This document shows, piece by piece, positions 1 to 64,000 of a DNA stretch of 64,000 nt. The position numbers and the translations under genes are program-made. The notes under the pieces were generated by a model that worked only from the letters and a program-made list of their open reading frames with translations, was not told where the DNA came from and made no database searches. Within the stretch, counting starts at the first letter, position 1; the number at the start of each line of letters is the position of its first letter. Origin of the DNA: Escherichia coli (GTDB lineage Bacteria; Pseudomonadota; Gammaproteobacteria; Enterobacterales; Enterobacteriaceae); assembly GCF_030013595.1 (NCBI RefSeq), contig NZ_CP122768.1; one strand, written 5' to 3'.

Positions 1-2322
<2,322 letters not shown>

Positions 2323-2433
2323 TCCTCTCTTTATCTGCTATACCTGGTAGTGTCCTTTCCTCAAGGTTAATGATAAAAAATGTGGCACACAGGCGGTGCC
2401 TTTTATTTTTACTGAAGTTCACAGGAGGTTTAT

Positions 2434-3201
2434 GTGTTTAATTCTGACAACCTGAGACTCGACGGAAAATGTGCCATCATCACAGGTGCCGGTGCAGGTA
2501 TTGGTAAAGAAATTGCCATTACATTCGCGACAGCTGGCGCATCTGTGGTGGTCAGTGATATTAACGCCGACGCAGCTAACCATGTTGTAGATGAAATTCA
2601 ACAACTGGGTGGTCAGGCATTTGCCTGCCGTTGTGATATTGCTTCCGAACAGGAACTCTCTGCACTGGCAGACTTTGCCGTCAGTAAGCTGGGTAAAGTT
2701 GATATCCTGGTTAACAACGCCGGTGGCGGTGGTCCTAAACCGTTTGATATGCCAATGGCAGATTTTCGCCGTGCTTATGAACTGAATGTGTTTTCTTTTT
2801 TCCATCTGTCACAACTTGTTGCGCCAGAAATGGAAAAAAATGGCGGTGGCGTTATTCTGACCATCACTTCTATGGCGGCAGAAAATAAAAATATAAACAT
2901 GACTTCTTATGCATCATCTAAAGCTGCGGCCAGTCATCTGGTCAGAAATATGGCGTTTGACCTGGGTGAAAAAAATATTCGGGTGAATGGCATTGCGCCG
3001 GGGGCAATATTAACCGATGCCCTGAAATCCGTTATTACACCAGAAATTGAACAAAAAATGTTACAGCACACGCCGATCAGACGTCTGGGCCAACCGCAAG
3101 ATATTGCTAACGCGGCGCTGTTCCTTTGCTCGCCTGCAGCCAGCTGGGTAAGCGGACAAATTCTCACCGTCTCCGGTGGTGGGGTACAGGAGCTGAATTA
3201 A
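2434..3201 (+). CDS. hdhA: 7-alpha-hydroxysteroid dehydrogenase (SDR family)
   Basis: 255 aa, GTG start, TGAGAGIG Rossmann motif and YxxxK SDR signature; matches HdhA as I recall it. Confidence 0.9.
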   Translation: MFNSDNLRLDGKCAIITGAGAGIGKEIAITFATAGASVVVSDINADAANHVVDEIQQLGGQAFACRCDIASEQELSALADFAVSKLGKVDILVNNAGGGGPKPFDMPMADFRRAYELNVFSFFHLSQLVAPEMEKNGGGVILTITSMAAENKNINMTSYASSKAAASHLVRNMAFDLGEKNIRVNGIAPGAILTDALKSVITPEIEQKMLQHTPIRRLGQPQDIANAALFLCSPAASWVSGQILTVSGGGVQELN

Positions 3202-3429
3202 TACACTAACGAACCGGTAAACAGCCGTATGTGTTGTTTACCGGGATAGCGTGTGCAATTCATCAACGTCTCTGCGAAACAACTGGCAGCCAAATCACGG
3301 CTATTGGTTAACCAATTACTGGGTGAAAAGTATACGAATAGAGTGTGCCTTCGCACTATTCAACAGCAATGATAGGCGCTCACCTGACAACGCGGTAAAC
3401 TAGTTATTCACGCTAACTATAATGGTTTT

Positions 3430-4020
3430 ATGATGGATAACATGCAGACTGAAGCACAACCGACACGGACCCGGATCCTCAATGCTGCCAGAGAGATTTT
3501 TTCAGAAAATGGATTTCACAGTGCCTCGATGAAAGCCATCTGTAAATCTTGCGCCATTAGTCCCGGGACGCTCTATCACCATTTCATCTCCAAAGAAGCC
3601 CTGATTCAGGCGATTATCTTACAGGACCAGGAGAGGGCGCTGGCCCGTTTCCGGGAACCGATTGAAGGGATTCATTTCGTTGACTATATGGTCGAGTCTA
3701 TTGTCTCTCTCACCCATGAAGCCTTTGGACAACGGGCGCTGGTGGTCGAAATTATGGCGGAAGGGATGCGTAACCCACAGGTCGCCGCCATGCTTAAAAA
3801 TAAACATATGACGATCACGGAATTTGTTGCCCAGCGGATGCGTGATGCCCAGCAAAAAGGCGAGATAAGCCCAGACATCAACACGGCAATGACTTCACGT
3901 TTACTGCTGGATCTGACCTACGGTGTACTGGCCGATATCGAAGCGGAAGATCTGGCGCGTGAAGCGTCGTTTGCTCAGGGATTACGCGCGATGATTGGCG
4001 GTATCTTAACCGCATCCTGA
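3430..4020 (+). CDS. uidR: TetR-family repressor of the uid operon
   Basis: 196 aa TetR-type HTH protein immediately upstream of uidA. Confidence 0.9.
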   Translation: MMDNMQTEAQPTRTRILNAAREIFSENGFHSASMKAICKSCAISPGTLYHHFISKEALIQAIILQDQERALARFREPIEGIHFVDYMVESIVSLTHEAFGQRALVVEIMAEGMRNPQVAAMLKNKHMTITEFVAQRMRDAQQKGEISPDINTAMTSRLLLDLTYGVLADIEAEDLAREASFAQGLRAMIGGILTAS

Positions 4021-4359
4021 TCCTCTCTCTCTTTCCGCGGGCTGGTGACAACTGAGCCCGCGTTTCATATCGTAATTTCTCTGTGCAAAAATTATCCTCC
4101 CCGGGAGCGGAGAATTCCCCCCCAAATATTCACTGTAGTCATATGTCATGAGAGTTTATCGTTCCCAACACGCTCGAACGAGCGTTCGATTGCTTATTTT
4201 ATGGCTTATGTCAACGCTGTTTTAAAGATTAATGCGATCTATATCACGCTGTGGGTATTGCAGTTTTTGGTTTTTTGATCCCGGTGTCAGTTCTTTTTAT
4301 TTCCATTTCTCTTCCATGGGTTTCTCACAGATAACTGTGTGTAGCACAGAATTGGTTAA

Positions 4360-7592
<3,233 letters not shown>

Positions 7593-7630
7593 TATTCAAT
7601 AAAAATAATCAGAACATCAAAGGTGCAACT

Positions 7631-8896
7631 ATGAGAAAAATAGTGGCCATGGCCGTTATTTGCCTGACGGCTGCCTCTGGCCTTACCTCTGCTTACGCGG
7701 CGCAACTGGCTGACGATGAAGCGGGACTACGCATCAGACTGAAAAACGAATTGCGCAGGGCTGATAAGCCCAGTGCTGGCGCGGGAAGAGATATTTACGC
7801 ATGGGTACAGGGAGGATTGCTCGATTTCAATAGTGGTTATTATTCCAATATTATTGGCGTTGAAGGCGGAGCGTATTATGTTTATAAATTAGGTGCTCGT
7901 GCTGATATGAGTACCCGGTGGTATCTTGATGGTGATAAAAGTTTTGGCTTTGCCCTGGGGGCAGTAAAAATAAAACCCAGTGAAAATAGCCTGCTAAAAT
8001 TAGGTCGCTTCGGGACGGATTATAGTTATGGTAGCTTACCTTATCGTATTCCGTTAATGGCTGGCAGTTCGCAACGTACATTACCGACAGTTTCTGAAGG
8101 AGCATTAGGTTATTGGGCTTTAACGCCAAATATTGATCTGTGGGGAATGTGGCGTTCACGAGTATTTTTATGGACTGATTCAACAACCGGTATTCGTGAT
8201 GAAGGGGTGTATAACAGCCAGACGGGAAAATACGATAAACATCGCGCACGTTCTTTTTTAGCCGCCAGTTGGCATGATGATACCAGTCGCTATTCTCTGG
8301 GGGCATCGGTACAGAAAGATGTTTCCAATCAGATACAAAGTATTCTCGAGAAAAGCATACCGCTTGACCCGAATTATACGTTGAAAGGGGAGTTGCTCGG
8401 CTTTTACGCGCAACTTGAAGGTTTAAGTCGTAATACCAGCCAGCCCAATGAAACGGCGTTGGTTAGTGGACAATTGACCTGGAATGCGCCGTGGGGAAGC
8501 GTATTTGGCAGTGGTGGTTATTTGCGCCATGCAATGAATGGTGCCGTGGTGGATACCGACATTGGCTATCCCTTTTCATTAAGTCTTGATCGTAACCGTG
8601 AAGGAATGCAGTCCTGGCAATTGGGTGTCAACTATCGTTTAACCCCGCAATTTACGCTGACATTTGCACCGATTGTGACTCGCGGCTATGAATCCAGTAA
8701 ACGAGATGTGCGGATTGAAGGCGCGGGTATCTTAGGTGGTATGAACTATCGGGTCAGCGAAGGGCCGTTACAAGGGATGAATTTCTTTCTTGCTGCCGAT
8801 AAAGGGCGGGAAAAACGCGATGGCAGTGCGCTGGGCGATCGCCTGAATTACTGGGATGTGAAAATGAGTATTCAGTATGACTTTATGCTGAAGTAA
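7631..8896 (+). CDS. uidC: outer-membrane glucuronide porin
   Basis: 421 aa with signal peptide and C-terminal aromatic residue; third gene of uid operon. Confidence 0.85.
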   Translation: MRKIVAMAVICLTAASGLTSAYAAQLADDEAGLRIRLKNELRRADKPSAGAGRDIYAWVQGGLLDFNSGYYSNIIGVEGGAYYVYKLGARADMSTRWYLDGDKSFGFALGAVKIKPSENSLLKLGRFGTDYSYGSLPYRIPLMAGSSQRTLPTVSEGALGYWALTPNIDLWGMWRSRVFLWTDSTTGIRDEGVYNSQTGKYDKHRARSFLAASWHDDTSRYSLGASVQKDVSNQIQSILEKSIPLDPNYTLKGELLGFYAQLEGLSRNTSQPNETALVSGQLTWNAPWGSVFGSGGYLRHAMNGAVVDTDIGYPFSLSLDRNREGMQSWQLGVNYRLTPQFTLTFAPIVTRGYESSKRDVRIEGAGILGGMNYRVSEGPLQGMNFFLAADKGREKRDGSALGDRLNYWDVKMSIQYDFMLK

Positions 8897-8897
8897 G

Positions 8898-8932
8898 AAA
8901 AAAATGCCGGAGAGAAAAATCTCCGGCGTTTT
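8898..8932. terminator. bidirectional rho-independent terminator between uidC and ydgA
   Basis: GCCGGAGAGAAAAATCTCCGGC hairpin flanked by A-run upstream and T-run downstream. Confidence 0.5.
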
Positions 8933-8941
8933 GGCTGTGAA

Positions 8942-10450
8942 TTACTGCTGCGGAATAGCGGGTACAGCCGGAACGTTTAATGCCGGCATTGCAAACATCC
9001 CAACAAAATCTTCCAGTGGCATTTTCTGCCCGTTTAACGTGATCTGACCGTTAGCATATTGCAGGCTGGTGGTGATGGTATTGTCCTGCAAGGTGGTCAG
9101 GCGGAACATCTGCCCCATTGCTGACGCACCTTCAACTTGCTGTTTCGCCAGTTTTTTTGCTTGATCTTCCTGATAACCTTCCAGCTTCGCTACCTGAGTC
9201 ATAAACTCAGTTGCCATATCCACCGGAATGGTCAGTTTCGCATCCAGAGATTTAACCGAGCGGTCTACTTCCTGCGCCAGCGTTTGCGGCGCTTCTTTAC
9301 TCGTTGCCGGATCTTTCAGGAACAGCGACAGATTCAGCGCACTTTCACCCTGACTGTTTTTCCAGCTTAGCGGCGCGATAGTAATCACCGGATCGCCTTT
9401 CAACATCAGCGGCAGGGCGCTAAAGAAGGCTTCCGTCACTTTCTCCTGATAAAGTTCGGGATTGTTGGCAATTTCTGGCTGTGCCAGCAGCGCCTGAGTT
9501 TGCGCGTTATATTGCTGGCTAAACTGATGCCAGGCTTCACCATCAATCTGGCCGACTTTTAAAGTCAGCTTGCCGCTGCCCAGATCCTGATTCTGTACCT
9601 TCAGGCTGTTTAGCGAGTAATCCAGTTGGCTATTGATCGTTTTACCGTCATTGACCAGATCCGATTTACCGCTGATCTCCATGCCTTCCAGCAGTGCCAG
9701 TTCTTTGCCTTCCACTGAAATGGTCATTTTTTCCAGTGACAGTTTTTGGTTTCCTACGCGCTCACCAAAACTTGCCAGCGTGCTGGAACCGTCGGTTTTC
9801 AGATTATTAAAGGTCAACTGCACTTTCTGGTTGTATTCGTTAACTGCGTCTATCCGACCACTTTGCGCCTCCCCGGAAAGGGAGATAGCTTTGCCGTCTC
9901 TGTCCGCATTTAACTGGAACTCGCCGCCGCTAAAGGCGACTTTTTCATCCTTTTGCTCGTAATTCAGCGGCTTGAGCGAAATATCGGAACTGGAATCTCC
10001 GCTGTAACCAATGCGGGAGTTAATCTCAAAAGGCGTTTCACCTTTTGCCATATCAAACAGTGGCTTGCTAACTTCGTTATTAACCAGCGTGGTTTGAATT
10101 GATGCCATCGACGGGATCAGGTTCAGTTTTTTTAGCTGGGCAAGGGGGAAGGGACCATGATCAACCGATTCGTTGAAGATGACGCTCTGACCGCTTTTAA
10201 TCCACGGATTTTCTTTCCCGGCAATGGGTTTCACCAACAGTTGCAGCTGACTGCTGAATACGCCGCGATGATAGTTTTGATAACTCACTTCCAGGTTGGA
10301 TTCAGGAGCGGTCAGTTTGAGTTGCGCGTTCGCCTGCGCGACCATGTCTTCGAGATGGGTTTCAATCTTCTTGCCTGTATACCATGCGCCGCCTGTCCAG
10401 ACTACGCCTAGCGCAACAATGACGCCTACCGCTACCAGCGATTTATTCAT
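8942..10450 (-). CDS. ydgA: DUF945 family protein YdgA
   Basis: 502 aa ORF with N-terminal signal/anchor (MNKSLVAVGVIVALGVVWTGGAWYTGKK); K-12 synteny. Confidence 0.85.
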   Translation of the reverse strand: MNKSLVAVGVIVALGVVWTGGAWYTGKKIETHLEDMVAQANAQLKLTAPESNLEVSYQNYHRGVFSSQLQLLVKPIAGKENPWIKSGQSVIFNESVDHGPFPLAQLKKLNLIPSMASIQTTLVNNEVSKPLFDMAKGETPFEINSRIGYSGDSSSDISLKPLNYEQKDEKVAFSGGEFQLNADRDGKAISLSGEAQSGRIDAVNEYNQKVQLTFNNLKTDGSSTLASFGERVGNQKLSLEKMTISVEGKELALLEGMEISGKSDLVNDGKTINSQLDYSLNSLKVQNQDLGSGKLTLKVGQIDGEAWHQFSQQYNAQTQALLAQPEIANNPELYQEKVTEAFFSALPLMLKGDPVITIAPLSWKNSQGESALNLSLFLKDPATSKEAPQTLAQEVDRSVKSLDAKLTIPVDMATEFMTQVAKLEGYQEDQAKKLAKQQVEGASAMGQMFRLTTLQDNTITTSLQYANGQITLNGQKMPLEDFVGMFAMPALNVPAVPAIPQQ

Positions 10451-10550
10451 AATGATTATCCATAAAATGAAATCAGGCGGACTGGCCGCCTGAAGGTGTT
10501 ATAAGCCTTTAATAAGCTTAGCAAGAGATGTTAATTTTTTCAGTAAGCTC

Positions 10551-11726
10551 TTACAGCTTGTTGTAAACACGCGCTAAACGGCCGTGGCCTTTGACAGTCA
10601 CCGGTGATTCGTTGGCGGCAATAAACGCTGATTCACCCGGTTTAAGCTGTAACTGCTGAGAACCTTTACACAGCGTTGCATCGCCTTCGACGCAGAACAA
10701 AATGGCGGCACTCTGCTGGCTGATGGTGGTTTCTTTATCACTAAGGTCATGCAGCGAGAAGGCAAAATCATCAACAGGAATCGGGAAGTCCAGTTCTGCA
10801 CCTTGTTTCACCGGCTGGGTCAACAACTGGTTAGCCGGTTTGGCTTCGAACTTCACATTGGTAACCAGTTCCGGAATATCAATGTATTTAGGCGTCAGAC
10901 CCGCACGCAGCACGTTATCGGAGTTAGCCATCACTTCCAGCGCCACGCCTTGCAGGTAAGCGTGCGGTGTTTCAGCGAACAGGAACATCGCTTCGCCCGG
11001 GTTCAATTTCACCACATTCAGCAATAGCGGGGAGAACAGACCGCTGTCTTCCGGGTAAAATTCAGAAATTAAACGAATCGTTTGCCACGGTTCACCCTGC
11101 TGGCTGTCGAGCGCCGATTTTAAAATCGCCAGCGCGCGGGATTTTTCTTCCCCCTGCATATTCAGCAGGCTGGCGAACAGTTCGCTTAAACGTTCGGCAT
11201 CAGGCTGTTGTAAAAAGTGAGCAATCGCCGGATGTGCACCTGCGACTGGCTGGAGTAGGGAAACAATCTCGGAAAATTCACGAAACGCATTCATCGCAAG
11301 GAAAGGCGTCAGCGCAAAAACCAGCTCCGGCTTGTGGTTAGGATCTTTATAGTTACGCTCGGCGGCATCCATCGGAATACCTGCGGCATTTTCTTTGGCA
11401 AAACCGATTTCAGAATTGCGTTTGTTTGGATGAACCTGAATGGAGAGCGGCTGTGCTGCGCATAATACTTTGAACAGGAAAGGCAGTTCGCCAAAGCGTT
11501 TGGCAACGGCCTCTCCGAGCAGAGTCGATTTATCACTCTCAATCACATCACGCAGTGAAACGATATCTCCGGCGGCATTCTGCACTCGTGAACTGCTTTT
11601 TGGATGTGCGCCCATCCACAGCTCGGCCATCGGCTGGCTGGACGGATTTTCCATACCATAAAGTTCAGTCAACGCCGTTTTGCTGCCCCAGGCATAGTTT
11701 TGCACTGAGTTAATGAGTTTTTGCAT
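10551..11726 (-). CDS. manA: mannose-6-phosphate isomerase
   Basis: Internal start MQKLINSVQNYAWGSKTALTELYGMENPSSQPMAELWMGAHPKSS gives 391 aa ManA; the track ORF begins at an upstream in-frame ATG. Confidence 0.9.
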   Translation of the reverse strand: MQKLINSVQNYAWGSKTALTELYGMENPSSQPMAELWMGAHPKSSSRVQNAAGDIVSLRDVIESDKSTLLGEAVAKRFGELPFLFKVLCAAQPLSIQVHPNKRNSEIGFAKENAAGIPMDAAERNYKDPNHKPELVFALTPFLAMNAFREFSEIVSLLQPVAGAHPAIAHFLQQPDAERLSELFASLLNMQGEEKSRALAILKSALDSQQGEPWQTIRLISEFYPEDSGLFSPLLLNVVKLNPGEAMFLFAETPHAYLQGVALEVMANSDNVLRAGLTPKYIDIPELVTNVKFEAKPANQLLTQPVKQGAELDFPIPVDDFAFSLHDLSDKETTISQQSAAILFCVEGDATLCKGSQQLQLKPGESAFIAANESPVTVKGHGRLARVYNKL

Positions 11727-11924
11727 GATCAATCCCTGTTTTAATGTGGAAATTAATCCCGCTATTAAAGCAAGAATCCTACGGGAAGTAACCTGGAGCC
11801 GCAAAAAGTCGTACTAGTCTCAGTTTTTGTTAAAAAAGTGTGTAGGATATTGTTACTCGCTTTTAACAGGGCAACGGAACACCCGCCCAGAGCATAACCA
11901 AACCAGGCAGTAAGTGAGAGAACA

Positions 11925-13571
11925 ATGTCAAACAAACCCTTTCATTATCAGGCTCCTTTTCCACTCAAAAAAGATGATACTGAGTATTACCTGCTAACCA
12001 GCGAACACGTTAGCGTATCTGAATTTGAAGGGCAGGAGATTTTGAAAGTCGCACCCGAAGCGTTAACTTTGTTGGCGCGTCAGGCGTTTCATGATGCGTC
12101 ATTTATGCTGCGTCCGGCTCACCAACAACAGGTGGCCGACATTCTGCGTGACCCGGAAGCCAGCGAAAATGATAAATATGTGGCGCTGCAATTCCTGCGC
12201 AACTCCGACATCGCGGCGAAAGGCGTTCTGCCAACCTGTCAGGATACCGGCACCGCGATTATTGTTGGTAAAAAAGGGCAGCGTGTATGGACCGGTGGCG
12301 GTGATGAAGCGGCGCTGGCGCGCGGTGTCTATAACACTTATATCGAAGATAATCTGCGCTACTCGCAAAACGCGCCGCTGGATATGTATAAAGAGGTGAA
12401 TACCGGCACCAACTTGCCGGCGCAGATTGATCTTTATGCCGTTGATGGCGACGAGTACAAATTCCTCTGTATCGCCAAAGGTGGCGGTTCGGCAAACAAG
12501 ACGTATCTGTATCAGGAAACCAAAGCGTTACTGACGCCGGGAAAACTGAAAAATTACCTGGTTGAGAAAATGCGCACGCTGGGTACGGCAGCCTGTCCTC
12601 CCTATCATATTGCATTTGTGATTGGTGGAACTTCTGCGGAAACGAACCTTAAAACGGTGAAACTGGCTTCCGCTAAATACTATGATGAACTGCCAACGGA
12701 AGGGAATGAGCACGGTCAGGCGTTCCGCGATGTGGAACTGGAAAAAGAATTGCTGATCGAAGCGCAAAATCTTGGTCTGGGTGCGCAGTTTGGTGGTAAA
12801 TACTTCGCTCACGACATCCGCGTGATTCGCCTGCCACGTCACGGCGCATCCTGCCCAGTCGGAATGGGCGTCTCCTGTTCTGCTGACCGTAATATCAAAG
12901 CGAAGATCAACCGTCAGGGGATCTGGATCGAAAAACTGGAACATAATCCAGGCAAATATATCCCGGAAGAGCTGCGCAAAGCGGGAGAAGGCGAAGCGGT
13001 GCGCGTTGACCTTAACCGTCCGATGAAAGAGATCCTCGCACAGTTGTCGCAGTATCCCGTTTCTACACGCTTATCGCTGAATGGCACGATTATCGTTGGT
13101 CGTGATATTGCTCACGCCAAACTGAAAGAGCGGATGGATAACGGCGAAGGGCTGCCGCAGTATATTAAAGATCATCCGATTTACTACGCGGGTCCGGCCA
13201 AAACGCCGGAAGGTTATGCCTCCGGTTCTCTTGGCCCAACGACCGCCGGCCGGATGGATTCTTATGTCGATCAACTGCAAGCGCAGGGCGGAAGTATGAT
13301 CATGCTGGCGAAAGGCAACCGCAGCCAGCAGGTGACGGATGCCTGTAAAAAACACGGCGGCTTCTACCTTGGCAGTATCGGTGGTCCGGCCGCTGTATTG
13401 GCGCAGGGTAGTATTAAGAGCCTGGAATGTGTTGAATATCCGGAACTGGGAATGGAAGCCATCTGGAAAATTGAAGTGGAAGATTTCCCGGCGTTTATCC
13501 TTGTGGATGATAAAGGAAATGACTTCTTCCAGCAGATACAACTCACACAGTGCACCCGCTGTGTGAAATAA
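11925..13571 (+). CDS. fumA: class I (Fe-S) fumarate hydratase
   Basis: 548 aa, [43 protein letters not shown]-terminus. Confidence 0.95.
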
Positions 13572-13575
13572 ACAG

Positions 13576-13599
13576 AGCCGCCCTTCGGGGCGGTTTTTT
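13576..13599 (+). terminator. rho-independent terminator after fumA
   Basis: GCCGCCCTTCGGGGCGG hairpin followed by TTTTTTT. Confidence 0.6.
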
Positions 13600-13713
13600 T
13601 ACATGGCACGAAAGACCAAACATTTGTTATCAAATAGTAAATAATGAGTGAGCTAAAAGTTGCTTAACGAAAGCAAAACAGAAAGAAAAAATTAATCAGG
13701 TGAGGAGCATGCC

Positions 13714-16076
<2,363 letters not shown>

Positions 16077-16118
16077 TTATAGCACAGTGGTGGTGACTTG
16101 ACCACCGTGCGCGTAATG

Positions 16119-17420
16119 TCAAGCAGAGGTAAATTGCGGGATGTTATGCCATAACGGCCAACTAAACGAGAAGCGGGCACCACCCAGTTCGCTGGTGTCA
16201 CAATTAACCGTACCGCCCATTGCCAGTGCTATAGAGTGGACAATCGCCAACCCCAGCCCGCAGCCGCCGGTTGAGCGATCCCGGCTGGGATCGAGGCGAA
16301 CAAAAGGTTCAAAGATATGTTCGCGGTTTTCTGGGGCAATCCCTGGGCCATCATCCTCAACAATTAATGTCGCTCTATTCCCCGACAGTAGCAGGCTGGT
16401 TTCAACCGTTGAGTGACAGTAGCGCAGGGCGTTATTGAGCAAATTATCCAGCACGCGCTCCATTAAGCGCATATCCAACGCCGCATAATGGCCTTGCGCG
16501 AGCGTTTTAATCCGTACCGTTTTATCGGGCGTTACTGCCTGAATGTCTGCCAGATGCGTTGACAGCCACAACGGCAGGTCTGGTTCGCTAAGATGAAGCT
16601 CGTTTTGTGGGCGATCGAGTCGGGCATAAGTCAGCAGCTCTTCAATTAAAGCTTCAAGTTGACTGATATCGCGATTCAACGCCTGGGATTCGGCGGCGCT
16701 CAGGTTATCGCTCATCTCCAGTCGATAACGCAGGCGCACTAACGGTGTTCGCAGTTCATGAGCGATACCGTCAATAAGCTGTTTTTTGCTGGCAATCAAG
16801 GCGTTGATATTGTCCGCCATCTGGTTAAATGCGACGCCAAGTCGTTCAAAGCTCGAACCCTCATCAAAGTGGATACGCTCATTGAGATGCCCATCGCCAA
16901 ATCGTTGCGCCGCTGCTTCCAGTTTTAACATATCCTGCCAGTGCGGACGCATCCAGATAAACACCGGAAAGGCGAGGGAAATGGCAATAAAAGCGATCAG
17001 GGCGATATCCAGTAATCGCATCTGATGGAGGTAATAAAGATAAGGAACAGGACCAACTGCCAGCACGTAGTGGCTGCGCGGGATACGTTGCAAAAACGTG
17101 TACTGATCGTCCAGGGCGACAATTTCGCCGCCACGCAGCCGGTGCATGGAAATATCATCAAGATGATATTTACTCAGCGGCTCGACACGCAGATCGAAAG
17201 AGAGATTTAAATCCATCTCCTTCAGCGTCTTACCCCAATCGTGTGGGGGGATCTCACGCAATTCGCTGCGCATCAGATACAGCGAACTGTTCATCAAATC
17301 ATCCAGCGACTGTTTGCCCGCGCGTTCGGCGGTAAATTTGTACACCAGCCCAACCAGCAGAGACATCACAAGGAAGCAGACAAACAATAACAGGTAAAAC
17401 TGGATAAACAGTTTTTTCAT
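16119..17420 (-). CDS. rstB: sensor histidine kinase RstB
   Basis: 433 aa with two TM segments, HAMP, H-box (HELRTPL) and ATPase domain. Confidence 0.9.
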   Translation of the reverse strand: MKKLFIQFYLLLFVCFLVMSLLVGLVYKFTAERAGKQSLDDLMNSSLYLMRSELREIPPHDWGKTLKEMDLNLSFDLRVEPLSKYHLDDISMHRLRGGEIVALDDQYTFLQRIPRSHYVLAVGPVPYLYYLHQMRLLDIALIAFIAISLAFPVFIWMRPHWQDMLKLEAAAQRFGDGHLNERIHFDEGSSFERLGVAFNQMADNINALIASKKQLIDGIAHELRTPLVRLRYRLEMSDNLSAAESQALNRDISQLEALIEELLTYARLDRPQNELHLSEPDLPLWLSTHLADIQAVTPDKTVRIKTLAQGHYAALDMRLMERVLDNLLNNALRYCHSTVETSLLLSGNRATLIVEDDGPGIAPENREHIFEPFVRLDPSRDRSTGGCGLGLAIVHSIALAMGGTVNCDTSELGGARFSFSWPLWHNIPQFTSA

Positions 17421-17423
17421 CGC

Positions 17424-18143
17424 TTATTCCCATGCATGAGGCGCAAAAAGATAGCCTTTGTTACGCACAGTTTTAATGCGATAAGGTTCTGCGGCGTTAT
17501 CGAGCAGTTTTTTTCTTAACCGCGAAATAGCCACGTCCACGCTACGATCCAGTCCGTCATAACTGACGCCACGTAAATTTTTCAGCAATGCATCGCGGTC
17601 CATGATTTGCCCAGCATGGGTAGCTAATTCCCACAATAATTCGAAATCAGCTGTCGAGAGCGAGATTTCAGTGTTAGCCAGGGTGACTACGCGGTTGATA
17701 GGATCGATGGTCAACGTGCCGAAATGCAGGGCTTTGTAGGGAGTCAGAGACGTTTCCTGAAGACCTTTGCTCAGTGTGGCTTGCTCATTCTGACGCAAAT
17801 GCAAACGTAAACGCGCTAACAAAACAGCAGGGGGCGTCGTTTTGAGAATATAGTCGCAGGCTCCCATTTCCAGTGCCAGGATGTGGTTCATATCGCTATC
17901 GAGAGAGGTTAGAAGAACAATTGGTCCGGACCACTTTGCGCGTAAATCACGACAAATGGTCATGCCGTCCTTGCCTGGTAGCATGATGTCGAGTAACACC
18001 AAATCCGGATTTTCTCGCAGAATAGTTTCTTCGGCCTGGTCGCCGCGCGGCTCTACGGTAACCTGCATATCATGTTTTGCCAGGTACGCGGCAATCAGTG
18101 AACCGACTTCCGCATCATCTTCCACAAATACGATAGTGTTCAT
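17424..18143 (-). CDS. rstA: OmpR-family response regulator RstA
   Basis: Start at MNTIVFVEDDAEV; receiver domain plus winged-helix; track ORF begins 20 codons upstream. Confidence 0.85.
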   Translation of the reverse strand: MNTIVFVEDDAEVGSLIAAYLAKHDMQVTVEPRGDQAEETILRENPDLVLLDIMLPGKDGMTICRDLRAKWSGPIVLLTSLDSDMNHILALEMGACDYILKTTPPAVLLARLRLHLRQNEQATLSKGLQETSLTPYKALHFGTLTIDPINRVVTLANTEISLSTADFELLWELATHAGQIMDRDALLKNLRGVSYDGLDRSVDVAISRLRKKLLDNAAEPYRIKTVRNKGYLFAPHAWE

Positions 18144-18271
18144 AACATTCACGGTAGATATAAAAACGTCACAATACACCGCGCTGTTTTTACTTACTAT
18201 CAATCGTTTCTAAACAAGGTTTCATCAGGTATTCTACTGATGACTTGTTATGGAAGTGTTAAGGTAAAAAG

Positions 18272-18607
18272 ATGGGGCTGGTAATCAAAGCCGCGCTCGG
18301 TGCGCTGGTAGTGCTGTTGATTGGTGTTTTAGCAAAAACGAAAAATTATTATATCGCCGGGCTGATCCCACTTTTCCCGACCTTTGCGCTCATCGCGCAT
18401 TATATTGTTGCCAGCGAACGCGGCATTGAAGCCTTACGCGCAACCATCATTTTTAGCATGTGGTCGATTATTCCCTATTTTGTTTACCTGGCGTCGCTGT
18501 GGTATTTCACCGGAATGATGCGCTTGCCCGCCGCTTTTGTTGGTTCTGTTGCATGCTGGGGGATAAGCGCATGGGTGTTGATTATATGCTGGATTAAGCT
18601 GCATTAA
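18272..18607 (+). CDS. ydgC: GlpM-family inner membrane protein
   Basis: 111 aa, four hydrophobic segments; K-12 synteny. Confidence 0.8.
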   Translation: MGLVIKAALGALVVLLIGVLAKTKNYYIAGLIPLFPTFALIAHYIVASERGIEALRATIIFSMWSIIPYFVYLASLWYFTGMMRLPAAFVGSVACWGISAWVLIICWIKLH

Positions 18608-19326
18608 CGCAGATGACGACCGCCATCAAGAGGGAAACTGCGTCCGGTGACAAAGCAGCTGGTAAGTAAGTAATCGACCAGGTCGATCACTTCTTTCTCG
18701 CCAGGCGCGGTTTTCATCAGTGATTTATTCAGCGCCTGTTGTCGATATTCGGCATCATCATGTTCATTAAACAGGATCAGCGATGGCGCAATAGAATTCA
18801 CTTTCACTTCCGGTGCCAGCTTGCGGGCAAACGAGCGAGTCATATTATCCAGTGCCGCTTTGCTTGCAGCATAGGCAATATGTTTGTCGCTACCGCGCTC
18901 CACCACATAATCGGTAAAGTGAATGATATCGCTGGCGGCGTGTCCGTGCCCACGCAGTAATCTTTCCAGGGCATGGTTGAGTAGATATGGGGTATTAACG
19001 TGGATCTGCATCATGCAAGCCAGTATGTCGGTCAGTGGTGTACCTGGTTTTTCTGCCATCCACGCGCTGGCGTTATGCAAAATAGCACGCAGGCCATGGG
19101 TGCTTTTTAGTACTTCATCGGCAAACGCCATCACACCGTCGTTGGTCGAAAAATCAGCCTGAATACACTGCGCACCTGCGTTAATCAGTCCATCAATGGC
19201 TGGATAGTGCGTCCGATAGCTGATAATCACCGGTTGCTTTTGATTAATGAAATGCCATGCGAGGGCGAGGCCGATGCGACGACCTCCGCCAGTAATTAAT
19301 ATTGGCAAGGGCTGGGCTTTACCCAT
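18604..19326 (-). CDS. folM: dihydromonapterin reductase (SDR)
   Basis: Starts MGKAQPLPILITGGGRRIGLALAWHF; 240 aa SDR. Confidence 0.85.
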   Translation of the reverse strand: MGKAQPLPILITGGGRRIGLALAWHFINQKQPVIISYRTHYPAIDGLINAGAQCIQADFSTNDGVMAFADEVLKSTHGLRAILHNASAWMAEKPGTPLTDILACMMQIHVNTPYLLNHALERLLRGHGHAASDIIHFTDYVVERGSDKHIAYAASKAALDNMTRSFARKLAPEVKVNSIAPSLILFNEHDDAEYRQQALNKSLMKTAPGEKEVIDLVDYLLTSCFVTGRSFPLDGGRHLR

Positions 19327-19362
19327 CGTTATCTCCTTTGCTATCAAACGATGGGATGAACG

Positions 19363-20745
19363 TTATCCCACCAGCATCCAGGTCGCCGGAACTGAGGCAA
19401 TTAACAGCATGCCAATTAGCACCATTTCCTGACGGTTCAGTACGTTATCATGGGTATGCGTTTTACGCGCATACAGGAAAACCAGCAGCCCCGGCGCATA
19501 CAGAACAACGGATAACAGCAAGTGCATTGGACCAGAGGCGTACAATAACCATAAGCCATAAATGCAGGCACCGACACCTACCGCTTTATGCAGTGGACGG
19601 GTTGCGATTTTCAGCAAGAACGCGCCGACCAGGAAATAGGGCACCAGAATCATCTCTGAGGCGATGGTCAGCAACGTGTTGTAATCGGAACCGGTCAGCC
19701 AGATGAGTACCAGACAAATTTGCACGCAGATGTTGGTCAACCACAGTGAGGCGGATGGCGCAGCTTGTGCGTTCTGGCGCGCAAAAATGCGCGGGAATGC
19801 TTTATGAGTGGCAGCCAGGAACGGAACTTCTGCCGCCATGATGGTCCAGCTTAAGTACGCGCCGCAAACGGAAACGATCAAACCGGCAGCGATGATGATT
19901 TCGCCCCACGGTCCCATCATTTCCACCATCAGACCGGCCATTGACGGGTTACGAATTTCAGCCAGTTCAGGACGTGCCACCACGCCCAGCGAAAGCAGCG
20001 TTACCAGCAAGTAAACGCCCAGAGCGGAGAGAACCGCCAGCAGTGTCGCTTTGCCAACATCACGTTTATTACGCGCACGCGCAGAAACAACCACGGCACC
20101 TTCCACACCAATGAAAACCCACAGGGTGATCAGCATGGTGTTTTTCACCTGTTCCCAAACGGGTACGCCAAGTGCAAGTCCGGTGAAGTCGAGCTTGAAG
20201 GTATCCAGTTTGAACATCATCATCGCCAGCACAACAAACAGACCCAGCGGCAACAATTTTGCCAGTGTCGCCACCAGGTTAATGCTGGCAGCGGTTTGCA
20301 CTCCGCGCAGGATCAAAAAGTGAACAATCCACAATAAAGCCGATGCACCGAGGATCGATTGCCAGGTATTACCATCGCCAAACAGGCGCAATTCCGGCGT
20401 GTCCGTAAAAAAGCTTAACGCGGAAAAAACGATCACCAGATAGGAGGCGTTGGCGATGACTGCGCACAGCCAGTATCCCCATGCGGAACAAAAGCCGATT
20501 AGCTCGCCAAACCCTTCGCGGGCATAGGTAAAGATACCGCCGTCAAGTTCGGGACGAATGCGCGTGAGGATCAGCATGGCAAAGGCCAGCAATAAAATGC
20601 CAGCGCCAGTAATGCCCCAGCCGATGAGCAGTGCTGCCGGGCTGGCAACTGCCGCCATATTTTGCGGCAGACTGAAAACACCCGCGCCCAGCATTGAGCT
20701 TAATACCAGCGCGGTGAGTGCGCTCAGTCCCAGTTTCTTTTCCAT
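19363..20745 (-). CDS. ydgI: APC-family amino acid antiporter (arginine:ornithine-type)
   Basis: 460 aa, about 12 TM segments; K-12 synteny. Confidence 0.85.
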   Translation of the reverse strand: MEKKLGLSALTALVLSSMLGAGVFSLPQNMAAVASPAALLIGWGITGAGILLLAFAMLILTRIRPELDGGIFTYAREGFGELIGFCSAWGYWLCAVIANASYLVIVFSALSFFTDTPELRLFGDGNTWQSILGASALLWIVHFLILRGVQTAASINLVATLAKLLPLGLFVVLAMMMFKLDTFKLDFTGLALGVPVWEQVKNTMLITLWVFIGVEGAVVVSARARNKRDVGKATLLAVLSALGVYLLVTLLSLGVVARPELAEIRNPSMAGLMVEMMGPWGEIIIAAGLIVSVCGAYLSWTIMAAEVPFLAATHKAFPRIFARQNAQAAPSASLWLTNICVQICLVLIWLTGSDYNTLLTIASEMILVPYFLVGAFLLKIATRPLHKAVGVGACIYGLWLLYASGPMHLLLSVVLYAPGLLVFLYARKTHTHDNVLNRQEMVLIGMLLIASVPATWMLVG

Positions 20746-20930
20746 CGATATCCAGTGATTAAAACGTGATAAGAAGAATAAATATTAGGGCAAAACGCAT
20801 AAAAATGGAGTTTGCCACTGAAGCGCGGGATTTTACGAAGAGATGTGTCTGCATGCAATGGTCGCGGGGAAATTTGTGACTAAAAATGCGAAAGGCGGCA
20901 TCAAGCCGCCTTATAGGAGTAACTGAATAG

Positions 20931-21875
20931 TTATTTATACAGATCTGCGCTGACGGTCAGGTTATTACCACGTTCCTGCCACTGGCGGGTGATGTGGTAA
21001 TACTTAGCACCTTTCTTCGCGGCACGTTTCGCAACCTGATAGGAGACTTCGGTCATGTTGCCGTAGTTGCCAGAGAATTTGATGCTGTCGAACGGGACCA
21101 TCATCGCTGCGGTCGCTTTGTTCAGTTCTTCGACTTTAGTGCCATCCGGGAGCGTGACGGTGTAACGCCCGCCTTTTGATGACTGGGTTTCAAAGAAGCG
21201 ACCGACTTCAGAACTTGGTGATGCGGTAGTCGCAACACCCGGGATCTCAACTTTCTTCGCGGCTTCGCCACCGGCAGCCAGAGCTGCACGTCCTGCTTCG
21301 GAATCTGCCGGGATCACATCCGGGCTCTGGACGATACGTTTCTTAGCATCTTTTTTATAGATGAATGCAGTAATACGCTGGTTGCCGCCCTGGTTGGCAT
21401 CGATTTGACGAACAATGTAGAAAGAGTAGGCACCTTTCGCTTTTGCCGCTTTGGTGATGGCATCATTGACTTCTGGCTGGCTACGATAAAAGCCCTGGAC
21501 GGTGACCGTGTCAAACGGTTCAATCAGAACGGCCTGATCTTTCGGCAGTTCGACAACTCCGTTAATTACGCGATTACTTGTTTCTTCTGCTTTTTCAGCA
21601 TCGGCTTTATAGAGGTCAGCGACCACACGCCAGTTACCGCTGTTACCAAAATCAGAAGTGTCGACAACATAAAAAGAGGTGGCACCTTCTTTATCTGCGC
21701 GACGAGAAACGGCTTTCACCGCTTCGCCAATAGCATTAAAACGACCGGTAACCACTACACGGTCAAAAGGTTTAACCGCTGCCGCTTGCTCCGGTGTCAG
21801 TTCTGTTGCTGCGTTAACGGAGAATGCCGTAGCAGAAAGCAGTGCCGACGCCAGGAGGGTGTTCTTAAGCTTCAT
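20931..21875 (-). CDS. ydgH: DUF1471 periplasmic protein YdgH
   Basis: 314 aa with signal peptide and three internal repeats of a YdgH/BhsA-type domain. Confidence 0.85.
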   Translation of the reverse strand: MKLKNTLLASALLSATAFSVNAATELTPEQAAAVKPFDRVVVTGRFNAIGEAVKAVSRRADKEGATSFYVVDTSDFGNSGNWRVVADLYKADAEKAEETSNRVINGVVELPKDQAVLIEPFDTVTVQGFYRSQPEVNDAITKAAKAKGAYSFYIVRQIDANQGGNQRITAFIYKKDAKKRIVQSPDVIPADSEAGRAALAAGGEAAKKVEIPGVATTASPSSEVGRFFETQSSKGGRYTVTLPDGTKVEELNKATAAMMVPFDSIKFSGNYGNMTEVSYQVAKRAAKKGAKYYHITRQWQERGNNLTVSADLYK

Positions 21876-22335
21876 AAAAATAATCCTTCGCCTTGCGCAA
21901 ACCAGGTACTGGTATTGTTATTAACGAGAAACGTGGCTGATTATTGCATTTAAACGGTGTAACTGTCTGCGTCATTTTTCATATCACATTCCTTAAACCA
22001 ATTTTAATCCTGCTCAAATGACCGTCTATGCTTAAAAAACAGCCGTATCAGCATCAATACTACTGAAGCAACTGAATTGTATAAGTTAATTTAAGGTTAA
22101 GTAGTGATTCGTACTGGGGCGATGTCTCGTTTTACCTGACCGTCGAAGACAATTATCAGTCTTTATCCGGCGTTCTAAGGTGTTTATCCCACTATCACGG
22201 CTGAATCGTTAATATTTTGCGAGTTCACGCCGAAATACTGATTTTTGGCGCTAGATCACAGGCATAATTTTCAGTACGTTATAGGGCGTTTGTTACTAAT
22301 TTATTTTAACGGAGTAACATTTAGCTCGTACATGA

Positions 22336-23931
<1,596 letters not shown>

Positions 23932-23938
23932 GGGGTAA

Positions 23939-25330
<1,392 letters not shown>

Positions 25331-25334
25331 CCCT

Positions 25335-25368
25335 GACGGCCTCTGCGGAGGCCGTCACTCTTTATTGA
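25335..25368. terminator. hairpin terminator between convergent pntB and tqsA
   Basis: GACGGCCTCTGCGGAGGCCGTC stem-loop followed by T-rich tract. Confidence 0.45.
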
Positions 25369-26389
25369 GATCGCTTAACAGAACGGCGATGCTTTGACCT
25401 CCCGCTGTTTGTTCAAGCGCAATTTTGACAATAATTGTCAACGGCACGGAAAGCAGCATACCCACCGGTCCTAACAACCATCCCCAAAAAATCAACGACA
25501 AAAATACCACCAATGTGGAAAGCCCCAGCCCACGCCCCATGATGCGTGGCTCCAGAATATTGCCGAAGACCAGATTAATCAGCAGATATCCCGCCAGCAC
25601 CAGCAACGCTTCGTAGAAGCCATTAAACACCAGTACCTGAGCGATAGGGGGAATTGCCGCGAGAACTGAACCAATATTAGGGATGTAATTAAGCGCAAAG
25701 GCCAGCAATCCCCAGACAAAAGCGAAGCGAACATCGAGTGCGGCGAGCATCGCCCAGGCGACCAGGCCGGTGATGATGCTGATGGCTGTTTTCAGCACCA
25801 GATAATGAGACACACTGTCAATCGCACGCTGAATCGCCGCCATCCCTTCAACCGGACGCGCCATCATTTGCTGAAATTTTCCGGGCAATTGTGGCACTTC
25901 GAGCAGCATAAACAGCACCGTCAGCAGCAATAAAAAGATTGATGACATGGCATTAGATAACTGCGTCAATAAGTTGGTGAGCAACGTCATCGCCGCGTTC
26001 GGATCAATGTAATGCGCCAGTTGGTCAACTGAGACATCAATCCCTACGCGTTGCAACAACGGTTCAATCGCTTGCAGCGGCGTCATAATAGAGTTGCGAT
26101 ATTGCGGTAACGTCCGCGTCAACTCGTTGAGCGCGGAACCCAGATAAGCTAACAGCAACACCATCGCCATCACGATGATGGTCATCAAAATCGACACCGC
26201 CAGTACACGCGGCACTCGCCAGCGGACCATGTGTTGCACCAGCGGGTTAAGAATAACAGCAATAAATAATGCGAGAATAAACGGCACGATGATCTCGGCG
26301 GCAAAACGGATACCGCAGAGAATAATGACCAGCATTCCCAACATAATGACGATTTTTAGGCCATTGAGCGTGATGATCGGCTTTGCCAT
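25355..26389 (-). CDS. tqsA: AI-2 exporter, UPF0118/AI-2E family
   Basis: 344 aa polytopic membrane protein; K-12 synteny. Confidence 0.85.
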
Positions 26390-26800
26390 GCTTGTCCCCG
26401 TTTTTTCTTCCTTTGCTAATAATAATGTCTTTTTCGCTCCGTCATCATAACGAAAATCAAACCGCTCAGGTAAAGAAGTGAAAATATTTTGAGTTAATTC
26501 TTAAGCTATGATACAAATCAGGCGTGTTCAACTACCGAGGACAATTATCATCCGCGATGACGAGAAGCAACACTGCGGATAATTGTAATATTATGGACAA
26601 TTTGTTCAGGACGTTATTTTCTACATTTACCCATCTTCGTACCTCATCCACTATCTTGCTCGTAGGTGAGCAGCACTGGCGCAACGCGCTTTAGTCCTTT
26701 CTTCTGCTTAAGCTTACGCTATGCGCGGGGCTTGACCACTTTACTTTGGTTTCGCTGAATTAAGCGAAAATTAAAATAATTCTCTTGCAGGAGAAGGACA

Positions 26801-27166
26801 ATGTATATTTATTGGATTTTATTAGGTCTGGCTATTGCTACAGAAATTACCGGTACGCTGTCTATGAAATGGGCGAGCGTCAGTGAGGGAAATGGCGGCT
26901 TTATTTTAATGCTGGTGATGATTTCTCTGTCGTATATATTTCTCTCTTTCGCCGTTAAAAAGATCGCCTTAGGCGTGGCTTATGCGCTGTGGGAAGGTAT
27001 CGGTATTTTATTTATTACCTTGTTTAGTGTTTTGTTATTCGACGAAAGTTTATCGCTGATGAAAATTGCCGGGTTAACCACCCTGGTGGCCGGGATTGTA
27101 TTGATCAAATCAGGTACCCGTAAAGCGCGTAAACCTGAACTGGAGGTGAACCATGGCGCAGTTTGA
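26801..27166 (+). CDS. mdtJ: SMR-family spermidine exporter subunit MdtJ
   Basis: 121 aa, four TM helices; 14-nt overlap with mdtI. Confidence 0.85.
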
Positions 27167-27482
27167 ATGGGTTCACGCCGCCTGGCTGGCATTGGCAATC
27201 GTGCTGGAAATCGTTGCTAACGTTTTTTTGAAATTTTCTGACGGCTTTCGTCGCAAAATATTTGGCGTACTCTCTCTGGCGGCGGTGCTGGCTGCCTTTA
27301 GTGCGCTTTCTCAGGCCGTTAAAGGGATCGACTTGTCTGTCGCTTATGCATTGTGGGGCGGATTTGGTATTGCCGCCACGTTAGCCGCAGGTTGGATCTT
27401 GTTTGGCCAACGGTTAAATCGTAAAGGCTGGATTGGCCTGGTCTTACTGTTGGCTGGAATGATCATGGTGAAACTTGCCTGA
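27153..27482 (+). CDS. mdtI: SMR-family spermidine exporter subunit MdtI
   Basis: 109 aa, four TM helices. Confidence 0.85.
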
Positions 27483-27489
27483 TGAACAC

Positions 27490-27520
27490 GCTGCCCGCGC
27501 TGTCGGGCAGCGTTTGAACA
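27490..27520 (+). terminator. hairpin terminator after mdtI
   Basis: CGCTGCCCGCGCTGTCGGGCAGCG stem-loop followed by TTTGAACATTATTTTT. Confidence 0.4.
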
Positions 27521-28342
27521 TTATTTTTGCGACAGTTGATCCAGCCTGTCGCGAAAACCGGTAACAGAAATGGCCCGGTTATCGGCGCGCCAGCGATCTT
27601 TCGCGGCAGGAGCCGAACTTTGCACCCCAATTAATTGCCAGCCGTTATCGGTATGCAACATCAGAGGCGAACCGCTGTCACCTGGCAAGGTATCGCACTG
27701 ATGCGACATCACCGACGTTTGCGCCCAGCCAGTCACTTCACAGTTTTGATGACTGTACAACGTATCGAGATGATCTTCAGGGTATCCCGCCTGAGTCACT
27801 TTACGACCTGCTGCTTTTAATGCGGCGGTAAGCGCGGCTTTATCTCCCTCAAATAACGGCAACGGTGTAATGCCAGAAGGGGGATTACGTAGCACAATCA
27901 AACCGAAGTCCCACGGCGCAGCTGCGGGAGGAACAATCCAACCATCCCCATCTGCTTTTAACCGCTTTCCCAGTGTCGGGTCAACGCGGCCTTCTATGTC
28001 GTGGATCTCATAGAGCCAAAGACCTTTATTTGACACAAAACGCAGCGCCACCGCTTTATCGGCTTTACCCTTTGGCGGCGTCAATAAACAGTGTCCTGCC
28101 GTTAATGCCAGATTGGGTGCGATCAGCGTCGCCGTACATAAATTGCCGCTGGCCGTTTCCAGTTGGCCAACCGCATCCCACGGTGATTGGGTCGTGTCAT
28201 TCACTGGCACACGATCATCATGACCAAAAAACAGGGTGCTGACCTCATCGTTTGCCGATTTGGCAACGTCTGGTTTATCTGCAAACACAAAAGCAGACGT
28301 CAAACTAATTGCACCCAACACTACAGCAATGGTTGTACGCAT
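27521..28342 (-). CDS. ydgD: secreted trypsin-like serine peptidase (S1 family)
   Basis: 273 aa with signal peptide, TAGHC and GDSGSP catalytic motifs. Confidence 0.8.
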
Positions 28343-28441
28343 ATCACACTCTGGTGGGTAATTATGATTATTAAAAGCAAACCCTCATAAATACTATAGA
28401 CGGGACGGGATGAAAGTGGGAGTAAAATCAGATAACTACGA

Positions 28442-28525
28442 TCAGGAAAGATAAAAACGGGCGGCAATCAGTGCGCATAAAATAAGGATGATAAGAATGA
28501 ACTCAAAGCGATAACGGCCCACCAT
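28442..28525 (-). CDS. ydgU: small membrane protein YdgU (27 aa)
   Basis: Minus-strand ATG...TGA encoding MVGRYRFEFILIILILCALIAARFYLS; below the ORF-track length cutoff; K-12 position between asr and ydgD. Confidence 0.55.
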   Translation of the reverse strand: MVGRYRFEFILIILILCALIAARFYLS

Positions 28526-28617
28526 ACTACCCTCCGCTAAAGGCGGTGCTAAACGTTATCCGCTTAGCACCGTAATTTTCAGGCGCGAGGGGGCGCGCCA
28601 GCATTACTATTGATAAC

Positions 28618-28926
28618 TTACGCTGCGGGTTGTGCAGCAGGTTTTGCCGGTTGCTGATGGCTGTGTTTCTTGGCGTGTTTCTTCGCTGCCTGCGCTTTTT
28701 GTTCAGGAGCTTTCTGTTCAGCTTTGGCATTTTTATGATGCTTTTTAGCCGCCTGCGCTTTCTGGGCAGGTGCTGCTTTATGCTGTTTTTTATGATGTGT
28801 GGTTTTCGCAGGCGCTGCTTTGGTGGTCGTCGCAGTCGGAGCAGGTGTGGTCGCAGTCTCTGCAGCAAAGGCGGCAGAAGACAGACCCATAGCAGCGGCA
28901 ACAACCAGAGCTAATACTTTTTTCAT
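28618..28926 (-). CDS. asr: acid shock protein
   Basis: Start [21 protein letters not shown] then Lys/Ala/Gln/His-rich repeats; 102 aa. Confidence 0.85.
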
Positions 28927-29349
28927 TGTCATACCCTCAATTTGTTTTTTCATTTAACCCCACTGCGGGGCCGTTGAAATAACTATATCCCTGGGAATGG
29001 CAGACTTCCGTGAGTGGTTGGTTTCAGCGTGTAACGATATGTACAAACGCTGAATAAATTACAGCGTTGATAATAACGTATTGTGACTTAAGGGAAATTT
29101 AGCTACCAATAATAGTAGTCTTGATCGGGTTAACTATTTTACTACTTACAAAGCGGTAGAATAACTGCGCATCAGTAATAAATGACACACAGCAAAATGA
29201 ATCCGTTTATTTGGGTACTTATAATCCTGATGACACTAGATGCGCTGCGGGAATTGGCTGGCGCTTCGTCTATTTTAGGATGGCTATTAACGTTGGTTTG
29301 AGCAGGCAATAAGTCCGGATGGGTATTTACCGCAGTCCGGACTTATTTT

Positions 29350-30603
29350 TCAGGCGTGCAGACGACGATGCAAACGCGTCCCGACCAGCAGAGCAATGAC
29401 CAGCATCAGAGCAATAAATGCGCCGACGCCGTTCCAGCCATAGTTATGCCAGAAAACACCACCCAGCGTCCCGGCAATACTCGACCCCAGATAGTAACTG
29501 AACAGATACAGCGAGGAGGCCTGGCCTTTAGCGCGTTTTGCGCGGGGGCCGATCCAGCTGCTGGCTACTGAGTGGGCTGCGAAGAATCCGGCTGAGAAGA
29601 GTAACATTCCGGCAAAGATCAGCCACAGCGAGCTGAATAAGGTCATCAATAAACCAAACAGCATAACCCCCGTCGAAAACAACATCACCGGACCGCGCCC
29701 ATAGCGGGTGGTCATGGTTCCGGCTTTGGGTGAGCTCCATGTACCGGTCAAATAAGCCAGCGATAATAAGCCAACCACGGCCTGACTGACATGCCAGGGG
29801 GAGAGCATCAACCGATAGCCGATGTAATTAAACAGCGTGACGAACGACCCCATCAGCAAAAAGCCTTCTGCGAACAATAACGGTAATCCCCGGTCACGCC
29901 AGTGCAGACGAAAGTTGATAAATAACGTCTTTGGTCGCAGGGAAGTTGGGCGAAAATGGCGTGATTCCGGGAGGATTTTCCAGAACATCAACGCCGAGGC
30001 CAGCGCGAAACAACCGATTGCCGCCAGAGCAATTCGCCAGTTGAAAAAGTCCGTGAAGACACCACTAATTAAGCGTCCGCTCATGCCGCCAATTGAGTTG
30101 CCGCTGATATACAACCCCATCGAAAAGGCCACGAAACTGGGGTGGATTTCCTCGCTAAGATAAGTCATGCCAACAGCTGCTACGCCACTTAACGAAAGCC
30201 CAATCAAGGCGCGCATAATCAAAATGCCGTGCCAGCTGGTCATCATTGTCGAAAGTAACGTACAAATGGAGGCCAACAGTAGCGCCGTGACCATCACTGG
30301 TTTGCGACCAATGGCATCGGATAACGGGCCAGTAAACAGCAAACCGATAGCCAACATCGCCGTGGAAATGGACAGTGAAATACTACTGTTCGCGGGCGTT
30401 AAGCCAAACTCCTGCGAAAGCACCGGAAGGATAGGTTGCACACAATAGAGAAGTGCGAAGGTTGCCAGTCCGGCAGAGAACAGCGCCAGGGTGACGCGCA
30501 TAAATTGCGGCGTACCGCGTTTAATAAATTGATTTGGCTGAGAAATGCTTTGCTTATCAGTGTCGCTTGTCGGAGCGCCATCAACAGTTGTAGTACGGCT
30601 CAC
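29350..30603 (-). CDS. ynfM: MFS transporter YnfM
   Basis: 417 aa, 12 TM MFS topology. Confidence 0.85.
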   Translation of the reverse strand: MSRTTTVDGAPTSDTDKQSISQPNQFIKRGTPQFMRVTLALFSAGLATFALLYCVQPILPVLSQEFGLTPANSSISLSISTAMLAIGLLFTGPLSDAIGRKPVMVTALLLASICTLLSTMMTSWHGILIMRALIGLSLSGVAAVGMTYLSEEIHPSFVAFSMGLYISGNSIGGMSGRLISGVFTDFFNWRIALAAIGCFALASALMFWKILPESRHFRPTSLRPKTLFINFRLHWRDRGLPLLFAEGFLLMGSFVTLFNYIGYRLMLSPWHVSQAVVGLLSLAYLTGTWSSPKAGTMTTRYGRGPVMLFSTGVMLFGLLMTLFSSLWLIFAGMLLFSAGFFAAHSVASSWIGPRAKRAKGQASSLYLFSYYLGSSIAGTLGGVFWHNYGWNGVGAFIALMLVIALLVGTRLHRRLHA

Positions 30604-30709
30604 TTGAAATCCTTGCTAAATATGCCTGTGGATCAGGCTTATGAATAGATTAGGAAAATGGAATTGTTCTGTCTAATATATTAATAATCTCAAATAAGAT
30701 GTTTTAAAT

Positions 30710-31603
30710 ATGAATATTGAACTTCGTCATCTGCGTTACTATGTTGCTGTTGCAGAAGAGCTGCATTTCGGGCGCGCCGCTGCCCGCCTGAATATTTCGC
30801 AACCGCCGCTAAGTCAGCAGATTCAGGCACTGGAGCAACAAATCGGTGCCCGACTGCTGGCACGAACTAATCGCAGTGTATTGCTGACGGCAGCAGGAAA
30901 ACAGTTTCTTGCAGATAGTCGGCAAATCCTGTCTATGGTGGATGACGCTGCCGCTCGCGCTGAAAGACTGCATCAGGGTGAAGCGGGGGAGTTGCGCATT
31001 GGTTTTACTTCGTCCGCTCCTTTTATTCGGGCGGTGTCCGATACGTTATCGCTGTTTCGCCGTGATTATCCCGATGTCCATTTACAAACCCGCGAAATGA
31101 ACACCCGCGAGCAAATCGCTCCGCTCATTGAAGGAACGCTGGATATGGGATTGCTGCGTAACACAGCGTTACCGGAGACGCTTGAACACGCAGTCATCGT
31201 CCATGAACCGCTTATGGCGATGATCCCGCACGATCATCCCTTGGCAAATAACCCGAGTGTAACGCTGGCTGAACTGGCGAAAGAACCCTTTGTCTTTTTT
31301 GATCCGCACGTAGGGACAGGGCTGTATGACGATATTCTCGGGCTGATGCGACGTTACAATTTGACGCCCGTCATCACTCAGGAGGTGGGTGAGGCAATGA
31401 CCATCATCGGTCTGGTTTCCGCTGGTCTGGGTGTTTCAATTTTGCCTGCGTCATTTAAACGTGTTCAGCTCAACGAAATGCGCTGGGTGCCGATTGCTGA
31501 AGAGGATGCGGTTTCTGAAATGTGGTTGGTCTGGCCGAAACACCATGAACAAAGTCCGGCTGCGCGTAACTTTCGTATTCATCTGCTGAATGCTCTCAGG
31601 TGA
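30710..31603 (+). CDS. ynfL: LysR-family transcriptional regulator
   Basis: 297 aa; N-terminal HTH (LRYYVAVAEELHFGRAAARLNISQPPLSQQI); divergent from ynfM. Confidence 0.85.
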   Translation: MNIELRHLRYYVAVAEELHFGRAAARLNISQPPLSQQIQALEQQIGARLLARTNRSVLLTAAGKQFLADSRQILSMVDDAAARAERLHQGEAGELRIGFTSSAPFIRAVSDTLSLFRRDYPDVHLQTREMNTREQIAPLIEGTLDMGLLRNTALPETLEHAVIVHEPLMAMIPHDHPLANNPSVTLAELAKEPFVFFDPHVGTGLYDDILGLMRRYNLTPVITQEVGEAMTIIGLVSAGLGVSILPASFKRVQLNEMRWVPIAEEDAVSEMWLVWPKHHEQSPAARNFRIHLLNALR

Positions 31604-31737
31604 GGGAAATTTCAGCGAAAAAGCCCGAAAAATGTGCTGTTAATCACATGCCTAAGTAAAAATTTGACGACACGTATTGAAGTGCTTCACCATAGCCTAC
31701 AGATTATTTCGGAGCGCGAAAATATAGGGAGTATGCG

Positions 31738-32958
31738 GTGGTTGCTGAAAATCAGCCTGGGCACATTGATCAAATAAAGCAGACCAACGCGGGCGCGGTT
31801 TATCGCCTGATTGATCAGCTTGGTCCAGTCTCGCGTATCGATCTTTCCCGTCTGGCGCAGCTGGCTCCTGCCAGTATCACTAAAATTGTCCGTGAGATGC
31901 TCGAAGCACACCTGGTGCAAGAGCTGGAAATCAAAGAAGCGGGGAACCGTGGCCGTCCGGCAGTGGGGCTGGTGGTTGAAACTGAAGCCTGGCACTATCT
32001 TTCTCTGCGCATTAGTCGCGGGGAGATTTTCCTTGCTTTGCGCGATCTGAGCAGCAAACTGGTAGTGGAGGAGTTGCAGGAACTGGCGTTAAAAGATGAC
32101 TCGCCATTGCTGGATCGTATCATTTCCCATATCGATCAGTTTTTTATCCGCCACCAGAAAAAACTTGAGCGTCTGACTTCGATTGCCATTACCTTGCCGG
32201 GAATTATTGATACGGAAAATGGTATTGTACATCGCATGCCGTTCTACGAGGATGTAAAAGAGATGCCGCTCGGCGAGGCGCTGGAGCAGCATACCGGCGT
32301 ACCGGTTTATATTCAGCATGATATCAGCGCATGGACGATGGCAGAGGCCTTGTTTGGTGCCTCACGCGGGGCGCGCGATGTGATTCAGGTGGTTATCGAT
32401 CACAACGTGGGGGCGGGCGTCATTACCGATGGTCATCTGCTACACGCAGGCAGCAGTAGCCTCGTGGAAATAGGTCACACGCAGGTCGACCCGTATGGGA
32501 AACGCTGTTATTGCGGGAATCACGGCTGCCTCGAAACCATCGCCAGTGTGGACAGTATTCTTGAGCTGGCACAGCTGCGTCTCAATCAATCCATGAGCTC
32601 GATGTTACATGGACAGCCGTTAACCGTGGATTCATTGTGTCAGGCGGCATTGCGCGGCGATCTGCTGGCAAAAGACATCATTACCGGGGTGGGCGCGCAT
32701 GTCGGGCGCATTCTTGCCATCATGGTGAATTTATTTAACCCACAAAAAATACTGATTGGCTCACCGTTAAGTAAAGCGGCAGATATCCTCTTCCCGGTCA
32801 TCTCAGATAGCATCCGTCAGCAGGCCCTTCCTGCGTATAGTCAGCACATTAGCGTTGAGAGTACTCAGTTTTCTAACCAGGGCACGATGGCAGGCGCTGC
32901 GCTGGTAAAAGACGCGATGTATAACGGTTCTTTGTTGATTCGTCTGTTGCAGGGTTAA
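31738..32958 (+). CDS. mlc: ROK-family global repressor Mlc (DgsA)
   Basis: 406 aa, GTG start, MVAENQPGHIDQIKQTNAGAVYRLIDQLGPVSRIDLSRLAQLAPASITKIVREM. Confidence 0.9.
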   Translation: MVAENQPGHIDQIKQTNAGAVYRLIDQLGPVSRIDLSRLAQLAPASITKIVREMLEAHLVQELEIKEAGNRGRPAVGLVVETEAWHYLSLRISRGEIFLALRDLSSKLVVEELQELALKDDSPLLDRIISHIDQFFIRHQKKLERLTSIAITLPGIIDTENGIVHRMPFYEDVKEMPLGEALEQHTGVPVYIQHDISAWTMAEALFGASRGARDVIQVVIDHNVGAGVITDGHLLHAGSSSLVEIGHTQVDPYGKRCYCGNHGCLETIASVDSILELAQLRLNQSMSSMLHGQPLTVDSLCQAALRGDLLAKDIITGVGAHVGRILAIMVNLFNPQKILIGSPLSKAADILFPVISDSIRQQALPAYSQHISVESTQFSNQGTMAGAALVKDAMYNGSLLIRLLQG

Positions 32959-33082
32959 CATTTTTTAACTGTTCTACCAAAATTTGCGCTATCTCAATTT
33001 GGGCCAGGAAAGCATAACTTAGACTTTCAAGGTTAATTATTTTCCTGGTTTATATTTGTGAAGCATAACGGTGGAGTTAGTG

Positions 33083-33778
33083 ATGCTGAAGCGTTTCTTT
33101 ATTACCGGTACAGACACTTCTGTAGGGAAAACGGTGGTTTCCCGCGCATTGCTACAAGCGTTAGCCTCCCAGGGAAAAACGGTTGCGGGATATAAACCCG
33201 TAGCAAAGGGGAGCAAAGAGACACCCGAAGGGCTGCGTAATAAAGATGCCCTGGTGTTGCAGAGTGTTTCAACCATCGAACTGCCTTATGAAGCAGTTAA
33301 TCCTATCGCGTTAAGCGAAGAAGAAAGTAGCGTGGCGCACAGTTGCCCAATCAATTACACCCTCATTTCAAACGGCCTGGCAAACCTGACCGATAAAGTC
33401 GATCATGTCGTGGTAGAAGGGACTGGCGGCTGGCGCAGTCTGATGAATGATTTACGTCCGCTCTCTGAATGGGTGGTGCAGGAACAACTGCCGGTGTTGA
33501 TGGTTGTCGGTATTCAGGAAGGTTGCATTAATCATGCACTACTAACAGCTCAGGCGATTGCCAACGACGGGCTGCCGCTCATTGGCTGGGTGGCTAACCG
33601 AATCAATCCAGGACTTGCGCATTATGCGGAAATCATTGATGTGCTGGGTAAAAAACTTCCGGCACCGCTCATTGGTGAACTGCCTTATCTGCCGCGCGCC
33701 GAACAGCGTGAACTGGGGCAATACATCCGCCTAGCTATGCTGCGCAGTGTGCTGGCGGTAGATAGAGTCACGGTGTAA
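33083..33778 (+). CDS. ynfK: dethiobiotin synthetase paralogue (BioD2)
   Basis: Start [17 protein letters not shown] (P-loop); 231 aa; track ORF begins 4 codons upstream. Confidence 0.8.
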
Positions 33779-34987
33779 CGTCCGCGAAATTACCGACGCA
33801 ATTACGCAGGCAATCAATAAACCGGGGAGTAGCTGATACTCCCCGGTCATTTCACATATCATCAACGTCGACATAATCGGCGCGTGCGTGGTCGCCGCCA
33901 ACAGTGTCGCCATTCCGGTTAATCCGAGTAAAAGCGTAATTTCTTCGCCATCAGGGAACCATAATCCCAGGCTACGACCATACAACATGCCAATGGCAAG
34001 ACCGATAAATAGCGTCGGTGTAAAGACACCACCGGGCGCGCCAGAACCACTACTCGCCAGCACGGCAAACAGTTTACAGAGGAAGATCCCGGCAATGATC
34101 ATTAACAGTGGCGGAGCGGTTAAAAAGGATTGTACGGTGCTATAGCCGTTGCCCCACACTGCAGGTGTGAACAGGGAAAGCAGACCCACGATCAACCCGC
34201 CCAGTGCCAGTTGCCAGGGCGGCGCAAGCTTGAGACTTACAAATTCACGATGACAGGCGTTCATCAACGTTAACAACAGTGGTCCGCACAGACCTGCCAG
34301 CACACCTGTACTGATAATCAGCGCATAGTCACGAGCCTGAACCGTCACTGAGAGTTGTACACTGTAGAGTAACGCGTCGCTATGATTAATCAGATTGCTA
34401 ACCAGCAACGCCACGACGGCGGAAATAATCACCGGGCCGAGAGAGGCCAACATCATAGTGCCAAACAGCACTTCGGCTATAAATAAACTGCCAGCAAGCG
34501 GGGCGCGATAGGCCGCAGCCATTCCCGCCGCAGCTCCACAGGCGATCCATAATTTCCACTCCTGGCGTGGCGTAAAACGTTGGGCAAAACAGGAGGCGGC
34601 AAGGGCAGCTAAAAGAATCATCGCACCTTCGCGACCAATTGCACTGCCGCTGGTTACTACCAGCAGAGAGGCAAGGGATTTAACCAGGCTTGCTGCGTAA
34701 TCAAACTGCCCATCGGTTTGCAACGCTTCCATGTAATCGGTCGGCGCATGAGGGCGTTGCTGGGTAAATTTCTGCCAGCCCATCAGCAACAAACCCGCCG
34801 CCAGTCCGCCGAGCGCCGGAGTTAGCAGCCGTCGCCAGGGGGAAAGATTTGTCGCTGCATTGACCAGACTGCCCGAGTCATTATTGAGGAACAACCACTC
34901 CAGTAGCAGCATCGCATGACGAAACCCGGCAACGGCAAAGGCCGCAAGAATACCGACGACTGTTGCGATAAGCAGACGGCGGAACAT
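33731..34987 (-). CDS. clcB: voltage-gated ClC-type chloride channel
   Basis: Start [17 protein letters not shown]; 418 aa; GREG and GxFxP ClC motifs. Confidence 0.85.
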
Positions 34988-35180
34988 AGTGCGCAGATCC
35001 GGATAGATGTGTAGATGATGCATGAGCAGAAATGGGCAATGAAATACGGGCGACTATTTTGCGGCAAAAGAAGCCAGACGCAAAAGCAGTGCGTGCTTTA
35101 AGAGATAAAAAACGTGACACTGTAACCTATTATTGCCGAATTGCGCCTAATCGACACCATCCGGCAATATTACGGTGATC

Positions 35181-35795
35181 CTATCGAAAGAGTGGTTTAA
35201 CCGCGACAGGAATTAACAGTTGTGATTGCCATTGCGCCAGCGTTAAGCGAGCCAGTTCACCCAGTGCACGGTAGAAAGGGTGTTCTGCTTTTTCGATAAA
35301 AACGTCAAGAAAACGTGTTGACCACGGAAAAAGGTGCCATGCCAGCAATTCTTCGCATTCTGTCTGGCGACCATTCTCCGCCAACCACGCAGCCATCAAC
35401 AGCAGTGAACCAAAATGATCTTCCGGTTCGTTTTGCTTCATTTCAAACTGAATGCCTTTCTCGCGCATCCACTGACGAAGTGCCAATGTTGAATCGCCAA
35501 ACAGCACAGATTCGCGATCCAGCCAGACCGACCCCCACGGCGGTGATGGCAGAGCCCACGGACCGACAAACAAACGCTGCCAGGCCTGGGCGCGAGTCTC
35601 TTCACTCTGTGCCTGAAAAGCCGTCACCAGCGGCGCTAATGACGCTTCTGGTAGAGGCCACTGAGTTTCCCAGCCGTCACGGGTGAGTACCGCAACCAGA
35701 GGTGCGGCTTCCGCACTCTCTGGAGCGTAATAAAACAGCGCGCCCAACACGCGCGCCGCGACAGAAAAATTATCTTGCTGTGAAAAATGGGTCAT
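35181..35795 (-). CDS. dmsD: Tat proofreading chaperone DmsD
   Basis: Start MTHFSQQDNFSVAARVLGALFYY; 204 aa. Confidence 0.85.
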   Translation of the reverse strand: MTHFSQQDNFSVAARVLGALFYYAPESAEAAPLVAVLTRDGWETQWPLPEASLAPLVTAFQAQSEETRAQAWQRLFVGPWALPSPPWGSVWLDRESVLFGDSTLALRQWMREKGIQFEMKQNEPEDHFGSLLLMAAWLAENGRQTECEELLAWHLFPWSTRFLDVFIEKAEHPFYRALGELARLTLAQWQSQLLIPVAVKPLFR

Positions 35796-35837
35796 TCCTA
35801 ACATCCTGAAATGTGCGGGTTGCCCCGCACCAATTTG

Positions 35838-36692
35838 TTAACCTGCAATAGCCATTCCTACCGTCATGTGCAGGCCATAAAAGAGCACACGCCCGATCAT
35901 CTCACCGCCAAGTATGAGGATTAGCCCCAGAACAAGTCCGGCAACGTGAGGTTCACGGCGACGAATGAGCGGACAAAGCCAGCATCCTAGACCTGCGCAT
36001 AACAATACCACACGCCAGACCTGTAAGGAGGCGTAATCTGGTACCAGTGCGCTGGCTTGTTGTACGGATGAGTGAATAGACGCCAGAGACAAACCTTGCA
36101 GCACAATCACCCCGGCACAAGCGATCAGCGCCAGAACGCTAATGATGGCAAAGGGTGTGGTATTAAATGTAATGCGGGCTGCCCGCAGAATTGCGGCAGC
36201 AAGTATTGGACCGCTCAACAATACTGTCAGGAAGAAAGCCAGCGTAGTGTAACCGTTATGCCAGGTTGGCACTGTGTCGATTTGATACACGCAGGTCATC
36301 ATCCAGACGAAAATGACGCCGAGCGCCATGCTGACAAGTAACCAGAGTTTCCCCAACGCTTGCGGCATTTTACCGATGATCGCCACCAGCCACCATAATC
36401 CGCCAACGGCAAAAAATATGGAACCGGCAGCAATCTCGTTACTCAGACCAGAAGCTCCGATTCGATTCAGCGAGTTAAACGCTCGCAGTGGCGATCCCAG
36501 GTGCATGACAGAGGCAATAAACCCGATGCCCATCAACAGCCAGAGGAAAAACATGCCACGGACAATACGCTGACGGTCTGCGTCATTATTGGCGGCGAAC
36601 CAGCCAATTCCGCTAACAATCAGCGCGCCTACTACGCATTGACCCAATACGGTAAAGATAACCAGTGGCCATTCATGCCATCCATTTCCCAT
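35838..36692 (-). CDS. ynfH: DMSO/selenate reductase membrane anchor subunit (DmsC paralogue)
   Basis: Start MGNGWHEWPLVIFTVLGQ; 284 aa, 8 TM; track ORF extends 80 codons upstream into ynfG. Confidence 0.85.
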   Translation of the reverse strand: MGNGWHEWPLVIFTVLGQCVVGALIVSGIGWFAANNDADRQRIVRGMFFLWLLMGIGFIASVMHLGSPLRAFNSLNRIGASGLSNEIAAGSIFFAVGGLWWLVAIIGKMPQALGKLWLLVSMALGVIFVWMMTCVYQIDTVPTWHNGYTTLAFFLTVLLSGPILAAAILRAARITFNTTPFAIISVLALIACAGVIVLQGLSLASIHSSVQQASALVPDYASLQVWRVVLLCAGLGCWLCPLIRRREPHVAGLVLGLILILGGEMIGRVLFYGLHMTVGMAIAG

Positions 36693-36693
36693 T

Positions 36694-37290
36694 TTACACT
36701 TCCTCCGGATTAGCCAGATAACCAGTGGTATCGCCGGTCGGGCGGCTGTTGGCGTTAGGTTTGATAACGATATTGGGTTTTGTGAAATGCGCGCGCGGTA
36801 GTGGCGCGACGGCAGCCAGAGTGCCGTGCTTCTGGCGCAGCTCTTCAATTGGACCGAACTCAAGTGCACGCAGCGGGCAGGATTCGACACATATGGGTTG
36901 TTTCCCCTCGGCGACGCGCGAATAACAACCATCGCACTTCGTCATGTGTCCTTTTTCAGCATTGTACTGTGGCGCGCCGTACGGACAAGCCATGTGGCAG
37001 TAGCGGCAGCCGATACAAACATCTTCATCAACCACCACAAAGCCATCTTCACGCTTATGCATTGCGCCGCTGGGGCAGACTTTTGTACATGCGGGGTCAT
37101 CGCAATGGTTACAGGAGATGGAGAGATAATAAGCGAACACGTTCTGGTGCCAGACGCCGCCAGCATATTCATAAATACGGCGGAAACTGACTTCCGGGCC
37201 AAGATCTTTAAAATCTTTGCACGCCAGTTCGCAGGTTTTACAGCCAGTACAGCGGCTGGAATCGATAAAAAATCCATATTGTGTGGTCAT
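36694..37290 (-). CDS. ynfG: 4Fe-4S ferredoxin-type electron transfer subunit (DmsB paralogue)
   Basis: Four Cys clusters (CTGCKTCELAC, CNHCDDPAC, CIGCRYCHMAC, CDGC...C). Confidence 0.9.
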   Translation of the reverse strand: MTTQYGFFIDSSRCTGCKTCELACKDFKDLGPEVSFRRIYEYAGGVWHQNVFAYYLSISCNHCDDPACTKVCPSGAMHKREDGFVVVDEDVCIGCRYCHMACPYGAPQYNAEKGHMTKCDGCYSRVAEGKQPICVESCPLRALEFGPIEELRQKHGTLAAVAPLPRAHFTKPNIVIKPNANSRPTGDTTGYLANPEEV

Positions 37291-37300
37291 GGGCTACTCC

Positions 37301-39727
37301 TTAAACCTTTTCGATCTGGACAAGATTGCTGTGCGACGGGTTTCCCTTTGCCAGCGGTGAAGGGCGGTGAGAGGTCAGAATATTGATACTGCCGCCGTGA
37401 TCGACCCGGTCACCAAACATATCCGCTTTAAGCCACGCACCTTGCCCGATGGCGGTAACGCCAGGCAGAATACGCGGAGTCACTTTTGCGGCAATCAGCA
37501 TTTCTCCATTATTGTTAAATACCCGCACGGTATCGCCATGACGGATACCGCGTGCCTGAGCATCAATAGGGTTGATCCACACCTCTTGTGGGCAGGCCTG
37601 CTGTAACACATCAATATTGCCGTAGCTGGAGTGGGTACGCGCTTTGTAGTGGAAGCCCGTTAACTGCAGTGGATAGGTTTTCCGCAGGGGATCGTCCCAG
37701 CCATCAAAACCTGGGGTATACGCAGGAAGGGGATGAATAATTTCATCTTTTTTCAATTCCCAGGTATCCGCAATCGTCGCCAGTCGTTCAGAATAAATTT
37801 CGATTTTCCCCGAAGGTGTTTTCAACGGGTTTGCCTGTGGATCTTCACGGAATGCGCGGAAAGCGACGTAGTGTTCTTCCGGGCATTTTTTCTTAAAGAT
37901 CCCGGTCGTTTTCATCTCCTCGTAGTCGGGCATCTCAGGGTTACGTTCCTTCGTTTTCGCATGGAGATATTTGATCCATTCATGCTGACTGCGACCTTCA
38001 GTAAAGGTTTGATAAACGTCTGGTCCTAAGCGTTTGGCAACTTCACTCAGCATCCAGTAGATGGGTTTGCGTTCAAATTTTGCTGAGGTTGCGGGTTGGG
38101 CGAGGATCACATAGCCCATATTCCCGGCAGATTCGTGAGAGATAAGGTCTTCTTGCTCTGTTGGCATCAGGTCGGGCAACAGGATATCGCAATACTTAGC
38201 CGAGGCAGTCATGAAGTGGTCAATGCCAACAATCATCTCGCACTTGCTGTCATCCTGAAGCACCTCATGGGTGTGATTGATGTCGCCATGTTGATTGATC
38301 AATGTGTTACTGGCGTAGCACCATAAAAACTTGATGGGGACATCCAGTTTTTCTTTTCCACGAACACCATCACGGGTCGCGGTCATTTCCGTACCGTGGT
38401 CGATGGCATCTGTCCATGTAAAGACGGAAATCTGCGTTTTAACAGGATTCTCAAGCATCGGGAACCATTCTACCCCCAGATCCCAGCTACCTTCGCGTAC
38501 ACCTGAGTTGCCGCCGTTTATGCCGACGTTACCGGTGAGAACGGAAAGCATGGCAATAGCGCGGGACGTTTGTTCGCCGTTGGAGTGTCGTTGTGGCCCC
38601 CAACCCTGACAAATATAAGCAGGTTTTGCTGAACCGATCTCTCGTGCCAACTGGATAATTTTTTCTGCCGGGATGCTGGTGATTTTTGCTGCCCATTCCG
38701 GCGTTTTAGCTATGCCGTCAGGCCCTTCGCCCAGAATATAGGCTTTATAATGCGCGTTACGTGGTGCGTTGGCGGGCAGCGTTTTTTCATCGTAACCAAC
38801 ACAATATTTGTCGAGAAATGGCTGATCGACCATGTTTTCAGTAATCAGTACCCAGGCAATCGCACAGGCCAGTGCGCCATCGGTGCCTGGGCGAATTGGC
38901 AGCCATTCATCTTCACGCCCGGCAGCAGTGTCGTTATAACGTGGATCGATGACGATCATGCGTGCGTTTGAACGTTCTCGGGCTTGCTCGACGTAGTAAG
39001 TGACACCACCGCCGCTCATCCGGGTTTCTGCCGGGTTATTTCCGAACATAACGACCAGTTTCGTATTGGCTATATCATCCGGGCTGTTGCCATCATTGGC
39101 ACCGAACATATAACTCATTGCGGCACTGATTTGAGCGGTACTGTAGCTGCCATAGCGACTGAGAAAACCACCGCAAGAGTTCATCAGACGGTACGGGACG
39201 TTCGAGTTGGTGATGTTTCCGCCATCTACGCCTGTTCCGTACAGGACATGTACAGCCTCATTGCCGTAATCTTTAAGGATCCGCCGAAGATTATCACTGA
39301 TGGTATCCAGGGCTTCATCCCAACTTATCCGTTCAAATTTACCTTCACCGCGCTTGCCGACGCGCTTCATGGGATATTTCAACCTGTCAGGATGATTCAT
39401 CCGTCGGCGGATAGAGCGCCCGCGTAAACATGCCCGAACCTGATGATTACCGTAGACGTCGTCACCTGTCGTATCAGACTCCACCCAGTACACGGTGTCA
39501 TCTTTCACATGCAAACGTAACAGACAGCGGCTCCCGCAGTTAACGGTGCAGGAACTCCAGACCGCTTTCTCTTCTACCGGTGTCTCTGCCGCTCGGACCA
39601 TTTGGGAAAATGGCAGAGTGAAAGCACTGCTTGCCAGCGCAAGACTGCCAAGTGCGGAGGTTTTCATCAGACTTCTACGGCTGATTTCAGCCTTCATGAG
39701 CGCCTCTGTGGTATGGATTTTCATCAT
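37301..39727 (-). CDS. ynfF: molybdopterin oxidoreductase catalytic subunit (DmsA paralogue), Tat-exported
   Basis: 808 aa, twin-arginine signal (SRRSLMK), Cys motif CTVNCGSRC. Confidence 0.9.
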   Translation of the reverse strand: MMKIHTTEALMKAEISRRSLMKTSALGSLALASSAFTLPFSQMVRAAETPVEEKAVWSSCTVNCGSRCLLRLHVKDDTVYWVESDTTGDDVYGNHQVRACLRGRSIRRRMNHPDRLKYPMKRVGKRGEGKFERISWDEALDTISDNLRRILKDYGNEAVHVLYGTGVDGGNITNSNVPYRLMNSCGGFLSRYGSYSTAQISAAMSYMFGANDGNSPDDIANTKLVVMFGNNPAETRMSGGGVTYYVEQARERSNARMIVIDPRYNDTAAGREDEWLPIRPGTDGALACAIAWVLITENMVDQPFLDKYCVGYDEKTLPANAPRNAHYKAYILGEGPDGIAKTPEWAAKITSIPAEKIIQLAREIGSAKPAYICQGWGPQRHSNGEQTSRAIAMLSVLTGNVGINGGNSGVREGSWDLGVEWFPMLENPVKTQISVFTWTDAIDHGTEMTATRDGVRGKEKLDVPIKFLWCYASNTLINQHGDINHTHEVLQDDSKCEMIVGIDHFMTASAKYCDILLPDLMPTEQEDLISHESAGNMGYVILAQPATSAKFERKPIYWMLSEVAKRLGPDVYQTFTEGRSQHEWIKYLHAKTKERNPEMPDYEEMKTTGIFKKKCPEEHYVAFRAFREDPQANPLKTPSGKIEIYSERLATIADTWELKKDEIIHPLPAYTPGFDGWDDPLRKTYPLQLTGFHYKARTHSSYGNIDVLQQACPQEVWINPIDAQARGIRHGDTVRVFNNNGEMLIAAKVTPRILPGVTAIGQGAWLKADMFGDRVDHGGSINILTSHRPSPLAKGNPSHSNLVQIEKV

Positions 39728-39784
39728 TACTCACTTATTGCTTTTCAAACAAAATGTCATGCCAGAATTTATGGTTGTAGTGGG

Positions 39785-40811
39785 TTATATTTTTTCGATC
39801 TCGACCAGATTAGTGTGCTGCGGGTTTCCCTTCGCCAGTGGTGAAGGGCGCAGAGTGGTTAGCGTATTCACACAGCCGCCATGGTCGATTTTATCGCCAG
39901 ACATATTGGCCTCGTGCCAGGCTCCCTGGCCCATAGCGCTAACCCCAGGGAGAATGCGTGGTGTTACTTTGGCTGGTAGCCGAACTTCGCCACGATGGTT
40001 AAACACCCGCACCATATCGCCGTTGGCAATCCCACGTTTCTGTGCATCTATAGGGTTGATCCACACCTCCTGACGGCAGGCTTCCTTCAGGACATCAATA
40101 TTGCCGTAGGTCGAGTGGGTACGGGATTTGTAATGGAAACCAAACAGTTGCAGTGGGAAGGTTCTACGTTCAGGGGAGTCCCAGCCTTCAAAGGTTGAGG
40201 CATAAACTGGCAGTGGGCTTATCACTTCATCTTTTTCCAGTTCCCAGGTACGGGCAATTTCCGCCAGCTTGCTGGAATAAATTTCAATCTTACCGGAAGG
40301 CGTTTTAAGTGGATTTGCCTCGGGGTCGTCACGAAATGCTTTGTAGGCGACAAAATGACCATTGGGATCTTTACGCTTATAGATACCCATTTTTTTCAGT
40401 TCGTCGTAAGACGGTAACGCCGGATCTTTGGCAAGCATTTTGGCGTACAGATGTTGTAACCATTGTTCCTGCGTGCGACCTTCTGTGAACTTTTGATAGA
40501 CGTCAGGTCCAAGACGTTTCGCGACTTCACTCAGGATCCAGTAAATCGGTTTGCGTTCGAATTTTTCGCTGGTGACTGGCTGAAGGAAAATGAGATATCC
40601 CATGTTACCTGCGTAGTCGTTAGGAATAATATCTTCCTGCTCAACGGTCATCAGGTCTGGCAGCAGAATGTCGGCATATTTTGCCGATGAGGTCATAAAG
40701 TTTTCGATGACCACAATCATTTCGCATTTCGATTCGTCCTGCAGAATTTCATGCGTTTTGTTGATGTCAGAATGCTGATTAACCAGGGTATTTCCCGCGT
40801 AGTTCCAGATG
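39785..40811 (-). pseudogene. ynfE: ynfE 3' fragment (codons from about IWNYAGNTL to the C-terminus), separated from its 5' part by a 9.4-kb insertion
   Basis: Translation aligns residue-by-residue with the C-terminal half of YnfF; homology begins exactly at the 11-bp repeat 40801-40811; the track ORF 39785..40951 is a chimera with insert-derived N-terminus. Confidence 0.85.
40801..40811 (+). repeat. left copy of 11-bp direct repeat AGTTCCAGATG (att core or target-site duplication)
   Basis: Identical 11-mer at 50242-50252; joining the flanks restores the in-frame ynfE sequence ...VPIKFIWNYAGNTL... Confidence 0.8.
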
Positions 40812-40876
40812 GACTCCACTGTCAGACGGATGGACGGACTTGAAGTAGTTGACTCAACGCTACTTAAGGTCCTGAT

Positions 40877-42485
40877 ATGACTGACATTAACTATGATAAT
40901 ACTGTATATCCATCCAGCTCTTTCTCTGGGTCTCCCTATCTGTATGGGCAAGTCTACACCTCAAGTCCTGACACAAGGCTGACACAAATCAATCTACTCA
41001 GCGTAGCTAAGCCTCAGTTAGTCCGTAGAGCCAATGGTCGATATACTATCCGCTTCAGACTCAAGGGACAGACCACACCGTTTCTTTCAGTATCGACCCG
41101 AAGCACAGACAGGAGAGTAGCCACAATGCGTCAGAGAGAGCTTGCAGCCACAGCTAAGGCCTTCATGTTGGATAGGCCTGAAGTCTCACTACAGGAGCTT
41201 ACAGAGCATCTCCGGTCTATGGCTGAGCAGTTCCTGACAGACGCTAGTGACGATTACTGGAATGGACTTGAGGTCGCTACTTTGGTGGACGAGAAGTCCA
41301 ACCTGAAGGAGCTAGCCGCTACGCAAGCCTTGAGTCTGGACCAGCAGAAGGGCATAAGGTTAGCGCTTGAAGTCCTGACCGCAGCACAGCAGAGGGTAGA
41401 TACTGGTGATACGTCCAGTCTAATCAAGCTGATTGGTGGTGGCGTAAGCCAGCTTACTGATGGAGATGACAATAACCTTACTAATAACTCAACTATATGC
41501 GACTCTACGTTGATTCTGAGGAACGAGCAGGGGGTCAGCCCGCAAGTATTCACGAGAGAGCGCCAACCATCTGTAGTTTTTTCAAGCCTAGTGTCCTCAC
41601 TGCTGGCTGAGAAGGTCCAGACCCTGAAGTCCTCCAGCTACAAGGACCTGTCGTCCTCACTGAATACCGTCTCTCGGTTTCTGCCTGAAGATATGGACCT
41701 GATGTCCCGCTCTGAGTGGCTGGCAGTGAGGGACGCTATGCTGGCTGCTGAGGTGAGACCATCGACAATCAACAAGCTGCTGACCAAAGCGAAGATGTGT
41801 CTCGATTATGGCCTGATGAATGGGCAACTTGAGGGCCGCAACCCTATTGAACGGATGAAGCTGACCAAGGATACCGACTCCAAGCGCAGAGCGTTCACAG
41901 ACGAGGAGCTGGAGAGACTTCTGGTCCGTGTTGAGGCTGAGTATCAGTTCACACGACACACGGCTCACACGACCTCTGAGGCCCGTAGATGGGCGTCTCT
42001 GGTGTCTGTGGTCACTGGCGCGAGGTCTGCTGAGGTCTGCCACCTGACTAAACGTGACGTTGTAACCTTGGACAATGGACTGGTCTGTATCGACATCAAT
42101 GAAGATGGGGACGGGAAGTCTGTGAAGAACAAACATTCAGTCCGACTTGTGCCGTTAACCGATGGGGCCTGTGGTTTCAGCCTGAAGTCCTTCCTCAAAT
42201 GGGTAGACACTCAGCCTGCTGATGGTCCCCTCTTTGGTATGACTCCGAGTGCCTACTCTAGTTGGTTTAACTCTAGGGTCCTGACTGAGGCCCTAGGAGA
42301 CGCTGAGAACGTTTCTCCACAGTCTGAGACATTGGCTGGCGACCCGAATGAAAGAGCGTGGAGTCAATCTGGTGGACGCTCAAGGCATCTTAGGTCACAG
42401 CAGTCAGTCCATTACGTATGACCTGTACGGGAAAGGACACGCTGTTGGTAGGCTGGCTGAGGTGCTGAAGACAGCTTTACTTTAA
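40877..42485 (+). pseudogene. tyrosine recombinase/integrase with apparent 1-nt frameshift upstream of box II
   Basis: ORF 40877-42421 contains box I (VVTGARSAEVCHLTKRDV) but ends out of frame; the HSLRHWLATRM...LGHSSQSITYDLYGKGH catalytic His-Arg-His-Tyr region is in another frame (42297-42485). True start is probably downstream of 40877, since arm-type repeats lie at 40968-40987. Confidence 0.6.
40968..40987 (+). repeat. two 11-bp-spaced direct repeats CTGACACAA (putative integrase arm-type sites, left arm)
   Basis: CTGACACAAGG and CTGACACAAAT in tandem; same motif recurs three times at the right end. Confidence 0.5.
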
Positions 42486-42562
42486 GTAGGAAGACCCAAG
42501 GTGGAGACCATATACGGCTTGATGGTTGAGACCTTGGGTCACTGAAGTCTGACTGAAGTTAG

Positions 42563-42603
42563 GGAGGGTGATAATAATCATAATCCCTCCTGACTATAGG
42601 CCC
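42563..42603 (+). promoter_or_regulatory. hairpin (GGAGGG-16 nt-CCCTCC) followed by T7-class promoter-like motif CTGACTATAGGCCC
   Basis: Direct reading of sequence; TATAGG core shared with motifs at 42801-43474. Confidence 0.35.
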
Positions 42604-42644
42604 ACTGGTTCGCCTTCGGCTGTCCGACTCTAAGTCTGTCTGTG

Positions 42645-42776
42645 GTCTTATTTAAACTGGTTCCCTAACTCAGGTCCTCCAACTTGGTGTCTTATTTAAA
42701 CTGGTTCCCTAACTCAGGTCCTCCAACTTGGTGTCTTATTTAAACTGGTTCCCTAACTCAGGCCCCTCCAAATTTC
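42645..42776 (+). repeat. three tandem copies of a 44-bp repeat (GTCTTATTTAAACTGGTTCCCTAACTCAGGTCCTCCAACTTGGT)
   Basis: Units start at 42645, 42689 and 42733; first two identical, third diverges in its last 14 nt. Confidence 0.85.
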
Positions 42777-42800
42777 GTTGTCTGTCAGCGACTTAAATAT

Positions 42801-42855
42801 CCCCTCACCTTAGAAGAGTTTAGGGTTCAGACCCTTAACTATCACCTTAGGAGAG
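42801..42855 (+). promoter_or_regulatory. pair of single-subunit phage RNAP promoter-like motifs (CCCCTCACCTTAGAAGAG and AACTATCACCTTAGGAGAG)
   Basis: Resemble SP6/T3-class promoters (…CACTATAGAAGAG / …CCCTCACTAAAGGGAGA); located just upstream of the 166-aa ORF. Confidence 0.35.
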
Positions 42856-42901
42856 ACGGGCCGTCCTCCACCCAATCAAAACCTTAAGAGGAGGACCATA
42901 C

Positions 42902-43402
42902 ATGGCTATTAAAATTCAGTGCTACACCGAGTCCGACAATGCGGCTTTCTTCGGTGACGATTCCGACCTCCAGCACCAGCTACCAGCACCGACATATGAC
43001 GAACCTAAGGCCCGCACAGGTAAGCCTCCTGTGGTCATCGACAACCGGGCTGTCCGTGCGTGGCTGATTGAGACTGGGTGTCTCTCCTATACGCAGCTTG
43101 TTGAGGCGTACCCGTGGGCTGACGATGTGTTCACAGGACTCTCACGGGCTACCAGTGGCGCTGTCGGTGCTGGACTCCCGGTATCTAAGGCGTACCTGTT
43201 CTCTGCCTTATATGGCACCAACGACATCTTCTCCCGTAACACAGCCAAATCCTACGCTGACATCACTGGGCGTTCACCGTCTCCTCGCTACCTGCGCCAC
43301 GTCAATAGCGTGCTTCAGGCTACGGCTGTGAATCTGGCTAAGGTTCTGAAGGACCGAGGGGATTTCACATGGTGGGATTACAACGATCAGTGCCTGTCCT
43401 GA
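42902..43402 (+). CDS. hypothetical protein (166 aa)
   Basis: ORF with GAGGAGG Shine-Dalgarno 8 nt upstream; no recognisable motifs. Confidence 0.55.
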   Translation: MAIKIQCYTESDNAAFFGDDSDLQHQLPAPTYDEPKARTGKPPVVIDNRAVRAWLIETGCLSYTQLVEAYPWADDVFTGLSRATSGAVGAGLPVSKAYLFSALYGTNDIFSRNTAKSYADITGRSPSPRYLRHVNSVLQATAVNLAKVLKDRGDFTWWDYNDQCLS

Positions 43403-43426
43403 GAGCCGCGCCAGCTCTGGGCTGGA

Positions 43427-43474
43427 ATACCCCCTCACTATAGGGACACCCCCTAAACTATCACTATAGGGGGG
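43427..43474 (+). promoter_or_regulatory. pair of T3/T7-class promoter-like motifs (CCCCCTCACTATAGGGACA and AACTATCACTATAGGGGGGA)
   Basis: First motif matches the T3 promoter core CCCTCACTAAAGGGA at 14 of 15 positions and the T7 core TCACTATAGGGA exactly; no RNAP gene in the element. Confidence 0.45.
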
Positions 43475-43620
43475 ACCAACCTTGCCTCTGCTTCTGATGC
43501 GTCAGAACACGCGAGGTCCTCCCGACATTAAGTATTCTCCTAAGTAATCAAGGCCCGTGACCGCCTCTGACAGACCTCCTGTATCGACCTCCAGCTCGTT
43601 AGCGTTCTTTAGTCGTCTCG

Positions 43621-43628
43621 GTTAGTAG
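43621..43628 (+). repeat. 8-bp target-site duplication GTTAGTAG (left) of IS66-family copy 1
   Basis: Identical octamer at 46329-46336 immediately outside the IS ends. Confidence 0.8.
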
Positions 43629-43712
43629 GTAACCGGCTCATTTAAACCGTCTGGTCTGTTTCCTCCGGCTCTACAAAAATAATGTCCATCATTTTTTAAT
43701 GGACACTATCGT

Positions 43713-44360
43713 ATGAAACACCGGACCTGGATCACTGAAGCTTTACGTCTTCACTTTGAAGAACATTTACCCCGGGTTGTGGCCGGGCGTCGCCTGGGTG
43801 TACCAAAATCAACAGTTTGTAGTATGTTCGTGCGCTTTCGGAGAGCTGGCCTTTCGTGGCCTTTGCCCGCAGGCATGTCGGAGCAGGAACTTGATGCCTG
43901 CCTTTACGGACAATTTTCCACGGTACCAGTCGTACGTCCTGAAAGCACCGTTATATCCGAAGCCCCCGTGGTAAAAAAACGTCCCCGGCGGCCCAACTTC
44001 CCTTATGAGTTTAAAATCGCCTTAGTGGAGCAGTCACTGCAGCCCGGAGCCTGTGTGGCGCAGATCGCCCGGGAAAACGGAATCAACGATAACCTGCTCT
44101 TCAACTGGCGCCATCAATACCGGAAAGGTGGCCTGCTGCCTTCCGGAAAAAATATGCCGGCACTGCTTCCCGTGACGTTAACGCCGGAGCCGGATAATAA
44201 AATCCCGGCCCCCGCACAGGAACCAGAGCAGATAAATACACCGTCCGACAGTCTGTGTTGTGAGCTGGTTCTGCCGGCCGGAACTCTCAGGCTTAAAGGT
44301 AAACTGACGCCGGCGTTATTACAGACACTTATCCGCGAAATAAAAGGGAGCAGCCACTGA
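43713..44360 (+). CDS. IS66-family accessory protein (orf1, HTH)
   Basis: 215 aa first ORF of the IS. Confidence 0.8.
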   Translation: MKHRTWITEALRLHFEEHLPRVVAGRRLGVPKSTVCSMFVRFRRAGLSWPLPAGMSEQELDACLYGQFSTVPVVRPESTVISEAPVVKKRPRRPNFPYEFKIALVEQSLQPGACVAQIARENGINDNLLFNWRHQYRKGGLLPSGKNMPALLPVTLTPEPDNKIPAPAQEPEQINTPSDSLCCELVLPAGTLRLKGKLTPALLQTLIREIKGSSH

Positions 44361-44707
44361 TGATATCTCTCCCTGCAGGTTCGCGTATCTGGCTGGTTGC
44401 AGGTATCACCGATATGCGAAATGGCTTTAACGGCCTGGCATCAAAAGTTCAGAACGTCCTGAAGGATGACCCGTTCTCCGGACACCTGTTCATCTTCCGC
44501 GGACGCCGGGGTGACCAGATAAAAGTGTTGTGGGCTGACAGTGACGGACTGTGCCTCTTCACCAAACGCCTGGAGCGGGGCCGCTTCGTCTGGCCAGTCA
44601 CCCGTGACGGCAAGGTGCACCTTACTCCGGCTCAGTTATCCATGCTTCTTGAAGGTATCAACTGGAAGCACCCGAAACGAACGGAACGCGCTGGAATCCG
44701 CATATAA
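44360..44707 (+). CDS. IS66-family Orf2 (TnpB-like)
   Basis: 115 aa MISLPAGSRIWLVAGITDMRNGFNGLA..., typical IS66 orf2; start overlaps orf1 stop. Confidence 0.85.
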   Translation: MISLPAGSRIWLVAGITDMRNGFNGLASKVQNVLKDDPFSGHLFIFRGRRGDQIKVLWADSDGLCLFTKRLERGRFVWPVTRDGKVHLTPAQLSMLLEGINWKHPKRTERAGIRI

Positions 44708-44726
44708 CCCGTTGTAAAGTGAGGAT

Positions 44727-46298
44727 ATGGACACCTCACTTGCTCATGAGAACGCCCGCCTGCGGGCACTGTTGCAGACGCAACAGGACACCATCCGCCA
44801 GATGGCTGAATACAACCGCCTGCTCTCACAGCGGGTGGCGGCTTATGCTTCCGAAATCAACCGGCTGAAGGCGCTGGTTGCGAAACTGCAACGTATGCAG
44901 TTCGGTAAAAGCTCAGAAAAACTTCGTGCAAAAACCGAACGGCAGATACAGGAAGCACAGGAGCGAATCAGCGCACTTCAGGAAGAAATGGCGGAAACGC
45001 TGGGTGAGCAATATGACCCGGTACTGCCATCCGCCCTGCGCCAGTCTTCAGCCCGTAAACCGTTACCGGCCTCACTTCCCCGTGAAACCCGGGTTATCCG
45101 GCCGGAAGAGGAATGCTGTCCTGCCTGTGGTGGTGAACTCAGTTCTCTGGGATGTGATGTGTCAGAGCAACTGGAGCTTATCAGCAGCGCCTTTAAGGTT
45201 ATCGAAACACAACGTCCGAAACAGGCCTGTTGCCGGTGCGACCATATCGTACAGGCACCAGTACCTTCAAAACCCATTGCACGCAGTTATGCCGGAGCGG
45301 GGCTTCTGGCCCATGTTGTCACCGGGAAATATGCAGACCATCTGCCGTTATACCGCCAGTCAGAAATATACCGTCGTCAGGGAGTGGAGCTGAGCCGTGC
45401 CACACTGGGGCGCTGGACAGGTGCTGTTGCTGAACTGCTGGAGCCGCTGTATGACGTCCTGCGCCAGTATGTGCTGATGCCCGGTAAAGTCCATGCTGAT
45501 GATATCCCCGTCCCGGTCCAGGAGCCGGGCAGCGGTAAAACCCGGACAGCCCGGCTGTGGGTCTACGTCCGTGATGACCGTAACGCCGGTTCACAGATGC
45601 CCCCGGCGGTCTGGTTCGCGTACAGTCCGGACCGGAAAGGTATCCATCCACAAAATCACCTGGCCGGTTACAGCGGTGTGCTTCAGGCCGATGCTTACGG
45701 TGGTTACCGGGCGTTATACGAATCCGGCAGAATAACGGAAGCCGCGTGTATGGCTCATGCCCGGAGAAAAATCCACGATGTGCATGCAAGAGCGCCCACC
45801 TACATCACCACGGAAGCCCTGCAGCGTATCGGTGAACTGTATGCCATCGAGGCAGAGGTCCGGGGCTGTTCAGCAGAACAGCGTCTGGCGGCAAGAAAAG
45901 CCAGAGCCGCGCCACTGATGCAGTCACTGTATGACTGGATACAGCAACAGATGAAAACACTGTCGCGTCACTCAGATACGGCAAAAGCGTTCGCATACCT
46001 GCTGAAACAGTGGGATGCACTGAACGTGTACTGCAGTAATGGCTGGGTGGAAATCGACAACAACATCGCAGAGAACGCCTTACGGGGAGTGGCCGTAGGC
46101 CGGAAAAACTGGATGTTCGCGGGTTCCGACAGCGGTGGTGAACATGCGGCGGTGTTGTACTCGCTGATCGGCACATGCCGTCTGAACAATGTGGAGCCAG
46201 AAAAGTGGCTGCGTTACGTCATTGAACATATCCAGGACTGGCCGGCAAACCGGGTACGCGATCTGTTGCCCTGGAAAGTTGATCTGAGCTCTCAGTAA
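44727..46298 (+). CDS. IS66-family transposase (orf3)
   Basis: 523 aa with N-terminal leucine-zipper-like region, CxxC...CxxC zinc finger and DDE region. Confidence 0.85.
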
Positions 46299-46328
46299 AT
46301 ATCAATACGGTTCTGACGAGTCGCTTAC

Positions 46329-46336
46329 GTTAGTAG
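46329..46336 (+). repeat. 8-bp target-site duplication GTTAGTAG (right) of IS66-family copy 1
   Basis: Matches 43621-43628. Confidence 0.8.
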
Positions 46337-46582
46337 CTCGTCTACTCACTACATTGGCTTAAGTCTATCACCGCTCACCATCTGGAGTCCTTACAGCTCG
46401 TCCTGACATGCGGTCTCACCTTATATGCACATGGAGAACATGGCCACTCCAGACCAACACTAATCAACATTAACCCTATTCACTTTCGTTAAGCATTTTT
46501 TGGTGGGTCCGTTTGGATGCATTGAATAGGTGCGGACTCCACGTGGAGACAGAAAGTGCTTTACTAAAGGAGCATCCTTTAT

Positions 46583-46972
46583 ATGACTATTAAATCCATC
46601 GTTATCAACGGTAAGACCATCCTGTCTACACCTAACGCCATCAATGAGGGTGTCTGGTTCGACATGCTTGAGGTCCATCAAGCTGCTGGCTTGCCTGCTA
46701 ACAAGACGTTCTCACAGTGGCGCAGCCGACAGTCTCGTGCATTAGAAGAGGCTGGAGAGGTGTCGTTTGACAGTGTACAGAAGACCCTGTGTGGCAGCTT
46801 TGTGGCAGTGCTGGCCTACCTTATGTGGGCGGACCTTACTCTCTGGCTGGCGGTGGTTCGTTACGTTGCGTCTGAGACTATCGGCGTCCTGCCTGACCGC
46901 TTCAAGTCTATCGACGGTGATAACCCCGAGTTAGAAATGTCAGAGGATAACAGCGAGTGGGAGGACTTCTAA
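46583..46972 (+). CDS. KilA-N domain protein (129 aa)
   Basis: N-terminal pattern (INGKTI...NEGVWFDMLEV...GLPANKTFSQW) and hydrophobic WxxxLxxxL segment typical of KilA-N/APSES DNA-binding domains. Confidence 0.5.
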   Translation: MTIKSIVINGKTILSTPNAINEGVWFDMLEVHQAAGLPANKTFSQWRSRQSRALEEAGEVSFDSVQKTLCGSFVAVLAYLMWADLTLWLAVVRYVASETIGVLPDRFKSIDGDNPELEMSEDNSEWEDF

Positions 46973-46973
46973 G

Positions 46974-47714
46974 ATGACCATGAGCCAGCTTGAAGCATTA
47001 CCTATCGTCATCGAGGGTCATTCATTCATCTGCAACGACCAGCGCATGTGGAACCTGAACGAGATTCACCGAGTGTTAGGTCTTCCAGCAAGCAAGATGC
47101 CGTCTGAGTGGAATAACAAGATTCGCACACAACTTGACCGCTCCGGAAATTTCCGGACCGTGAATGGTGACGGCGGTGGTACATGGGCGACCGAGGCTGG
47201 GACCGTGGCTTATGCTATGTGGGTCTCTACAGATTTCTACCTGATGGTCATCAATGCTTTCATCTTTATGCGTAACGACGCAATCGTCCGAGAGCGTGTA
47301 GCGGTCAAACAGGCTGACGAGGCTAACGCTAACCTCTCCATCGCAGCACCTAAGGCAGACATCTTTGACGGTCGTCTGACCAATGGTGGCTCTGTTCCGT
47401 GGAACTGGGCGTGTAAATCTTTGGGTCTTGCCCCGATGAAACTGAAAGAGGGCTTGAAGCGCTCCGGTAAGTTCGTCCAGAAGTGGAACCCTGACAGTTA
47501 CGCCGACGAGCTTCGACCTCAGGAGAAGGCGTTCAGTATTGGACTATTCGTCACTAAGTCAGTCATGGGTAAAGACACATGGCAGGTGACAGCTAAAGGC
47601 TACGCATGGATGCAGGGGAACGCCCAGAAGTGGAGAGAGCTAATAGCTGATGGTGACCGCTTAAAGGCTGCTGAGCGTCGAGCACAGAAGCGTCTTAACC
47701 GTGGAGGTAAGTAG
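46974..47714 (+). CDS. KilA-N domain protein with C-terminal extension (246 aa)
   Basis: Paralogous to upstream ORF (IEGHSFICNDQRMWNLNEIHRVLGLPASKMPSEW... GTWATEAGTVAYAMWVSTDFYLMV). Confidence 0.5.
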   Translation: MTMSQLEALPIVIEGHSFICNDQRMWNLNEIHRVLGLPASKMPSEWNNKIRTQLDRSGNFRTVNGDGGGTWATEAGTVAYAMWVSTDFYLMVINAFIFMRNDAIVRERVAVKQADEANANLSIAAPKADIFDGRLTNGGSVPWNWACKSLGLAPMKLKEGLKRSGKFVQKWNPDSYADELRPQEKAFSIGLFVTKSVMGKDTWQVTAKGYAWMQGNAQKWRELIADGDRLKAAERRAQKRLNRGGK

Positions 47715-47716
47715 TC

Positions 47717-47941
47717 ATGGCTATGATTGACCCTCGTACACCTATCGGCAAAGCGACCCTTCGTTACCGTGGTCTGCCTACACGTCATCTGCTGTCCCTG
47801 CTGAGACTTGGAGTCGAAGACCCCGAACGCCCGTACTACAGTCGAGACGAGCTAATAGCTATGTTGGTGGACCGTGATTTAGACAATCAGTTACGCCGAG
47901 CCTTTGCGAAGTCTAGCGCAGCTAGGGAACTGGAGTCCTGA
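47717..47941 (+). CDS. hypothetical protein (74 aa)
   Basis: ORF tightly coupled to upstream gene (3-nt gap). Confidence 0.4.
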   Translation: MAMIDPRTPIGKATLRYRGLPTRHLLSLLRLGVEDPERPYYSRDELIAMLVDRDLDNQLRRAFAKSSAARELES

Positions 47942-48146
47942 ACCTTATGGGGCAGAAAAACCGCCGCATAAACCTATCGTCTGCTGACCGAAGTTTCGAC
48001 GCATTGAGCCAGACGGAAAAGTTTTCCTGCTGGTAAACCACCTTAATTTAAACACCTTTTGAGAATGACCGATGCGGGGAGACCCGTAGGCATAACTGTG
48101 TCTGCGATACCGATAGTTCTCACCTTCTCAATAGGAGTACTACCTT

Positions 48147-48638
48147 ATGTTATTCAACAACAACGACTGGAAACTATCAGTCACCGACATCAATCCCTAT
48201 GAAAATACTGTGAGTCTGGACGGTCAGTCCTATCCGCTGTCTCTGGCGATTAAGACCCTGATTCCGGGCTACCTGTCAGGCTTACCGTCCACCAGCCGCG
48301 AGGCGATGGAGTTACTGGAAGCTCTGGCTGAAGCTGGCGTGTCCATTGGCAACTTCTTCAGTAATGACCTGATGACCGCCTATGGTCGCCGCCAGCAGAA
48401 CAAGCGAGCCGAAGCTGAGCGTATTGCTAAAGAGCAGCGCATTCAGGCTGAGCGTATGCGTGAAGAGAACATGACTGATGCAGAGTGGCAGAAAGAGCTA
48501 CAGCGCCGTGAACAGGTCAAAGCTGAACGCCGGACCTATGGTGAGCACCTCCGCAGTGCTACCCATTCCGCTGGGCGCTCCCGTGCTTCTATGGTCGCTG
48601 ACATTGAGTCCACGGACAACTGGATGGACAGCCTCTAA
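48147..48638 (+). CDS. hypothetical coiled-coil protein (163 aa)
   Basis: C-terminal half highly charged and heptad-like (RRQQNKRAEAERIAKEQRIQAERMREENMTDAEWQKELQRREQVKAERR). Confidence 0.5.
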   Translation: MLFNNNDWKLSVTDINPYENTVSLDGQSYPLSLAIKTLIPGYLSGLPSTSREAMELLEALAEAGVSIGNFFSNDLMTAYGRRQQNKRAEAERIAKEQRIQAERMREENMTDAEWQKELQRREQVKAERRTYGEHLRSATHSAGRSRASMVADIESTDNWMDSL

Positions 48639-48704
48639 GACACAGACACACAAGTGGTCCTGACCTGATGTCGGGACCCACAGTATCCAAACTAATTTAG
48701 GAGA

Positions 48705-49700
48705 TTGATTATTATGACGATTAAAGACGCTTTCCAGTTCGGCATTGAGCCAGTACGTATCAGCGACACCGACAACATTCAGATTAACGAAGGTTTGCCA
48801 ACTAACGCAGACCCGCAGGTCTATGCCCTCCAGTTAGCTAAGACGGTTAAGGCTATGCTGAACGGTGTACTTAAAGACGCTCAAGAGAACATCCCGTTCC
48901 CTGTAGAAGTCCTGCCGACCCGCAATAGCCTGCCTACTCCAATCATTGCTCACACTCTGGCTGATCGCTCTGTGGTCGTTCCTGTCCGTGGTGGTAAGCG
49001 ACCTGAAGTCGTGACCGTTCCGTCTGGACAAGAAATCGTGGTCGAACCAATCGAGCAGGCTATTCTCATCTCTGAGCAGACCAAGCTCTGGGACGCCAAG
49101 TCATCCACCGGATTCACTCAGGGCACACTTCAGCAGGACGCTATGAACATCTGTGAGAATGTGGTCCGTACCATCAACGCTCGCATGGTCGACGTTCTGG
49201 AGTCCTCCAAACTGTTGAAGACCGTAGAGCTGCCAGTCCTGACTGGAAGCCTGACCACTAAGGCAGACGCTATCATGGACGCTCTGTTTGAGAACACCGA
49301 GTCCTCTTTCGGCTCTGAAGTGTCTGATTACGGCATCATCGCCCATGAGTCCCAACTGAAAGCGCTGTCCCGTCTGGCAGCTAAACAGGGCTTCTCTGGT
49401 GGAGACGCTATCGTGGATATGCTGGGTACCGACATCGCCTATTACAACGGTGAAGACAAGGGTGTATTCATGCTGGCTAAACGCTTCACGGCCCTGAGCT
49501 TCGGCTGCTTCCGTCACGACGGTGAGAATATTACGGTCGTCCTTTCACGTGATGGCGACTCTCAGTCCCACGACTTGGAAATCCTCGGTAAAGTGTTCGT
49601 TGTCGCTGAAGCTGCTACGACCATCAAGATGGGCACTGGCTCAGCTACTGCCGTCCTGCCTGTAGTCAAACGCCTGAAGTTCACCAAGACCGAAGCGTAA
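48705..49700 (+). CDS. hypothetical protein (331 aa), possible structural/morphogenetic protein
   Basis: Largest non-integrase ORF of the element; follows the coiled-coil ORF; AGGAG Shine-Dalgarno upstream; no motif I can assign. Confidence 0.5.
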   Translation: MIIMTIKDAFQFGIEPVRISDTDNIQINEGLPTNADPQVYALQLAKTVKAMLNGVLKDAQENIPFPVEVLPTRNSLPTPIIAHTLADRSVVVPVRGGKRPEVVTVPSGQEIVVEPIEQAILISEQTKLWDAKSSTGFTQGTLQQDAMNICENVVRTINARMVDVLESSKLLKTVELPVLTGSLTTKADAIMDALFENTESSFGSEVSDYGIIAHESQLKALSRLAAKQGFSGGDAIVDMLGTDIAYYNGEDKGVFMLAKRFTALSFGCFRHDGENITVVLSRDGDSQSHDLEILGKVFVVAEAATTIKMGTGSATAVLPVVKRLKFTKTEA

Positions 49701-49844
49701 GACCAATGGGTAAGAGGTAAGTCTGGACTGAATATCAGCAGGACTTCAGGTGGTGGCCTGTCACTGTGATTAACTAACTACGGTCTGGACCAATGGTCTG
49801 GGCCTTATTACTGGTATGGTAGTATACAGGCGAAGGAGGACCCA

Positions 49845-50000
49845 ATGTCTATGACTTCCGCAGACCTAAGGTCCCTCCTGACTCTGGTCTATAAACTCGT
49901 GTTCCTCTCTGTGGGTCTCTACATGGTTCTCTCTGGTCGACTCGGTGTGGATGTGTTCGACACTCTGTCTAAGGCTGTGGGTGGACTTCTAGGTCCTTAG
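49845..50000 (+). CDS. small single-pass membrane protein (51 aa)
   Basis: ATG with AGGAGGA Shine-Dalgarno; MSMTSADLRSLLTLVYKLVFLSVGLYMVLSGRLGVDVFDTLSKAVGGLLGP; below ORF-track cutoff. Confidence 0.4.
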   Translation: MSMTSADLRSLLTLVYKLVFLSVGLYMVLSGRLGVDVFDTLSKAVGGLLGP

Positions 50001-50153
50001 GTTTGGACTCACAGTGGGACCGATGATTTCTGACAGAAAAATGTGAATGACCATCTAATACATTAAGCCAGCAGACTTCCCCCCATAGTCCCGCCTCAAG
50101 TCCAGACCGAGGCCACCGGGGGTCCTGACCAGCCGTCTAGACATCCCGTCTAA

Positions 50154-50186
50154 TGACACAAGTCTGGCACAAAGCCTGACACAAAG
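50154..50186 (+). repeat. three 11-bp-spaced direct repeats TGACACAAG / TGGCACAAAG / TGACACAAAG (putative arm-type sites, right arm)
   Basis: Same motif and orientation as 40968-40987 at the opposite end of the element. Confidence 0.5.
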
Positions 50187-50241
50187 TCCTTGACTCAATG
50201 CAGGACCTCAGGCCTACTAAGGGTCCGCTTCAAGTCCTTGA

Positions 50242-50252
50242 AGTTCCAGATG
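50242..50252 (+). repeat. right copy of 11-bp direct repeat AGTTCCAGATG
   Basis: Identical to 40801-40811. Confidence 0.8.
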
Positions 50253-51652
50253 AACTTAATGGGCACATCCAGTTTATCTTTGCCGCGGACGCCGTCGCGG
50301 ATTGCCGTCATTTGCGGGCCATGATCGATAGCATCCGTCCAGCTGAAGCAGGAGATTGACGTTTTGACCGGATTATCCAGCACCGGTAGGCGTTCTATGG
50401 TAATGGTATAGGTCGATTCACGCGCGCCACTATTCCCGCCGCTGATGCCGACATTGCCCGTCAAAATAGGCAACATAGCAATAGCGCGTGCGGTCAGCTC
50501 ACCGTTTGCCTGGCGTTGCGGCCCCCAGCCCTGGCAGATATAAGCGGGTTTTGCTGTGCCAATTTCACGCGCCAGTTTGATGATACGGTCCACCGGGATA
50601 CCGGTAATTTGCGAAGCCCACTGCGGCGTTTTCGCTGTTTTATCGTCACCTTCACCAAGAATATAGGCTTTATAGTGACCATTTTTTGGTGCATCTGCGG
50701 GTAAGGTTTTTTCGTCATAGCCGACGCAGTATTTATCAAGAAAAGGTTGATCAACGAGATTTTCGTTAATCAATACCCAGGCAATACCCGCAACCAGCGC
50801 GGCATCGGTGCCCGGGCGAATAGGAAGCCATTCGTCTTCACGACCGGCAGCCGTATCGGTATATCGCGGATCGATAACAATCATTTTTGCGTTCGATTTC
50901 TCGCGCGCTTTTTCAAGAAGATAAGTGATGCCACCACCGCTCATGCGGGTTTCTGCCGGGTTGTTACCAAACATCACGACCAGCTTGCTGTTTTCAATAT
51001 CCGTGGTGCTGTTGCCATCATTACTGCCGTAGGTGTAGGGCATGGCACAGGAAATTTGCGCGGTGCTGTAGGAGCCATACTGGTTGAGTGAGCCGCCGTA
51101 GCAGTTCATCAGGCGTTTGACCGCCGAGGCGGATGGCGAAGAGCGGGTCATATTGCCGCCAACAATCCCCGAAGAGTACTGAATATATACAGCCTCATTG
51201 TCATATTGTTCGACGGTTTTTTTCAGGCTACTGGCGATAGTATCCAGGGCTTCATCCCAGCTAATCCGTTCGAATTTGCCTTCGCCGCGTTTGCCCACGC
51301 GTTTCATTGGGTAATTCAAGCGGTCGGGATGATTAATACGCCGACGGATGGAGCGACCGCGCAAACAGGCGCGTACTTGATGATTGCCATACTCATCGCT
51401 GCCGGTGTTGTCAGTTTCCACCCAGGTCACTTCATTATCTTTAACATGCAGACGAAGTGCACAGCGGCTACCACAGTTGACGGAACAGGCACCCCAGACC
51501 ACTTTCTCGCTGGCCTGTTGTACTGCTGCCGCTGCACTGCGCAGGGTGAACGGTAAAGAAAAACCGCCTGCAGCCAGCGCCAGAGAACCTATCGCGGTAG
51601 ATTTAACGAGTGTTCTGCGGCTGATGCCCACCATTTGTTCATTTTTGGACAT
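50242..51652 (-). pseudogene. ynfE: ynfE 5' fragment (Tat signal and N-terminal about 465 codons)
   Basis: MSKNEQMVGISRRTLVKSTAIGSLALAAGG twin-arginine leader; homology to YnfF ends at ...LDVPIKFIWN where the insert begins. Confidence 0.85.
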
Positions 51653-51751
51653 AACTCACTCCCTGTTCTTTATCGTTATATAAAAGTTTATATATTGAAT
51701 ATTTAGCGCGCTAACAATAGAGGGAGTCTACCTATTTTGGGTTAAGAATTA

Positions 51752-51765
51752 TTAATCCATATCAA
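51752..51765. promoter_or_regulatory. FNR-like site TTAAT-CCAT-ATCAA upstream of ynfE
   Basis: 9 of 10 match to TTGAT-N4-ATCAA, about 107 bp upstream of the ynfE ATG; the ynfEFGH-dmsD operon is known to be anaerobically induced. Confidence 0.35.
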
Positions 51766-51850
51766 TAGAAGGGTATGAGTAATAAAGTGGGATTATGTTG
51801 TATGTTCAAATCGCCGGATGTGTCGTATCCGGCGTGCTGTCGATAATGTG

Positions 51851-52156
51851 TTACTGCGGTTCGGCAGGCGCGCCATCCTGGGTAGACTGCGCGGGAGCAG
51901 AGACGTTACCGCTGGTGGTGCGGGTGTAGAGAATTTTATGCGTATCATTAGCGCAATGCCCGACGACCTGGGAATCAGGCTGATCAACCTGGTCATTGGG
52001 TACAATACTTAACGTGAAGCTGCTTTCGGGAACGCCATTATTGATAATGCGCTGTGATATATCGCTCTGTATGCGCTCACAGGATCCCGGCGCGGCGAGT
52101 ACCGCGGGTGAGGCGAGGGCGAGCAGAAGCGCGGCACAGCAGGTTGAGAGTTTCAT
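51851..52156 (-). CDS. ynfD: DUF1161 periplasmic protein YnfD
   Basis: Start MKLSTCCAALLLALASPAVLA (signal peptide), 101 aa. Confidence 0.8.
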   Translation of the reverse strand: MKLSTCCAALLLALASPAVLAAPGSCERIQSDISQRIINNGVPESSFTLSIVPNDQVDQPDSQVVGHCANDTHKILYTRTTSGNVSAPAQSTQDGAPAEPQ

Positions 52157-52263
52157 CATAAGCTCCTTACGCGAAGATAACTTCTTTAAGCATAGCATTT
52201 AACGTGTAAAGTACTGTATTTGCTACTATGATTGAGAATCATCTCTACTCTCTGGTGACTGTT

Positions 52264-52974
52264 GTGAAATACAAATTACTGCCATGCTTACTCGCGATAT
52301 TCCTCACAGGATGTGACCGCACAGAGGTAACACTTTCATTTACCCCTGAGATGGCCAGTTTCTCTAATGAATTCGATTTTGATCCGCTGCGTGGTCCGGT
52401 AAAAGATTTCACTCAGACATTAATGGATGAGCAAGGTGAAGTGACGAAACGTGTTTCTGGGACTTTGTCGGAAGAAGGCTGTTTTGATTCACTCGAATTA
52501 CTGGATCTGGAAAATAATACCGTGGTCGCTCTGGTACTGGACGCCAATTATTACCGTGATGCCGAGACGCTGGAGAAGAGAGTACGTTTACAGGGAAAAT
52601 GCCAGCTAGCAGAATTACCTTCTGCCGGGGTGAGTTGGGAAACCGATGATAATGGCTTCGTGATTAAAGCCAGCAGCAAACAGATGCAGATGGAATATCG
52701 CTATGATGATCAGGGGTATCCGCTGGGTAAAACCACGAAAAGTAACGACAAAACATTATCTGTCAGCGCCACGCCATCAACGGATCCGATCAAAAAATTA
52801 GATTACACAGCGGTTACTTTACTGAATAATCAACGGGTTGGTAATGTAAAACAGAGCTGTGAATATGACAGTCACGCCAATCCGGTGGACTGTCAGCTAA
52901 TCATTGTTGATGAAGGAGTAAAACCCGCCGTCGAACGGATTTACACCATCAAAAATACTATCGATTATTATTAA
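52264..52974 (+). CDS. ynfC: UPF0257 lipoprotein YnfC
   Basis: GTG start giving MKYKLLPCLLAIFLTGC lipobox; 236 aa. Confidence 0.75.
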   Translation: MKYKLLPCLLAIFLTGCDRTEVTLSFTPEMASFSNEFDFDPLRGPVKDFTQTLMDEQGEVTKRVSGTLSEEGCFDSLELLDLENNTVVALVLDANYYRDAETLEKRVRLQGKCQLAELPSAGVSWETDDNGFVIKASSKQMQMEYRYDDQGYPLGKTTKSNDKTLSVSATPSTDPIKKLDYTAVTLLNNQRVGNVKQSCEYDSHANPVDCQLIIVDEGVKPAVERIYTIKNTIDYY

Positions 52975-52976
52975 TG

Positions 52977-53537
52977 CTATTGTGCGGTCGGCTTCAGGAG
53001 AGTCTGACCCGGTGTTTTGTGCTCTGCCAGATACTGATGCTGGAATATACACATGCGAATAGCATTACGATATTGACCATTAATAAAAAACTCATGCATC
53101 AATTCACCTTCAACCGTAAAGCCAAGCTTGCGGTAAATGTGAATCGCTTTTTCATTCTCTTTATCAACGATCAGATACAGCTTATAGAGATTGAGAACGG
53201 TGAAGCCATAGTCCATTGCTAATTTGGCGGCACGGGTTGCCAGACCTTTCCCTTGATACTCCGGGGAGATAATTATCTGAAATTCTGCGCGGCGATGAAC
53301 ATGGTTAATTTCCACCAGCTCCACCAGACCGGCTTTTTCGCCGTCACATTCCACCACAAAGCGCCGTTCGCTCTGATCGTGAATATGCTTATCGTACAGA
53401 TCAGAGAGTTCAACAAAGGCTTCGTAGGGTTCCTCAAACCAGTAACGCATCACACTGGCGTTATTGTCGAGTTGATGTACATAGCGTAAATCTTCACGCT
53501 CCAGCGGGCGTAGCTTAACACTGTGGGCGCTTGGCAT
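52977..53537 (-). CDS. speG: spermidine N1-acetyltransferase
   Basis: 186 aa GNAT protein, [39 protein letters not shown]. Confidence 0.9.
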
Positions 53538-53571
53538 AACGTGTCCTTACATTCCTTAAATCAATAACAGG

Positions 53572-53913
53572 TTAGGGGGTAATAACGCGGCCAGTTCGAC
53601 GGTCCAGGCAGCGCAAAGTATTTGGCTCCCAGTAGGCATTGATGTTGGCGCTTTGCTCACATTTATCGCGGTTATCAAAAGCGGCGTCGGCTTTATCCCA
53701 CTCTTTTTCAGTGCGTTTATTCACTTTCTGGCGCAGATTGCGCGTGTCATTCCATTGCTCTTTTTCCATAGCGGCGTGCTGGCGGCTTTGTGCACTGTCG
53801 CCAGACTCAATCACCAGTTTGTTAGTTTCGGCATGAACAGTTGTGCTCAATGCCAGTGCGCAAGGCAGCAGAAAAGCGAGCAGGCCAATTCGTTTGCTGA
53901 GAGTAATTTTCAT
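53572..53913 (-). CDS. ynfB: UPF0482 secreted protein YnfB
   Basis: 113 aa with signal peptide; K-12 synteny. Confidence 0.8.
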
Positions 53914-54047
53914 AATTCATTCCCTGTATGAATGATTAAAGGTGATTCTACACCATCCACTGCGAACGCAAAACGTACCAGGAGGATGTTTATATTGATG
54001 ATATTATGTCGTCCTATAACTATACATGATGTCAATAAGTGACAAAG

Positions 54048-54374
54048 ATGATTAAAACAACGTTACTATTTTTTGCTACTGCGCTGTGTGAAATTATTGG
54101 ATGCTTTCTGCCCTGGTTGTGGTTAAAACGAAACGCCAGTATCTGGCTGTTACTTCCGACGGGGATTTCTCTGGCACTGTTTGTCTGGTTGTTAACGTTG
54201 CATCCTGCGGCGAGTGGGCGTGTTTACGCGGCTTATGGTGGCGTTTATGTCTGCACGGCGTTGATGTGGCTGCGCGTTGTGGATGGCGTGAAACTGAGTC
54301 TTTATGACTGGACGGGGGCATTGATTGCGCTTTGCGGCATGTTGATCATTGTTGCGGGCTGGGGGCGCGCGTAA
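54048..54374 (+). CDS. ynfA: UPF0060 membrane protein YnfA
   Basis: Start [26 protein letters not shown]; 108 aa, four TM. Confidence 0.8.
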
Positions 54375-54579
54375 GGACATAAATCCATTTTATCAATAAG
54401 ATACAAGGAAGTGTCAGCTGACAAAAGGTATTCTATTTCATCTTTTGTCAACCATTCACGGCGCAAATATACGCCTTTTTTTGTGATCACTCCGGCTTTT
54501 TTCGATCTTCATACTTGTATGGTAGTAGCTCAGTTGCGTAGATTTCATGCATCACGACAAGCGATGCAAGGAATCGAAC

Positions 54580-55794
54580 ATGAAGATCGTAAAGGCTGAA
54601 GTTTTTGTTACCTGTCCGGGGCGTAATTTCGTCACATTAAAAATCACCACTGAGGACGGTATTACGGGCCTTGGGGATGCCACCCTCAATGGACGTGAGC
54701 TTTCCGTGGCCTCTTATTTGCAGGATCACCTTTGTCCGCAGCTTATTGGTCGCGATGCGCACCGTATCGAAGATATCTGGCAGTTTTTCTATAAAGGTGC
54801 TTACTGGCGTCGCGGCCCGGTGACGATGTCGGCCATTTCAGCGGTTGATATGGCGCTGTGGGATATTAAAGCCAAAGCTGCCAACATGCCGCTTTACCAG
54901 TTACTAGGCGGCGCGTCTCGTGAAGGGGTGATGGTTTATTGCCATACCACCGGTCACAGTATTGATGAAGCTCTGGATGATTATGCTCGTCATCAGGAGC
55001 TGGGATTCAAAGCCATCCGCGTGCAGTGCGGAATCCCTGGTATGAAAACCACCTACGGCATGTCGAAAGGTAAAGGTCTGGCTTATGAACCCGCAACTAA
55101 AGGACAGTGGCCGGAAGAGCAGCTGTGGTCGACGGAGAAATACCTCGATTTCATGCCGAAATTGTTTGACGCGGTACGTAACAAGTTTGGTTTTAATGAA
55201 CATTTGCTGCATGACATGCACCATCGCTTAACGCCTATTGAAGCGGCGCGCTTTGGTAAAAGCATTGAAGATTATCGCATGTTCTGGATGGAAGACCCGA
55301 CGCCTGCGGAAAACCAGGAATGCTTCCGTCTCATTCGCCAACATACCGTCACACCCATCGCGGTGGGTGAAGTCTTCAACAGCATCTGGGACTGCAAGCA
55401 ACTGATTGAAGAGCAACTTATCGATTATATCCGCACTACGCTGACCCACGCGGGTGGTATTACCGGTATGCGCCGGATTGCCGATTTTGCTTCGCTGTAT
55501 CAGGTACGTACTGGCTCACACGGTCCTTCCGATTTGTCACCAGTCTGCATGGCTGCGGCGCTGCACTTTGATCTGTGGGTCCCCAATTTCGGTGTCCAGG
55601 AATACATGGGTTATTCCGAACAAATGCTCGAAGTCTTCCCGCACAACTGGACTTTCGATAACGGCTATATGCATCCGGGAGACAAACCGGGTCTTGGCAT
55701 CGAATTCGATGAAAAGCTGGCGGCGAAATATCCCTATGAACCTGCTTATCTGCCAGTCGCACGTCTGGAAGATGGCACGCTGTGGAACTGGTAA
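54580..55794 (+). CDS. rspA: starvation-sensing protein RspA (enolase-superfamily dehydratase)
   Basis: Start [40 protein letters not shown]; 404 aa. Confidence 0.9.
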
Positions 55795-55805
55795 GGAGTA
55801 AGATA

Positions 55806-56825
55806 ATGAAAAGCATTTTAATTGAAAAACCGAATCAACTGGCAATTATCGAACGCGAAATACCCATCCCGTCAGCGGGTGAAGTACGAGTAAAAGTGAA
55901 ACTTGCCGGAATTTGTGGTTCAGATAGCCATATTTATCGTGGGCATAATCCTTTTGCGAAATATCCGCGCGTCATTGGTCATGAATTCTTTGGCGTCATT
56001 GATGCAGTGGGTGAAGGCGTGGAAAGCGCCAGAGTCGGTGAACGCGTTGCTGTCGATCCGGTGGTCAGCTGTGGGCATTGCTATCCGTGCTCTATAGGTA
56101 AGCCGAACGTTTGTACGACACTGGCTGTATTAGGTGTGCACGCTGACGGTGGTTTCAGTGAATATGCCGTGGTGCCGGCAAAAAATGCGTGGAAAATTCC
56201 TGAAGCAGTGGCCGATCAATATGCGGTGATGATCGAACCTTTTACCATTGCGGCTAACGTTTCCGGTCATGGTCAACCGACTGAAAATGATACCGTTCTG
56301 GTTTACGGTGCCGGTCCAATCGGCCTGACGATCGTTCAGGTATTAAAAGGCGTCTATAACGTTAAAAATGTGATTGTTGCCGATCGCATTGATGAACGAC
56401 TGGAAAAAGCGAAAGAGAGCGGGGCAGACTGGGCGATTAATAACAGCCAGACACCGCTTGGCGAGATTTTCGCTGAAAAAGGCATAAAGCCGACATTAAT
56501 TATCGATGCGGCTTGTCATCCTTCTATCCTGAAAGAGGCTGTAACGCTGGCTTCTCCGGCGGCACGTATTGTATTGATGGGGTTCTCCAGTGAACCGTCT
56601 GAAGTGATTCAGCAAGGAATTACCGGAAAAGAACTCTCTATTTTTTCTTCACGCTTAAATGCAAATAAATTCCCGGTCGTTATCGACTGGTTAAGTAAAG
56701 GGTTAATTAAACCAGAAAAATTAATTACCCATATGTTTGATTTCCAGCATGTTGCTGATGCCATTAGTTTATTTGAACAGGATCAAAAACATTGCTGCAA
56801 AGTCTTACTCACTTTTTCTGAATAA
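55806..56825 (+). CDS. rspB: starvation-sensing protein RspB (Zn-dependent alcohol dehydrogenase family)
   Basis: Start MKSILIEKPNQLAIIEREIPIPSAGEVRVKV; GHEFFG and Cys-rich zinc motifs; 339 aa. Confidence 0.9.
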   Translation: MKSILIEKPNQLAIIEREIPIPSAGEVRVKVKLAGICGSDSHIYRGHNPFAKYPRVIGHEFFGVIDAVGEGVESARVGERVAVDPVVSCGHCYPCSIGKPNVCTTLAVLGVHADGGFSEYAVVPAKNAWKIPEAVADQYAVMIEPFTIAANVSGHGQPTENDTVLVYGAGPIGLTIVQVLKGVYNVKNVIVADRIDERLEKAKESGADWAINNSQTPLGEIFAEKGIKPTLIIDAACHPSILKEAVTLASPAARIVLMGFSSEPSEVIQQGITGKELSIFSSRLNANKFPVVIDWLSKGLIKPEKLITHMFDFQHVADAISLFEQDQKHCCKVLLTFSE

Positions 56826-56882
56826 TACCAATAACGGCGAGTAAGTAGTACGCATCTTACCTCTTTTTTAGAGATAACCATT

Positions 56883-56975
56883 ATGACAATAGAAAAACAC
56901 GAAAGAAGCACTAAGGATTTGGTGAAAGCAGCAGTATCGGGATGGCTGGGCACAGCGCTTGAATTTATGGATTTC
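56883..56975 (+). pseudogene. ydfJ: 5' remnant of an MHS-family transporter gene (ydfJ-like) truncated by prophage insertion
   Basis: ATG at 56883 encodes MTIEKHERSTKDLVKAAVSGWLGTALEFMDF (MHS-family G-x-A-L-E-F-x-D-F N-terminal motif), then reads KSHTCQLFDKY-stop. Confidence 0.55.
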
Positions 56976-57012
56976 AAGAGTCATACGTGTCAACTATTTG
57001 ATAAATATTAAA

Positions 57013-57801
57013 TTAATTTTTCATTGCTTCGTTATGGGGCATGGTTGGGGCAAACTCGCTTAACTGTGTATTTAACAAAGCTACCTGTGCATTATTGTTT
57101 TCAGACATCCATTTTCCGTATACCTGAAATACCATTTGCGCATCTGCATGGCCCATCTGGTTTGCTATAAATGCCGGGTTAGCACCAGCTGTCAGCGACC
57201 AGCAGGCATAAGTATGTCTCGACTGATATGATTTTCGATGGCGGAGTCCGGCACGTTTTATCGCTGCGTCCCACATCTGCCTTATTGAGTCAACGGTAAA
57301 ATGGTCACCATAATTTTTTACTCTCGCTGACACTTCAGGTTGAAAAACAAAGGTGCATTTATGTTTTTCTGTTCTGCCATACTCTCTGAGGTGAACATCA
57401 ATGATATGCTCTTTGCTCAGTCTCGTTAATGTCATCTGACTCCGGAGAGCGTCGATTGCTGGCTTAATAAGATGAATGACCCGATTGGTTCCCGCCTGTG
57501 TTTTTGGTACCGTGAAACGGTCTTTTGCTAAATTTCTCCTGATCATCATTGTTCCATTTTTCAGATCTATGTCCTCCCATCCAAGTGCACACAGCTCACC
57601 AGGGCGAACGCCAGTATAAACAGAAACACACCATAAATTTTTGGCTTGCTGATTTCTGCACGCATCGATAAGACGGATGAATTCCTCCCGCGAAAGAGGA
57701 TCCGGAATGGTTCTTGATTCCTTTAATGGCGAGATCCCCTTAAACGGGTTATCTGCCAGGTAACCGTTATCAACACCAAACTGGAACACGGCGTTAAGAT
57801 T
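57013..57801 (-). pseudogene. lambdoid prophage tyrosine integrase, 3' (catalytic) fragment, separated from 5' part by IS66 copy 2
   Basis: Contains integrase motifs (RPGELCALGWEDID, HIIDVHLREYGRTEK, SRHTYACWSLTAG, HADAQMVFQVYGKW); reading continues in frame from 60502-61016 across the 8-bp TSD. Confidence 0.8.
57794..57801 (+). repeat. 8-bp target-site duplication TTAAGATT of IS66-family copy 2
   Basis: Identical octamer at 60502-60509 outside the other IS end. Confidence 0.8.
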
Positions 57802-57831
57802 GTAAGCGACTCGTCAGAACCGTATTGATAT

Positions 57832-59403
57832 TTACTGAGAGCTCAGATCAACTTTCCAGGGCAACAGATCGCGTACCCGGTTTGCCGGCCAGTCCTGGAT
57901 ATGTTCAATGACGTAACGCAGCCACTTTTCTGGCTCCACATTGTTCAGACGGCATGTGCCGATCAGCGAGTACAACACCGCCGCATGTTCACCACCGCTG
58001 TCGGAACCCGCGAACATCCAGTTTTTCCGGCCTACGGCCACTCCCCGTAAGGCGTTCTCTGCGATGTTGTTGTCGATTTCCACCCAGCCATTACTGCAGT
58101 ACACGTTCAGTGCATCCCACTGTTTCAGCAGGTATGCGAACGCTTTTGCCGTATCTGAGTGACGCGACAGTGTTTTCATCTGTTGCTGTATCCAGTCATA
58201 CAGTGACTGCATCAGTGGCGCGGCTCTGGCTTTTCTTGCCGCCAGACGCTGTTCTGCTGAACAGCCCCGGACCTCTGCCTCGATGGCATACAGTTCACCG
58301 ATACGCTGCAGGGCTTCCGTGGTGATGTAGGTGGGCGCTCTTGCATGCACATCGTGGATTTTTCTCCGGGCATGAGCCATACACGCGGCTTCCGTTATTC
58401 TGCCGGATTCGTATAACGCCCGGTAACCACCGTAAGCATCGGCCTGAAGCACACCGCTGTAACCGGCCAGGTGATTTTGTGGATGGATACCTTTCCGGTC
58501 CGGACTGTACGCGAACCAGACCGCCGGGGGCATCTGTGAACCGGCGTTACGGTCATCACGGACGTAGACCCACAGCCGGGCTGTCCGGGTTTTACCGCTG
58601 CCCGGCTCCTGGACCGGGACGGGGATATCATCAGCATGGACTTTACCGGGCATCAGCACATACTGGCGCAGGACGTCATACAGCGGCTCCAGCAGTTCAG
58701 CAACAGCACCTGTCCAGCGCCCCAGTGTGGCACGGCTCAGCTCCACTCCCTGACGACGGTATATTTCTGACTGGCGGTATAACGGCAGATGGTCTGCATA
58801 TTTCCCGGTGACAACATGGGCCAGAAGCCCCGCTCCGGCATAACTGCGTGCAATGGGTTTTGAAGGTACTGGTGCCTGTACGATATGGTCGCACCGGCAA
58901 CAGGCCTGTTTCGGACGTTGTGTTTCGATAACCTTAAAGGCGCTGCTGATAAGCTCCAGTTGCTCTGACACATCACATCCCAGAGAACTGAGTTCACCAC
59001 CACAGGCAGGACAGCATTCCTCTTCCGGCCGGATAACCCGGGTTTCACGGGGAAGTGAGGCCGGTAACGGTTTACGGGCTGAAGACTGGCGCAGGGCGGA
59101 TGGCAGTACCGGGTCATATTGCTCACCCAGCGTTTCCGCCATTTCTTCCTGAAGTGCGCTGATTCGCTCCTGTGCTTCCTGTATCTGCCGTTCGGTTTTT
59201 GCACGAAGTTTTTCTGAGCTTTTACCGAACTGCATACGTTGCAGTTTCGCAACCAGCGCCTTCAGCCGGTTGATTTCGGAAGCATAAGCCGCCACCCGCT
59301 GTGAGAGCAGGCGGTTGTATTCAGCCATCTGGCGGATGGTGTCCTGTTGCGTCTGCAACAGTGCCCGCAGGCGGGCGTTCTCATGAGCAAGTGAGGTGTC
59401 CAT
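57832..59403 (-). CDS. IS66-family transposase (orf3)
   Basis: 523 aa product identical to 44727-46298. Confidence 0.85.
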
Positions 59404-59422
59404 ATCCTCACTTTACAACGGG

Positions 59423-59770
59423 TTATATGCGGATTCCAGCGCGTTCCGTTCGTTTCGGGTGCTTCCAGTTGATACCTTCAAGAAGCATGGATAACTGAGC
59501 CGGAGTAAGGTGCACCTTGCCGTCACGGGTGACTGGCCAGACGAAGCGGCCCCGCTCCAGGCGTTTGGTGAAGAGGCACAGTCCGTCACTGTCAGCCCAC
59601 AACACTTTTATCTGGTCACCCCGGCGTCCGCGGAAGATGAACAGGTGTCCGGAGAACGGGTCATCCTTCAGGACGTTCTGAACTTTTGATGCCAGGCCGT
59701 TAAAGCCATTTCGCATATCGGTGATACCTGCAACCAGCCAGATACGCGAACCTGCAGGGAGAGATATCAT
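59423..59770 (-). CDS. IS66-family Orf2 (TnpB-like)
   Basis: 115 aa identical to copy 1. Confidence 0.85.
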   Translation of the reverse strand: MISLPAGSRIWLVAGITDMRNGFNGLASKVQNVLKDDPFSGHLFIFRGRRGDQIKVLWADSDGLCLFTKRLERGRFVWPVTRDGKVHLTPAQLSMLLEGINWKHPKRTERAGIRI

Positions 59771-60417
59771 CAGTGGCTGCTCCCTTTTATTTCGCGGATA
59801 AGTGTCTGTAATAACGCCGGCGTCAGTTTACCTTTAAGCCTGAGAGTTCCGGCCGGCAGAACCAGCTCACAACACAGACTGTCGGACGGTGTATTTATCT
59901 GCTCTGGTTCCTGTGCGGGGGCCGGGATTTTATTATCCGGCTCCGGCGTTAACGTCACGGGAAGCAGTGCCGGCATATTTTTTCCGGAAGGCAGCAGGCC
60001 ACCTTTCCGGTATTGATGGCGCCAGTTGAAGAGCAGGTTATCGTTGATTCCGTTTTCCCGGGCGATCTGCGCCACACAGGCTCCGGGCTGCAGTGACTGC
60101 TCCACTAAGGCGATTTTAAACTCATAAGGGAAGTTGGGCCGCCGGGGACGTTTTTTTACCACGGGGGCTTCGGATATAACGGTGCTTTCAGGACGTACGA
60201 CTGGTACCGTGGAAAATTGTCCGTAAAGGCAGGCATCAAGTTCCTGCTCCGACATGCCTGCGGGCAAAGGCCACGAAAGGCCAGCTCTCCGAAAGCGCAC
60301 GAACATACTACAAACTGTTGATTTTGGTACACCCAGGCGACGCCCGGCCACAACCCGGGGTAAATGTTCTTCAAAGTGAAGACGTAAAGCTTCAGTGATC
60401 CAGGTCCGGTGTTTCAT
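59770..60417 (-). CDS. IS66-family accessory protein (orf1)
   Basis: 215 aa identical to copy 1. Confidence 0.8.
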   Translation of the reverse strand: MKHRTWITEALRLHFEEHLPRVVAGRRLGVPKSTVCSMFVRFRRAGLSWPLPAGMSEQELDACLYGQFSTVPVVRPESTVISEAPVVKKRPRRPNFPYEFKIALVEQSLQPGACVAQIARENGINDNLLFNWRHQYRKGGLLPSGKNMPALLPVTLTPEPDNKIPAPAQEPEQINTPSDSLCCELVLPAGTLRLKGKLTPALLQTLIREIKGSSH

Positions 60418-60501
60418 ACGATAGTGTCCATTAAAAAATGATGGACATTATTTTTGTAGAGCCGGAGGAAACAGACCAGACGGTTTAAATGAGCCGGTTA
60501 C

Positions 60502-61016
60502 TTAAGATTTGTCATGTAATTATTTACAGTTACAGCCGATCTACCTGGTTGTGTAACAATATAGTTACTTTTGGGGCTCTGGTATCCAGTCAGTAGCTCT
60601 TTACGAACCTCCAGTAATTTTTCTTTATTAATCGATGAGGCAAGATTTTTTTCACCGATTATGCTCAGGATATTTTTGATGACGGCACGGTATGTGTTGA
60701 GTGATGTTTTTGCGACTTCAGTTTCTTTCAGTGCCAGAAATTTTTCAGCCAGTTCTTTTATGGTTAAATCTTGTCGGGTCTCACCAAATTTTTCCAGATT
60801 GCGTGAGGAGGGAAACTGTTTTGCATAGTCGAAAACACCAGTTTTTATTGCGTAACAAACAGAGGCGCGTAGCTCACCTGCAACGCGCCTGTTTTTTGCT
60901 GTGTCAGGAACCCCCAGGTTTTCCCTGACTCTTACGCCTTTATAAACAAACCAGATACGTAATTTCCCTCCATGGTTTTCCACGCCTGTCGGATATTTCA
61001 TTTCAACTTCTCTCAT
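60502..61016 (-). pseudogene. lambdoid prophage integrase, 5' fragment (N-terminal arm-binding domain)
   Basis: MKYPTGVENHGGKLRIWFVYKGVRVRENLGVPDTAKNRRVAGELRASV, typical phage integrase N-terminus; ORF terminates at a stop supplied by the IS end. Confidence 0.8.
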
Positions 61017-61035
61017 TAGTTAGTGTGGCTTTTAG

Positions 61036-61287
61036 TCAAGTAAGATGACGTCTTGGTCTTGCTGATGCCTGGCGCTCAATCCAGCGATCAATTTCTTCCA
61101 GGTTGTAAAAGCATGGACTGTTATCCCATGGCATACCGTCATGAGCGACATGCTTATATTCCCTTCCTTCCATAAACGATTTTTCCCGGGCCTTTTTTAA
61201 CGTACCTTTTTTTATTCCTTTCAGCGCAATTAACTGCTCTTCGGATACCCATTTGCCGGGAGAGACAATCATGATTACTTCGCTCAT
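61036..61287 (-). CDS. putative excisionase-like protein
   Basis: 83 aa basic ORF immediately upstream of int in the standard lambdoid int-xis arrangement; assignment by position and size, no motif identified. Confidence 0.45.
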   Translation of the reverse strand: MSEVIMIVSPGKWVSEEQLIALKGIKKGTLKKAREKSFMEGREYKHVAHDGMPWDNSPCFYNLEEIDRWIERQASARPRRHLT

Positions 61288-61359
61288 CGATTTCTTTATC
61301 TCTTACATCAGACGAGCGCCGGTTGCAGAATACCAGTCACAACCGGCGACAGTTGAACA

Positions 61360-63831
61360 TTAAGAATCAGCCTGACTCGGGATCAGTTTTTGCCAGATAA
61401 CTGAAACGTATTTTGCTTGGTAACGGGCGTCATCAAGTGCATTATGGCGCTCACCTTCGAATGGAATAGCCGTTCTGGCATCGAAATCTATGGCTTTCCC
61501 CAGCTCAACGATTGTGCGTACATCGCGATCGTTGTAGTAACGCCACGGGCAGGGGATCCCCTGCCGTTCGTATGAACGGCGCAAAATCGTGTTGTCGAAG
61601 TTGGCTCCATTTCCCCAAACCTGAACAAAAAATTCACCGGAGTTTTCGTCGATAAATTCCCGCAATTGTAACAGTGCATCATCTAACGGGATTTCATCGG
61701 TCATAATGGCAGATTGTGCTTCGCGTGATTGCTTAAGCCACCATTTAATGGTGTCCCGATCAATGACTCCGCCAGCAGTTTCCAGATCGATAGTCTTACT
61801 AAATTCCGGTCCTATATCTCCGGTTTGCGGATCGAAAAATATTGCACCTATTGAGATGATCGGTGCATCAGGATTTTTTCCCATGGTTTCAAGGTCGATC
61901 ATTAGATGGTCACACGTCCTGCTGGTGGATGTGATTTTGTGATGACCGTTCACCTTAATTGAGTGATCTGCCGTCTCGCCAGTTTCATTATCGCTATTGT
62001 GATGCTGATTGCCGCCAGTGTTCTCCTTGTGTGGATGTTCAGCGCCTTCCATTTCCTCCGGATCATCTTCCTGAACTTCAACCTGATACTCTTCATCGAA
62101 TGTTTCTTGGTATGTTGCGTCGCCCATCACCGCGCCACAATCAGGGCAGTTGCCGCCGCCGGTCTGACCGCAGGCGGTGCAGACTTTTTCCACTTCCTGT
62201 TGCGCCACTGGTTCAGGCTGTTTCGTTTCTGGCTCGTTTTGTAACGCATTTGGGCTGTTTTGTTCCGCTTTTTGGTAGTTCCGTTCCGATTCATGCTGGT
62301 TCTGGTTCACAGAATCGCGGGTCTGGATCCCCTTAACCCATTTCGGATCATTCGGGTCACTAATCCCTTCAACAAATTCACCATGTGATGCAGCAAGCAA
62401 CTTATCGGCGTCAGGCTGGCTGATATTGGCTGCCTGCATAATTTTGTTTACTTCGTCAGCGGTAACTTTTATCGGCTCTGGTTGTTCTGAATCTTCAGCG
62501 GTATCTACATTTTGCGGTAAGCCCGTGTATGTGCCATTTTTTCGGGCAAAATATTCTTCTTTTGTGATTTCAGTGGCGCCAGCAGCCAGTGCCTTATCTA
62601 GACCAGAAAGTTTGTTTGCGCGACCGTATTTTTCTCCGTCCTTATCTGCGAAGAGGAAATAGAACGGCCCCTCACGCTCTACAGATGGTTCAGCTTCCGG
62701 CGCGGTTTCATTTTTTGGGATATCAGATACCTCAGTTTCCACTGCATCAGTTTGTGTTTCTGATGACTGGAGAACATCAACAGTGCCCAGGTCTGTTTCT
62801 TCATTCTCAAACACGCCCTTTGTCGTCAGGTATTCGCAGATATATTTGTTCAGTGCTACGGGATCTTTGTGAATGTCGATCGGACGCTCACGGACAAGGC
62901 CAAAAATAGTTTGGCGGTCGTAGCGAAGGGCATCAGGCTGTTTGCGCATTGATGCCGAGATACGCTTCCAGTCTTCGCGGTCGTTGTCGATAACTTCTTT
63001 TTTTGCCCAGCGATGGATGCTGCCGTCAATGTTTCCGGCATCCACATCACCAGGCCAGAGAGCGTAGGCCAGTTCGTCATCCAGTGTTTTCCATGTCTGC
63101 TTGTATTCGCGATGAATGGCAGCAATGACCGGGCTGATTTTTCCTGTTGAATTTTCAGTGTACTGTTGATTGGCTCTGGCGCGGGCGAGATCAACAACAG
63201 ACGTGTATTTTCCGGTTTCCTTGCGTTCACCTTCGCGACGTTTTTTCCAGATGCGCATCTCTGCCTGAATTTCGGGCCATTTAGCACCAGGAATACATTT
63301 ATGCTTAACCCACCCAATGGCGTGCAACTTAAGCTCCGGATACATGGCGTTAACTTCTGGCATTTTCATCAACGCTTCAACGATATGTCCGTCGAATGTT
63401 GCCATGTCTTCCTGCAACAATTCCTGTGCGCTAATAACCATATCAACGGTGATGTTTTCACATGTGTCGAACTTAACCATGACAGCGTTCTGTACTTCAG
63501 GGGCCAGCTTGTCAAAAGTGACGTTCATCGGATCGGATTCAGTCTCAACCGGGACAAAAGAAGCAGACTCCTCATCCCAGCGGTTTTCCTGCATATATTC
63601 AGCATCCCATGAATCGAGGGCAGGGCGGGGTATGCCAGGTTTATCCTCGCAGACAATAAATTTATAAGCGCAGTCCTGAGCAGCCGGATAATGTTCCAGG
63701 AACTGCCAGTGAAATTTTGCTCGAGCACGGCGTTCGTCGCCAGCTTCAATGGCTGTGGCTACAGCCACAGCGCCTTCTTCCCTTGTTGCCAGTTCGTCAG
63801 GAATAGCGGCGCAAATAAAGACTTTACTCAT
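61360..63831 (-). CDS. prophage exonuclease-like protein (823 aa) with C-terminal DnaQ/DEDD-type 3'-5' exonuclease domain
   Basis: C-terminal DLET...NGANFDNTIL...HNALDDARY pattern resembles DEDDh exonuclease motifs; acidic central region with a Cys cluster (CTACGQTGGGNCPDCG). Confidence 0.55.
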   Translation of the reverse strand: MSKVFICAAIPDELATREEGAVAVATAIEAGDERRARAKFHWQFLEHYPAAQDCAYKFIVCEDKPGIPRPALDSWDAEYMQENRWDEESASFVPVETESDPMNVTFDKLAPEVQNAVMVKFDTCENITVDMVISAQELLQEDMATFDGHIVEALMKMPEVNAMYPELKLHAIGWVKHKCIPGAKWPEIQAEMRIWKKRREGERKETGKYTSVVDLARARANQQYTENSTGKISPVIAAIHREYKQTWKTLDDELAYALWPGDVDAGNIDGSIHRWAKKEVIDNDREDWKRISASMRKQPDALRYDRQTIFGLVRERPIDIHKDPVALNKYICEYLTTKGVFENEETDLGTVDVLQSSETQTDAVETEVSDIPKNETAPEAEPSVEREGPFYFLFADKDGEKYGRANKLSGLDKALAAGATEITKEEYFARKNGTYTGLPQNVDTAEDSEQPEPIKVTADEVNKIMQAANISQPDADKLLAASHGEFVEGISDPNDPKWVKGIQTRDSVNQNQHESERNYQKAEQNSPNALQNEPETKQPEPVAQQEVEKVCTACGQTGGGNCPDCGAVMGDATYQETFDEEYQVEVQEDDPEEMEGAEHPHKENTGGNQHHNSDNETGETADHSIKVNGHHKITSTSRTCDHLMIDLETMGKNPDAPIISIGAIFFDPQTGDIGPEFSKTIDLETAGGVIDRDTIKWWLKQSREAQSAIMTDEIPLDDALLQLREFIDENSGEFFVQVWGNGANFDNTILRRSYERQGIPCPWRYYNDRDVRTIVELGKAIDFDARTAIPFEGERHNALDDARYQAKYVSVIWQKLIPSQADS

Positions 63832-64000
63832 TTTGTTTTAACCTCATGACAGATTTAAGGATGAACAAATCCCTGCCATTGCTGGCATATAAGAATGAAA
63901 CCGGATATTTATTACGGAACTGTTTTAAAGACCTGCCGGGATTTCGATATTATCCTGGTGAATAACTTTATCGACCGGGTAACAGTTACCGGGAATTTTC

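Follow-up and report, generated by a model that had tools for sequence, protein, structure and literature searches.

In the window, a 64,000-nt stretch of Escherichia coli DNA (contig NZ_CP122768.1, assembly GCF_030013595.1), the gene ynfE is interrupted by a 9.4-kb element whose eight or nine ORFs all lie on one strand and whose two boundaries carry the same 11-mer, AGTTCCAGATG (Table 1). This 11-mer occurs exactly twice in the 64 kb, both times on the + strand; shuffling gave an expectation of 0.02 copies, and at least 2 copies were found in 0 of 100 shuffles. The repeat is exactly 11 bp long, with unlike adjoining bases on both sides (t/a at the left, g/a at the right).

Table 1. Features of the interrupted ynfE locus, in positions of the window
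Feature	Position	Strand	Basis or remark
ynfE 3′ fragment, C-terminal ~340 codons, without start	39785..40811	-	ORF list; joined to 50253-51652 gives the 808-aa YnfE
attL core AGTTCCAGATG	40801..40811	+	ynfE codons ~467-470 (F-I-W-N-Y); boundary common to all sampled relatives
Tyrosine integrase gene, inactivated	40877..42421	+	phrog_1 integrase, E 6e-24; weak Pfam Phage_integrase match
Two direct CTGACACAA(A/G) repeats by attL, candidate arm-type integrase sites	40968..40990	+	putative function
32-nt hairpin region, reverse orientation relative to phage	42567..42598	+	between phiOR promoter and gene 19.5 in Kayfunavirus phiYIO1-1
Three tandem 44-bp repeats with AT-rich TTATTTAAAC core	42645..42776	+	candidate origin or binding array (putative function)
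First promoter-like pair	42796..42855	+	42796-42818, CCCCTCACCTTAGA type; 42833-42855, CCTTAACTATCACCTTAGGAGAG, 27.1 bits on EcoDS1 matrix
166-aa ORF without recognisable family	42902..43402	+	between the two promoter pairs
Second promoter pair	43426..43474	+	two sites, 43426-43448 and 43452-43474
IS66-family insertion sequence, ISCro1-like	43629..46327	+	tnpA 43713-44360, tnpB 44360-44707, transposase 44727-46298
129-aa ORF, variable regulatory module	46583..46972	+	ORF list
KilA-N/anti-repressor-like DNA-binding protein, 246 aa	46974..47714	+	phrog_129, phrog_63; RefSeq name KilA-N
Conserved small protein, 74 aa (IDPRTPIGKATLRYRGLPTRHLL...)	47717..47941	+	in all relatives read; no family match
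Conserved 163-aa protein, charged coiled-coil-like middle	48147..48638	+	directly upstream of capsid gene
HK97-fold major-capsid-like protein, 328 aa	48714..49700	+	structural matches
gp7.3-like gene, approximate 3′ remnant	49712..49775	+	seen by eye
Small hydrophobic ORF, 51 aa	49845..50000	+	conserved in most relatives; no family match; directly upstream of packaging mimic
Helper concatemer-junction homologue, ~110 nt	50003..50114	+	end of unique right region and first ~60 nt of terminal repeat
Three TG(A/G)CACAA(A/G) repeats by attR, candidate arm-type integrase sites	50154..50186	+	tandem repeat finder, motif positions
attR core AGTTCCAGATG	50242..50252	+	repeat at right junction
ynfE 5′ fragment, about 467 codons	50253..51652	-	enters element for 17 foreign codons, stop at 50195 (ORF 50195-51652)

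The 11-bp boundaries in ynfE and the spread of the element

Removal of 40812-50252 recreated an unbroken 808-codon ORF on the - strand, that of YnfE, and the 600-bp empty site rebuilt in this way matched an annotated intact ynfE (H31) at 100% identity and occurs as one contiguous stretch in 5,116 of the 5,426 complete E. coli genomes. Intact ynfE contains the 11-mer once, at the same position as the junction, which argues that the sequence is an att core and not a duplication. The occupied gene is broken: its 5′ part ends inside the element, the element provides no replacement 3′ end, and relatives have the 3′ fragment annotated as a partial pseudogene ('molybdopterin dinucleotide binding domain'). 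The adjoining paralogue ynfF is intact and 70% identical, and differs at 5 of the 11 core positions. These results bear out the original prediction in that identical 11-mers mark both junctions, that the ynfE frame becomes whole when the insert and one repeat are removed, and that the element destroys its target gene; its comparison of the 11 bp with the target duplications made by transposons is not applicable here, as empty sites already contain the 11-mer once.

Of the 5,426 genomes, 148 have the attL junction, 151 have the attR junction and 149 have the integrase, and just 6 of the 155 integrase matches were second places within a genome. The integrase copies are 89 to 98% identical at the DNA level and thus do not represent a single clone. 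In all 16 relatives that were read through both ends (named among them L001-L007, L013, L015, L020-L022, L025 and L027), the same 11-mer forms both boundaries, including two, L020 and L022, whose flanks differ from E. coli ynfE. The more distant L010 lies between 16-bp repeats and, because its flank translation resembles the ynfE motif (QFNLNYAVK vs KFIWNYAGN), probably occupies the homologous position. Related integrases at many unrelated sites were not seen; L009 combines the same cargo with another integrase and sits at a tRNA-like 3′ end, and L017 is a distant island of ~6.5 kb with its own repeated T7-type promoter motif. The original prediction had left a choice between an att core inside ynfE and a secondary-site integration, and had proposed an alignment to genomes with intact ynfE and a survey of the element elsewhere; both comparisons support the former and go against the latter. 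Collectively, the junctions indicate that the 11-mer is the dedicated att core of an integrase-borne island, not a secondary site. A published survey likewise lists ynfE as a mid-gene integrase target that becomes inactivated, with the elements Eco892.7.ynfE and Sfl13.8.ynfE (Mageeney 2020, TIGER; PMC7192596).

The att cores are spaced 6,321-6,828 bp apart in 13 copies without IS insertions. The ancestral element is about 6.7 kb long, and the family spans ~6.3-6.8 kb. The extra length of the window copy comes from a nested IS66, which is flanked by an 8-bp target duplication (GTTAGTAG, 43621-43628 and 46328-46335), contains the sole DDE transposase of the element, and is a secondary insertion missing from almost all relatives. 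It lies between the main promoter pair and the operon that follows. Furthermore, the window integrase has a 2-bp deletion after ~42317, seen as a 2-bp gap in the alignment with the intact PM4-5 copy, so that the HxxR...Y of the active site falls out of the original frame, which reaches ~42487. The catalytic set R-K-H-R-H-Y is complete in intact relatives (GARSAE...K...HSLRH...GHS...Y, with LHSLRHW...GHSS...TYDLY in the intact sequence). The two lesions indicate that the window copy is decaying, and with its integrase frameshift and an IS66 between promoters and operon it is probably unable to excise alone.

The candidate arm-type sites share TGACACAA, which lies on the + strand at 40969, 40980, 50154 and 50177; beyond these att-proximal sites, the whole window contains two copies, at 28031 (+) and 32642 (-).

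Phage-type promoters, packaging-site homologue and cargo

A promoter matrix was built from 11 annotated EcoDS1 promoters, on which correctly placed true phage sites score 29-33 bits. In the second promoter pair of the element, 43452-43474 (CCTAAACTATCACTATAGGGGGG) is of the K1F/EcoDS1 type with 29.4 bits and matches phage promoters at 19/19 positions, and 43426-43448 (AATACCCCCTCACTATAGGGACA) is of the Ro103C3lw/GW1 type with 25.4 bits, a second promoter flavour that matches Ro103C3lw-type promoters. In the first pair, the site at 42833 has the core CACCTTAGG in common with one annotated EcoDS1 promoter (11107, CCTAAACTATCACCTTAGGGATG). Apart from the sites with 29.4 and 27.1 bits, nothing in the window exceeded 15 bits on the EcoDS1 matrix. 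When the relatives' version of the 43452 site was used as the query, 25/25 nt agreed with promoters of K1F, EcoDS1, CR44b and others, with about 8 matching sites per phage genome, annotated as 'promoter' in EcoDS1 and CR44b. Each scored relative carries on the coding strand a site of 24-34 bits (at least 31 in the scored E. coli copies) together with a second site.

The concatemer-junction homologue is collinear with Ro103C3lw 39149-39260, where the terminal repeat begins at 39199, and also with EcoDS1 39030-39150, and the left end of the phage genome corresponds to about 50054 (TCTAATAC...) in the element. Its local score was 34, compared with 17.6 ± 2.3 (maximum 27) for shuffles. The window sequence is more diverged from phage than the variant in L004 and L007, which is 92-97% identical to phage over 31-39 nt; the L004 variant matched 219 phage records at one place each, and this was the terminal-repeat boundary wherever the repeat is annotated. 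These matches point to a putative cis-acting packaging signal that corresponds to that of the helper. The 32-nt hairpin region agreed with phiYIO1-1 at 32/32 positions (E 3e-5 in a search of 2.3 Gb of phage records) and with EcoDS1 38634-38657 at 22/24, and is kept in L010 and all E. coli relatives. The 44-bp repeat array follows the integrase gene and precedes the first promoter pair.

Recognisable products of the family are confined to the integrase, a DNA-binding regulator, the HK97 protein and, in relatives, gp7.3; PHROG and NCBIfam searches recognised no replication, terminase, portal or tail proteins in the element, and neither an excisionase nor a replication initiator was recognised. 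Two slots are variable: other relatives carry an unrelated 122-aa ORF in place of the 166-aa ORF, and a Rha/Ant-like protein or an AP2-HNH endonuclease in place of KilA-N. As pure speculation, the 74-aa protein might be excisionase or small-terminase-like. By its position, the 163-aa protein could be scaffold-like; its hints of similarity are all non-significant (Pfam T7_gp14 i-E 0.21, hhalign probability 3.5%). In sequence, the capsid-like protein is not detectably similar to any protein of EcoDS1; its best structural matches include encapsulins. Its gene, however, belongs to an island that also carries an integrase, phage promoters, a packaging mimic and gp7.3, and no cargo enzyme was recognisable. 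The gp7.3-like gene is intact in L003, L005 and L010, and the 79-80 aa proteins match EcoDS1 gp7.3 (38% identity, E 3e-11) and phrog_1320, 'host range and adsorption protein' (E 1.6e-11).

A predicted satellite of T7-like phages and its alternatives

The element has integration functions and no full virion and replication gene set, which is a general trait of phage satellites. Taking promoters, junction and capsid gene together, we consider it rather likely that the ynfE island is a minimal satellite of virulent T7-like phages (Kayfunavirus) that encodes a capsid protein and is switched on by the RNA polymerase of its helper. The helpers would be Kayfunavirus of the K1F, EcoDS1 and Ro103C3lw types. 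In the cycle that we propose, the tyrosine integrase would recombine the 11-bp core of attP with the identical 11-mer in ynfE, a step for which the sequence evidence is strong. Because its genes lie on one strand downstream of helper-type promoters, the element would then stay largely silent until an infecting phage brings its single-subunit RNA polymerase. After excision, the phage replisome may copy it from transcription-primed origins, as at the promoter-linked origins of T7, and the phage terminase may cut and package the concatemers at the element's copy of the concatemer junction. Packaging might use capsids with the element's own HK97-fold protein or, alternatively, roughly six-unit concatemers, whose length (6 x 6.3-6.8 kb = 38-41 kb) would be close to that of the helper genome, an agreement that is as yet numerology. 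Among the open-access papers and bioRxiv preprints compared, this cargo appears new as that of a phage satellite.

An anti-phage defence island is an unlikely alternative, in which the phage-polymerase promoters would act as an infection sensor and the capsid-like protein and junction mimic would poison T7-like assembly or packaging, with no transfer. The cargo does lie behind phage-specific promoters, a decoy-like junction and a divergent HK97 protein could disturb assembly, and a packaged or circular form was not found, the predicted attP junction having no match in IMG/VR viral or JGI metagenome contigs, where absence from assemblies is weak evidence. The element itself had 3 matches in IMG/VR, all of them integrated copies, and was absent from the GenBank phage records searched. 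However, PADLOC gave no match among known defence families, the integrase, att site and narrow size range are features of an element under selection for mobilisation and packaging, and so are the spread of the cargo across species, integrases and att sites and its tail/adsorption protein homologue. Since satellites commonly combine defence and mobility, a defence island would be partly a sub-case of a satellite, not a full rival.

Regulated gene integrity, by which the element would switch ynfE off by integration and on by excision (Mageeney et al. 2020), seems to us improbable. The molybdopterin-binding domain is disrupted without restoration in at least two independent events within a tight integrase clade, occupied and empty alleles are many and independent, and ynfE is named a candidate in PMC7192596. 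However, the cargo is phage-parasitic (polymerase promoters, packaging mimic, capsid gene), none of it is related to selenate or anaerobic respiration, and copies with a dead integrase persist. If a virulent phage induces excision, excision coincides with cell death and a restored ynfE would be useless; with an intact, 70%-identical ynfF next door, the loss of ynfE may simply be tolerated. To judge by its cargo, the element would be induced by phage and not by the physiology of its host.

A decayed remnant of a temperate T7-like prophage is very improbable. It would account for the T7-type promoters, the terminal-repeat-like sequence, the HK97 capsid gene and the gp7.3 homologue, but the same gene set and order (~6.6 kb) are kept in ~150 E. 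coli genomes and beyond, which is not a product of random decay, the capsid protein shows no sequence relationship to Kayfunavirus gp10, and no trace of RNA polymerase, DNA polymerase, portal or terminase genes was found. Least tenable is a secondary-site or accidental integration, or a transposon whose target duplication would be 11 bp long: it is uncommon for an integrase to insert within a gene and destroy it, as PMC7192596 also states, but both explanations are effectively refuted by attL and attR counts that tally with the integrase genomes, by boundaries that stay identical across the range of integrase identity and with non-ynfE-like flanks in two relatives, and by an 11-mer that pre-exists once in empty sites at an invariant position.

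Comparison with known systems

The predicted satellite shares the integrase/att lifestyle and the need of a helper for particles with P4, PLE and the classical PICI/SaPI, and PLE likewise exploits a virulent phage. It differs from them in helper family and in its proposed activation logic, and PHROGs and NCBIfam searches found no homologues of psu/sid/delta, alpA, primase-helicase or small terminase in it. The cf-PICIs (e.g. EcCI2) are about twice as large, encode all head and packaging functions (portal, protease, adaptors and small terminase) and, as far as is known, need their temperate helpers for tails alone. In contrast, the ynfE element is ~6.6 kb with only a capsid-like protein (and gp7.3 in some copies) recognisable, the complete cf-PICI module being absent beyond the major-head-like protein in PHROG and NCBIfam searches; its helper would be virulent and T7-like, and its expression apparently proceeds via helper-polymerase promoters.

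The ynfE elements of Mageeney 2020 are alike in target gene, split Molybdopterin Pfam domain and unrestored gene, are likewise integrase-borne, and measure 7-8 kb in E. coli and Shigella, against 9.4 kb for the window copy with its nested IS66. PMC7192596 catalogues the ynfE site and the integrase clade and proposes regulated gene integrity; the parts of it that were compared make no mention of cargo, phage promoters, packaging mimic or capsid gene.

PICMIs (Vibrionaceae) and marine VEIMEs are also very small (~6 kb) integrase-borne islands. PICMIs depend on virulent phages. VEIMEs are documented to be packaged in heads of full size as concatemers of several units (PMC9618062), and PMC10803314 states the same for PICMIs; the ynfE element would be similar in that six times its size gives the helper genome length, as yet by numerology. 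PICMIs integrate beside fis and have three core excision/replication proteins without capsid-remodelling genes (PMC10803314), and VEIMEs are described with no major capsid genes (PMC9618062). The ynfE element differs in having a capsid gene, another att site (inside ynfE, not beside fis), helper-polymerase promoters and no recognisable replication gene, AlpA and primase being undetected in PHROG and NCBIfam searches.

A parallel in cis requirements comes from T7 itself. Plasmids with a T7 origin/promoter and the concatemer junction were reportedly packaged by T7 in the work of Chung and Hinkle in 1990, where a promoter-linked origin and the concatemer junction are said to suffice for foreign DNA to be replicated and packaged in concatemers of genome length. 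The ynfE element is predicted to need the same minimal parts in cis, but those plasmids were engineered in the laboratory, whereas here the combination is apparently natural and located on an integrative island.

An attachment core inside ynfE

The original prediction described an 11-bp direct repeat at both junctions of the element, and in the 64-kb window AGTTCCAGATG was found in exactly those two copies, against 0.02 expected from shuffles; the adjoining bases are unlike at the two copies, so that the repeat is exactly 11 bp here. Likewise, the reading frame was restored as proposed, since taking out 40812-50252 joined two minus-strand pieces into an 808-codon ORF that is YnfE. An intact ynfE lacking the 11-mer would have been counter-evidence, but the rebuilt 600-bp empty site is 100% identical to an annotated intact ynfE, and out of 5,426 complete E. 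coli genomes 5,116 have this site without interruption. The gene is indeed destroyed by the insertion: its 5′ piece enters the element for 17 codons before a stop, and the element supplies no replacement for the 3′ part.

Of the complete E. coli genomes, 148 contained the attL junction (100 bp of ynfE plus 100 bp of element), 151 the attR junction and 149 the integrase, and the integrase DNA of these carriers shared 89-98% identity, indicating that the copies are not one clone. Furthermore, the same 11-mer bounded all 16 relatives that were read end to end (including L001-L007, L013, L015, L020-L022, L025 and L027), even in L020 and L022, whose flanks are unlike E. coli ynfE. In some copies (L003/L004 and L007), attL matches the empty site over as many as 15 or 19 bp, as is expected if attP holds a longer target-like stretch with the crossover inside the shared 11-mer. 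The distant relative L010 is bounded by a 16-bp repeat, TAGTTCAGATTGAACT, and its flanks translate as QFNLNYAVK against KFIWNYAGN in YnfE, so that its site is probably the equivalent one within a related gene of a different species. The adjoining paralogue ynfF encodes a protein 70% identical to YnfE, yet 5 of its 11 bases at the core are different, which explains why ynfE alone is targeted.

Two options had been put forward for the repeat, an att core within ynfE and a secondary-site integration. The junction counts and the identical boundaries ruled out the latter, together with a transposon duplication, while the former was upheld by the boundaries and has a precedent in print: the TIGER survey places ynfE among the genes inactivated by a tight integrase clade, with the elements Eco892.7.ynfE and Sfl13.8.ynfE disrupting the Molybdopterin domain (PMC7192596). 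A dedicated att core inside ynfE, at the cost of the gene, is thus almost certainly real, and already known.

Besides the ynfE element, two relatives (L006:1-5480 and L007:1-5471, from E. coli 1604D011 and PS2Canimalfeces12) carry a separate prophage in ynfG, with Ant/BRO, TraR and DUF551 genes; what is left of ynfG, some 3.5 kb away from the ynfE site, is annotated as a shortened '4Fe-4S binding protein'. Mobile elements thus seem to have settled in the ynfEFGH operon more than once.

Anatomy of the element and its relatives

All genes of the element lie on the plus strand, and without its IS it measures ~6.7 kb, the att cores being 6,321-6,828 bp apart in 13 relatives free of IS insertions. 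Compared with the intact copy of the relative PM4-5, the window integrase lacks 2 bp after ~42317, and the resulting frameshift takes the HxxR...Y half of the active site out of the reading frame; the window copy is probably immobile on its own. Carriers with an intact integrase include E. coli PM4-5 (CP096834), NCTC11023 (LS483297) and CREC-591 (CP024821).

Features of the element in the window copy
Feature	Position	Strand	Remarks
attL core	40801-40811
Tyrosine integrase gene	start 66 nt inside attL	+	phrog_1, E 6e-24
Gene order		+	integrase, small ORF, variable DNA-binding module, ~70-aa, 163-aa and 328-aa proteins, 51-aa hydrophobic ORF
Hairpin region	42567-42598
44-bp tandem repeats	42645-42776		three perfect or near-perfect copies, AT-rich core; candidate origin or binding array
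First promoter pair	42796-42855		EcoDS1-matrix site 42833-42855, 27.1 bits
Second promoter pair	43426-43474		EcoDS1-matrix site 43452-43474, 29.4 bits
IS66-family element (ISCro1-like)	43629-46327		8-bp duplication GTTAGTAG
Junction mimic	50003-50114
attR core	50242-50252
TGACACAA repeats	just inside both element ends		candidate arm-type integrase sites

The ~70-aa, 163-aa and 328-aa proteins are conserved among relatives. The small ORF after the integrase is 166 aa in the window copy and an unrelated 122-aa ORF in other relatives, and the variable module is KilA-N in the window copy and Rha/Ant-like or AP2-HNH elsewhere. In L004:11951-13042, L005:11840-12931 and L006:12128-13219 this module is a 363-aa AP2-domain HNH endonuclease (phrog_99, E 8e-16). 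HNH homing endonucleases are abundant in T7-like phages, so the AP2-HNH protein could have helper DNA as its target or take part in packaging. The 44-bp tandem repeats follow the integrase gene and precede the first promoter pair, and PM4-5-type relatives have other sequence in their place. No known RNA was found in the element with Rfam, and scans for sigma-70-like promoters and terminators returned them at or below chance frequency.

The cargo was also found behind other integration modules. L009, a Logan contig (ERR10768130), carries the same cargo, promoters and junction mimic included, but has another integrase and lies between 16-bp repeats at what resembles the 3′ end of a tRNA gene, which suggests modular exchange of the integration module; ynfE specificity is therefore a property of the integrase module, and the cargo is a portable unit. 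Within L009:15-6162 the repeats read CCCTTCGCCCGCTCCA, the capsid protein is 92% identical, the promoters are of K1F type and there is an extra DUF4145 gene. A distant island, L017, has an integrase and genes for 254, 155 and 332 aa; 19-bp repeats delimit it at a spacing of 6,495 bp, and its promoter-like motif, TAAACCCCGACTATAGAGAG, is of another T7 type and occurs three times. It occupies L017:5991-12504 (GCA_052218625.1, JBQPIK010000015.1), is laid out like the element over ~6.5 kb, and its repeats, AATAATCAGGAGAAGATTA, lie just upstream of a ferritin-family gene.

Phage promoters, genome-end sequences and a capsid-like protein

The CACTATAGG motifs surfaced in a repeat analysis of the element. 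A 32-nt query from the relatives' site matched, over 25 of 25 nt, promoters of K1F, EcoDS1, CR44b, Dev2, SH3 and many other phages of the T7-family genus Kayfunavirus, at about eight places per 39-kb phage genome, and these places are annotated "promoter" in EcoDS1 and CR44b. A position weight matrix was built from the 11 annotated EcoDS1 promoters, of which one is annotated one base out of register and the other ten score 29-33 bits. With this matrix, the two window sites were the only ones above 15 bits in the 64 kb, and each relative scored has two sites, all on the coding strand, one of them at 24-34 bits (at least 31 among scored copies from E. coli). Upstream of each of the two window sites lies a second promoter flavour (...CCCCTCAC...), which matches promoters of another Kayfunavirus group of the vB_EcoP-Ro103C3lw type (TTAAACCCTCACTATAGG); the one at about 43425 scored 25.4 bits, against 30.7-36 for true sites. 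Each pair is a tandem of the flavours ...CCCCTCAC... and ...AACTATCAC..., matching two Kayfunavirus polymerase specificities, and PM4-5-type relatives have the K1F/EcoDS1 flavour only. With promoters of both specificities, some copies could be activated by several helper lineages; such dual specificity is plausible but less certain.

Sequences from phage genome ends were found as well. The hairpin region, which is kept across the element family, is identical over 32 nt, in reverse orientation, to sequence of the Kayfunavirus phiYIO1-1 that separates its phiOR promoter from gene 19.5 (E 3e-5 in a 2.3-Gb search). At the non-coding right end of the element, ~110 nt are homologous to, and collinear with, the phage sequence from the end of the unique right region into the start of the terminal repeat, which is the concatemer junction. 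In L004 and L007, 31-39 nt match EcoDS1 39041-39079 at 92-97% identity, the terminal repeat of EcoDS1 beginning at 39075, and this motif occurred in 219 phage records, in a single place each and at the terminal-repeat boundary in every record that annotates one. The window copy of the junction mimic is more diverged but aligns collinearly with Ro103C3lw 39149-39260 and with EcoDS1, and its local score of 34 compares with 17.6 ± 2.3 for shuffles. Weak BLAST matches of the junction stretch fell mostly in T7-like genomes of ~38-41 kb, near the genome ends where record coordinates permit judgement. A 7.8-kb record, PQ520054.1 (L032; 'UNVERIFIED: Enterococcus phage IME_EF3, partial genome'), was rejected as a packaged satellite: it spans the concatemer junction with 78-98% identity by segment to EcoDS1 and Ro103C3lw, and appears to be a mislabelled or contaminating Kayfunavirus fragment, not an Enterococcus phage.

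In its predicted structure, the conserved protein of 328 aa has the HK97 fold of a capsid protein. A first model, based on 14 close homologues, was of insufficient quality for use (pLDDT 46.7), and a BFVD search with it gave weak capsid hints; the usable model was built on an alignment from an exhaustive HMM search for distant relatives. By sequence, the protein had no match in Pfam, PDB sequences, PHROGs, NCBIfam, PADLOC or, by tblastn, GenBank phages, and hhalign against all EcoDS1 proteins found nothing. The 163-aa protein was considered as a gp14 or gp9 homologue and set aside, the similarity not being significant.

A possible satellite of virulent T7-like phages

As read from its DNA, the element is inserted site-specifically, has promoters of phage type on its coding strand and carries both a junction mimic and an HK97 capsid gene, and no replication, terminase, portal or tail gene was recognisable in it. 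We consider it likely that it represents a new satellite family whose helper is a virulent T7-like phage and whose activation logic has no earlier description. The fuller description seems to us slightly better than an even proposition, namely that these are undescribed minimal (~6.6 kb), capsid-encoding satellites of virulent T7-like coliphages, found in other Enterobacteriaceae as well as in ~2.8% of the complete genomes of E. coli, which use helper-polymerase promoters to sense infection and switch on expression, the phage replisome, and packaging through a junction copy. No description of a satellite of T7-like or K1F phages was found in open-access papers and bioRxiv.

In the proposed cycle, the element would stay silent until an infecting Kayfunavirus brings its RNA polymerase, would then be excised, and would be copied by the phage replisome starting at origins linked to promoters, as the origins of T7 are; concatemers would form, and the phage terminase would cut them at the junction mimic and package them. 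The predicted attP junction, CTTCAAGTCCTTGAAGTTCCAGATGGACTCCA, was absent from IMG/VR and JGI metagenome contigs, and the IMG/VR matches to the element were integrated copies. One apparent attP match by regular expression was attR, because the chromosome runs on with AACT. Three element-length Logan or metagenome contigs (L010, L022 and L025; 6.6-6.8 kb) were rejected as circles, being integrated copies without terminal overlap. Each consists of the element with 20-44 bp of host flank per side, the pattern expected if occupied and empty ynfE alleles coexist in a sample; such a pattern does not prove excision.

Alternatively, the capsid protein or the packaging site may serve as a decoy in a non-mobile defence role, which may coexist with the satellite role. 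Under the satellite reading, ynfE may not be a regulated gene but simply a conserved landing pad, dispensable because the paralogue ynfF adjoins, and the published "regulated gene integrity" case would be read differently. T7-like phages are textbook virulent phages and are common in phage therapy cocktails. If the reading is true, a helper's own RNA polymerase reading a natural element would be a new mode of helper sensing for a satellite, roughly 1 in 35 E. coli strains could hold an unrecognised element that makes them resistant to therapeutic phages of K1F type or lets these phages transfer genes, and the element would offer a compact chassis for gene expression triggered by phage.

Chung and Hinkle reportedly engineered a T7 plasmid-packaging system; the replication and packaging proposed here run parallel to it, and the element would be its natural counterpart. 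As to the particle, the element's own capsid protein might build smaller heads. Alternatively, six units of 6.3-6.8 kb come to 38-41 kb, where Kayfunavirus genomes measure 39-40.7 kb, and this arithmetic fits the kind of concatemer packaging documented for the marine VEIMEs (PMC9618062).

Follow-up and report, generated by a model that had tools for sequence, protein, structure and literature searches.

In the window, by which we mean the whole 64,000-nucleotide stretch of Escherichia coli DNA analyzed here (GCF_030013595.1 NZ_CP122768.1), the ynfE gene is disrupted by an inserted island. Site-specific integration into ynfE, later decay of the element and a predicted polar effect on the downstream genes together form what is quite probably the best overall explanation of the locus. 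The attP core of the element, AGTTCCAGATGrACT, would have recombined with the identical sequence in ynfE, splitting the catalytic subunit gene in its Molybdopterin domain without restoring it, and the element family targets this site (codons 466-471) both in E. coli and in related enterobacteria. Later, slippage by 2 bp within a (TC)n run cost the integrase its catalytic residues, and ISCro1 landed in an intergenic spacer of the element; with self-excision no longer available to it, the loss of YnfE is permanent. The intact FNR promoter would now drive a truncated YnfE(1-471) fragment bearing the Tat signal, and its transcript would run antisense and untranslated into the island and terminate through Rho polarity, leaving ynfF-ynfG-ynfH-dmsD to weak internal or adventitious promoters.

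The insertion in ynfE and its recurrence

The K-12 ynf DNA aligns to window positions 34302-40815 and 50242-56721 with an identity of 98.1-98.2%, and the two segments share 15 bp of K-12 sequence, which leaves 9,426 bp inserted at 40816-50241 (plus strand). This insertion comprises an integrative island of ~6.7 kb and a 2.7-kb ISCro1. The ynfE gene lies on the minus strand and is interrupted at nucleotides 1397-1411 (codons 466-471 of 808). A 15-bp direct repeat, AGTTCCAGATG(G/A)ACT, stands on either side of the insert as two unstranded core copies: attL, AGTTCCAGATGGACT (40801-40815), was delimited by comparison with empty-site sequences, and attR, AGTTCCAGATGAACT (50242-50256), by the overlap of the K-12 alignment segments. 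The G at 40812 in attL is missing in both empty-site sequences and presumably derives from the element. The core is a single copy in K-12 and in the near-isogenic genome L011 (strain HCP5S3_I2), which carries an intact ynfE, lacks both the island and the second ISCro1, and differs from the window by 4 SNPs per flank, or about 0.5 SNP per kb. Because this genome matches both flanks and its site is empty, chance is ruled out.

The 5′ fragment of ynfE (50195-51652, minus strand; tblastn, Pfam and ORF list) encodes 485 aa, namely YnfE residues 1-471, 98.7% identical to those of K-12 by tblastn, followed by 14 island-coded residues and a stop. Within it lie the Tat signal, the Fe4S4 motif (Molybdop_Fe4S4) and, by Pfam, positions 1-225 of the Molybdopterin profile, the first two-thirds of that domain. 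The ynfE 3′ fragment (39785-40815) is fused to 45 island-coded codons in a chimeric ORF at 39785-40951 (minus strand), identified from the ORF list and Pfam. Thus, the Tat signal, Fe4S4, Molybdopterin and Molydop_binding regions of a functional YnfE are divided between two ORFs 9.4 kb apart, and PGAP labels the ynfE halves as pseudogenes in island-bearing E. coli genomes. The inactivation of ynfE proposed in the sequence-only reading is therefore confirmed, with the split inside the Molybdopterin domain and not restored by the insert, and the positions given there were recovered unchanged.

Both insertion junctions are shared by 148-151 of 5,426 complete E. coli genomes (about 3%), and the site is empty in >5,000. 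The ynfE background of the carriers varies, with a dS to K-12 of 0 in some and 0.05-0.07 in others. The same site is occupied in L010 and L022, two hosts with just 77-85% identity in ynfE; a relative at this site in L013 encodes a capsid-like protein of 44% identity, another lies at the same locus in L012, and other genera use the same ynfE codons as an integration site. Together with an integrase at one end, an att core identical to the uninterrupted target, independent events and empty alleles, these features place the insert among integrative genetic elements. The ynfE-splitting element is not new; it is published, recurrent and site-specific. The TIGER paper (Mageeney et al. 2020, NAR 48:4052; PMC7192596) lists ynfE as an integrative-element target, with Eco892.7.ynfE and Sfl13.8.ynfE as Molybdopterin-domain disruptions; island gene content is not discussed in the passages considered. 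The sequence-only reading had mentioned neither this published recurrent element nor the integrase frameshift, the 2.7-kb share of ISCro1 or the capsid-like protein.

Separation of the downstream ynf genes from their promoter

An intact FNR-type site, TTGATatggATTAA, was found by pattern match in the ynfE promoter region (51752-51765, minus strand) and agrees with the FNR site of ynfEFGH-dmsD published at -40.5 (Myers et al. 2013, PMC3688515). The sequence-only reading had also held that ynfFGH-dmsD is cut off from the FNR-dependent ynfE promoter; this stands, as 9.4 kb intervene and every gene of the island and of ISCro1 is predicted on the plus strand, antisense to ynf. Downstream, ynfF (37301-39724; 807 residues, of which 2 differ from K-12), ynfH (35838-36692) and dmsD (35181-35795), all on the minus strand, are intact and full-length, with a protein identity to K-12 of 97.9-99.8%. 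ynfG (36694-37290, minus strand) is identical to that of K-12 except for a 21-bp in-frame deletion at 37155, which removes 7 residues between Cys groups; the deletion is rare (4 of 5,426 genomes), and three of these four genomes have an intact ynfE.

A loss of promoter-driven ynfF-dmsD expression through Rho polarity is a reasonable inference, since the truncated ynfE frame stops at 50195 and the antisense island RNA would be essentially untranslated. The published data on the operon point both ways. FNR activates ynfEFGH-dmsD directly, and FNR ChIP and expression analysis treat it as one unit (PMC3688515); K-12 RNA-seq was likewise judged consistent with ynfF inside a multi-gene operon (PMC4666370). 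In our consensus promoter scans, the interval from the island to ynfF held no more promoter-like sites than expected by chance. It is nevertheless conceivable, if doubtful, that there is no meaningful polar effect, with ynfF-ynfG-ynfH and/or dmsD expressed from internal promoters and the loss of YnfE as the sole consequence. In the uropathogenic strain EC958, ynfF mRNA is far above ynfE mRNA, and a dmsA mutation affects the two transcripts differently (PMC12096835). Within ynfH, 50 bp 5′ of dmsD, is a sigma-54 ChIP binding site (PMC4591121) that is conserved in the window at 35844-35860; a sigma-28 holoenzyme SELEX peak falls within ynfG (PMC5493296). DmsABC maturation requires DmsD (PMC12096835), so silencing of dmsD would cost about 3% of E. 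coli their DMSO respiration.

Within genes, however, sigma-54 and sigma-28 sites are frequently transcriptionally silent. The downstream genes are also intact in the seven inspected island-bearing E. coli loci wherever they fall within the fetched stretch (all four genes in five loci, ynfF and ynfG in L002, and ynfF-ynfH in L001), which could mean that they are still expressed and selected or that the insertions are merely young. Overall, we favor a predicted polar effect; the internal RNA polymerase sites and the uncoupling of ynfF from ynfE are hints that argue against complete silencing. We infer that the insertion may also have a selenate or DMSO phenotype.

Decay of the element and fate of the ynfE fragments

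The integrase gene (40877-42421, plus strand), 62 nt from attL, matches the phrog_1 profile (PHROGs, E 6e-24) and is a tyrosine integrase pseudogene by comparison with the intact integrases of L001, L004 and L017 (453-528 aa). The reading frame is lost at ~42317, where 2 bp are missing from a (TC)n run, ahead of the catalytic motifs HSLRH...H...Y, and the Pfam score falls to 19.1 bits, below the cut-off of 27.1, compared with 51.4 bits for the intact L001 protein. Repeats of the CTGACACAA type (40962-40988 and also 50147-50185, plus strand; repeat family D4) are candidate arm-type integrase binding sites. The element carries a secondary insertion in an intergenic part, ISCro1 of the IS66 family (43629-46328, plus strand; 2,700 bp), with tnpA-tnpB-tnpC (Pfam HTH_Tnp_1, TnpB_IS66 and DDE_Tnp_IS66), imperfectly inverted terminal repeats that start with GTAA, and the 8-bp target duplication GTTAGTAG. 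It is 99.85% identical to copies named ISCro1 by PGAP. Judged from its coding sequence, the window element is incapable of self-excision and the loss of YnfE is fixed, because the deletion removed the integrase catalytic motifs and ISCro1 has inserted into the element.

It was proposed generically in the TIGER paper (PMC7192596), which names ynfE as a candidate, that such islands act through regulated gene integrity, a reversible switch in which excision under some condition restores ynfE and places the operon back under its promoter. Many relatives do have an intact integrase of 453-528 aa, and neither ynfE half carries a further frameshift or stop, so that precise excision would give back the 808-aa ORF. 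For the window copy, however, we regard a switch as very unlikely. The excising recombinase that it needs lacks its catalytic motifs, ISCro1 has made the element 40% larger, no excisionase was recognized in the island, and the public contigs inspected included no attP or empty-site form. Contigs of ~6.5-7.3 kb that looked island-sized were explained by junction fragments or by an element sited at a tRNA gene. The intact state of the ynfE halves is explained by a young insertion, given the few SNPs that separate the window from the empty-site strain; their dN/dS is as low as in strains with an intact ynfE and therefore indicates no decay signal and a short time since insertion.

Last, the chimeric ORF (388 aa, TTG start, YnfE residues about 465-808 after the island-coded codons) had been read as possibly expressed from within the element; its existence and coordinates hold, but nothing found here supports its expression. 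That a Tat-less C-terminal YnfE fragment, whether functional or interfering, is made from it is barely credible: a GAGGTG stands 5 nt 5′ of the TTG start, but that start is antisense within the integrase coding region, the consensus promoter scan found no minus-strand site 5′ of it, the sole match on the minus strand of the fragment (9/12, at 40489-40462) falls within the ORF, with counts at or below chance, and PGAP treats the counterpart as a pseudogene remnant in all relatives. The product would retain Molybdopterin positions 259-353 and Molydop_binding (Pfam) but would have neither Tat signal nor Fe4S4 motif and would miss Molybdopterin positions 1-258 (~60% of the domain), which would make cofactor binding and export impossible. 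The N-terminal fragment, with its promoter, RBS and Tat signal, is more likely to be made than the C-terminal one. This N-terminal product was absent from the sequence-only reading.

Island gene content and comparison with known elements

Behind the integrase pseudogene, the plus strand of the island carries three tandem copies of a 44-nt unit (42645-42776; repeat family D1), the variable-region gene orf166 (42902-43402), which has no family match, and then orf129, a KilA-N-like paralogue, with a 246-aa KilA-N/ANT-type DNA-binding protein (46583-47714; Pfam, PHROGs and mutual blastp). A conserved small ORF of the island core (47717-47941, 74 aa) shares 59-61% identity with ORFs of 63 aa in L009 and L012. 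The charged coiled-coil protein orf163 (48147-48638), identified by alignment and conserved pairing, is encoded invariably directly upstream of the capsid-like gene, which suggests a scaffold-like function. That gene, orf331 (48705-49700), encodes a capsid/encapsulin-like protein with the HK97 fold. An integrase, a KilA-N protein, the small ORF, the scaffold-like protein and the HK97-fold protein recur in a conserved island family of 5-7 kb.

No portal, prohead protease, head-tail connector or small terminase was found in any island ORF (Pfam, PHROGs, NCBIfam and PADLOC), and no primase or rep was recognized (Pfam and PHROGs), a KilA-N/ANT-type regulator being present. The family may represent an undescribed type of phage satellite. 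We tentatively propose, as a possibility that we hold with some doubt, that the ~6.7-kb ynfE element belongs to a so far undescribed family of minimal mobile elements that encode a capsid and occur in the Enterobacteriaceae, with one lineage specialized on the ynfE site. Its core would then combine an integrase and a KilA-N-type regulator with a protein of 63-74 aa, a scaffold-like protein and a shell protein of the HK97 fold, and would lack a portal, terminase, tail and replicase. On the model of Ccm and the cf-PICIs, it could be a phage satellite that forms a small capsid of its own, or changes capsid size, and borrows the portal, packaging and tail of a helper; a mobile compartment resembling an encapsulin would be the alternative.

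The window copy of ISCro1 is an ordinary IS66-family element. With polar insertions of IS or prophage subject to Rho-dependent polarity, the locus shares a premature stop and a long untranslated antisense stretch before the distal genes; it differs in that polarity in ynf is predicted and published work hints at RNA polymerase binding inside the operon. The ynfE elements of E. coli and Shigella in the TIGER paper (PMC7192596) are tyrosine-integrase islands of 7-8 kb that disrupt the Molybdopterin domain without restoration, and the window element matches them in size, host and disrupted domain. However, ISCro1 brings the window copy to 9.4 kb, and with a frameshifted integrase it is not open to reversible regulation. 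The cf-PICIs share an HK97-fold major head protein (PDB 9gyi) but additionally encode a portal, protease, head-tail connectors and TerS without a recognized counterpart in the island, which at only ~6.7 kb does not qualify as a cf-PICI. SaPIs, of which SaPIbov5 likewise encodes an HK97-fold capsid protein, Ccm (PDB 7rwz), carry rep/pri and terS, neither of which was recognized here. Compared by description only, the tailless mini viral entities of gut metagenomes (bioRxiv 10.1101/2025.06.18.659913) are similar in being temperate and <10 kb, with an integrase, a scaffold and an encapsulin-near HK97-fold MCP, and in having no portal, terminase or tail genes. In contrast, they average 8.9 kb and encode RepA, helicase/primosomal proteins, sigma factors and quorum-sensing proteins, whereas the ynfE island family measures 5-7 kb, resides in Enterobacteriaceae and combines KilA-N regulators with no recognizable replication gene.

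Disruption of ynfE and recurrence of the insertion

The ynf genes are encoded as an operon on the minus strand of the window, and K-12 ynf DNA (L003) aligned with positions 34302-40815 and 50242-56721 at 98.1-98.2% identity, with 15 bp of K-12 sequence common to both aligned segments. Because of this overlap, the 9,426 bp between them (40816-50241) could be placed at nt 1397-1411 of ynfE, within codons 466-471 of 808; AGTTCCAGATGGACT bounds the insert at its left end, AGTTCCAGATGAACT at its right. The 5′ fragment of the gene (ORF 50195-51652, minus strand) encodes YnfE residues 1-471 followed by 14 foreign codons and retains the twin-arginine signal, the Fe4S4 motif and positions 1-225 of the Molybdopterin profile. 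The 3′ fragment lies in ORF 39785-40951 (minus strand), which begins with 45 island codons from a TTG start and continues into the ynfE part, with Molybdopterin positions 259-353 and Molydop_binding. A single-polypeptide YnfE is no longer possible. The sequence-only reading, which had proposed that ynfE is split and that 9.4 kb of antisense genes separate its FNR-type promoter region from ynfF-dmsD, was accurate on both points, including the coordinates of the split: the FNR-type site TTGATatggATTAA (51752-51765, minus strand) is intact, and every island and IS gene is carried on the plus strand. Myers et al. 2013 (PMC3688515) place ynfEFGH-dmsD among the operons that FNR activates directly, with a site at -40.5.

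The insertion is a site-specific integrative element with a secondary IS. In a set of 5,426 complete E. coli genomes, 300-nt queries across the two junctions gave matches in 148 and 151, the rest being uninterrupted, and PGAP annotates the ynfE halves of island-bearing genomes as pseudogenes. The ynfE backgrounds of these strains vary, some having a dS of 0 to K-12 and others 0.05-0.07, and the same codons are targeted in L010 and L022, hosts with ynfE identities of only 77-85%. One relative (L013, at the same locus as L012) has a capsid-like protein of only 44% identity, with an integrase still 86% identical, and it also leaves a 486-aa ynfE 5′ fragment. The insertions are therefore many separate events, brought about by a dedicated clade of integrases. 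Entries in the supplement of Mageeney et al. 2020 (PMC7192596) include Eco892.7.ynfE and Sfl13.8.ynfE as disruptions of the Molybdopterin domain. The event as such is therefore ordinary and already catalogued, ynfE being a published integration target. It matters little in itself: the strain has lost a selenate/tellurate reductase paralogue that is not essential, through an arrangement found in the annotation of about 150 public E. coli genomes.

Consequences for ynfF-ynfG-ynfH-dmsD

The genes beyond the insertion are well preserved. ynfH and dmsD are full-length, as is ynfF, whose 807-residue product carries 2 substitutions; YnfG equals the K-12 protein apart from 7 residues lost to a 21-bp in-frame deletion at 37155, which lies between short direct repeats (TGCCAGnCGCC). 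We rejected this deletion as a sign of operon decay: it is a rare polymorphism, present in 4 of the 5,426 complete genomes, and three of the four carriers have an intact ynfE.

The distal genes now lie 9.4 kb from their sole documented promoter. Ribosomes on transcripts from the ynfE promoter would drop off at 50195, leaving the RNA to run through 9.4 kb of island on whose minus strand the longest ORF is 159 aa and none continues the ynfE frame. Rho-dependent polarity is the textbook expectation for such an untranslated stretch. We consider a substantial polar effect on ynfFGH somewhat more likely than not, and for dmsD we regard the chances of such an effect as evenly balanced. The likely product of the locus would be a truncated N-terminal YnfE fragment bearing the Tat signal, rather than a C-terminal chimera. 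The chimeric ORF 39785-40951 does exist where the sequence-only reading placed it, but its suggested expression found no support, since translation would begin at a TTG inside the integrase gene, on its antisense strand, and no promoter-like site was seen upstream. Scans for consensus promoters and terminators (34800-42000 and 40800-51900) found as many matches as expected from shuffling, or fewer, and they speak neither for nor against internal promoters.

Complete silencing of the distal genes is disfavoured by several lines of evidence. In EC958, ynfF mRNA lies well above ynfE mRNA and behaves differently (PMC12096835). Bonocora et al. 2015 (PMC4591121) reported a sigma-54 ChIP site within ynfH that lies 50 bp upstream of dmsD, and the window contains an exact copy of its motif, TAGGAATGGCTATTGCA, at 35844-35860 on the minus strand, a possible independent route to dmsD expression; a sigma-28 SELEX peak also falls inside ynfG (PMC5493296). 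Moreover, wherever they were fetched, the downstream genes were intact in all island-bearing E. coli loci (all four genes in five of seven, ynfF and ynfG in L002, and ynfF-ynfH in L001). The literature search turned up no expression measurements from an island-bearing strain. Transcriptome and TSS papers on Shigella flexneri were uninformative, one having no ynf data and the M90T study giving dmsD solely in a pseudogene table.

Overall, the observation that prompted this analysis is confirmed and its interpretation is partly supported. E. coli loses selenate reduction when ynfEF is deleted (PMC12724226), and in Salmonella YnfE is the main enzyme, with a small contribution from YnfF (PMC5203670). 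DmsABC maturation requires DmsD (PMC12096835).

Age and decay of this copy

The closest genome in the collection was E. coli HCP5S3_I2 (pig, UK), 99.9% identical over window positions 1-20000, with its sibling LCP30S3_I5 matching equally well over the same range. The corresponding locus of HCP5S3_I2 (NZ_CM149870.1, 2551000-2590000; L011) has an intact ynfE, lacks the ynfG deletion and differs from the window by about 0.5 SNP per kb, with 4 SNPs in 9.6 kb to the left of the island and 4 in 7.6 kb to the right. So few differences from a near-isogenic empty-site strain indicate that both the insertion and its decay are recent. One SNP, at 40812, is the attL-core variant that neither empty-site sequence has, and it presumably derives from the attP of the element. 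Three of the four right-flank SNPs (51428, 51686 and 51838) fall within 410 bp covering the ynfE 5′ end, the 5′UTR and the upstream region, a clustering that could reflect chance (roughly P~0.1 allowing for scanning) or relaxed constraint. At 0.04-0.15, the dN/dS of the two ynfE halves matches that of intact alleles, which is what a young insertion should show; compared with ynfF, it proved uninformative, being low in island-bearing and intact strains alike. The pair formed by the window strain and HCP5S3_I2/LCP30S3_I5 makes polarity testable in a natural near-isogenic background, including the dependence of dmsD and DMSO respiration on the ynfE promoter.

The integrase gene (phrog_1, E 6e-24) begins 62 nt in from the left end of the island and has lost 2 bp from a (TC)n run at about 42317. 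Intact relatives continue "...NVSLHSLRHWLA...GHSSQSITYDLYGKGH", whereas the window integrase runs out of frame and then stops, losing the HxxR, H and Tyr residues; its Pfam score is 19.1 bits (cut-off 27.1), compared with 51.4 bits for the intact copy in L001, an island without the IS. Comparison with L001 also delimited ISCro1 at 43629-46328 (plus strand; 2,700 bp; tnpA, tnpB and tnpC), flanked by the 8-bp duplication GTTAGTAG in an intergenic part of the island, which without it spans about 6.7 kb. Frameshift and IS together leave the element degenerate and incapable of self-excision, and the disruption is frozen in this strain by integrase decay. "Island-sized" public contigs, considered as excised circles, were either junction fragments or, next to a tRNA gene, a related element.

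Repeats of the CTGACACAA type occur near both island ends (40962-40988 and 50147-50185); these candidate arm-type integrase sites would flank the core in a circular attP. A 44-nt unit, repeated three times in tandem (42645-42776; two units identical, one 80%), lies downstream of the integrase gene in a region that differs in L001; the units could be iterons or binding sites.

A second ISCro1 (57802-60501), inverted relative to the island copy, 99.85% identical to reference copies and bordered by its own 8-bp duplication, separates rspB from the integrase gene of a Rac-like prophage and is absent from HCP5S3_I2. The end of this Rac/Qin-like prophage (integrase, excisionase and exonuclease; 60502-63812, by homology to L005 and L011) follows directly. 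Recombination of the two copies could invert 11.5 kb that includes ynfD-rspB and the promoter and 5′ half of ynfE. As each copy still has matching target duplications, no such inversion has occurred to date.

A capsid-fold gene in a compact mobile unit

The part worth following up is the element itself, a compact conserved unit with a capsid-fold gene. Sequence searches of PADLOC, NCBIfam, Pfam and PHROGs returned nothing for orf129, orf163, orf166 or orf331. A full HMMER scan gave 63 relatives of orf331, down to 24% identity, and AlphaFold2 with their alignment returned a model with pLDDT 85.3 and pTM 0.80; orf331 is predicted to be an HK97-fold capsid/encapsulin-like protein. orf163, a charged coiled-coil protein, is always encoded directly upstream of an orf331-type gene, and its position and composition suggest a scaffolding protein. 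In the window the two genes (48147-48638 and 48705-49700, plus strand) occupy 48147-49700, adjoining attR.

Across divergent relatives (L009, L012, L014, L015 and L019-L022), integrative elements of 5-7 kb share a conserved five-gene core, and one gene order recurs: integrase, variable gene, KilA-N-type or other DNA-binding protein, 63-74 aa ORF, scaffold-like gene and capsid-like gene. Their integrases fall into three clades with different target sites, namely ynfE, a tRNA 3′ end (L009) and a further chromosomal locus (L014). The island is modular in its middle part, where some variants have an AP2-domain protein in place of orf129 and the KilA-N gene or carry a DUF4145 protein (L004 25753-26844; L009 1765-2418), and IS100, ISEc12 and ISCro1 have inserted independently in different island copies. 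The element is thus a minimal mobile unit with a capsid-fold gene, of which one lineage is specialised on ynfE.

No portal, terminase, protease, tail or replication genes were recognised in the island, Rfam gave no match within 34000-61000, and the right half of the island had no match among phage genomes; in the other collections searched, its sole match was a distant one, a scaffold-capsid pair on an Enterobacter plasmid. IMG/VR matches were discarded as evidence of encapsidation, as their isolate-genome-style identifiers and their ynfE/ynfF or other chromosomal flanks make them look like predicted prophage regions.

We tentatively raise the possibility, which we consider rather doubtful, that the island represents an undescribed family of satellites or mobile compartments. 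If it were a satellite or mobile nanocompartment, it would add to the minimal HK97-based elements known from a well-studied host. Two published kinds come nearest. One is the capsid proteins encoded by satellites (cf-PICI, Ccm), although the island falls outside the cf-PICIs because no portal, protease or TerS was recognised in it. The other is the temperate tailless "mini viral entities" of about 8.9 kb from gut metagenomes, which combine an MCP, a scaffold and an integrase.

Follow-up and report, generated by a model that had tools for sequence, protein, structure and literature searches.

A degraded integrative element in ynfE of Escherichia coli, probably a capsid-encoding satellite of T7-like phages

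The insertion in ynfE, its genes and its capsid protein

We analyzed a stretch of 64 kb of E. coli DNA (the window), in which ynfE is split by a 9,430-bp insert at positions 40812–50241. An 11-bp direct repeat lies on both sides of the insert, as the initial annotation had described; the break is near codon 470 and not at about codon 465 as first stated. In silico removal of the insert restored intact ynfE exactly. The ynfE flanks fused with one repeat copy gave 600 bp that were 100% identical to intact ynfE of other strains, and the site is uninterrupted in 5,116 of 5,426 complete E. coli genomes. By this empty-site comparison, which had been suggested at the outset, the insertion is precise. 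When the 2,700-bp IS66-family copy is left out, 6,722 bp of native sequence remain, or 6,733 bp if one copy of the repeat is counted, in agreement with the earlier estimate of about 6.7 kb. All features are listed in Table 1, and all ORFs of the element are on the + strand, as previously noted.

Table 1. Features of the insert and its attachment cores (positions in the 64-kb window)
Feature	Position	Strand	Basis or remark
attL core, left copy of 11-bp direct repeat AGTTCCAGATG	40801–40811	n/a
Tyrosine integrase, pseudogene here	40877–42485	+	2-bp deletion near 42317
CCCTATCTGTA, putative mimic of helper terminal-repeat end and class II RNAP pause/termination signal	40934–40944	+	in integrase ORF
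GACACAAGGCTGACACAAA repeats, left copy	40962–40988	+	repeat search
28-bp hairpin GGAGGGTGATAATAATCATAATCCCTCC	42563–42590	+	27/28 identical to PE3-1 positions 70–97
Three tandem 44-bp repeats	42645–42776	+	repeat search
Kayfunavirus-type promoter, weaker, CCTTAACTATCACCTTAGGAGAG	42833–42855	+	19.2 bits; upstream of orf166
orf166, variable accessory gene	42902–43402	+	no homologue found
Promoter-like site AATACCCCCTCACTATAGGGACA	43426–43448	+	18/23 matches to T3; cognate phage not found
Kayfunavirus-type promoter, strong, CCTAAACTATCACTATAGGGGGG	43452–43474	+	29.5 bits; PE3-1 matrix
IS66-family (ISCro1-like) insertion, foreign to native element	43629–46328	+	8-bp target duplication GTTAGTAG
orf129, KilA-N-like paralogue of next gene	46583–46972	+	sequence comparison
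KilA-N + ANT/KilAC DNA-binding (antirepressor-like) protein, 246 aa	46974–47714	+	domain matches
Small core protein, conserved, 55–74 aa	47717–47941	+	motif DPRTP.G..TLRYRG
163-aa charged protein, core gene	48147–48638	+	immediately 5′ of capsid gene
HK97-fold major capsid protein (predicted), 331-aa ORF	48705–49700	+
gp7.3-like virion-protein gene remnant (MGKR* ... GKSGLNISRTSGGGLSL*)	49706–49766	+
51-aa hydrophobic protein	49845–50000	+	homologues in relatives
Putative mimic of helper genome-end processing site and terminal-repeat start (GAAAAATGTGAATGACCATCT/AATAC...CCCCCCATAG...AAGTCCAGACC)	50037–50146	+
GACACAAG(G/T)CTG(A/G)CACAAA repeats (GACACAAGGCTGACACAAA type), right copies	50147–50185	+	repeat search
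attR core, right copy of AGTTCCAGATG	50242–50252	n/a

The tyrosine integrase annotated at one end was identified by its match to the PHROG integrase family (ORF 40877–42421, E 6e-24), but the gene is a pseudogene: the 2-bp deletion costs it the HxxR...H...Y catalytic residues. The intact homologue in L147, a related element, has 527 aa. The 44-bp tandem repeat reported before is present in three copies, which may be iterons or correspond to the arrays found beside T7-like terminal repeats. In other copies of the element the orf166 slot holds an unrelated 122-aa gene. The two tandem KilA-N proteins were recovered as described, the 246-aa protein with both domains and the 129-aa protein as its paralogue (28% identity, E 5e-9). 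As a guess, the small core protein might direct excision. The 163-aa protein is a candidate scaffolding or size-determining protein by gene position and composition. The reported order of the 163-aa protein, the 331-aa protein and a small hydrophobic ORF was found again; the 51-aa product of the latter is 80% identical in L142 and is also present in L147.

Genes for RNA polymerase, replication, portal, terminase or tail were not matched by ORF and profile searches of the element, as the initial annotation had claimed, and in the profile searches its proteins had no match to portal, protease, connector or terminase families. The window copy is degraded, judging from its sequence. This copy is probably immobile: its integrase is frameshifted, the IS66 copy separates the late genes from the main promoter, and the gp7.3-like gene has been lost by deletion.

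None of the non-integrase proteins had been recognized at first. We identified the 331-aa protein as an HK97-fold major capsid protein by its AlphaFold model (pLDDT 84.7), for which phage capsid proteins were the best Foldseek matches (E 1e-11 to 1e-8). The true start of the gene is probably the ATG at 48714. A dN/dS of 0.07–0.14 indicates strong purifying selection. No sequence relative of the protein was found by tblastn in 50,697 GenBank phage records, and its relatives in IMG/VR came from isolate genomes only, none from viromes. Structure comparison placed the protein no nearer to the capsid proteins of T7-like phages than to HK97-fold proteins of other origin. Since the element also lacks a portal gene, assembly on a foreign portal is an assumption.

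Helper-type promoters and DNA-end signals

We made a promoter weight matrix from 9 promoters of Kayfunavirus PE3-1 and scanned both strands of the whole window at a threshold of ≥10 bits. The scan gave only 4 hits, each within the element on the + strand. The top score in the window belongs to CCTAAACTATCACTATAGGGGGG, in which positions −17 to +3 are identical to the phage consensus; PE3-1's own promoters score 32–37 bits on the same matrix. The motif AACTATCACTATAGG occurs about 8–10 times on one strand per 39–40-kb viral contig, and by sequence the contigs rich in it are Kayfunavirus, for example PE3-1. The promoter motifs, earlier assigned to the T3/T7 class, match the consensus of Kayfunavirus (K1F-like), an actual coliphage genus.

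Related elements carry promoters of this or of other types. The PE3-1 matrix found sites of 30–37 bits in L001, L002, L126, L127 and L147. In L004 and L005, whose capsid protein is 44% identical, the Kayfunavirus-type promoter is absent, and a 23/23 match to the phage CR8 promoter AAGGAAGGTACACTATAGGGAGA is present. L144 (capsid protein 33% identical) has the T7-type promoter AATTACGACTCACTATAGGGAGAG, and L143 has a fourth promoter class. As judged by these matches, promoter class co-varies with helper genus (Kayfunavirus, Caroctavirus CR8 and T7 types) among homologous elements.

Sequence comparison with the phages also shows copies of three non-coding signals of the helper concatemer junction: the genome-end site, the CCCTATCTGT signal (repeat end and RNAP pause) and the 28-bp hairpin. 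The right end of the element and the terminal repeat of PE3-1 are each other's best match, with a score of 43 vs a background of 20.5 ± 3.2. The genome-end motif, about 55 nt, is common to T7, PE3-1, CR8 and five elements and occurs once in the window. The ends of L004 showed no similarity to the CR8 terminal repeat. The hairpin appears to be copied from non-coding DNA 3′ of the helper's rightmost promoter (phiOR). It was found in 144 phage records; the 25 that we inspected were all T7-like phages that carry it close to the right end of the genome.

The end-of-repeat/pause motif C(C/T)CTATCTGT(A/T) is present in one copy per element at 9/9 loci, on the + strand near the left end, with no further occurrence in 213 kb. 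In the phages the terminal repeat ends in TCTCTATCTGTA (PE3-1) or CCCTATCTGTT (T7). T7 RNAP recognizes ATCTGTT at the concatemer junction as a class II termination signal (10.1101/2021.01.11.426313). L144, with its T7-type promoters, has ATCTGTT at the pause site, same as T7, and 7 of the 8 other loci have ATCTGTA, as in PE3-1. In L143 there are two candidate pause sites, one ending in ATCTGTA and one in ATCTGTT. The junction would be complete only after excision, because the attachment core sits between the genome-end site and the pause signal. In tRNA-Gly-type elements the pause motif is about 640 bp inside the integrase gene, which would make the repeat-equivalent far longer than in phages.

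The arm-type repeats reported at both ends stand in part. The GACACAAGGCTGACACAAA-type repeats are probably integrase arm-type sites. They are also conserved in L004, whose integrase belongs to the same clade but whose helper type differs. Part of the right region, however, is better described as the terminal-repeat mimic.

The capsid gene could also be part of an encapsulin-like nanocompartment, or of a shell operon resembling a gene-transfer agent, that resides on an ordinary genomic island and has no relation to T7-like phages. We consider this extremely unlikely. The element has no cargo enzyme gene, its host-type promoters are not enriched (4 found vs 6.1 expected), and such an operon leaves the phage-polymerase promoters, the junction mimics and the gp7.3 homologue unexplained.

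The element family and its interpretation

The initial annotation treated the element as unseen. However, the capsid module is present in 309 of 5,426 RefSeq complete E. coli genomes (∼5.7%), where its genes are annotated as hypothetical proteins only. Family members are about 6.4–6.7 kb and occur in Enterobacterales, with at least three attachment sites in E. coli and across genera. The core genes are kept across two integrase clades, with mosaic exchange between elements. A DUF4145 gene and variable accessory slots adjoin the integrase in many members. In L142, L147 and L148 an intact gp7.3 homologue, 40–42% identical to PE3-1 gp7.3, lies 3′ of the capsid gene; the window copy retains a remnant. 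We found no earlier description of the family. From sequence, the insert is most likely a decayed copy of an undescribed family of T7-like-phage parasites.

The T7-like promoters, terminal-repeat-like sequence, gp7.3 homologue and integrase could be leftovers, together with the capsid gene, of a decayed temperate T7-like prophage; such phages are known, e.g., LUZ100 (PMC10134795). This origin is very improbable. One compact set of genes, about 6.5 kb long, is shared by the 309 E. coli genomes and by members of other genera, and it occurs with two integrase clades. No gene fragments for RNAP, DNAP, portal, terminase or tail turned up in the element, and homologous elements differ in promoter class, matching different phage genera. 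The capsid protein is under strong purifying selection and is without a match in the GenBank phages.

Alternatively, the element may be a phage-triggered defence island that spreads by ordinary horizontal transfer only and uses the helper-type promoters only as an infection sensor. Its capsid-like protein, 163-aa protein and junction mimics would then poison or titrate head assembly, terminase or RNA polymerase of T7-like phages. Expression tied to phage RNA polymerase, the missing portal and terminase genes and the varying accessory slots, often with the DUF4145 gene, are consistent with this. So are the searches of public data, which revealed no excised or packaged form (IMG/VR, JGI metagenome contigs); the predicted attP junction strings were absent from the JGI metagenome contigs. 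We regard the defence reading as unlikely, although it could coexist with satellite behaviour. PADLOC gave no strong match to the element proteins, and the sole hit below E 0.001 linked KilA-N with PDC-S22 across about 40 residues (E 2e-4). A full junction formed in the excised circle only is hard to explain without packaging. Among the members examined, three encode the gp7.3-like virion protein, and an integrase with precise attachment sites is maintained at ≥3 loci and across genera.

Compared with these alternatives, the satellite reading is strongly supported by the sequence data. The proposal of a T7-like phage satellite with borrowed transcription agrees with promoters that match the helper, a promoter class that shifts with it, the lack of an RNAP gene and the copied end signals. 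The ends of L004, the long repeat-equivalent of the tRNA-Gly-type elements, the missing portal gene and the negative searches for excised and virome forms count against it. The family probably consists of mini-satellites that encode a capsid and parasitize virulent T7-like phages (Autographiviridae, Studiervirinae), and the window copy appears tuned to Kayfunavirus (K1F-like).

Proposed cycle and known satellites

We infer a cycle of induction, excision on infection, replication, packaging and transfer, with a capsid size of its own and, possibly, a cost to the helper. In the chromosome the element would be silent, as its genes show no enrichment of host-type promoters. The single-subunit RNA polymerase of an infecting helper would fire the helper-type promoters and transcribe, in order, the accessory gene and the genes for the KilA-N-type regulator(s) and the small core, 163-aa, capsid, gp7.3-like and 51-aa proteins. 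The tyrosine integrase would circularize the element and join its ends. This would rebuild a phage-like concatemer junction made up, in order, of the genome-end site, about 325 bp of terminal-repeat-like sequence containing the attP core, and CCCT/ATCTGTA (repeat end and RNAP pause signal). Because the element has no replication gene, replication would depend on the helper replisome, primed by transcription from the helper-type promoters. The helper terminase would then process the mimicked junction, and the DNA would enter heads made of the element's own capsid protein, with the 163-aa protein probably as scaffold. A linear genome of only some 7 kb presumably calls for small heads, and the helper would supply portal, core and tail.

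Like the ynfE element, cf-PICIs such as EcCI2 are integrative satellites of Enterobacterales that build capsids from an HK97-fold protein which they encode themselves and do not remodel the helper capsid. They also encode portal, protease, connectors and terminase, and only tails are stolen (10.1101/2022.09.08.507074). In contrast, the ynfE element is smaller, has no match to the portal, protease, connector or terminase families, and appears to carry helper RNA polymerase promoters and helper genome-end mimics in addition.

PICMIs of Vibrionaceae are also very small satellites of virulent phages with minimal gene content (PMC10803314). They integrate beside fis, have their own excision and replication core and no capsid genes, and their concatemers are packaged into helper-size heads (PMC10803314). 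The ynfE element, in contrast, has a capsid gene and T7-type promoters and no replication gene. PLE of Vibrio cholerae is likewise a satellite of a strictly virulent phage, is activated on infection only and must escape a host chromosome degraded by the phage. With a size of about 18 kb, PLE encodes a replication initiator of its own and uses TcaP to remodel the ICP1 coat protein (PMC10945586). PLE has no sequence relationship to the ynfE element and lacks single-subunit RNAP promoters.

P4-like satellites resemble the element as integrase-bearing E. coli satellites that end in small capsids, which for the ynfE element is a prediction. P4 has its own primase/helicase, resizes the P2 capsid with Sid and is activated via transcriptional cross-talk with a temperate helper. 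Profile searches found none of the primase/helicase, Sid or P4 activation genes in the ynfE element. Laboratory T7 transducing plasmids, reportedly made by Chung and Hinkle in 1990, combine a T7 origin with a concatemer junction. These are the same cis-requirements that the ynfE element appears to mimic with T7-type promoters and a concatemer junction. The plasmids are artificial, whereas the ynfE element is natural and integrating, has its own capsid gene and carries a junction split by its attachment site.

Insertion in ynfE and gene content

The initial annotation proposed that ynfE is split by a 9,430-bp insert (40812-50241) between 11-bp direct repeats, and suggested comparison with intact copies of the gene. 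The repeat AGTTCCAGATG was indeed found at 40801-40811 and 50242-50252. ynfE lies on the minus strand, with its C-terminal part ending at 40811 and its N-terminal part beginning at 50242. Joined with a single repeat copy, the flanks (300 bp each) reproduce the intact ynfE found in other strains, with 100% identity across 600 bp. Recovery of this exact empty site indicates that insertion was site-specific and precise. The site is uninterrupted in 5,116 of the 5,426 complete E. coli genomes. With a tyrosine integrase, the 11-bp repeat and the exact empty site, the insert has the integration/excision module and precise attachment sites of a mobile element.

Inside the element lies a 2.7-kb insertion with tnpA, tnpB, tnpC and an 8-bp target duplication, as in the IS66 family. 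Subtraction of this copy leaves a native unit of 6,733 bp including one repeat copy, in agreement with the earlier estimate of about 6.7 kb. A second IS66-family (ISCro1-like) copy at 57802-60501 on the minus strand is 100% identical over 2,700 bp to the one in the element, and this identity suggests recent transposition in this strain.

All element genes are co-directional, as had been read from the sequence, and lie on the plus strand, and the two tandem KilA-N proteins noted then are orf129, a paralogue, directly followed by the KilA-N + ANT/KilAC protein. None of the RNA polymerase, DNA polymerase, primase, portal, terminase, protease or tail families was matched, so the statement that replication, terminase, portal, tail and RNA polymerase genes are absent also stands. 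With no required family matched and a native unit of 6.7 kb, the element is without the functions for autonomous virion production. Searches of PADLOC, NCBIfam and Pfam assigned no function to orf166, orf129, orf74, orf163 or orf51, and Rfam gave no RNA family within the element. Compared with the Kayfunavirus reference phage PE3-1 and about 120 pieces of T7-like contigs, the element proteins showed no similarity, except for a gp7.3 homologue in some copies. The capsid protein, orf163, orf166 and the gp7.3-like protein of a related element (L142) found no match among GenBank phages by tblastn.

The window copy is decayed. Its integrase, intact in the related elements L001 and L147, is frameshifted, the IS66 copy separates the main promoter from the late genes, and the gp7.3-like gene is deleted. 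The ORFs of the capsid protein and the 163-aa protein are intact. Given its decay, this copy is probably immobile.

Features of the element in the window and in loci carrying related elements (L numbers)
Feature	Locus	Coordinates	Strand	Remarks
Tyrosine integrase, pseudogene	window	40877-42485	+	2-bp deletion near 42317 loses HxxR...H...Y residues
orf166	window	42902-43402	+	no homologue; unrelated 122-aa gene takes its place in other copies
IS66-family insertion	window	43629-46328		2,700 bp; target duplication GTTAGTAG
orf129, KilA-N-like paralogue	window	46583-46972	+	
KilA-N + ANT/KilAC protein	window	46974-47714	+	
74-aa protein	window	47717-47941	+	no family match
163-aa charged protein	window	48147-48638	+	no significant family match
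331-aa capsid protein	window	48705-49700	+	HK97 fold
gp7.3-like gene remnant	window	49706-49766	+	
51-aa hydrophobic protein	window	49845-50000	+	
gp7.3-like gene, full-length	L142; L147; L148	5844-6086; 11002-11241; 2712-2948		directly after capsid gene
DUF4145 gene	L126; L127; L002; L144	6331-6990; 2645-3304; 6815-7474; 5991-6620		
Kayfunavirus-type promoters	window, L001, L002, L126, L127, L147			capsid protein 76-98% identical to window
CR8-type promoter	L004, L005			23/23 match to AAGGAAGGTACACTATAGGGAGA; capsid protein 44% identical to window
T7-type promoter	L144			AATTACGACTCACTATAGGGAGAG; capsid protein 33% identical to window
Fourth promoter class	L143	6746, 6782, 10458		(A/G)TAAACCCCGACTATAGAGAG or (A/G)TAAACCCCGACT(A/T)TAG(A/G), three copies; capsid protein 35% identical to window; no phage genus matched
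Attachment site, tRNA-Gly 3' end, adjoining ETT2 locus	L126, L127			repeat TCCCTTCGCCCGCTCCA
Third attachment site	L142			repeat TAGTTCAGATTGAAC
Intact reference genes	L147			integrase 527 aa; 122-aa gene; KilA-N 252 aa; small protein 55 aa; 163-aa protein; capsid protein 328 aa; gp7.3-like 79 aa; 51-aa protein
Cis-signals	L147			35.5-bit promoter, hairpin, genome-end mimic, pause motif

Promoters and resemblance to T7-like genome ends

The sequence TCACTATAGG occurs twice exactly in the element, at 43435 and 43461, 26 bp apart. A scan of IMG/VR with AACTATCACTATAGG returned 39-40-kb contigs with about 8-10 copies each on a single strand. These contigs are Kayfunavirus (K1F-like) coliphages such as PE3-1, whose nine promoters have the consensus (A/C)CT(A/T)AACTATCACTATAGG(G/A). 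We used the nine promoters as a weight matrix on both strands of the 64-kb window with a threshold of at least 10 bits. Only four matches were obtained, all in the element and on the plus strand, which bears out the T3/T7-class motifs noted at first. CCTAAACTATCACTATAGGGGGG scores highest, at 29.5 bits, and its +1 is at 43469. Sites of this type in related elements score 30-37 bits, compared with 32-37 bits for the phage's own promoters. Host sigma-70-like sites are not enriched in the element (4 found, 6.1 expected), and a hairpin 3' of the capsid gene is a weak terminator candidate only.

A further promoter-like site, AATACCCCCTCACTATAGGGACA at 43426-43448, matches T3 at 18/23 positions, is found 26 bp upstream of the Kayfunavirus-type promoter and may respond to a second type of helper. 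The element at tRNA-Gly in L126 has a tandem, AATAAACCCTCACTATAGGGGGG, resembling this double arrangement. The L126 variant of the T3-like class, AACCCTCACTATAGGG (CCCCCTCACTATAGGG in the window), is the main promoter of no IMG/VR phage, so no helper was assigned to it.

The promoter class differs between elements (Table). The sequence matched perfectly in L004 and L005 is the phi9/phi10 promoter of the Citrobacter phage CR8 (Caroctavirus), and the Kayfunavirus-type site is absent from both loci. Since promoter class co-varies with helper among homologous elements, the promoters appear to be an adaptation to particular helpers and not a relic. L004 has in addition three sites, (GAGA/TAA)CC(C)ACACTATAG(A/G)(A/G), at 4383, 7454 and 7529, which may be promoters for yet another helper.

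Three other signals resemble those at the ends of T7-like genomes. The first is a 28-bp hairpin at 42563-42590, 27/28 identical to positions 70-97 of PE3-1, where it occupies non-coding DNA flanked by the rightmost promoter of the phage and gene 19.5. It was found in 144 phage records. All 25 among the matches listed are T7-like, and among these the hairpin is near the right end where a record begins at the genome end. Between the hairpin and the first promoter are three 44-bp tandem repeats (42645-42776), with fewer copies in L001. T7-like phages have repeat arrays adjoining their terminal repeats; the 44-bp repeats showed no sequence similarity to those arrays.

The second signal is at the right end of the element. 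Across the whole PE3-1 genome and the whole window, 50078-50180 and the terminal-repeat region of PE3-1 (562-662) are reciprocal best matches, with a score of 43 against a background of 20.5 +/- 3.2 and 28 for the next unrelated match. In L126 the match runs across the precise point at which the phage terminal repeat begins. A roughly 55-nt motif, AAAA(A/G)T.TGAG....ATCT(A/C)A.A...(C)CCCCATAG, is common to the genome-end cut sites of T7, PE3-1 and CR8 and to the elements of the window (50037, its single occurrence there), L126, L141, L143 and L144. The L144 element, with T7-type promoters, matches T7's own junction at 30/38. Beyond the promoter, the ends of L004 showed no similarity to the CR8 terminal repeat, so the end mimic was not seen in that lineage.

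The third signal, C(C/T)CTATCTGT(A/T), occurs exactly once per locus in nine loci, in every case within the element, close to its left end and on the plus strand. Neither strand of the remaining sequence in the 213 kb has a copy, against an expectation of 0.2 per strand. The terminal repeats of T7-like phages end in ...CCCT followed by ATCTGT(T/A), which is the composition of this motif. At the concatemer junction, ATCTGTT serves T7 RNA polymerase as its class II termination signal (10.1101/2021.01.11.426313). L144 has ATCTGTT like T7, 7/8 other loci (from the window element, L001, L002, L004, L126 and L142, with L127, L147 and L149 added later) have ATCTGTA like PE3-1, and L143 has two candidate sites, one with each ending. 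The motif lies inside the integrase ORF in a reading frame that varies between elements, and is therefore conserved as DNA and not as protein.

While the element is integrated, its right end has the genome-end site and its left end the pause site. The two sites face each other in phage order only in an excised circle or concatemer, where a repeat-like segment of about 325 bp separates them with the attP core inside. Such a split junction argues against a pure defence island triggered by phage RNA polymerase. That reading would accommodate the promoters, but it is less well supported, as PADLOC gave no strong matches and some copies encode the gp7.3 homologue.

We also looked for excised or packaged forms. 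The predicted ynfE-type attP (...CAAGTCCTTGA-AGTTCCAGATG-GACTCCA...) and the tRNA-Gly-type attP are absent from JGI metagenome contigs, and IMG/VR holds three relatives only, all from isolate genomes, with no virome copies. Stand-alone Logan contigs of 6.4-6.8 kb were considered as circles and are explained by assembly-graph branching or long repeats.

Capsid protein, gp7.3 homologue and relatives

Pfam, PHROG and NCBIfam have no family for the 331-aa protein. Its relatives number 63, down to 24% identity, in a full HMMER scan against 1.84 billion representative proteins. With 34 of these in the alignment, remote homologues included, the AlphaFold model reached a pLDDT of 84.7, compared with 48 for close relatives only. 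Capsid proteins made up the top Foldseek matches of the model throughout when it was compared with viral structures (E 1e-11 to 1e-8). The protein is thus an HK97-fold shell protein. It had no tblastn match among 50,697 GenBank phage records, and the family profile found nothing among PDB sequences. RefSeq names it 'peptidase M16 family protein' in some genomes (among H55, H57, H65 and H83) and the 163-aa protein 'toprim domain-containing protein' in a single genome, and neither name looks correct.

In L142, L147 and L148 a gene of 79-80 aa lies 3' of the capsid gene. A PHROG match and pairwise BLAST link its product to gp7.3 of PE3-1, with 40-42% identity along the entire protein. gp7.3 is a virion protein of the T7 group. 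In the window and L001 the gene is reduced to a start stub and the C-terminal 17 codons.

The capsid protein is under strong purifying selection (dN/dS 0.07-0.14 at dS 0.7-3.4), which weighs against a decayed T7-like prophage. Such a prophage could have left the promoters and end signals behind, but the compact architecture recurs and the capsid protein is unrelated by sequence to any known phage, so this origin is less well supported. The single-subunit RNA polymerase and the T7-like replication and virion genes that define an Autographiviridae prophage are not there, the gp7.3 homologue of some copies excepted. An encapsulin-like operon would share the HK97-fold shell. It is likewise less well supported, because no recognisable cargo enzyme gene is present and the cis-signals around the capsid gene are phage-specific.

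The module of the 163-aa and capsid proteins was found in 309 of 5,426 complete E. coli genomes (about 6%) at 76-100% DNA identity, annotated as hypothetical proteins only or misnamed. The elements use at least three attachment sites (ynfE, the tRNA-Gly 3' end and a third site in L142) and fall into two integrase clades that share about 30% identity. Their core genes encode the integrase, a KilA-N or Rha-type DNA-binding protein, a small protein, a protein of about 160 aa and the capsid protein. Other Enterobacterales (L143, L144) have capsid relatives 33-35% identical in the same gene layout, and a Rouxiella genome (L002) also has a relative.

The elements are mosaic. The 161-aa KilA-N-like o161 is 98% identical between L126 (7808-8293) and L004 (8218-8703), whose capsid proteins are 45% identical and which also differ in integrase clade and promoter class. 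This comparison points to recent module exchange. In every element with the second-clade integrase, the integrase stop is overlapped by the gene of a DUF4145 protein (E 1e-27 to PHROG 1305, 'DNA binding protein'), which could be an integrase partner or defence cargo. On the Rouxiella sp. S1S-2 chromosome, the right arm, core and left arm of an attP-type junction lie to the right of the element, with about 104 bp of left-arm sequence after them (L002 11553-11660); this is the scar of a tandem or earlier insertion.

Proposed life cycle and comparison with known satellites

The element is most simply read as a minimal satellite of virulent T7-like phages with a capsid gene of its own. Its transcription would rely on the helper RNA polymerase and its replication on the helper replisome. 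Once the element is excised, the mimicked junction would be processed by the helper terminase, and the linear genome is predicted to start at TCTAATAC (window 50054) and to finish at ...CCCT (window 40937). Its DNA would enter heads of its own capsid protein, and the helper portal, core and tail would complete the particle. We infer induction, excision, replication, capsid size, packaging and transfer from sequence, and classical work makes the cis-requirements plausible.

Taken together, we judge it fairly probable that these elements form a new, widespread satellite family of about 6.5 kb that encodes its own capsid and would provide the first demonstrated satellites of virulent T7-like phages. 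Helper RNA polymerase promoters would be the infection switch, the concatemer-junction mimic, split by the attachment site, would become a packaging substrate only after excision, and lineages would be tuned to different T7-like genera.

No virulent coliphages have been studied better than the T7-like phages, which also find wide use in phage therapy and biotechnology, and a satellite of theirs would fill a gap in this classic model. With the helper RNA polymerase as its direct switch, it would need no repressor, which is a different control logic. It would rank among the smallest capsid-encoding satellites, and raises the questions of how a foreign HK97-fold capsid protein assembles on a T7-type portal, what fixes capsid size and how T7-type genome ends are recognised. 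Such elements could bear on host range, on the yield of T7-like phages for therapy and on gene transfer, and matching promoter to helper could predict the phage genus preying on a given strain.

A full-text literature search of incomplete coverage found neither this element nor any satellite of T7-like phages described. We compared the element with the known families. It shares with cf-PICIs a major capsid protein of its own (HK97 fold). cf-PICIs have their own portal and terminase (10.1101/2022.09.08.507074), which sets the element apart; a portal, prohead protease, head-tail connectors or terminase was found in none of its ORFs, and it is too small for them. By PHROGs, NCBIfam and Pfam it has none of the classical PICI set (master repressor, AlpA, primase/replication initiator with origin, terS or capsid-morphogenesis genes), nor any of the P4-like set (Psu, Delta, Sid, Epsilon, Alpha primase). 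PICMIs integrate next to fis, have their own replication genes (AlpA and primase core) and lack a capsid gene (PMC10803314), whereas this element uses ynfE, tRNA-Gly and other sites, has a capsid gene and gave no primase match. P4, PICI and PLE each encode a primase or replication initiator and reshape the capsid of the helper, and the element differs from them in both respects. The defining features of P4, PICI, cf-PICI and PLE therefore uphold the initial suggestion of a different arrangement, and the elements appear to represent a new family among phage satellites.

What the first reader, a model, noticed from the sequence alone, without database searches (positions are those of the whole stretch)
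40860..50190. Helically phased arm-type repeats (TGACACAA) at both ends, and a recurring GGTCCTGAC motif
Left arm has CTGACACAAGG and CTGACACAAAT (40968, 40979). Right arm has TGACACAAG, TGGCACAAAG and TGACACAAAG (50154, 50165, 50177). All are in the same orientation and spaced 11 bp, as expected for arm-type integrase sites in attL and attR. The left pair lies inside the 5' part of the annotated integrase ORF, so the real integrase start is probably further downstream. Separately, GGTCCTGAC or a close variant recurs in non-coding positions at 40868, 46399, 48656 and 50121, which may be an operator or promoter element.
Basis: seen in the sequence. Interest (0 to 1): 0.5.

Follow-up and report, generated by a model that had tools for sequence, protein, structure and literature searches.

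The report
Integrase arm sites of a T7-phage satellite
The TGACACAA repeats are very probably the integrase docking (arm-type) sites of a small, now decayed mobile element inserted in the E. coli ynfE gene. That element carries its own capsid gene plus promoters and genome-end signals copied from T7-like phages, so it looks like an undescribed parasite of those phages.

Summary
TGRCACAA lies at 40969/40980 and at 50154/50165/50177, all on the + strand, spaced 11, 11 and 12 bp. These are five of only eight matches in 64 kb.

The repeats flank a precisely defined insertion in ynfE (11-bp core AGTTCCAGATG at 40801 and 50242). They are invariant across related elements while their flanks vary. Integrase relatives at 38-47% identity keep the same layout of three sites, core, two sites, then int. 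The repeat sequence changes with the integrase N-terminal domain type. I read them as arm-type sites (about 0.7).

The inference about the start codon is not supported. Coding conservation begins about 20 nt after the left pair, and the only canonical start is ATG 40877, so the pair lies in codons 31-37.

GTCCTGAC is really enriched: 7 copies on the + strand, none on the - strand, none in the other 54.5 kb. Three copies are coding, and its function is unresolved.

The context is the more interesting result. The 6.7-kb element, plus an IS66-family insertion and a frameshifted int, encodes an HK97-fold capsid protein. It also has tandem T7-group promoters of two specificities, a 32-bp stretch identical to Kayfunavirus phages, and a mimic of the phage genome end. 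It is probably a satellite of T7-like phages. No description of such an element turned up in the paper library searched.

The parts
40801..40811 (.). attL copy of the 11-bp core AGTTCCAGATG. The element begins at 40812.
   Evidence: Joining the flanks with one core copy gives intact ynfE at 100% identity. The core is present at both ends in 8 loci.
50242..50252 (.). attR copy of the core AGTTCCAGATG. The element ends at 50252.
40968..40989 (+). Left pair of arm-type repeats (CTGACACAAGG, CTGACACAAAT), 11-bp spacing, about 157-168 bp inside attL, in int codons 31-37.
   Evidence: A 26-nt block is invariant in 9 elements while 14 of the preceding 76 columns and about 16 of the following 24 vary. 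The translated segment SPDTRLTQI is invariant in 120 of 120 protein clusters.
50154..50186 (+). Right triple of arm-type repeats (TGACACAAG, TGGCACAAAG, TGACACAAAG), spacing 11 and 12 bp, 56-88 bp before the attR core.
   Evidence: The repeats are conserved and the spacers variable in 8 elements.
40877..42485 (+). Tyrosine integrase gene, a pseudogene in this copy. A 2-bp deletion near 42327 puts the C-terminal catalytic residues (second Arg, His, Tyr) out of frame.
   Evidence: Pfam PF00589 E=1.6e-12 on the intact homologue. PHROG integrase hit. The deletion is seen in the alignment with 4 intact copies.
40848..40856 (.). Palindrome TTGACTCAA, 37 bp after the core. Its twin lies at 50190-50198.
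   Evidence: Conserved in all copies. Role unknown.
50190..50198 (.). Palindrome TTGACTCAA, 43 bp before the core.
   Evidence: L012 has TTGACT at the same place after its triple.
40965..40972 (+). GTCCTGAC copy 1, overlapping the first left arm repeat.
41372..41379 (+). GTCCTGAC copy 2, inside int (GTC CTG ACC).
42278..42285 (+). GTCCTGAC copy 3, inside int (GTC CTG ACT).
   Evidence: Lost in L001 through synonymous changes.
46400..46407 (+). GTCCTGAC copy 4, non-coding, upstream of the 129-aa gene.
48657..48664 (+). GTCCTGAC copy 5, the 5' arm of a hairpin (48654-48681) between the DUF6971 gene and the capsid gene.
   Evidence: The fold is -16.4 kcal/mol with z = -1.7.
49236..49243 (+). GTCCTGAC copy 6, inside the capsid gene (GTC CTG ACT).
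50122..50129 (+). GTCCTGAC copy 7, in the conserved block between the phage-end mimic and the right triple.
42794..42856 (+). Tandem phage-RNA-polymerase promoters: class B (...CCCCTCACCTTAGAAGAG) followed by class A (CTTAACTATCACCTTAGGAGAG).
   Evidence: Class A equals the promoter consensus of Kayfunavirus IMM-002.
43424..43475 (+). Second tandem promoter pair: class B (AATACCCCCTCACTATAGGGACA) followed by class A (CTAAACTATCACTATAGGGG).
   Evidence: Class B matches T3-like and phiEap-1-like phages, including a T3 feature annotated 'promoter'.
42567..42598 (+). 32 bp identical to Kayfunavirus phages, in their non-coding stretch between the terminase gene and gene 19.5 downstream of the last promoter. 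It forms a hairpin.
   Evidence: The fold is -18.5 kcal/mol with z = -3.25.
42645..42771 (+). 2.9 copies of a 44-bp tandem repeat. Possibly origin iterons, untested.
43630..46328 (+). IS66-family insertion (tnpA, tnpB, tnpC) with the 8-bp target duplication GTTAGTAG at 43622-43629 and 46329-46336.
   Evidence: Annotated ISCro1 family in related records.
46974..47714 (+). KilA-N / anti-repressor-like regulator, part of the variable middle module. Other copies carry AP2, HNH or Rha genes instead.
   Evidence: Annotations.
48147..48638 (+). 163-aa charged protein of the DUF6971 family, placed immediately upstream of the capsid gene. Scaffold-like by position only.
   Evidence: for DUF6971. No significant Pfam hit on this copy.
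48714..49700 (+). HK97-fold major capsid protein.
50005..50130 (+). Mimic of a T7-like phage right-end junction and the start of its terminal repeat (GGGACCGATGA...CCATCT|AATAC...CCCCCCATAG...CTCAAGTCC). The counterpart of the phage end lies at about 50053/50054.
   Evidence: The sister type (L002, L007) shares CGATGAGTTTTGGACCAAAAGTT.GAGA with the phages.

Best explanation
**What the repeats are.** The five TGRCACAA(R) repeats are the arm-type binding sites of the attP of an arm-dependent (lambda-style) tyrosine integrase.

**Layout.** In the excised circle the order is:
- three sites at -88 to -56
- the core AGTTCCAGATG, with a likely 9-6-9 core AGTCCTTGA/AGTTCC/AGATGGACT
- two sites at +167 to +188
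- the coding sequence of the Int N-terminal domain

**Proposed mechanism (inferred).** Int would hold an arm site with its small N-terminal domain (three strands and a helix, residues about 44-97). It would hold the weak core sites with its C-terminal domains. This bridging would assemble the complex that inserts the element into ynfE and removes it. The left pair sits inside int codons 31-37, so Int binding there could also dampen its own expression.

**State of this copy.** These sites are relics here. int carries a 2-bp frameshift, and an IS66-family element has landed in the middle of the element.

**The element.** It is 6.7 kb without the IS and is most likely a satellite of virulent T7-like phages. 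The proposed cycle is:
- the helper's RNA polymerase fires its consensus phage promoters
- the helper replisome copies it
- the helper terminase recognises its mimic of the phage genome end
- the DNA is packed into heads built from the element's own HK97-fold capsid protein

**GTCCTGAC.** This is a genuine strand-specific enrichment with no assignable function. I rank it as part of the T7-like sequence dialect and end region rather than as an operator.

**Shown versus inferred.**
- Shown: the junctions, the repeats, their conservation and covariation, the reading frame, the promoters, the phage identities and the capsid fold.
- Inferred: Int binding, autoregulation, helper dependence and packaging.
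For: **The ends are true att junctions.**
- Exact junctions and an empty ynfE site.
- About 151 of 5426 E. coli genomes carry the family. All eight related E. coli copies fetched lie in ynfE, seven with both core copies in the fetched stretch.

**The repeats cluster and are conserved.**
- Five of the eight window matches cluster at the two ends.
- A 26-nt block holding the left pair is invariant in 9 copies, between variable flanks and next to a 6-nt in-frame indel. The right repeats are conserved with variable spacers.
- The translated left pair is invariant in 120 of 120 protein clusters.

**Distant relatives keep the layout.**
- L012 (Int 41% identical): pair TGTCACAA/TGCCACAA 45 nt upstream of its ATG, and a triple 70-100 bp before its attR core.
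- L023 (47%): TGACACAA twice, 11 bp apart, straddling its ATG.
- Marine L018-L020 (38%): CTGTTAGAAA twice at 11 bp in codons 9-15, and copies at 11416 and 11438 with a degenerate middle copy before attR.

**The repeat follows the Int N-domain type, not the helper type.**
- PQLVRR-type N-domains go with TGNCACAA. WHYRR-type N-domains go with CTGTTAGAAA.
- E. coli copies carry Kayfunavirus-like and T3-like promoters, whereas L012 carries T7-type promoters.

**Int.**
- Tyrosine recombinase domain.

**Satellite context.**
Against: **No binding data exist.**

**Orientation.** All five sites point the same way. In lambda, as I recall, the two arms are inverted relative to each other.

**A competing reading of the right triple.**
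- The triple lies about 100-132 nt after the presumptive phage-end mimic.
- This is the same region where the Kayfunavirus terminal repeat has its own 11-bp-phased CCGAAGTC pair.
- The unit CACAAAGYC resembles T7's CCTAAAGYC repeats (from memory).
- The triple could therefore belong to the packaging mimic.

**Less clear relatives.**
- L015's candidate repeats (ACCCTTAG) are confounded by a motif that is generally abundant there.
- Two relatives (L022, L024) showed no clear repeats.
Confidence: 0.72

Rival explanations
1. The repeats, at least the right triple, are not integrase sites. They are part of the mimic of the T7-like phage genome end. They would be counterparts of the phased short repeats that T7-like phages carry in and beside their terminal repeat, read by the helper's packaging or end-processing machinery.
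For: - The region 50005-50130 aligns with the phage right-end junction and the start of the terminal repeat.
- The phage terminal repeat has CCGAAGTC twice at 11-bp spacing, at a similar distance from the end.
- AAGTC-type units recur in both.
Against: - The conserved part of the repeat is TGRCACAAR, not the AAGTC tail. The positions after CACAAR vary between copies.
- The left pair lies beyond the att core and always sits just 5' of the Int N-domain coding sequence.
- The repeat sequence follows the Int N-domain type across lineages with different helper promoter types.
- It equals none of the phage repeat units seen.
Confidence: 0.15
2. The repeats bind another element-encoded or host protein, such as a directionality factor or a repressor controlling int, rather than Int itself.
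For: - Tandem phased sites near int and near the core are also typical of Xis-type factors (general knowledge).
- The pair overlaps or abuts the int start in three lineages, which suits a regulator.
Against: - No excisionase-like gene was recognised.
- The middle modules that could encode such a factor are swapped between copies (KilA-N, AP2, HNH, Rha) while the repeats stay invariant.
- Only Int co-varies with the repeats.
Confidence: 0.08
3. GGTCCTGAC / GTCCTGAC is an operator or promoter element: a protein-binding site controlling the element's genes.
For: - Strong strand-specific enrichment: 7 against 0.1-1.0 expected, 7:0 strand ratio, none in 54.5 kb of flank.
- 5-7 copies in every E. 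coli variant, including non-homologous modules.
- Four copies are non-coding. It resembles the candidate core half-site AGTCCTTGA.
Against: - Three copies are coding, all in the frame GTC CTG ACN (preferred codons).
- There is no fixed distance to gene starts or to the phage promoters.
- There is no extended consensus, and one copy was lost through synonymous changes in L001.
- T7-like phage genomes are themselves rich in GTCNNGAC octamers. In IMM-002, GTCTGGAC occurs 16 times, GTCAGGAC 11 times and GTCCTGAC 4 times. This points to a shared compositional dialect.
- The motif is absent from distant relatives.
Confidence: 0.2
4. The element is not a satellite. It is the remnant of a defective integrated T7-like prophage or an unrelated integrative island that picked up phage fragments.
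For: - Helper dependence is untested.
- This copy is decayed (IS66, frameshift).
- T7-like phages with integrases exist (for example marine cyanopodoviruses; reference list seen).
Against: - The same compact 6.4-6.8 kb gene set (int, variable regulator, DUF6971, capsid) recurs with intact att sites in the E. coli copies fetched and, as int-to-capsid loci, in distant bacteria.
- It has no RNA polymerase, DNA polymerase, portal, tail or terminase genes, yet keeps consensus phage promoters only on the coding strand.
- Its capsid protein has no detectable sequence relative in 50,697 phage records.
Confidence: 0.25

Closest known systems
Bacteriophage lambda attP and lambda Int (heterobivalent tyrosine integrase with P1, P2 and P'1-P'3 arm sites)
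   Same: - A two-plus-three arrangement of short arm repeats on the two sides of a short core.
- The three are tandem at about one helical turn.
- The repeat sequence is unrelated to the core.
- The attB half-site is weak.
- Int has a small N-terminal sheet-plus-helix domain and a C-terminal PF00589 catalytic domain.
   Different: - All five sites have the same orientation.
- The pair lies inside or at the 5' end of int itself.
- Int is about 540 aa, with a long helical insert between the N-domain and the catalytic domain.
- The target is inside a protein-coding gene (ynfE), which is inactivated.
- No Xis was recognised, and binding is untested.
Capsid-forming PICIs (cf-PICIs, e.g. EcCI2) and other phage satellites (P4, PICI, PLE, PICMI)
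   Same: - A small integrated element with int and att sites.
- It lacks most virion genes.
- It carries helper-type cis signals.
   Different: - It is only 6.7 kb.
- No portal, head-tail adaptor, terminase small subunit, AlpA or primase-replicase genes were found.
- The presumed helper is a virulent T7-like podophage.
- Expression seems wired to the helper's single-subunit RNA polymerase through consensus promoters of two specificities.
- No experimental mobilisation data exist.
T7 packaging-competent plasmids (a replication origin at the last phage promoter plus the concatemer junction; Chung and Hinkle 1990, from memory)
   Same: The element combines the two cis requirements recalled for packaging by T7. 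One is a phage promoter region with the downstream hairpin, identical to Kayfunavirus over 32 bp. The other is a junction and terminal-repeat-like segment.
   Different: - It is natural and chromosomal.
- It is integrase-borne and carries its own capsid gene.
- Function is inferred from sequence only.
Integrative genetic elements that split ynfE (TIGER survey, PMC7192596)
   Same: That survey lists ynfE among genes whose integrity is controlled by an integrative element. This is the same target gene.
   Different: The passages of the paper retrieved describe no arm sites, phage promoters, capsid gene or T7-like helper.

Membership tests
Arm-dependent (lambda-type) tyrosine integrase / attP | Tyrosine recombinase catalytic domain | tested here: met
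   Pfam PF00589 E = 1.6e-12 on the intact homologue. PHROG integrase hit. In the window copy the catalytic C-terminus is frameshifted.
Arm-dependent (lambda-type) tyrosine integrase / attP | Short repeats on both sides of the core, different from the core sequence, within about 200 bp | tested here: met
   Three sites at -88 to -56 and two at +167 to +188 relative to the core.
Arm-dependent (lambda-type) tyrosine integrase / attP | Repeats conserved among relatives and co-varying with the integrase | tested here: met
   Invariant in 9 and 8 copies and in 120 protein clusters. Different repeat sequences with the same layout appear in L012, L023 and L018-L020, following the N-domain type.
Arm-dependent (lambda-type) tyrosine integrase / attP | Separate N-terminal arm-binding domain (three-stranded sheet plus helix) | tested here: inconclusive
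Arm-dependent (lambda-type) tyrosine integrase / attP | Inverted core-type sites around a 6-8 bp overlap | tested here: inconclusive
   A candidate AGTCCTTGA / AGTTCC / AGATGGACT can be read from the reconstructed attP. The cleavage points are unknown.
Arm-dependent (lambda-type) tyrosine integrase / attP | Int N-domain physically binds the repeats, and the repeats are needed for recombination | not testable with these tools
   Needs EMSA or footprinting and recombination assays.
Phage satellite | Integrated, with its own integrase and att sites, and lacking a full virion, replication and lysis gene set | tested here: met
   6.7 kb with int, a regulator, DUF6971 and a capsid gene only.
Phage satellite | Cis signals specific to a helper phage | tested here: met
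   - Consensus Kayfunavirus and T3-like promoters on the coding strand only.
- 32-bp identity to the phage region after the terminase gene.
- A mimic of the end junction.
Phage satellite | Induced, replicated and packaged by a helper phage | not testable with these tools
   Needs infection experiments.
PICI / cf-PICI | AlpA, primase-replicase and terminase small subunit; for cf-PICI also portal and head-tail connector genes | tested here: not met
   No such families were found by PHROGs, NCBIfam or Pfam. Only the capsid fold is shared.
T7-group single-subunit RNA polymerase promoters | Match to the roughly 20-bp conserved promoter of a given phage | tested here: met
   Window 43450 CTAAACTATCACTATAGGG equals IMM-002 promoters. 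Class B matches several places per genome in T3-like phages, and T3's hit is annotated 'promoter'. Activity is untested.
IS66 family | tnpA, tnpB and tnpC genes with an 8-bp target duplication | tested here: met
   ORFs of 215, 115 and 523 aa. Target duplication GTTAGTAG. ISCro1 annotation in related records.

The most novel reading that the evidence does not exclude
The ynfE element represents an undescribed class of minimal, capsid-encoding satellites of virulent T7-like phages. The class is found in enterobacteria and, in related form, in marine bacteria. Its proposed features are:
- It is silent until a helper's single-subunit RNA polymerase reads its tandem promoters, which come in two specificities and would let it exploit at least two phage groups.
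- It copies the helper's end signals for replication and packaging.
- It builds its own small heads.
- Its arm-site/Int module provides fast excision, with arm sites embedded in the int 5' coding region for self-control.
Probability: 0.35. Interest if true: 0.85.

Novelty: new variant of a known kind. Interest (0 to 1): 0.62.

Why it matters
The arm sites are an ordinary kind of feature, a lambda-style attP. They matter here because they define the recombination module of an element that seems built to parasitise T7-like phages.

T7 and its relatives are the classic virulent phages and widely used tools. In the paper library searched, no satellite was described for them.

If the reading is right, it gives a directly testable system for several questions:
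- how a chromosomal element escapes a 15-25 minute lytic infection that destroys the host genome
- how promoter specificity sets helper range
- how a 6.7-kb genome is packaged with a private capsid protein and a borrowed terminase

It also has practical relevance to phage therapy and to T7-based expression hosts. About 3% of complete E. coli genomes carry the family.

Tried and rejected
**Searches that gave nothing.**
- PHROGs, NCBIfam and Pfam gave nothing for the 166-, 129-, 74-, 163-, 331- and 51-aa ORFs, apart from a KilA-N/anti-repressor hit.
- tblastn of the capsid protein against 50,697 phage records found no match.
- Rfam found no family.
- The sigma-70 promoter and terminator scan showed no enrichment: 3 against 2.0, and 2 against 1.8.

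**Inconclusive or failed attempts.**
- blastn of the right end (49700-50260) against phages gave only marginal hits. The end mimic was recognised by reading and aligning instead.
- P0137 was not on record.
- L021 and L023 are short contigs.
- L022 (P0131) is a different kind of island with no repeats.

**Ideas considered and rejected.**
- GTCCTGAC as a pure codon artefact. Four of the seven copies are non-coding or in another frame.
- GTCCTGAC as a helper-shared oriented signal. In phage IMM-002 the commoner orientation is the reverse, GTCAGGAC 11 against GTCCTGAC 4.
- The integrase start at ATG 41127. This is rejected despite its good AGGAGA Shine-Dalgarno sequence, because the upstream 130 nt are conserved coding sequence.

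**Literature.** Nine searches found no T7-like satellite. Only the TIGER note on ynfE turned up.

Full report
**1. What is at the coordinates**

- CTGACACAAGG lies at 40968 and CTGACACAAAT at 40979.
- TGACACAAG lies at 50154, TGGCACAAAG at 50165 and TGACACAAAG at 50177.
- All are on the + strand, spaced 11, 11 and 12 bp.

TGRCACAA has eight matches in the window, about what shuffles give overall. Five of them sit within about 400 nt at the two ends of one insertion, where about 0.02 are expected (my arithmetic).

**2. The insertion**

- The flanking DNA is the E. coli ynfE gene on the - strand.
- Joining 40512-40811 to 50253-50552 reproduces intact ynfE at 100% identity, and 5116 of 5426 complete E. 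coli genomes hold at least 80% of this join.
- The element is therefore 40812-50252, bounded by the 11-bp direct repeat AGTTCCAGATG.
- About 151 genomes carry relatives at 88-98% identity. All eight fetched copies (L001-L008) lie in ynfE.
- Those without IS insertions are 6.4-6.8 kb.
- A survey of integrative elements had already listed ynfE as a split target (PMC7192596).

The window copy is decayed.
- An IS66-family element lies at 43630-46328, with the target duplication GTTAGTAG.
- A 2-bp deletion near 42327 puts the catalytic end of the integrase out of frame.

**3. Are the repeats arm-type sites?**

*Conservation.*
- In nine attL copies, the 26 nt CCTGACACAAGGCTGACACAAATCAA never vary.
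- By contrast, 14 of the 76 columns before this block and about 16 of the 24 after it do vary. The latter include a 6-nt in-frame indel.
- In eight attR copies the three repeats are kept while their spacers change.
- The encoded SPDTRLTQI is invariant in 120 of 120 protein clusters, between variable residues.

*Architecture in distant relatives.*

| Relative | Int identity | Left repeats | Right repeats |
|---|---|---|---|
| L012/L014 | 41% | TGTCACAA/TGCCACAA pair, 45 nt upstream of its ATG | triple with 11- and 12-bp spacing before its attR core CAGCGACAACGTCAA |
| L023 | 47% | TGACACAA twice, 11 bp apart, straddling its ATG | contig too short |
| Marine L018-L020 | 38% | CTGTTAGAAA twice at 11 bp in codons 9-15 | two good copies with a degenerate middle one before attR |

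*What the repeat tracks.*
- The repeat sequence follows the type of the Int N-terminal domain. PQLVRR-type goes with TGNCACAA and WHYRR-type with CTGTTAGAAA.
- It does not follow the type of phage promoter the element carries.

*The N-terminal domain.*
- It models as a disordered leader followed by three strands and a helix. This is the topology of known arm-binding domains.

I conclude that arm-type sites are the best reading, at about 0.7. Binding is inferred, not shown.

**4. The integrase start**

- The sequence from about 40995 onward (LVRRANGRYTIRFRLKG...) shows synonymous-type substitutions.
- It aligns with the N-termini of homologues down to 30% identity.
- No ATG, GTG or TTG lies in frame between 40877 and 41127.
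- ATG 40877 follows a conserved TAAGG.
- Nearly all public calls start at ATG 40877.
- The short call in L001 is explained by an in-frame TGA.

The left pair is therefore inside the ORF here. In L012 it is upstream of the ATG, and in L023 it spans the ATG. The constant feature is its position just 5' of the N-domain coding sequence.

**5. GTCCTGAC**

*Enrichment.*
- The motif is real: 7 copies on the + strand, 0 on the - strand, and 0 in the other 54.5 kb.
- Markov models expect 0.1-1.0 copies, and only 1 of 300 simulations gave any 8-mer at 7 copies.
- Every E. coli variant has 5-7 copies, including in non-homologous modules.

*Why it is hard to call an operator.*
- Three copies are coding, all as GTC CTG ACN.
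- There is no extended consensus and no fixed relation to genes.
- One copy overlaps the first left arm repeat.
- One copy forms the 5' arm of an unexceptional hairpin.
- One copy lies in the end-mimic block.
- T7-like phage genomes are rich in GTCNNGAC octamers, partly through codon use.

I cannot assign a function. An operator remains possible at about 0.2.

**6. The surrounding element**

*Promoters.*
- The intergenic regions hold tandem pairs of T7-group promoters at 42794-42856 and 43424-43475.
- One member of each pair equals the Kayfunavirus consensus CT(A/T)AACTATCACTATAGG.
- The other member matches T3-like and phiEap-1-like phages, including a T3 feature annotated as a promoter.
- Such promoters occur only on the coding strand, and only inside the elements.
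- L012 has three near-consensus T7 promoters, one directly upstream of int.

*Phage identities.*
- Window 42567-42598 is 100% identical to Kayfunavirus phages. The match falls in their non-coding stretch between the terminase gene and gene 19.5.
- The region 50005-50130 aligns with the phage right-end junction and the start of the terminal repeat. The sister type of the element shares CGATGAGTTTTGGACCAAAAGTT with the phages.

*Proteins.*
- The 331-aa protein has an HK97 capsid fold.
- It is conserved in distant relatives together with a DUF6971 protein.
- Some relatives also carry a 1340-aa protein with a lytic transglycosylase (SLT) domain, reminiscent of T7 gp16.

*Reading.* Together these features suggest a satellite of T7-like phages. 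This is an inference. I found no description of such an element.

**7. Main rival for the repeats**

- The right triple lies about 100-132 nt after the presumptive end.
- The phage terminal repeat has its own 11-bp-phased CCGAAGTC pair in that region.
- The triple might therefore belong to the packaging mimic.
- The position of the left pair, the variable tail of the repeat unit and the covariation with Int argue against this. I give it 0.15.

**8. Verdict**

- The arm-site reading is supported.
- The start-codon inference is rejected.
- The second motif is real but unexplained.
- The context raises the interest well above that of ordinary att sites.

Noticed in passing
window 42794-42856 and 43424-43475: Tandem pairs of T7-group phage promoters of two different specificities (Kayfunavirus-like and T3-like), on the coding strand only. 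Related elements carry the same pairs, and a distant relative carries T7-type promoters instead.
   Followed up: yes
window 42567-42598: 32 bp that are 100% identical to Kayfunavirus phages (phiYIO1-1, IMM-002), in their non-coding region between the terminase gene and gene 19.5. It forms a stable hairpin (z = -3.25).
   Followed up: partly
window 50005-50130: A diverged copy of a T7-like phage right-end junction and the start of its terminal repeat. A second type of this region, much closer to Kayfunavirus, exists in sister elements (L002, L006, L007).
   Followed up: partly
window 48714-49700: A hypothetical 328-331-aa protein that models as an HK97-fold major capsid protein. It has no sequence match in 50,697 phage records.
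   Followed up: yes
window 43630-46328: IS66-family (ISCro1-like) insertion with the 8-bp target duplication GTTAGTAG. Other copies of the element carry IS21 or IS66 insertions at other places.
   Followed up: yes
window about 42327: A 2-bp deletion frameshifts the integrase, so this copy cannot excise by itself. The L001 copy instead has an in-frame TGA in the N-terminal domain.
   Followed up: yes
window 42645-42771: 2.9 copies of a 44-bp tandem repeat just downstream of the phage-identical hairpin. Possibly origin iterons. Not compared across elements.
   Followed up: no
window 40848-40856 and 50190-50198: The palindrome TTGACTCAA on both sides of the core at about 40 bp, conserved in all copies. 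L012 has TTGACT at the matching place. It could be an accessory-protein site or a -35 element.
   Followed up: partly
L015 7259-11344; L018 5092-9120: Distant relatives of the element carry a 1340-1360-aa protein with a lytic transglycosylase (SLT) domain, reminiscent of the T7 internal virion protein gp16. L024 carries a T7 gp0.4-like gene.
   Followed up: no
L011 (phage IMM-002), whole genome: GTCTGGAC is the most frequent 8-mer of this phage: 16 copies on the + strand against 3 of its complement. It occurs in several frames and in the terminal repeat. The element has it five times.
   Followed up: partly
window 39785-40811 and 50253-51652: ynfE is split and not restored by the element. Its paralogue ynfF next door is intact, which may make the insertion tolerable.
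   Followed up: no

Follow-up and report, generated by a model that had tools for sequence, protein, structure and literature searches.

The integrase gene (int) of a genomic island inserted in ynfE is broken by a frameshift between box I and box II of its catalytic region, and the cause is most probably a real mutation, the deletion of one TC unit, to which we assign a probability of about 0.78. The gene lies in the window, the whole stretch of Escherichia coli DNA that was analysed (64 kb of contig NZ_CP122768.1), and the frameshift is real in the sequence of this window as assembled. The parts of the gene that carry this finding are the following:

40877–42421, plus strand: truncated integrase ORF of 514 aa, authentic over residues 1–480 and closed by a premature stop after 34 out-of-frame residues (ORF list and tblastn).
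42313–42318, plus strand: the lesion, a TC run cut to TTCTCC, in which one TC unit (2 nt) is missing compared to every comparator (allele alignments).
42315–42485, plus strand: stranded 3′ end of int, in the +1 frame, with H482-x-x-R485, H508, Y518 and the normal stop (tblastn against L001).

When the intact homologue of E. coli EC100 (L001, 536 aa) was used as the tblastn query, its residues 1–480 were found in frame +2 of the window and its residues 481–536 in frame +3 at 42315–42482, with 56 identities out of 56 (E = 3e-29), so that the C-terminal match in another frame is, judged by this value, far beyond chance. The stranded 56 residues read LHSLRHW…LGHSS…YDLYGKGH…LL before the stop. The frame to which they belong is open from 42297, just 3′ of a TAG at 42294–42296, to the TAA at 42483–42485, encoding ...LHSLRHWLATRMKERGVNLVDAQGILGHSSQSITYDLYGKGHAVGRLAEVLKTALL and the stop, and it overlaps the frame of 40877 by approximately 20 nt (42297–42318). 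With the TC unit restored, the product has 536 aa. A preliminary description of this DNA had already proposed an integrase frameshifted between box I and box II, with an ORF from 40877 that carries the box I arginine region and ends at 42421 after an unrelated tail, and with the catalytic HSLRHW segment in another frame (42297–42485, now found to be 100% identical to the intact homologue over 56 aa); the split between frames +2 and +3 bears all this out, and the break falls inside the interval 42305–42320 where it had been expected. In contrast, the proposals that one restored nucleotide would join the frames and that the context is a homopolymer had to be corrected. Passing from the frame of 40877 to that of 42297 takes two bases added or one removed, and the alignments show two bases missing, whereas the site is a (TC)n dinucleotide run with no homopolymer longer than 3.

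The DNA alignment with three intact genes (L001–L003) placed the two absent columns after 42317. The closest allele for that part of int, from LR-64-1 (L006), is identical to the window over 165 nt except for the gap, with GTTTCTCTCCACAG where the window has GTTTCTCCACAG, and other intact alleles have GTCTCTCTCC or GTCTCTCTAC at the TC site. Compared to 22 other alleles, taken from genomes and metagenomes, the only private columns of the window across the 1.6-kb int were the two missing bases. The deletion event appears to be recent, because it is the sole base difference in int that is absent from the intact alleles. The longest single-base run near the lesion is TTT at 42312, and loss of a TC unit from the short (TC)3 run by replication slippage is the most likely origin. 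No length differences were detected at the TC site among the 22 other alleles, which showed base substitutions only, and the tract has just 2–4 TC units, so the long tract and length polymorphism of a phase-variable contingency locus are not seen here. The gene is also a mosaic (window 40877–42600), identical to the EC100 allele from approximately 40900 to 42000, the same as in LR-64-1, with the 2-nt gap as the one exception, at approximately 42200–42400, where 26 positions differ from EC100, and back to the EC100 allele after 42397, which argues for recombination between island variants.

The restored 536-aa protein was matched by the phage integrase profile of Pfam (PF00589) over residues 354–518 (E = 5.1e-14) and by PHROG 1 ‘integrase’ (E = 2.7e-41), and alignment to PF00589 and to XerA of Pyrococcus abyssi (PDB 4a8e) located its catalytic residues. 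The box I arginine is R383, box II is H482-x-x-R485, the second histidine is H508 and the nucleophile is Y518. The encoded ORF departs from the authentic sequence after S480, keeping R383 and the lysine hairpin and leaving H482, R485, H508 and Y518 out of frame. The catalytic-domain profile is matched on the restored sequence, whereas the series R...K...H-x-x-R...H/W...Y does not occur in one polypeptide in the ORF as encoded. The first ATG of the stranded frame (42348) lies downstream of H-x-x-R, and therefore no second polypeptide would supply the missing residues. As read from its sequence, the gene cannot encode a catalytically complete recombinase; it is by descent a member of the tyrosine recombinases and by state, as its frames indicate, a pseudogene. 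Among phage integrases, the closest matches come from temperate Pseudomonas phages such as vB_PsyP_3MF5, with 34% identity over 84% of the query.

A protein search with the restored integrase gave 1194 relatives, the best 120 of which (522–547 aa, with 99–100% coverage of the restored query, from E. coli, Shigella, E. albertii, Enterobacter and Citrobacter) all read through the site in one frame as VSLHSLRHW, or in one of them ISLHSLRHW. At the DNA level, the 165-nt int stretch around the break had matches in 138 of 5426 complete E. coli genomes, and among these 138 the match was two bases longer than the query in all 60 genomes listed; the contig scan found the intact spelling of the site in 20 metagenome contigs. 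The integrase was uninterrupted in 23 of 26 comparator loci and the three exceptions were broken at other positions, two of them in contigs of 0.8–1.6x coverage. In E. coli OkiPb01717 (L005, locus 925–2506), an integrase of the same family is split by an independent 1-nt insertion, at approximately the equivalent of window 41537, and two ISCro1 copies as well as an IS3-family element are present in the island of this strain.

Two ways of reading the layout as functional have to be weighed against these homologues. A programmed (+1 or −2) ribosomal frameshift, or transcriptional slippage, could yield a full-length integrase from the two frames, which overlap by just those 20 nt or so, and a +1 shift within the overlap would produce an almost normal protein that is short of one residue. 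Nevertheless, the two-frame layout is not conserved, given the single frame in the best 120 homologues, the 60 listed genomes and the 20 metagenome contigs, and the overlap holds no slippery heptamer, in-frame stop or long homopolymer. Moreover, no Rfam match was obtained for the site, the downstream 82 nt fold no better than shuffled sequences (z = 0.17) and the codons at the site vary synonymously (GTC/GTT, CTC/CTA), as they do in ordinary coding sequence. Programmed recoding, which the preliminary description had kept as an alternative, is thus extremely improbable, with one frame in all homologues compared and no recoding signal. That the two frames are separate genes, one for a DNA-binding protein and the other for a small 45-aa peptide, is scarcely credible: the ATG at 42348 does open a 45-aa ORF, but no homologue is organised in this way, both parts being fused in every intact relative, and H-x-x-R precedes that ATG and is not part of any ORF that has a start codon. 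Both readings were rejected on the single-frame homologues.

An error in the consensus deserves more weight and is still unlikely. According to this explanation, the 536-aa integrase is intact in the strain and the consensus lost two bases in sequencing or assembly, which would agree with the deletion being the sole private difference in int and with its presence in no other assembly; the sequence 3′ of the break is perfectly conserved, and that nothing else has decayed would be expected of an artefact just as much as of a very recent mutation. Against it, the site is a (TC)3 dinucleotide run and not a homopolymer, two-base losses are not the usual platform error, and we take the lesion site to be neither a Dam nor a Dcm methylation motif. 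The surroundings also argue against an artefact, as no window-specific frame-breaking indel was found over approximately 51.7 kb compared to a 99.9% relative, the window holds an intact rstB ORF at the sole homopolymer difference, and the lengths of the remaining island ORFs and of the two ISCro1 copies are those known from other strains. The closest backbone relatives are the pig isolates HCP5S3_I2 and LCP30S3_I5 (99.9% identity), and over the approximately 51.7 kb shared with such relatives just two indels were detected, one in a G-run and the other an in-frame 21-nt deletion; the window is therefore without sign of indel-prone sequencing. The exact 514-aa product was absent from a collection of 15 billion proteins and from the gene index, and scans of metagenome contigs and of species-representative genomes with a degenerate DNA pattern of the deletion allele had 0 matches each, with the intact control matching 20 metagenome contigs; these scans show only that the allele is rare and are uninformative on whether it is real or an error. 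A real deletion of the TC unit is thus the preferred explanation.

With respect to the two indels themselves, the G-run lies in rstB at window 17245 (compared to NZ_CM149870.1), where the window has G6 and an intact ORF (16119–17420) and the closest relative has G5, with rstB annotated as frameshifted. The 21-nt deletion is found in ynfG (36694–37290, minus strand) at window 37154, between the short direct repeats CCAGACGCC / CCAGTCGCC; it removes DWQEDNG, giving a protein of 198 aa versus 205 aa in the closest relatives, without loss of any cysteine ligand. This deletion may reflect relaxed selection on the operon after ynfE was split.

The boundaries of the island were obtained by comparison with K-12, whose ynfD-ynfE-ynfF region aligns to window 38280–40815 and resumes at 50242, with 15 bp common to both junctions. 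The island thus covers approximately 40816–50241 (9.4 kb, or approximately 6.7 kb without ISCro1) and interrupts ynfE near codon 470 of 808. Its parts, apart from int, and the two fragments of ynfE are:

39785–40815, minus strand: ynfE 3′ fragment, codons ~470–808 (K-12 alignment; annotated in homologous loci as a partial molybdopterin dinucleotide-binding protein).
40801–40815, plus strand: attL core, AGTTCCAGATG exact, the 15-bp overlap with attB having 1 mismatch (junction comparison).
40968–40987, plus strand: two CTGACACAA motifs 11 bp apart (40968 and 40979), in the 5′ part of int, candidate arm-type sites.
42493–42540, plus strand: inverted repeat with 19-bp arms, just 3′ of the int stop (repeat search).
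42645–42771, plus strand: 44-bp tandem repeat, 2.9 copies, with a copy number that varies between strains (repeat search).
42902–43402, plus strand: island ORF of 166 aa with no family match, of the same length as WP_001548580.1.
43629–46328, plus strand: ISCro1 (IS66 family: tnpA, tnpB, transposase), 2700 bp, intergenic, with the 8-bp duplication GTTAGTAG.
46583–46972, plus strand: island ORF of 129 aa with no family match.
46974–47714, plus strand: KilA-N / anti-repressor-like protein of 246 aa (PHROG 129/63 matches; KilA-N domain protein in L004).
48147–48638, plus strand: island ORF of 163 aa with no family match.
48705–49700, plus strand: island ORF of 331 aa with no significant family match.
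50153–50184, plus strand: three (C/A)TG(A/G)CACAA motifs 11–12 bp apart (50153, 50164 and 50176), approximately 60–90 bp inside attR, candidate arm-type sites.
50242–50256, plus strand: attR core AGTTCCAGATGAACT (junction comparison).
50242–51652, minus strand: ynfE 5′ fragment, codons 1–~470, continued by 15 unrelated island codons to a stop at 50195 (K-12 alignment).

An 11-bp exact direct repeat, AGTTCCAGATG, is present at 40801 and 50242, the attB junction of the restored ynfE would read ...GTAGTTCCAGATGAACTTAATGG..., and the distance from attL inwards to the start of int is 62 bp. Of the four exact copies of CTGACACAA in the 64-kb window, three fall within the clusters at the island ends, the total motif count of the window being not above chance; the clustering inside both ends is suggestive, and these may be arm-type integrase sites. 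The 44-bp repeat, of which OkiPb01717 has one copy fewer, might be iteron-like or contain binding sites for the integrase or a regulator. Regarding the cargo, no anti-phage defence or satellite function was detected with PADLOC, PHROGs and NCBIfam beyond the KilA-N/Ant-like protein of 246 aa, and a Pfam search of the 331-aa ORF revealed no further cargo function. The position of int at the ynfE site was the same in the first 30 genomes listed, of the 138 with matches, and in all six loci examined. Metagenome contigs of 6.6–6.9 kb were considered as possible excised circles and discarded, as they showed no terminal overlap and no attP junction and their ends lie approximately 45–55 bp outside the att cores, in ynfE. 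Seven such contigs (L011, L015, L019, L023, L025, L027 and L029) hold the whole island plus approximately 45–55 bp of ynfE on each side; judged by these ends, they are assembly breaks at a polymorphic insertion, the pattern expected where filled and empty ynfE sites coexist in the community that was sampled.

Compared to IS-free islands, ISCro1 is inserted in the spacer between the 166-aa and 129-aa ORFs without interrupting any ORF, and apart from int the island is undamaged in its ORFs and in both att cores. As it hits neither an ORF nor an att core, ISCro1 is not by itself evidence of immobilisation, and the earlier suggestion that the IS66 insertion contributed to it is not sustained by what is a simple intergenic insertion with its 8-bp duplication. 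A second ISCro1 is present in the window in inverted orientation (57802–60501), with 1 mismatch in 2703 aligned nt compared to the first and with the TSD TTAAGATT. This copy splits the integrase of the lambdoid (Rac/Qin-like) prophage that adjoins rspB (57013–57789 and 60498–61016), which is intact (426 aa) in the 99.9% relatives, so that with the int frameshift both integrases of this 20-kb stretch are disabled, by different means. The inverted copies bracket 11.5 kb, comprising the right half of the island, the ynfE 5′ half and ynfD through rspB, and this segment could undergo inversion by homologous recombination or move as a composite unit. A past inversion or deletion between the copies was rejected, as the genes are ordered as in IS-free strains and a separate 8-bp duplication flanks each copy.

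The consequences proposed for the lesion are these. Slippage would have removed one TC from the (TC)3 run at 42313–42318, sending translation off frame after Ser480 to a stop 34 codons further on. The predicted product would keep the N-terminal and core-binding parts, R383 and the lysine hairpin and would be devoid of H482-x-x-R485, H508 and Y518. With its catalytic H-x-x-R, histidine and tyrosine missing, such a product should therefore be unable to cleave or rejoin DNA, and the island in turn unable to excise by its own enzyme. From these missing residues we infer that the island cannot excise by itself, despite its intact attL and attR, and that it is probably stuck in this strain. The immobilisation put forward in the preliminary description can thus be retained by way of integrase loss and not by way of the IS66 insertion. 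For excision, an integrase of this family would have to be supplied intact in trans, or the gene would have to revert by regain of a TC; a further copy of the integrase in the rest of the genome, beyond the window, could provide the activity in trans. ynfE would remain split and inactive, and ynfFGH-dmsD would remain separated from the ynfE promoter.

In the closest relatives the site is empty and ynfE is intact, which means that the island was recently gained here or lost from theirs, and either history fits the lack of further decay. A more elaborate reading, in line with the proposal of ‘regulated gene integrity’, is that the ynfE island switches the ynfEFGH selenate/tellurate reductase operon reversibly by excision, a scheme in which the TC run of int would be a low-frequency slippage point that locks the switch off in some lineages and is revertible by TC regain, and in which the truncated DNA-binding protein might be a regulator or a dominant-negative factor at the att sites; we regard it as speculative and very unlikely. 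In practice, 40877–42485 should be annotated as a frameshifted integrase pseudogene with a 2-nt deletion and a restored product of 536 aa, within an island that would be non-autonomous in this strain, with ynfE permanently split unless an integrase is supplied in trans. Beyond annotation the import is small. The strain has a modest value for the published excision-regulation idea as a natural integrase-null control, for which the 99.9%-identical pig isolates with an empty ynfE site represent the matched ‘excised’ state.

When compared with known systems, the gene differs from prfB, dnaX and the IS3 transposases in that the conserved two-frame arrangement of these is absent among the integrase homologues, and in that a slippery sequence with a stimulatory element was not found at 42297–42318. 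The restored protein is like the PF00589 integrases and XerA in the alignment of R, H-x-x-R, H and Y, but it has an unusually long N-terminal region, with approximately 230–350 aa without family match, and as encoded here the four catalytic residues are out of frame. The cryptic or defective prophages and islands of E. coli include integrase pseudogenes and decayed elements fixed in the chromosome, and integrase inactivation by a small indel is the commonest way in which such elements get stranded. The present case likewise consists of a single inactivating int lesion that strands an otherwise intact element, although at a very early stage of decay, with att sites and cargo ORFs intact and the rest of int unchanged.

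The insertion site itself has been described. ynfE is among 19 new candidate cases of ‘regulated gene integrity’, with islands mapped by TIGER as Eco892.7.ynfE and Sfl13.8.ynfE, and the supplement describes a 7-kb E. coli and an 8-kb Shigella flexneri island that disrupt the ynfE molybdopterin domain (Mageeney et al., 2020, NAR, PMC7192596). The island of the window shares this target, also interrupting the molybdopterin domain in mid-ynfE (attB at about codon 470 of 808) without restoring it, and has a similar size, 7–8 kb there and approximately 6.7 kb here without the IS; it has att-core direct repeats (11 bp exact, 15 bp near-exact) with int at one end, and a tyrosine integrase found in E. 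coli and Shigella, the likeness to the catalogued islands resting on target, position and size. In contrast to them, its integrase is frameshifted and ISCro1 has been inserted, and any reactivation of ynfE by excision would be disabled. This is therefore ordinary mobile-element decay, a frameshifted integrase pseudogene in a catalogued island family, of a kind that is already known.
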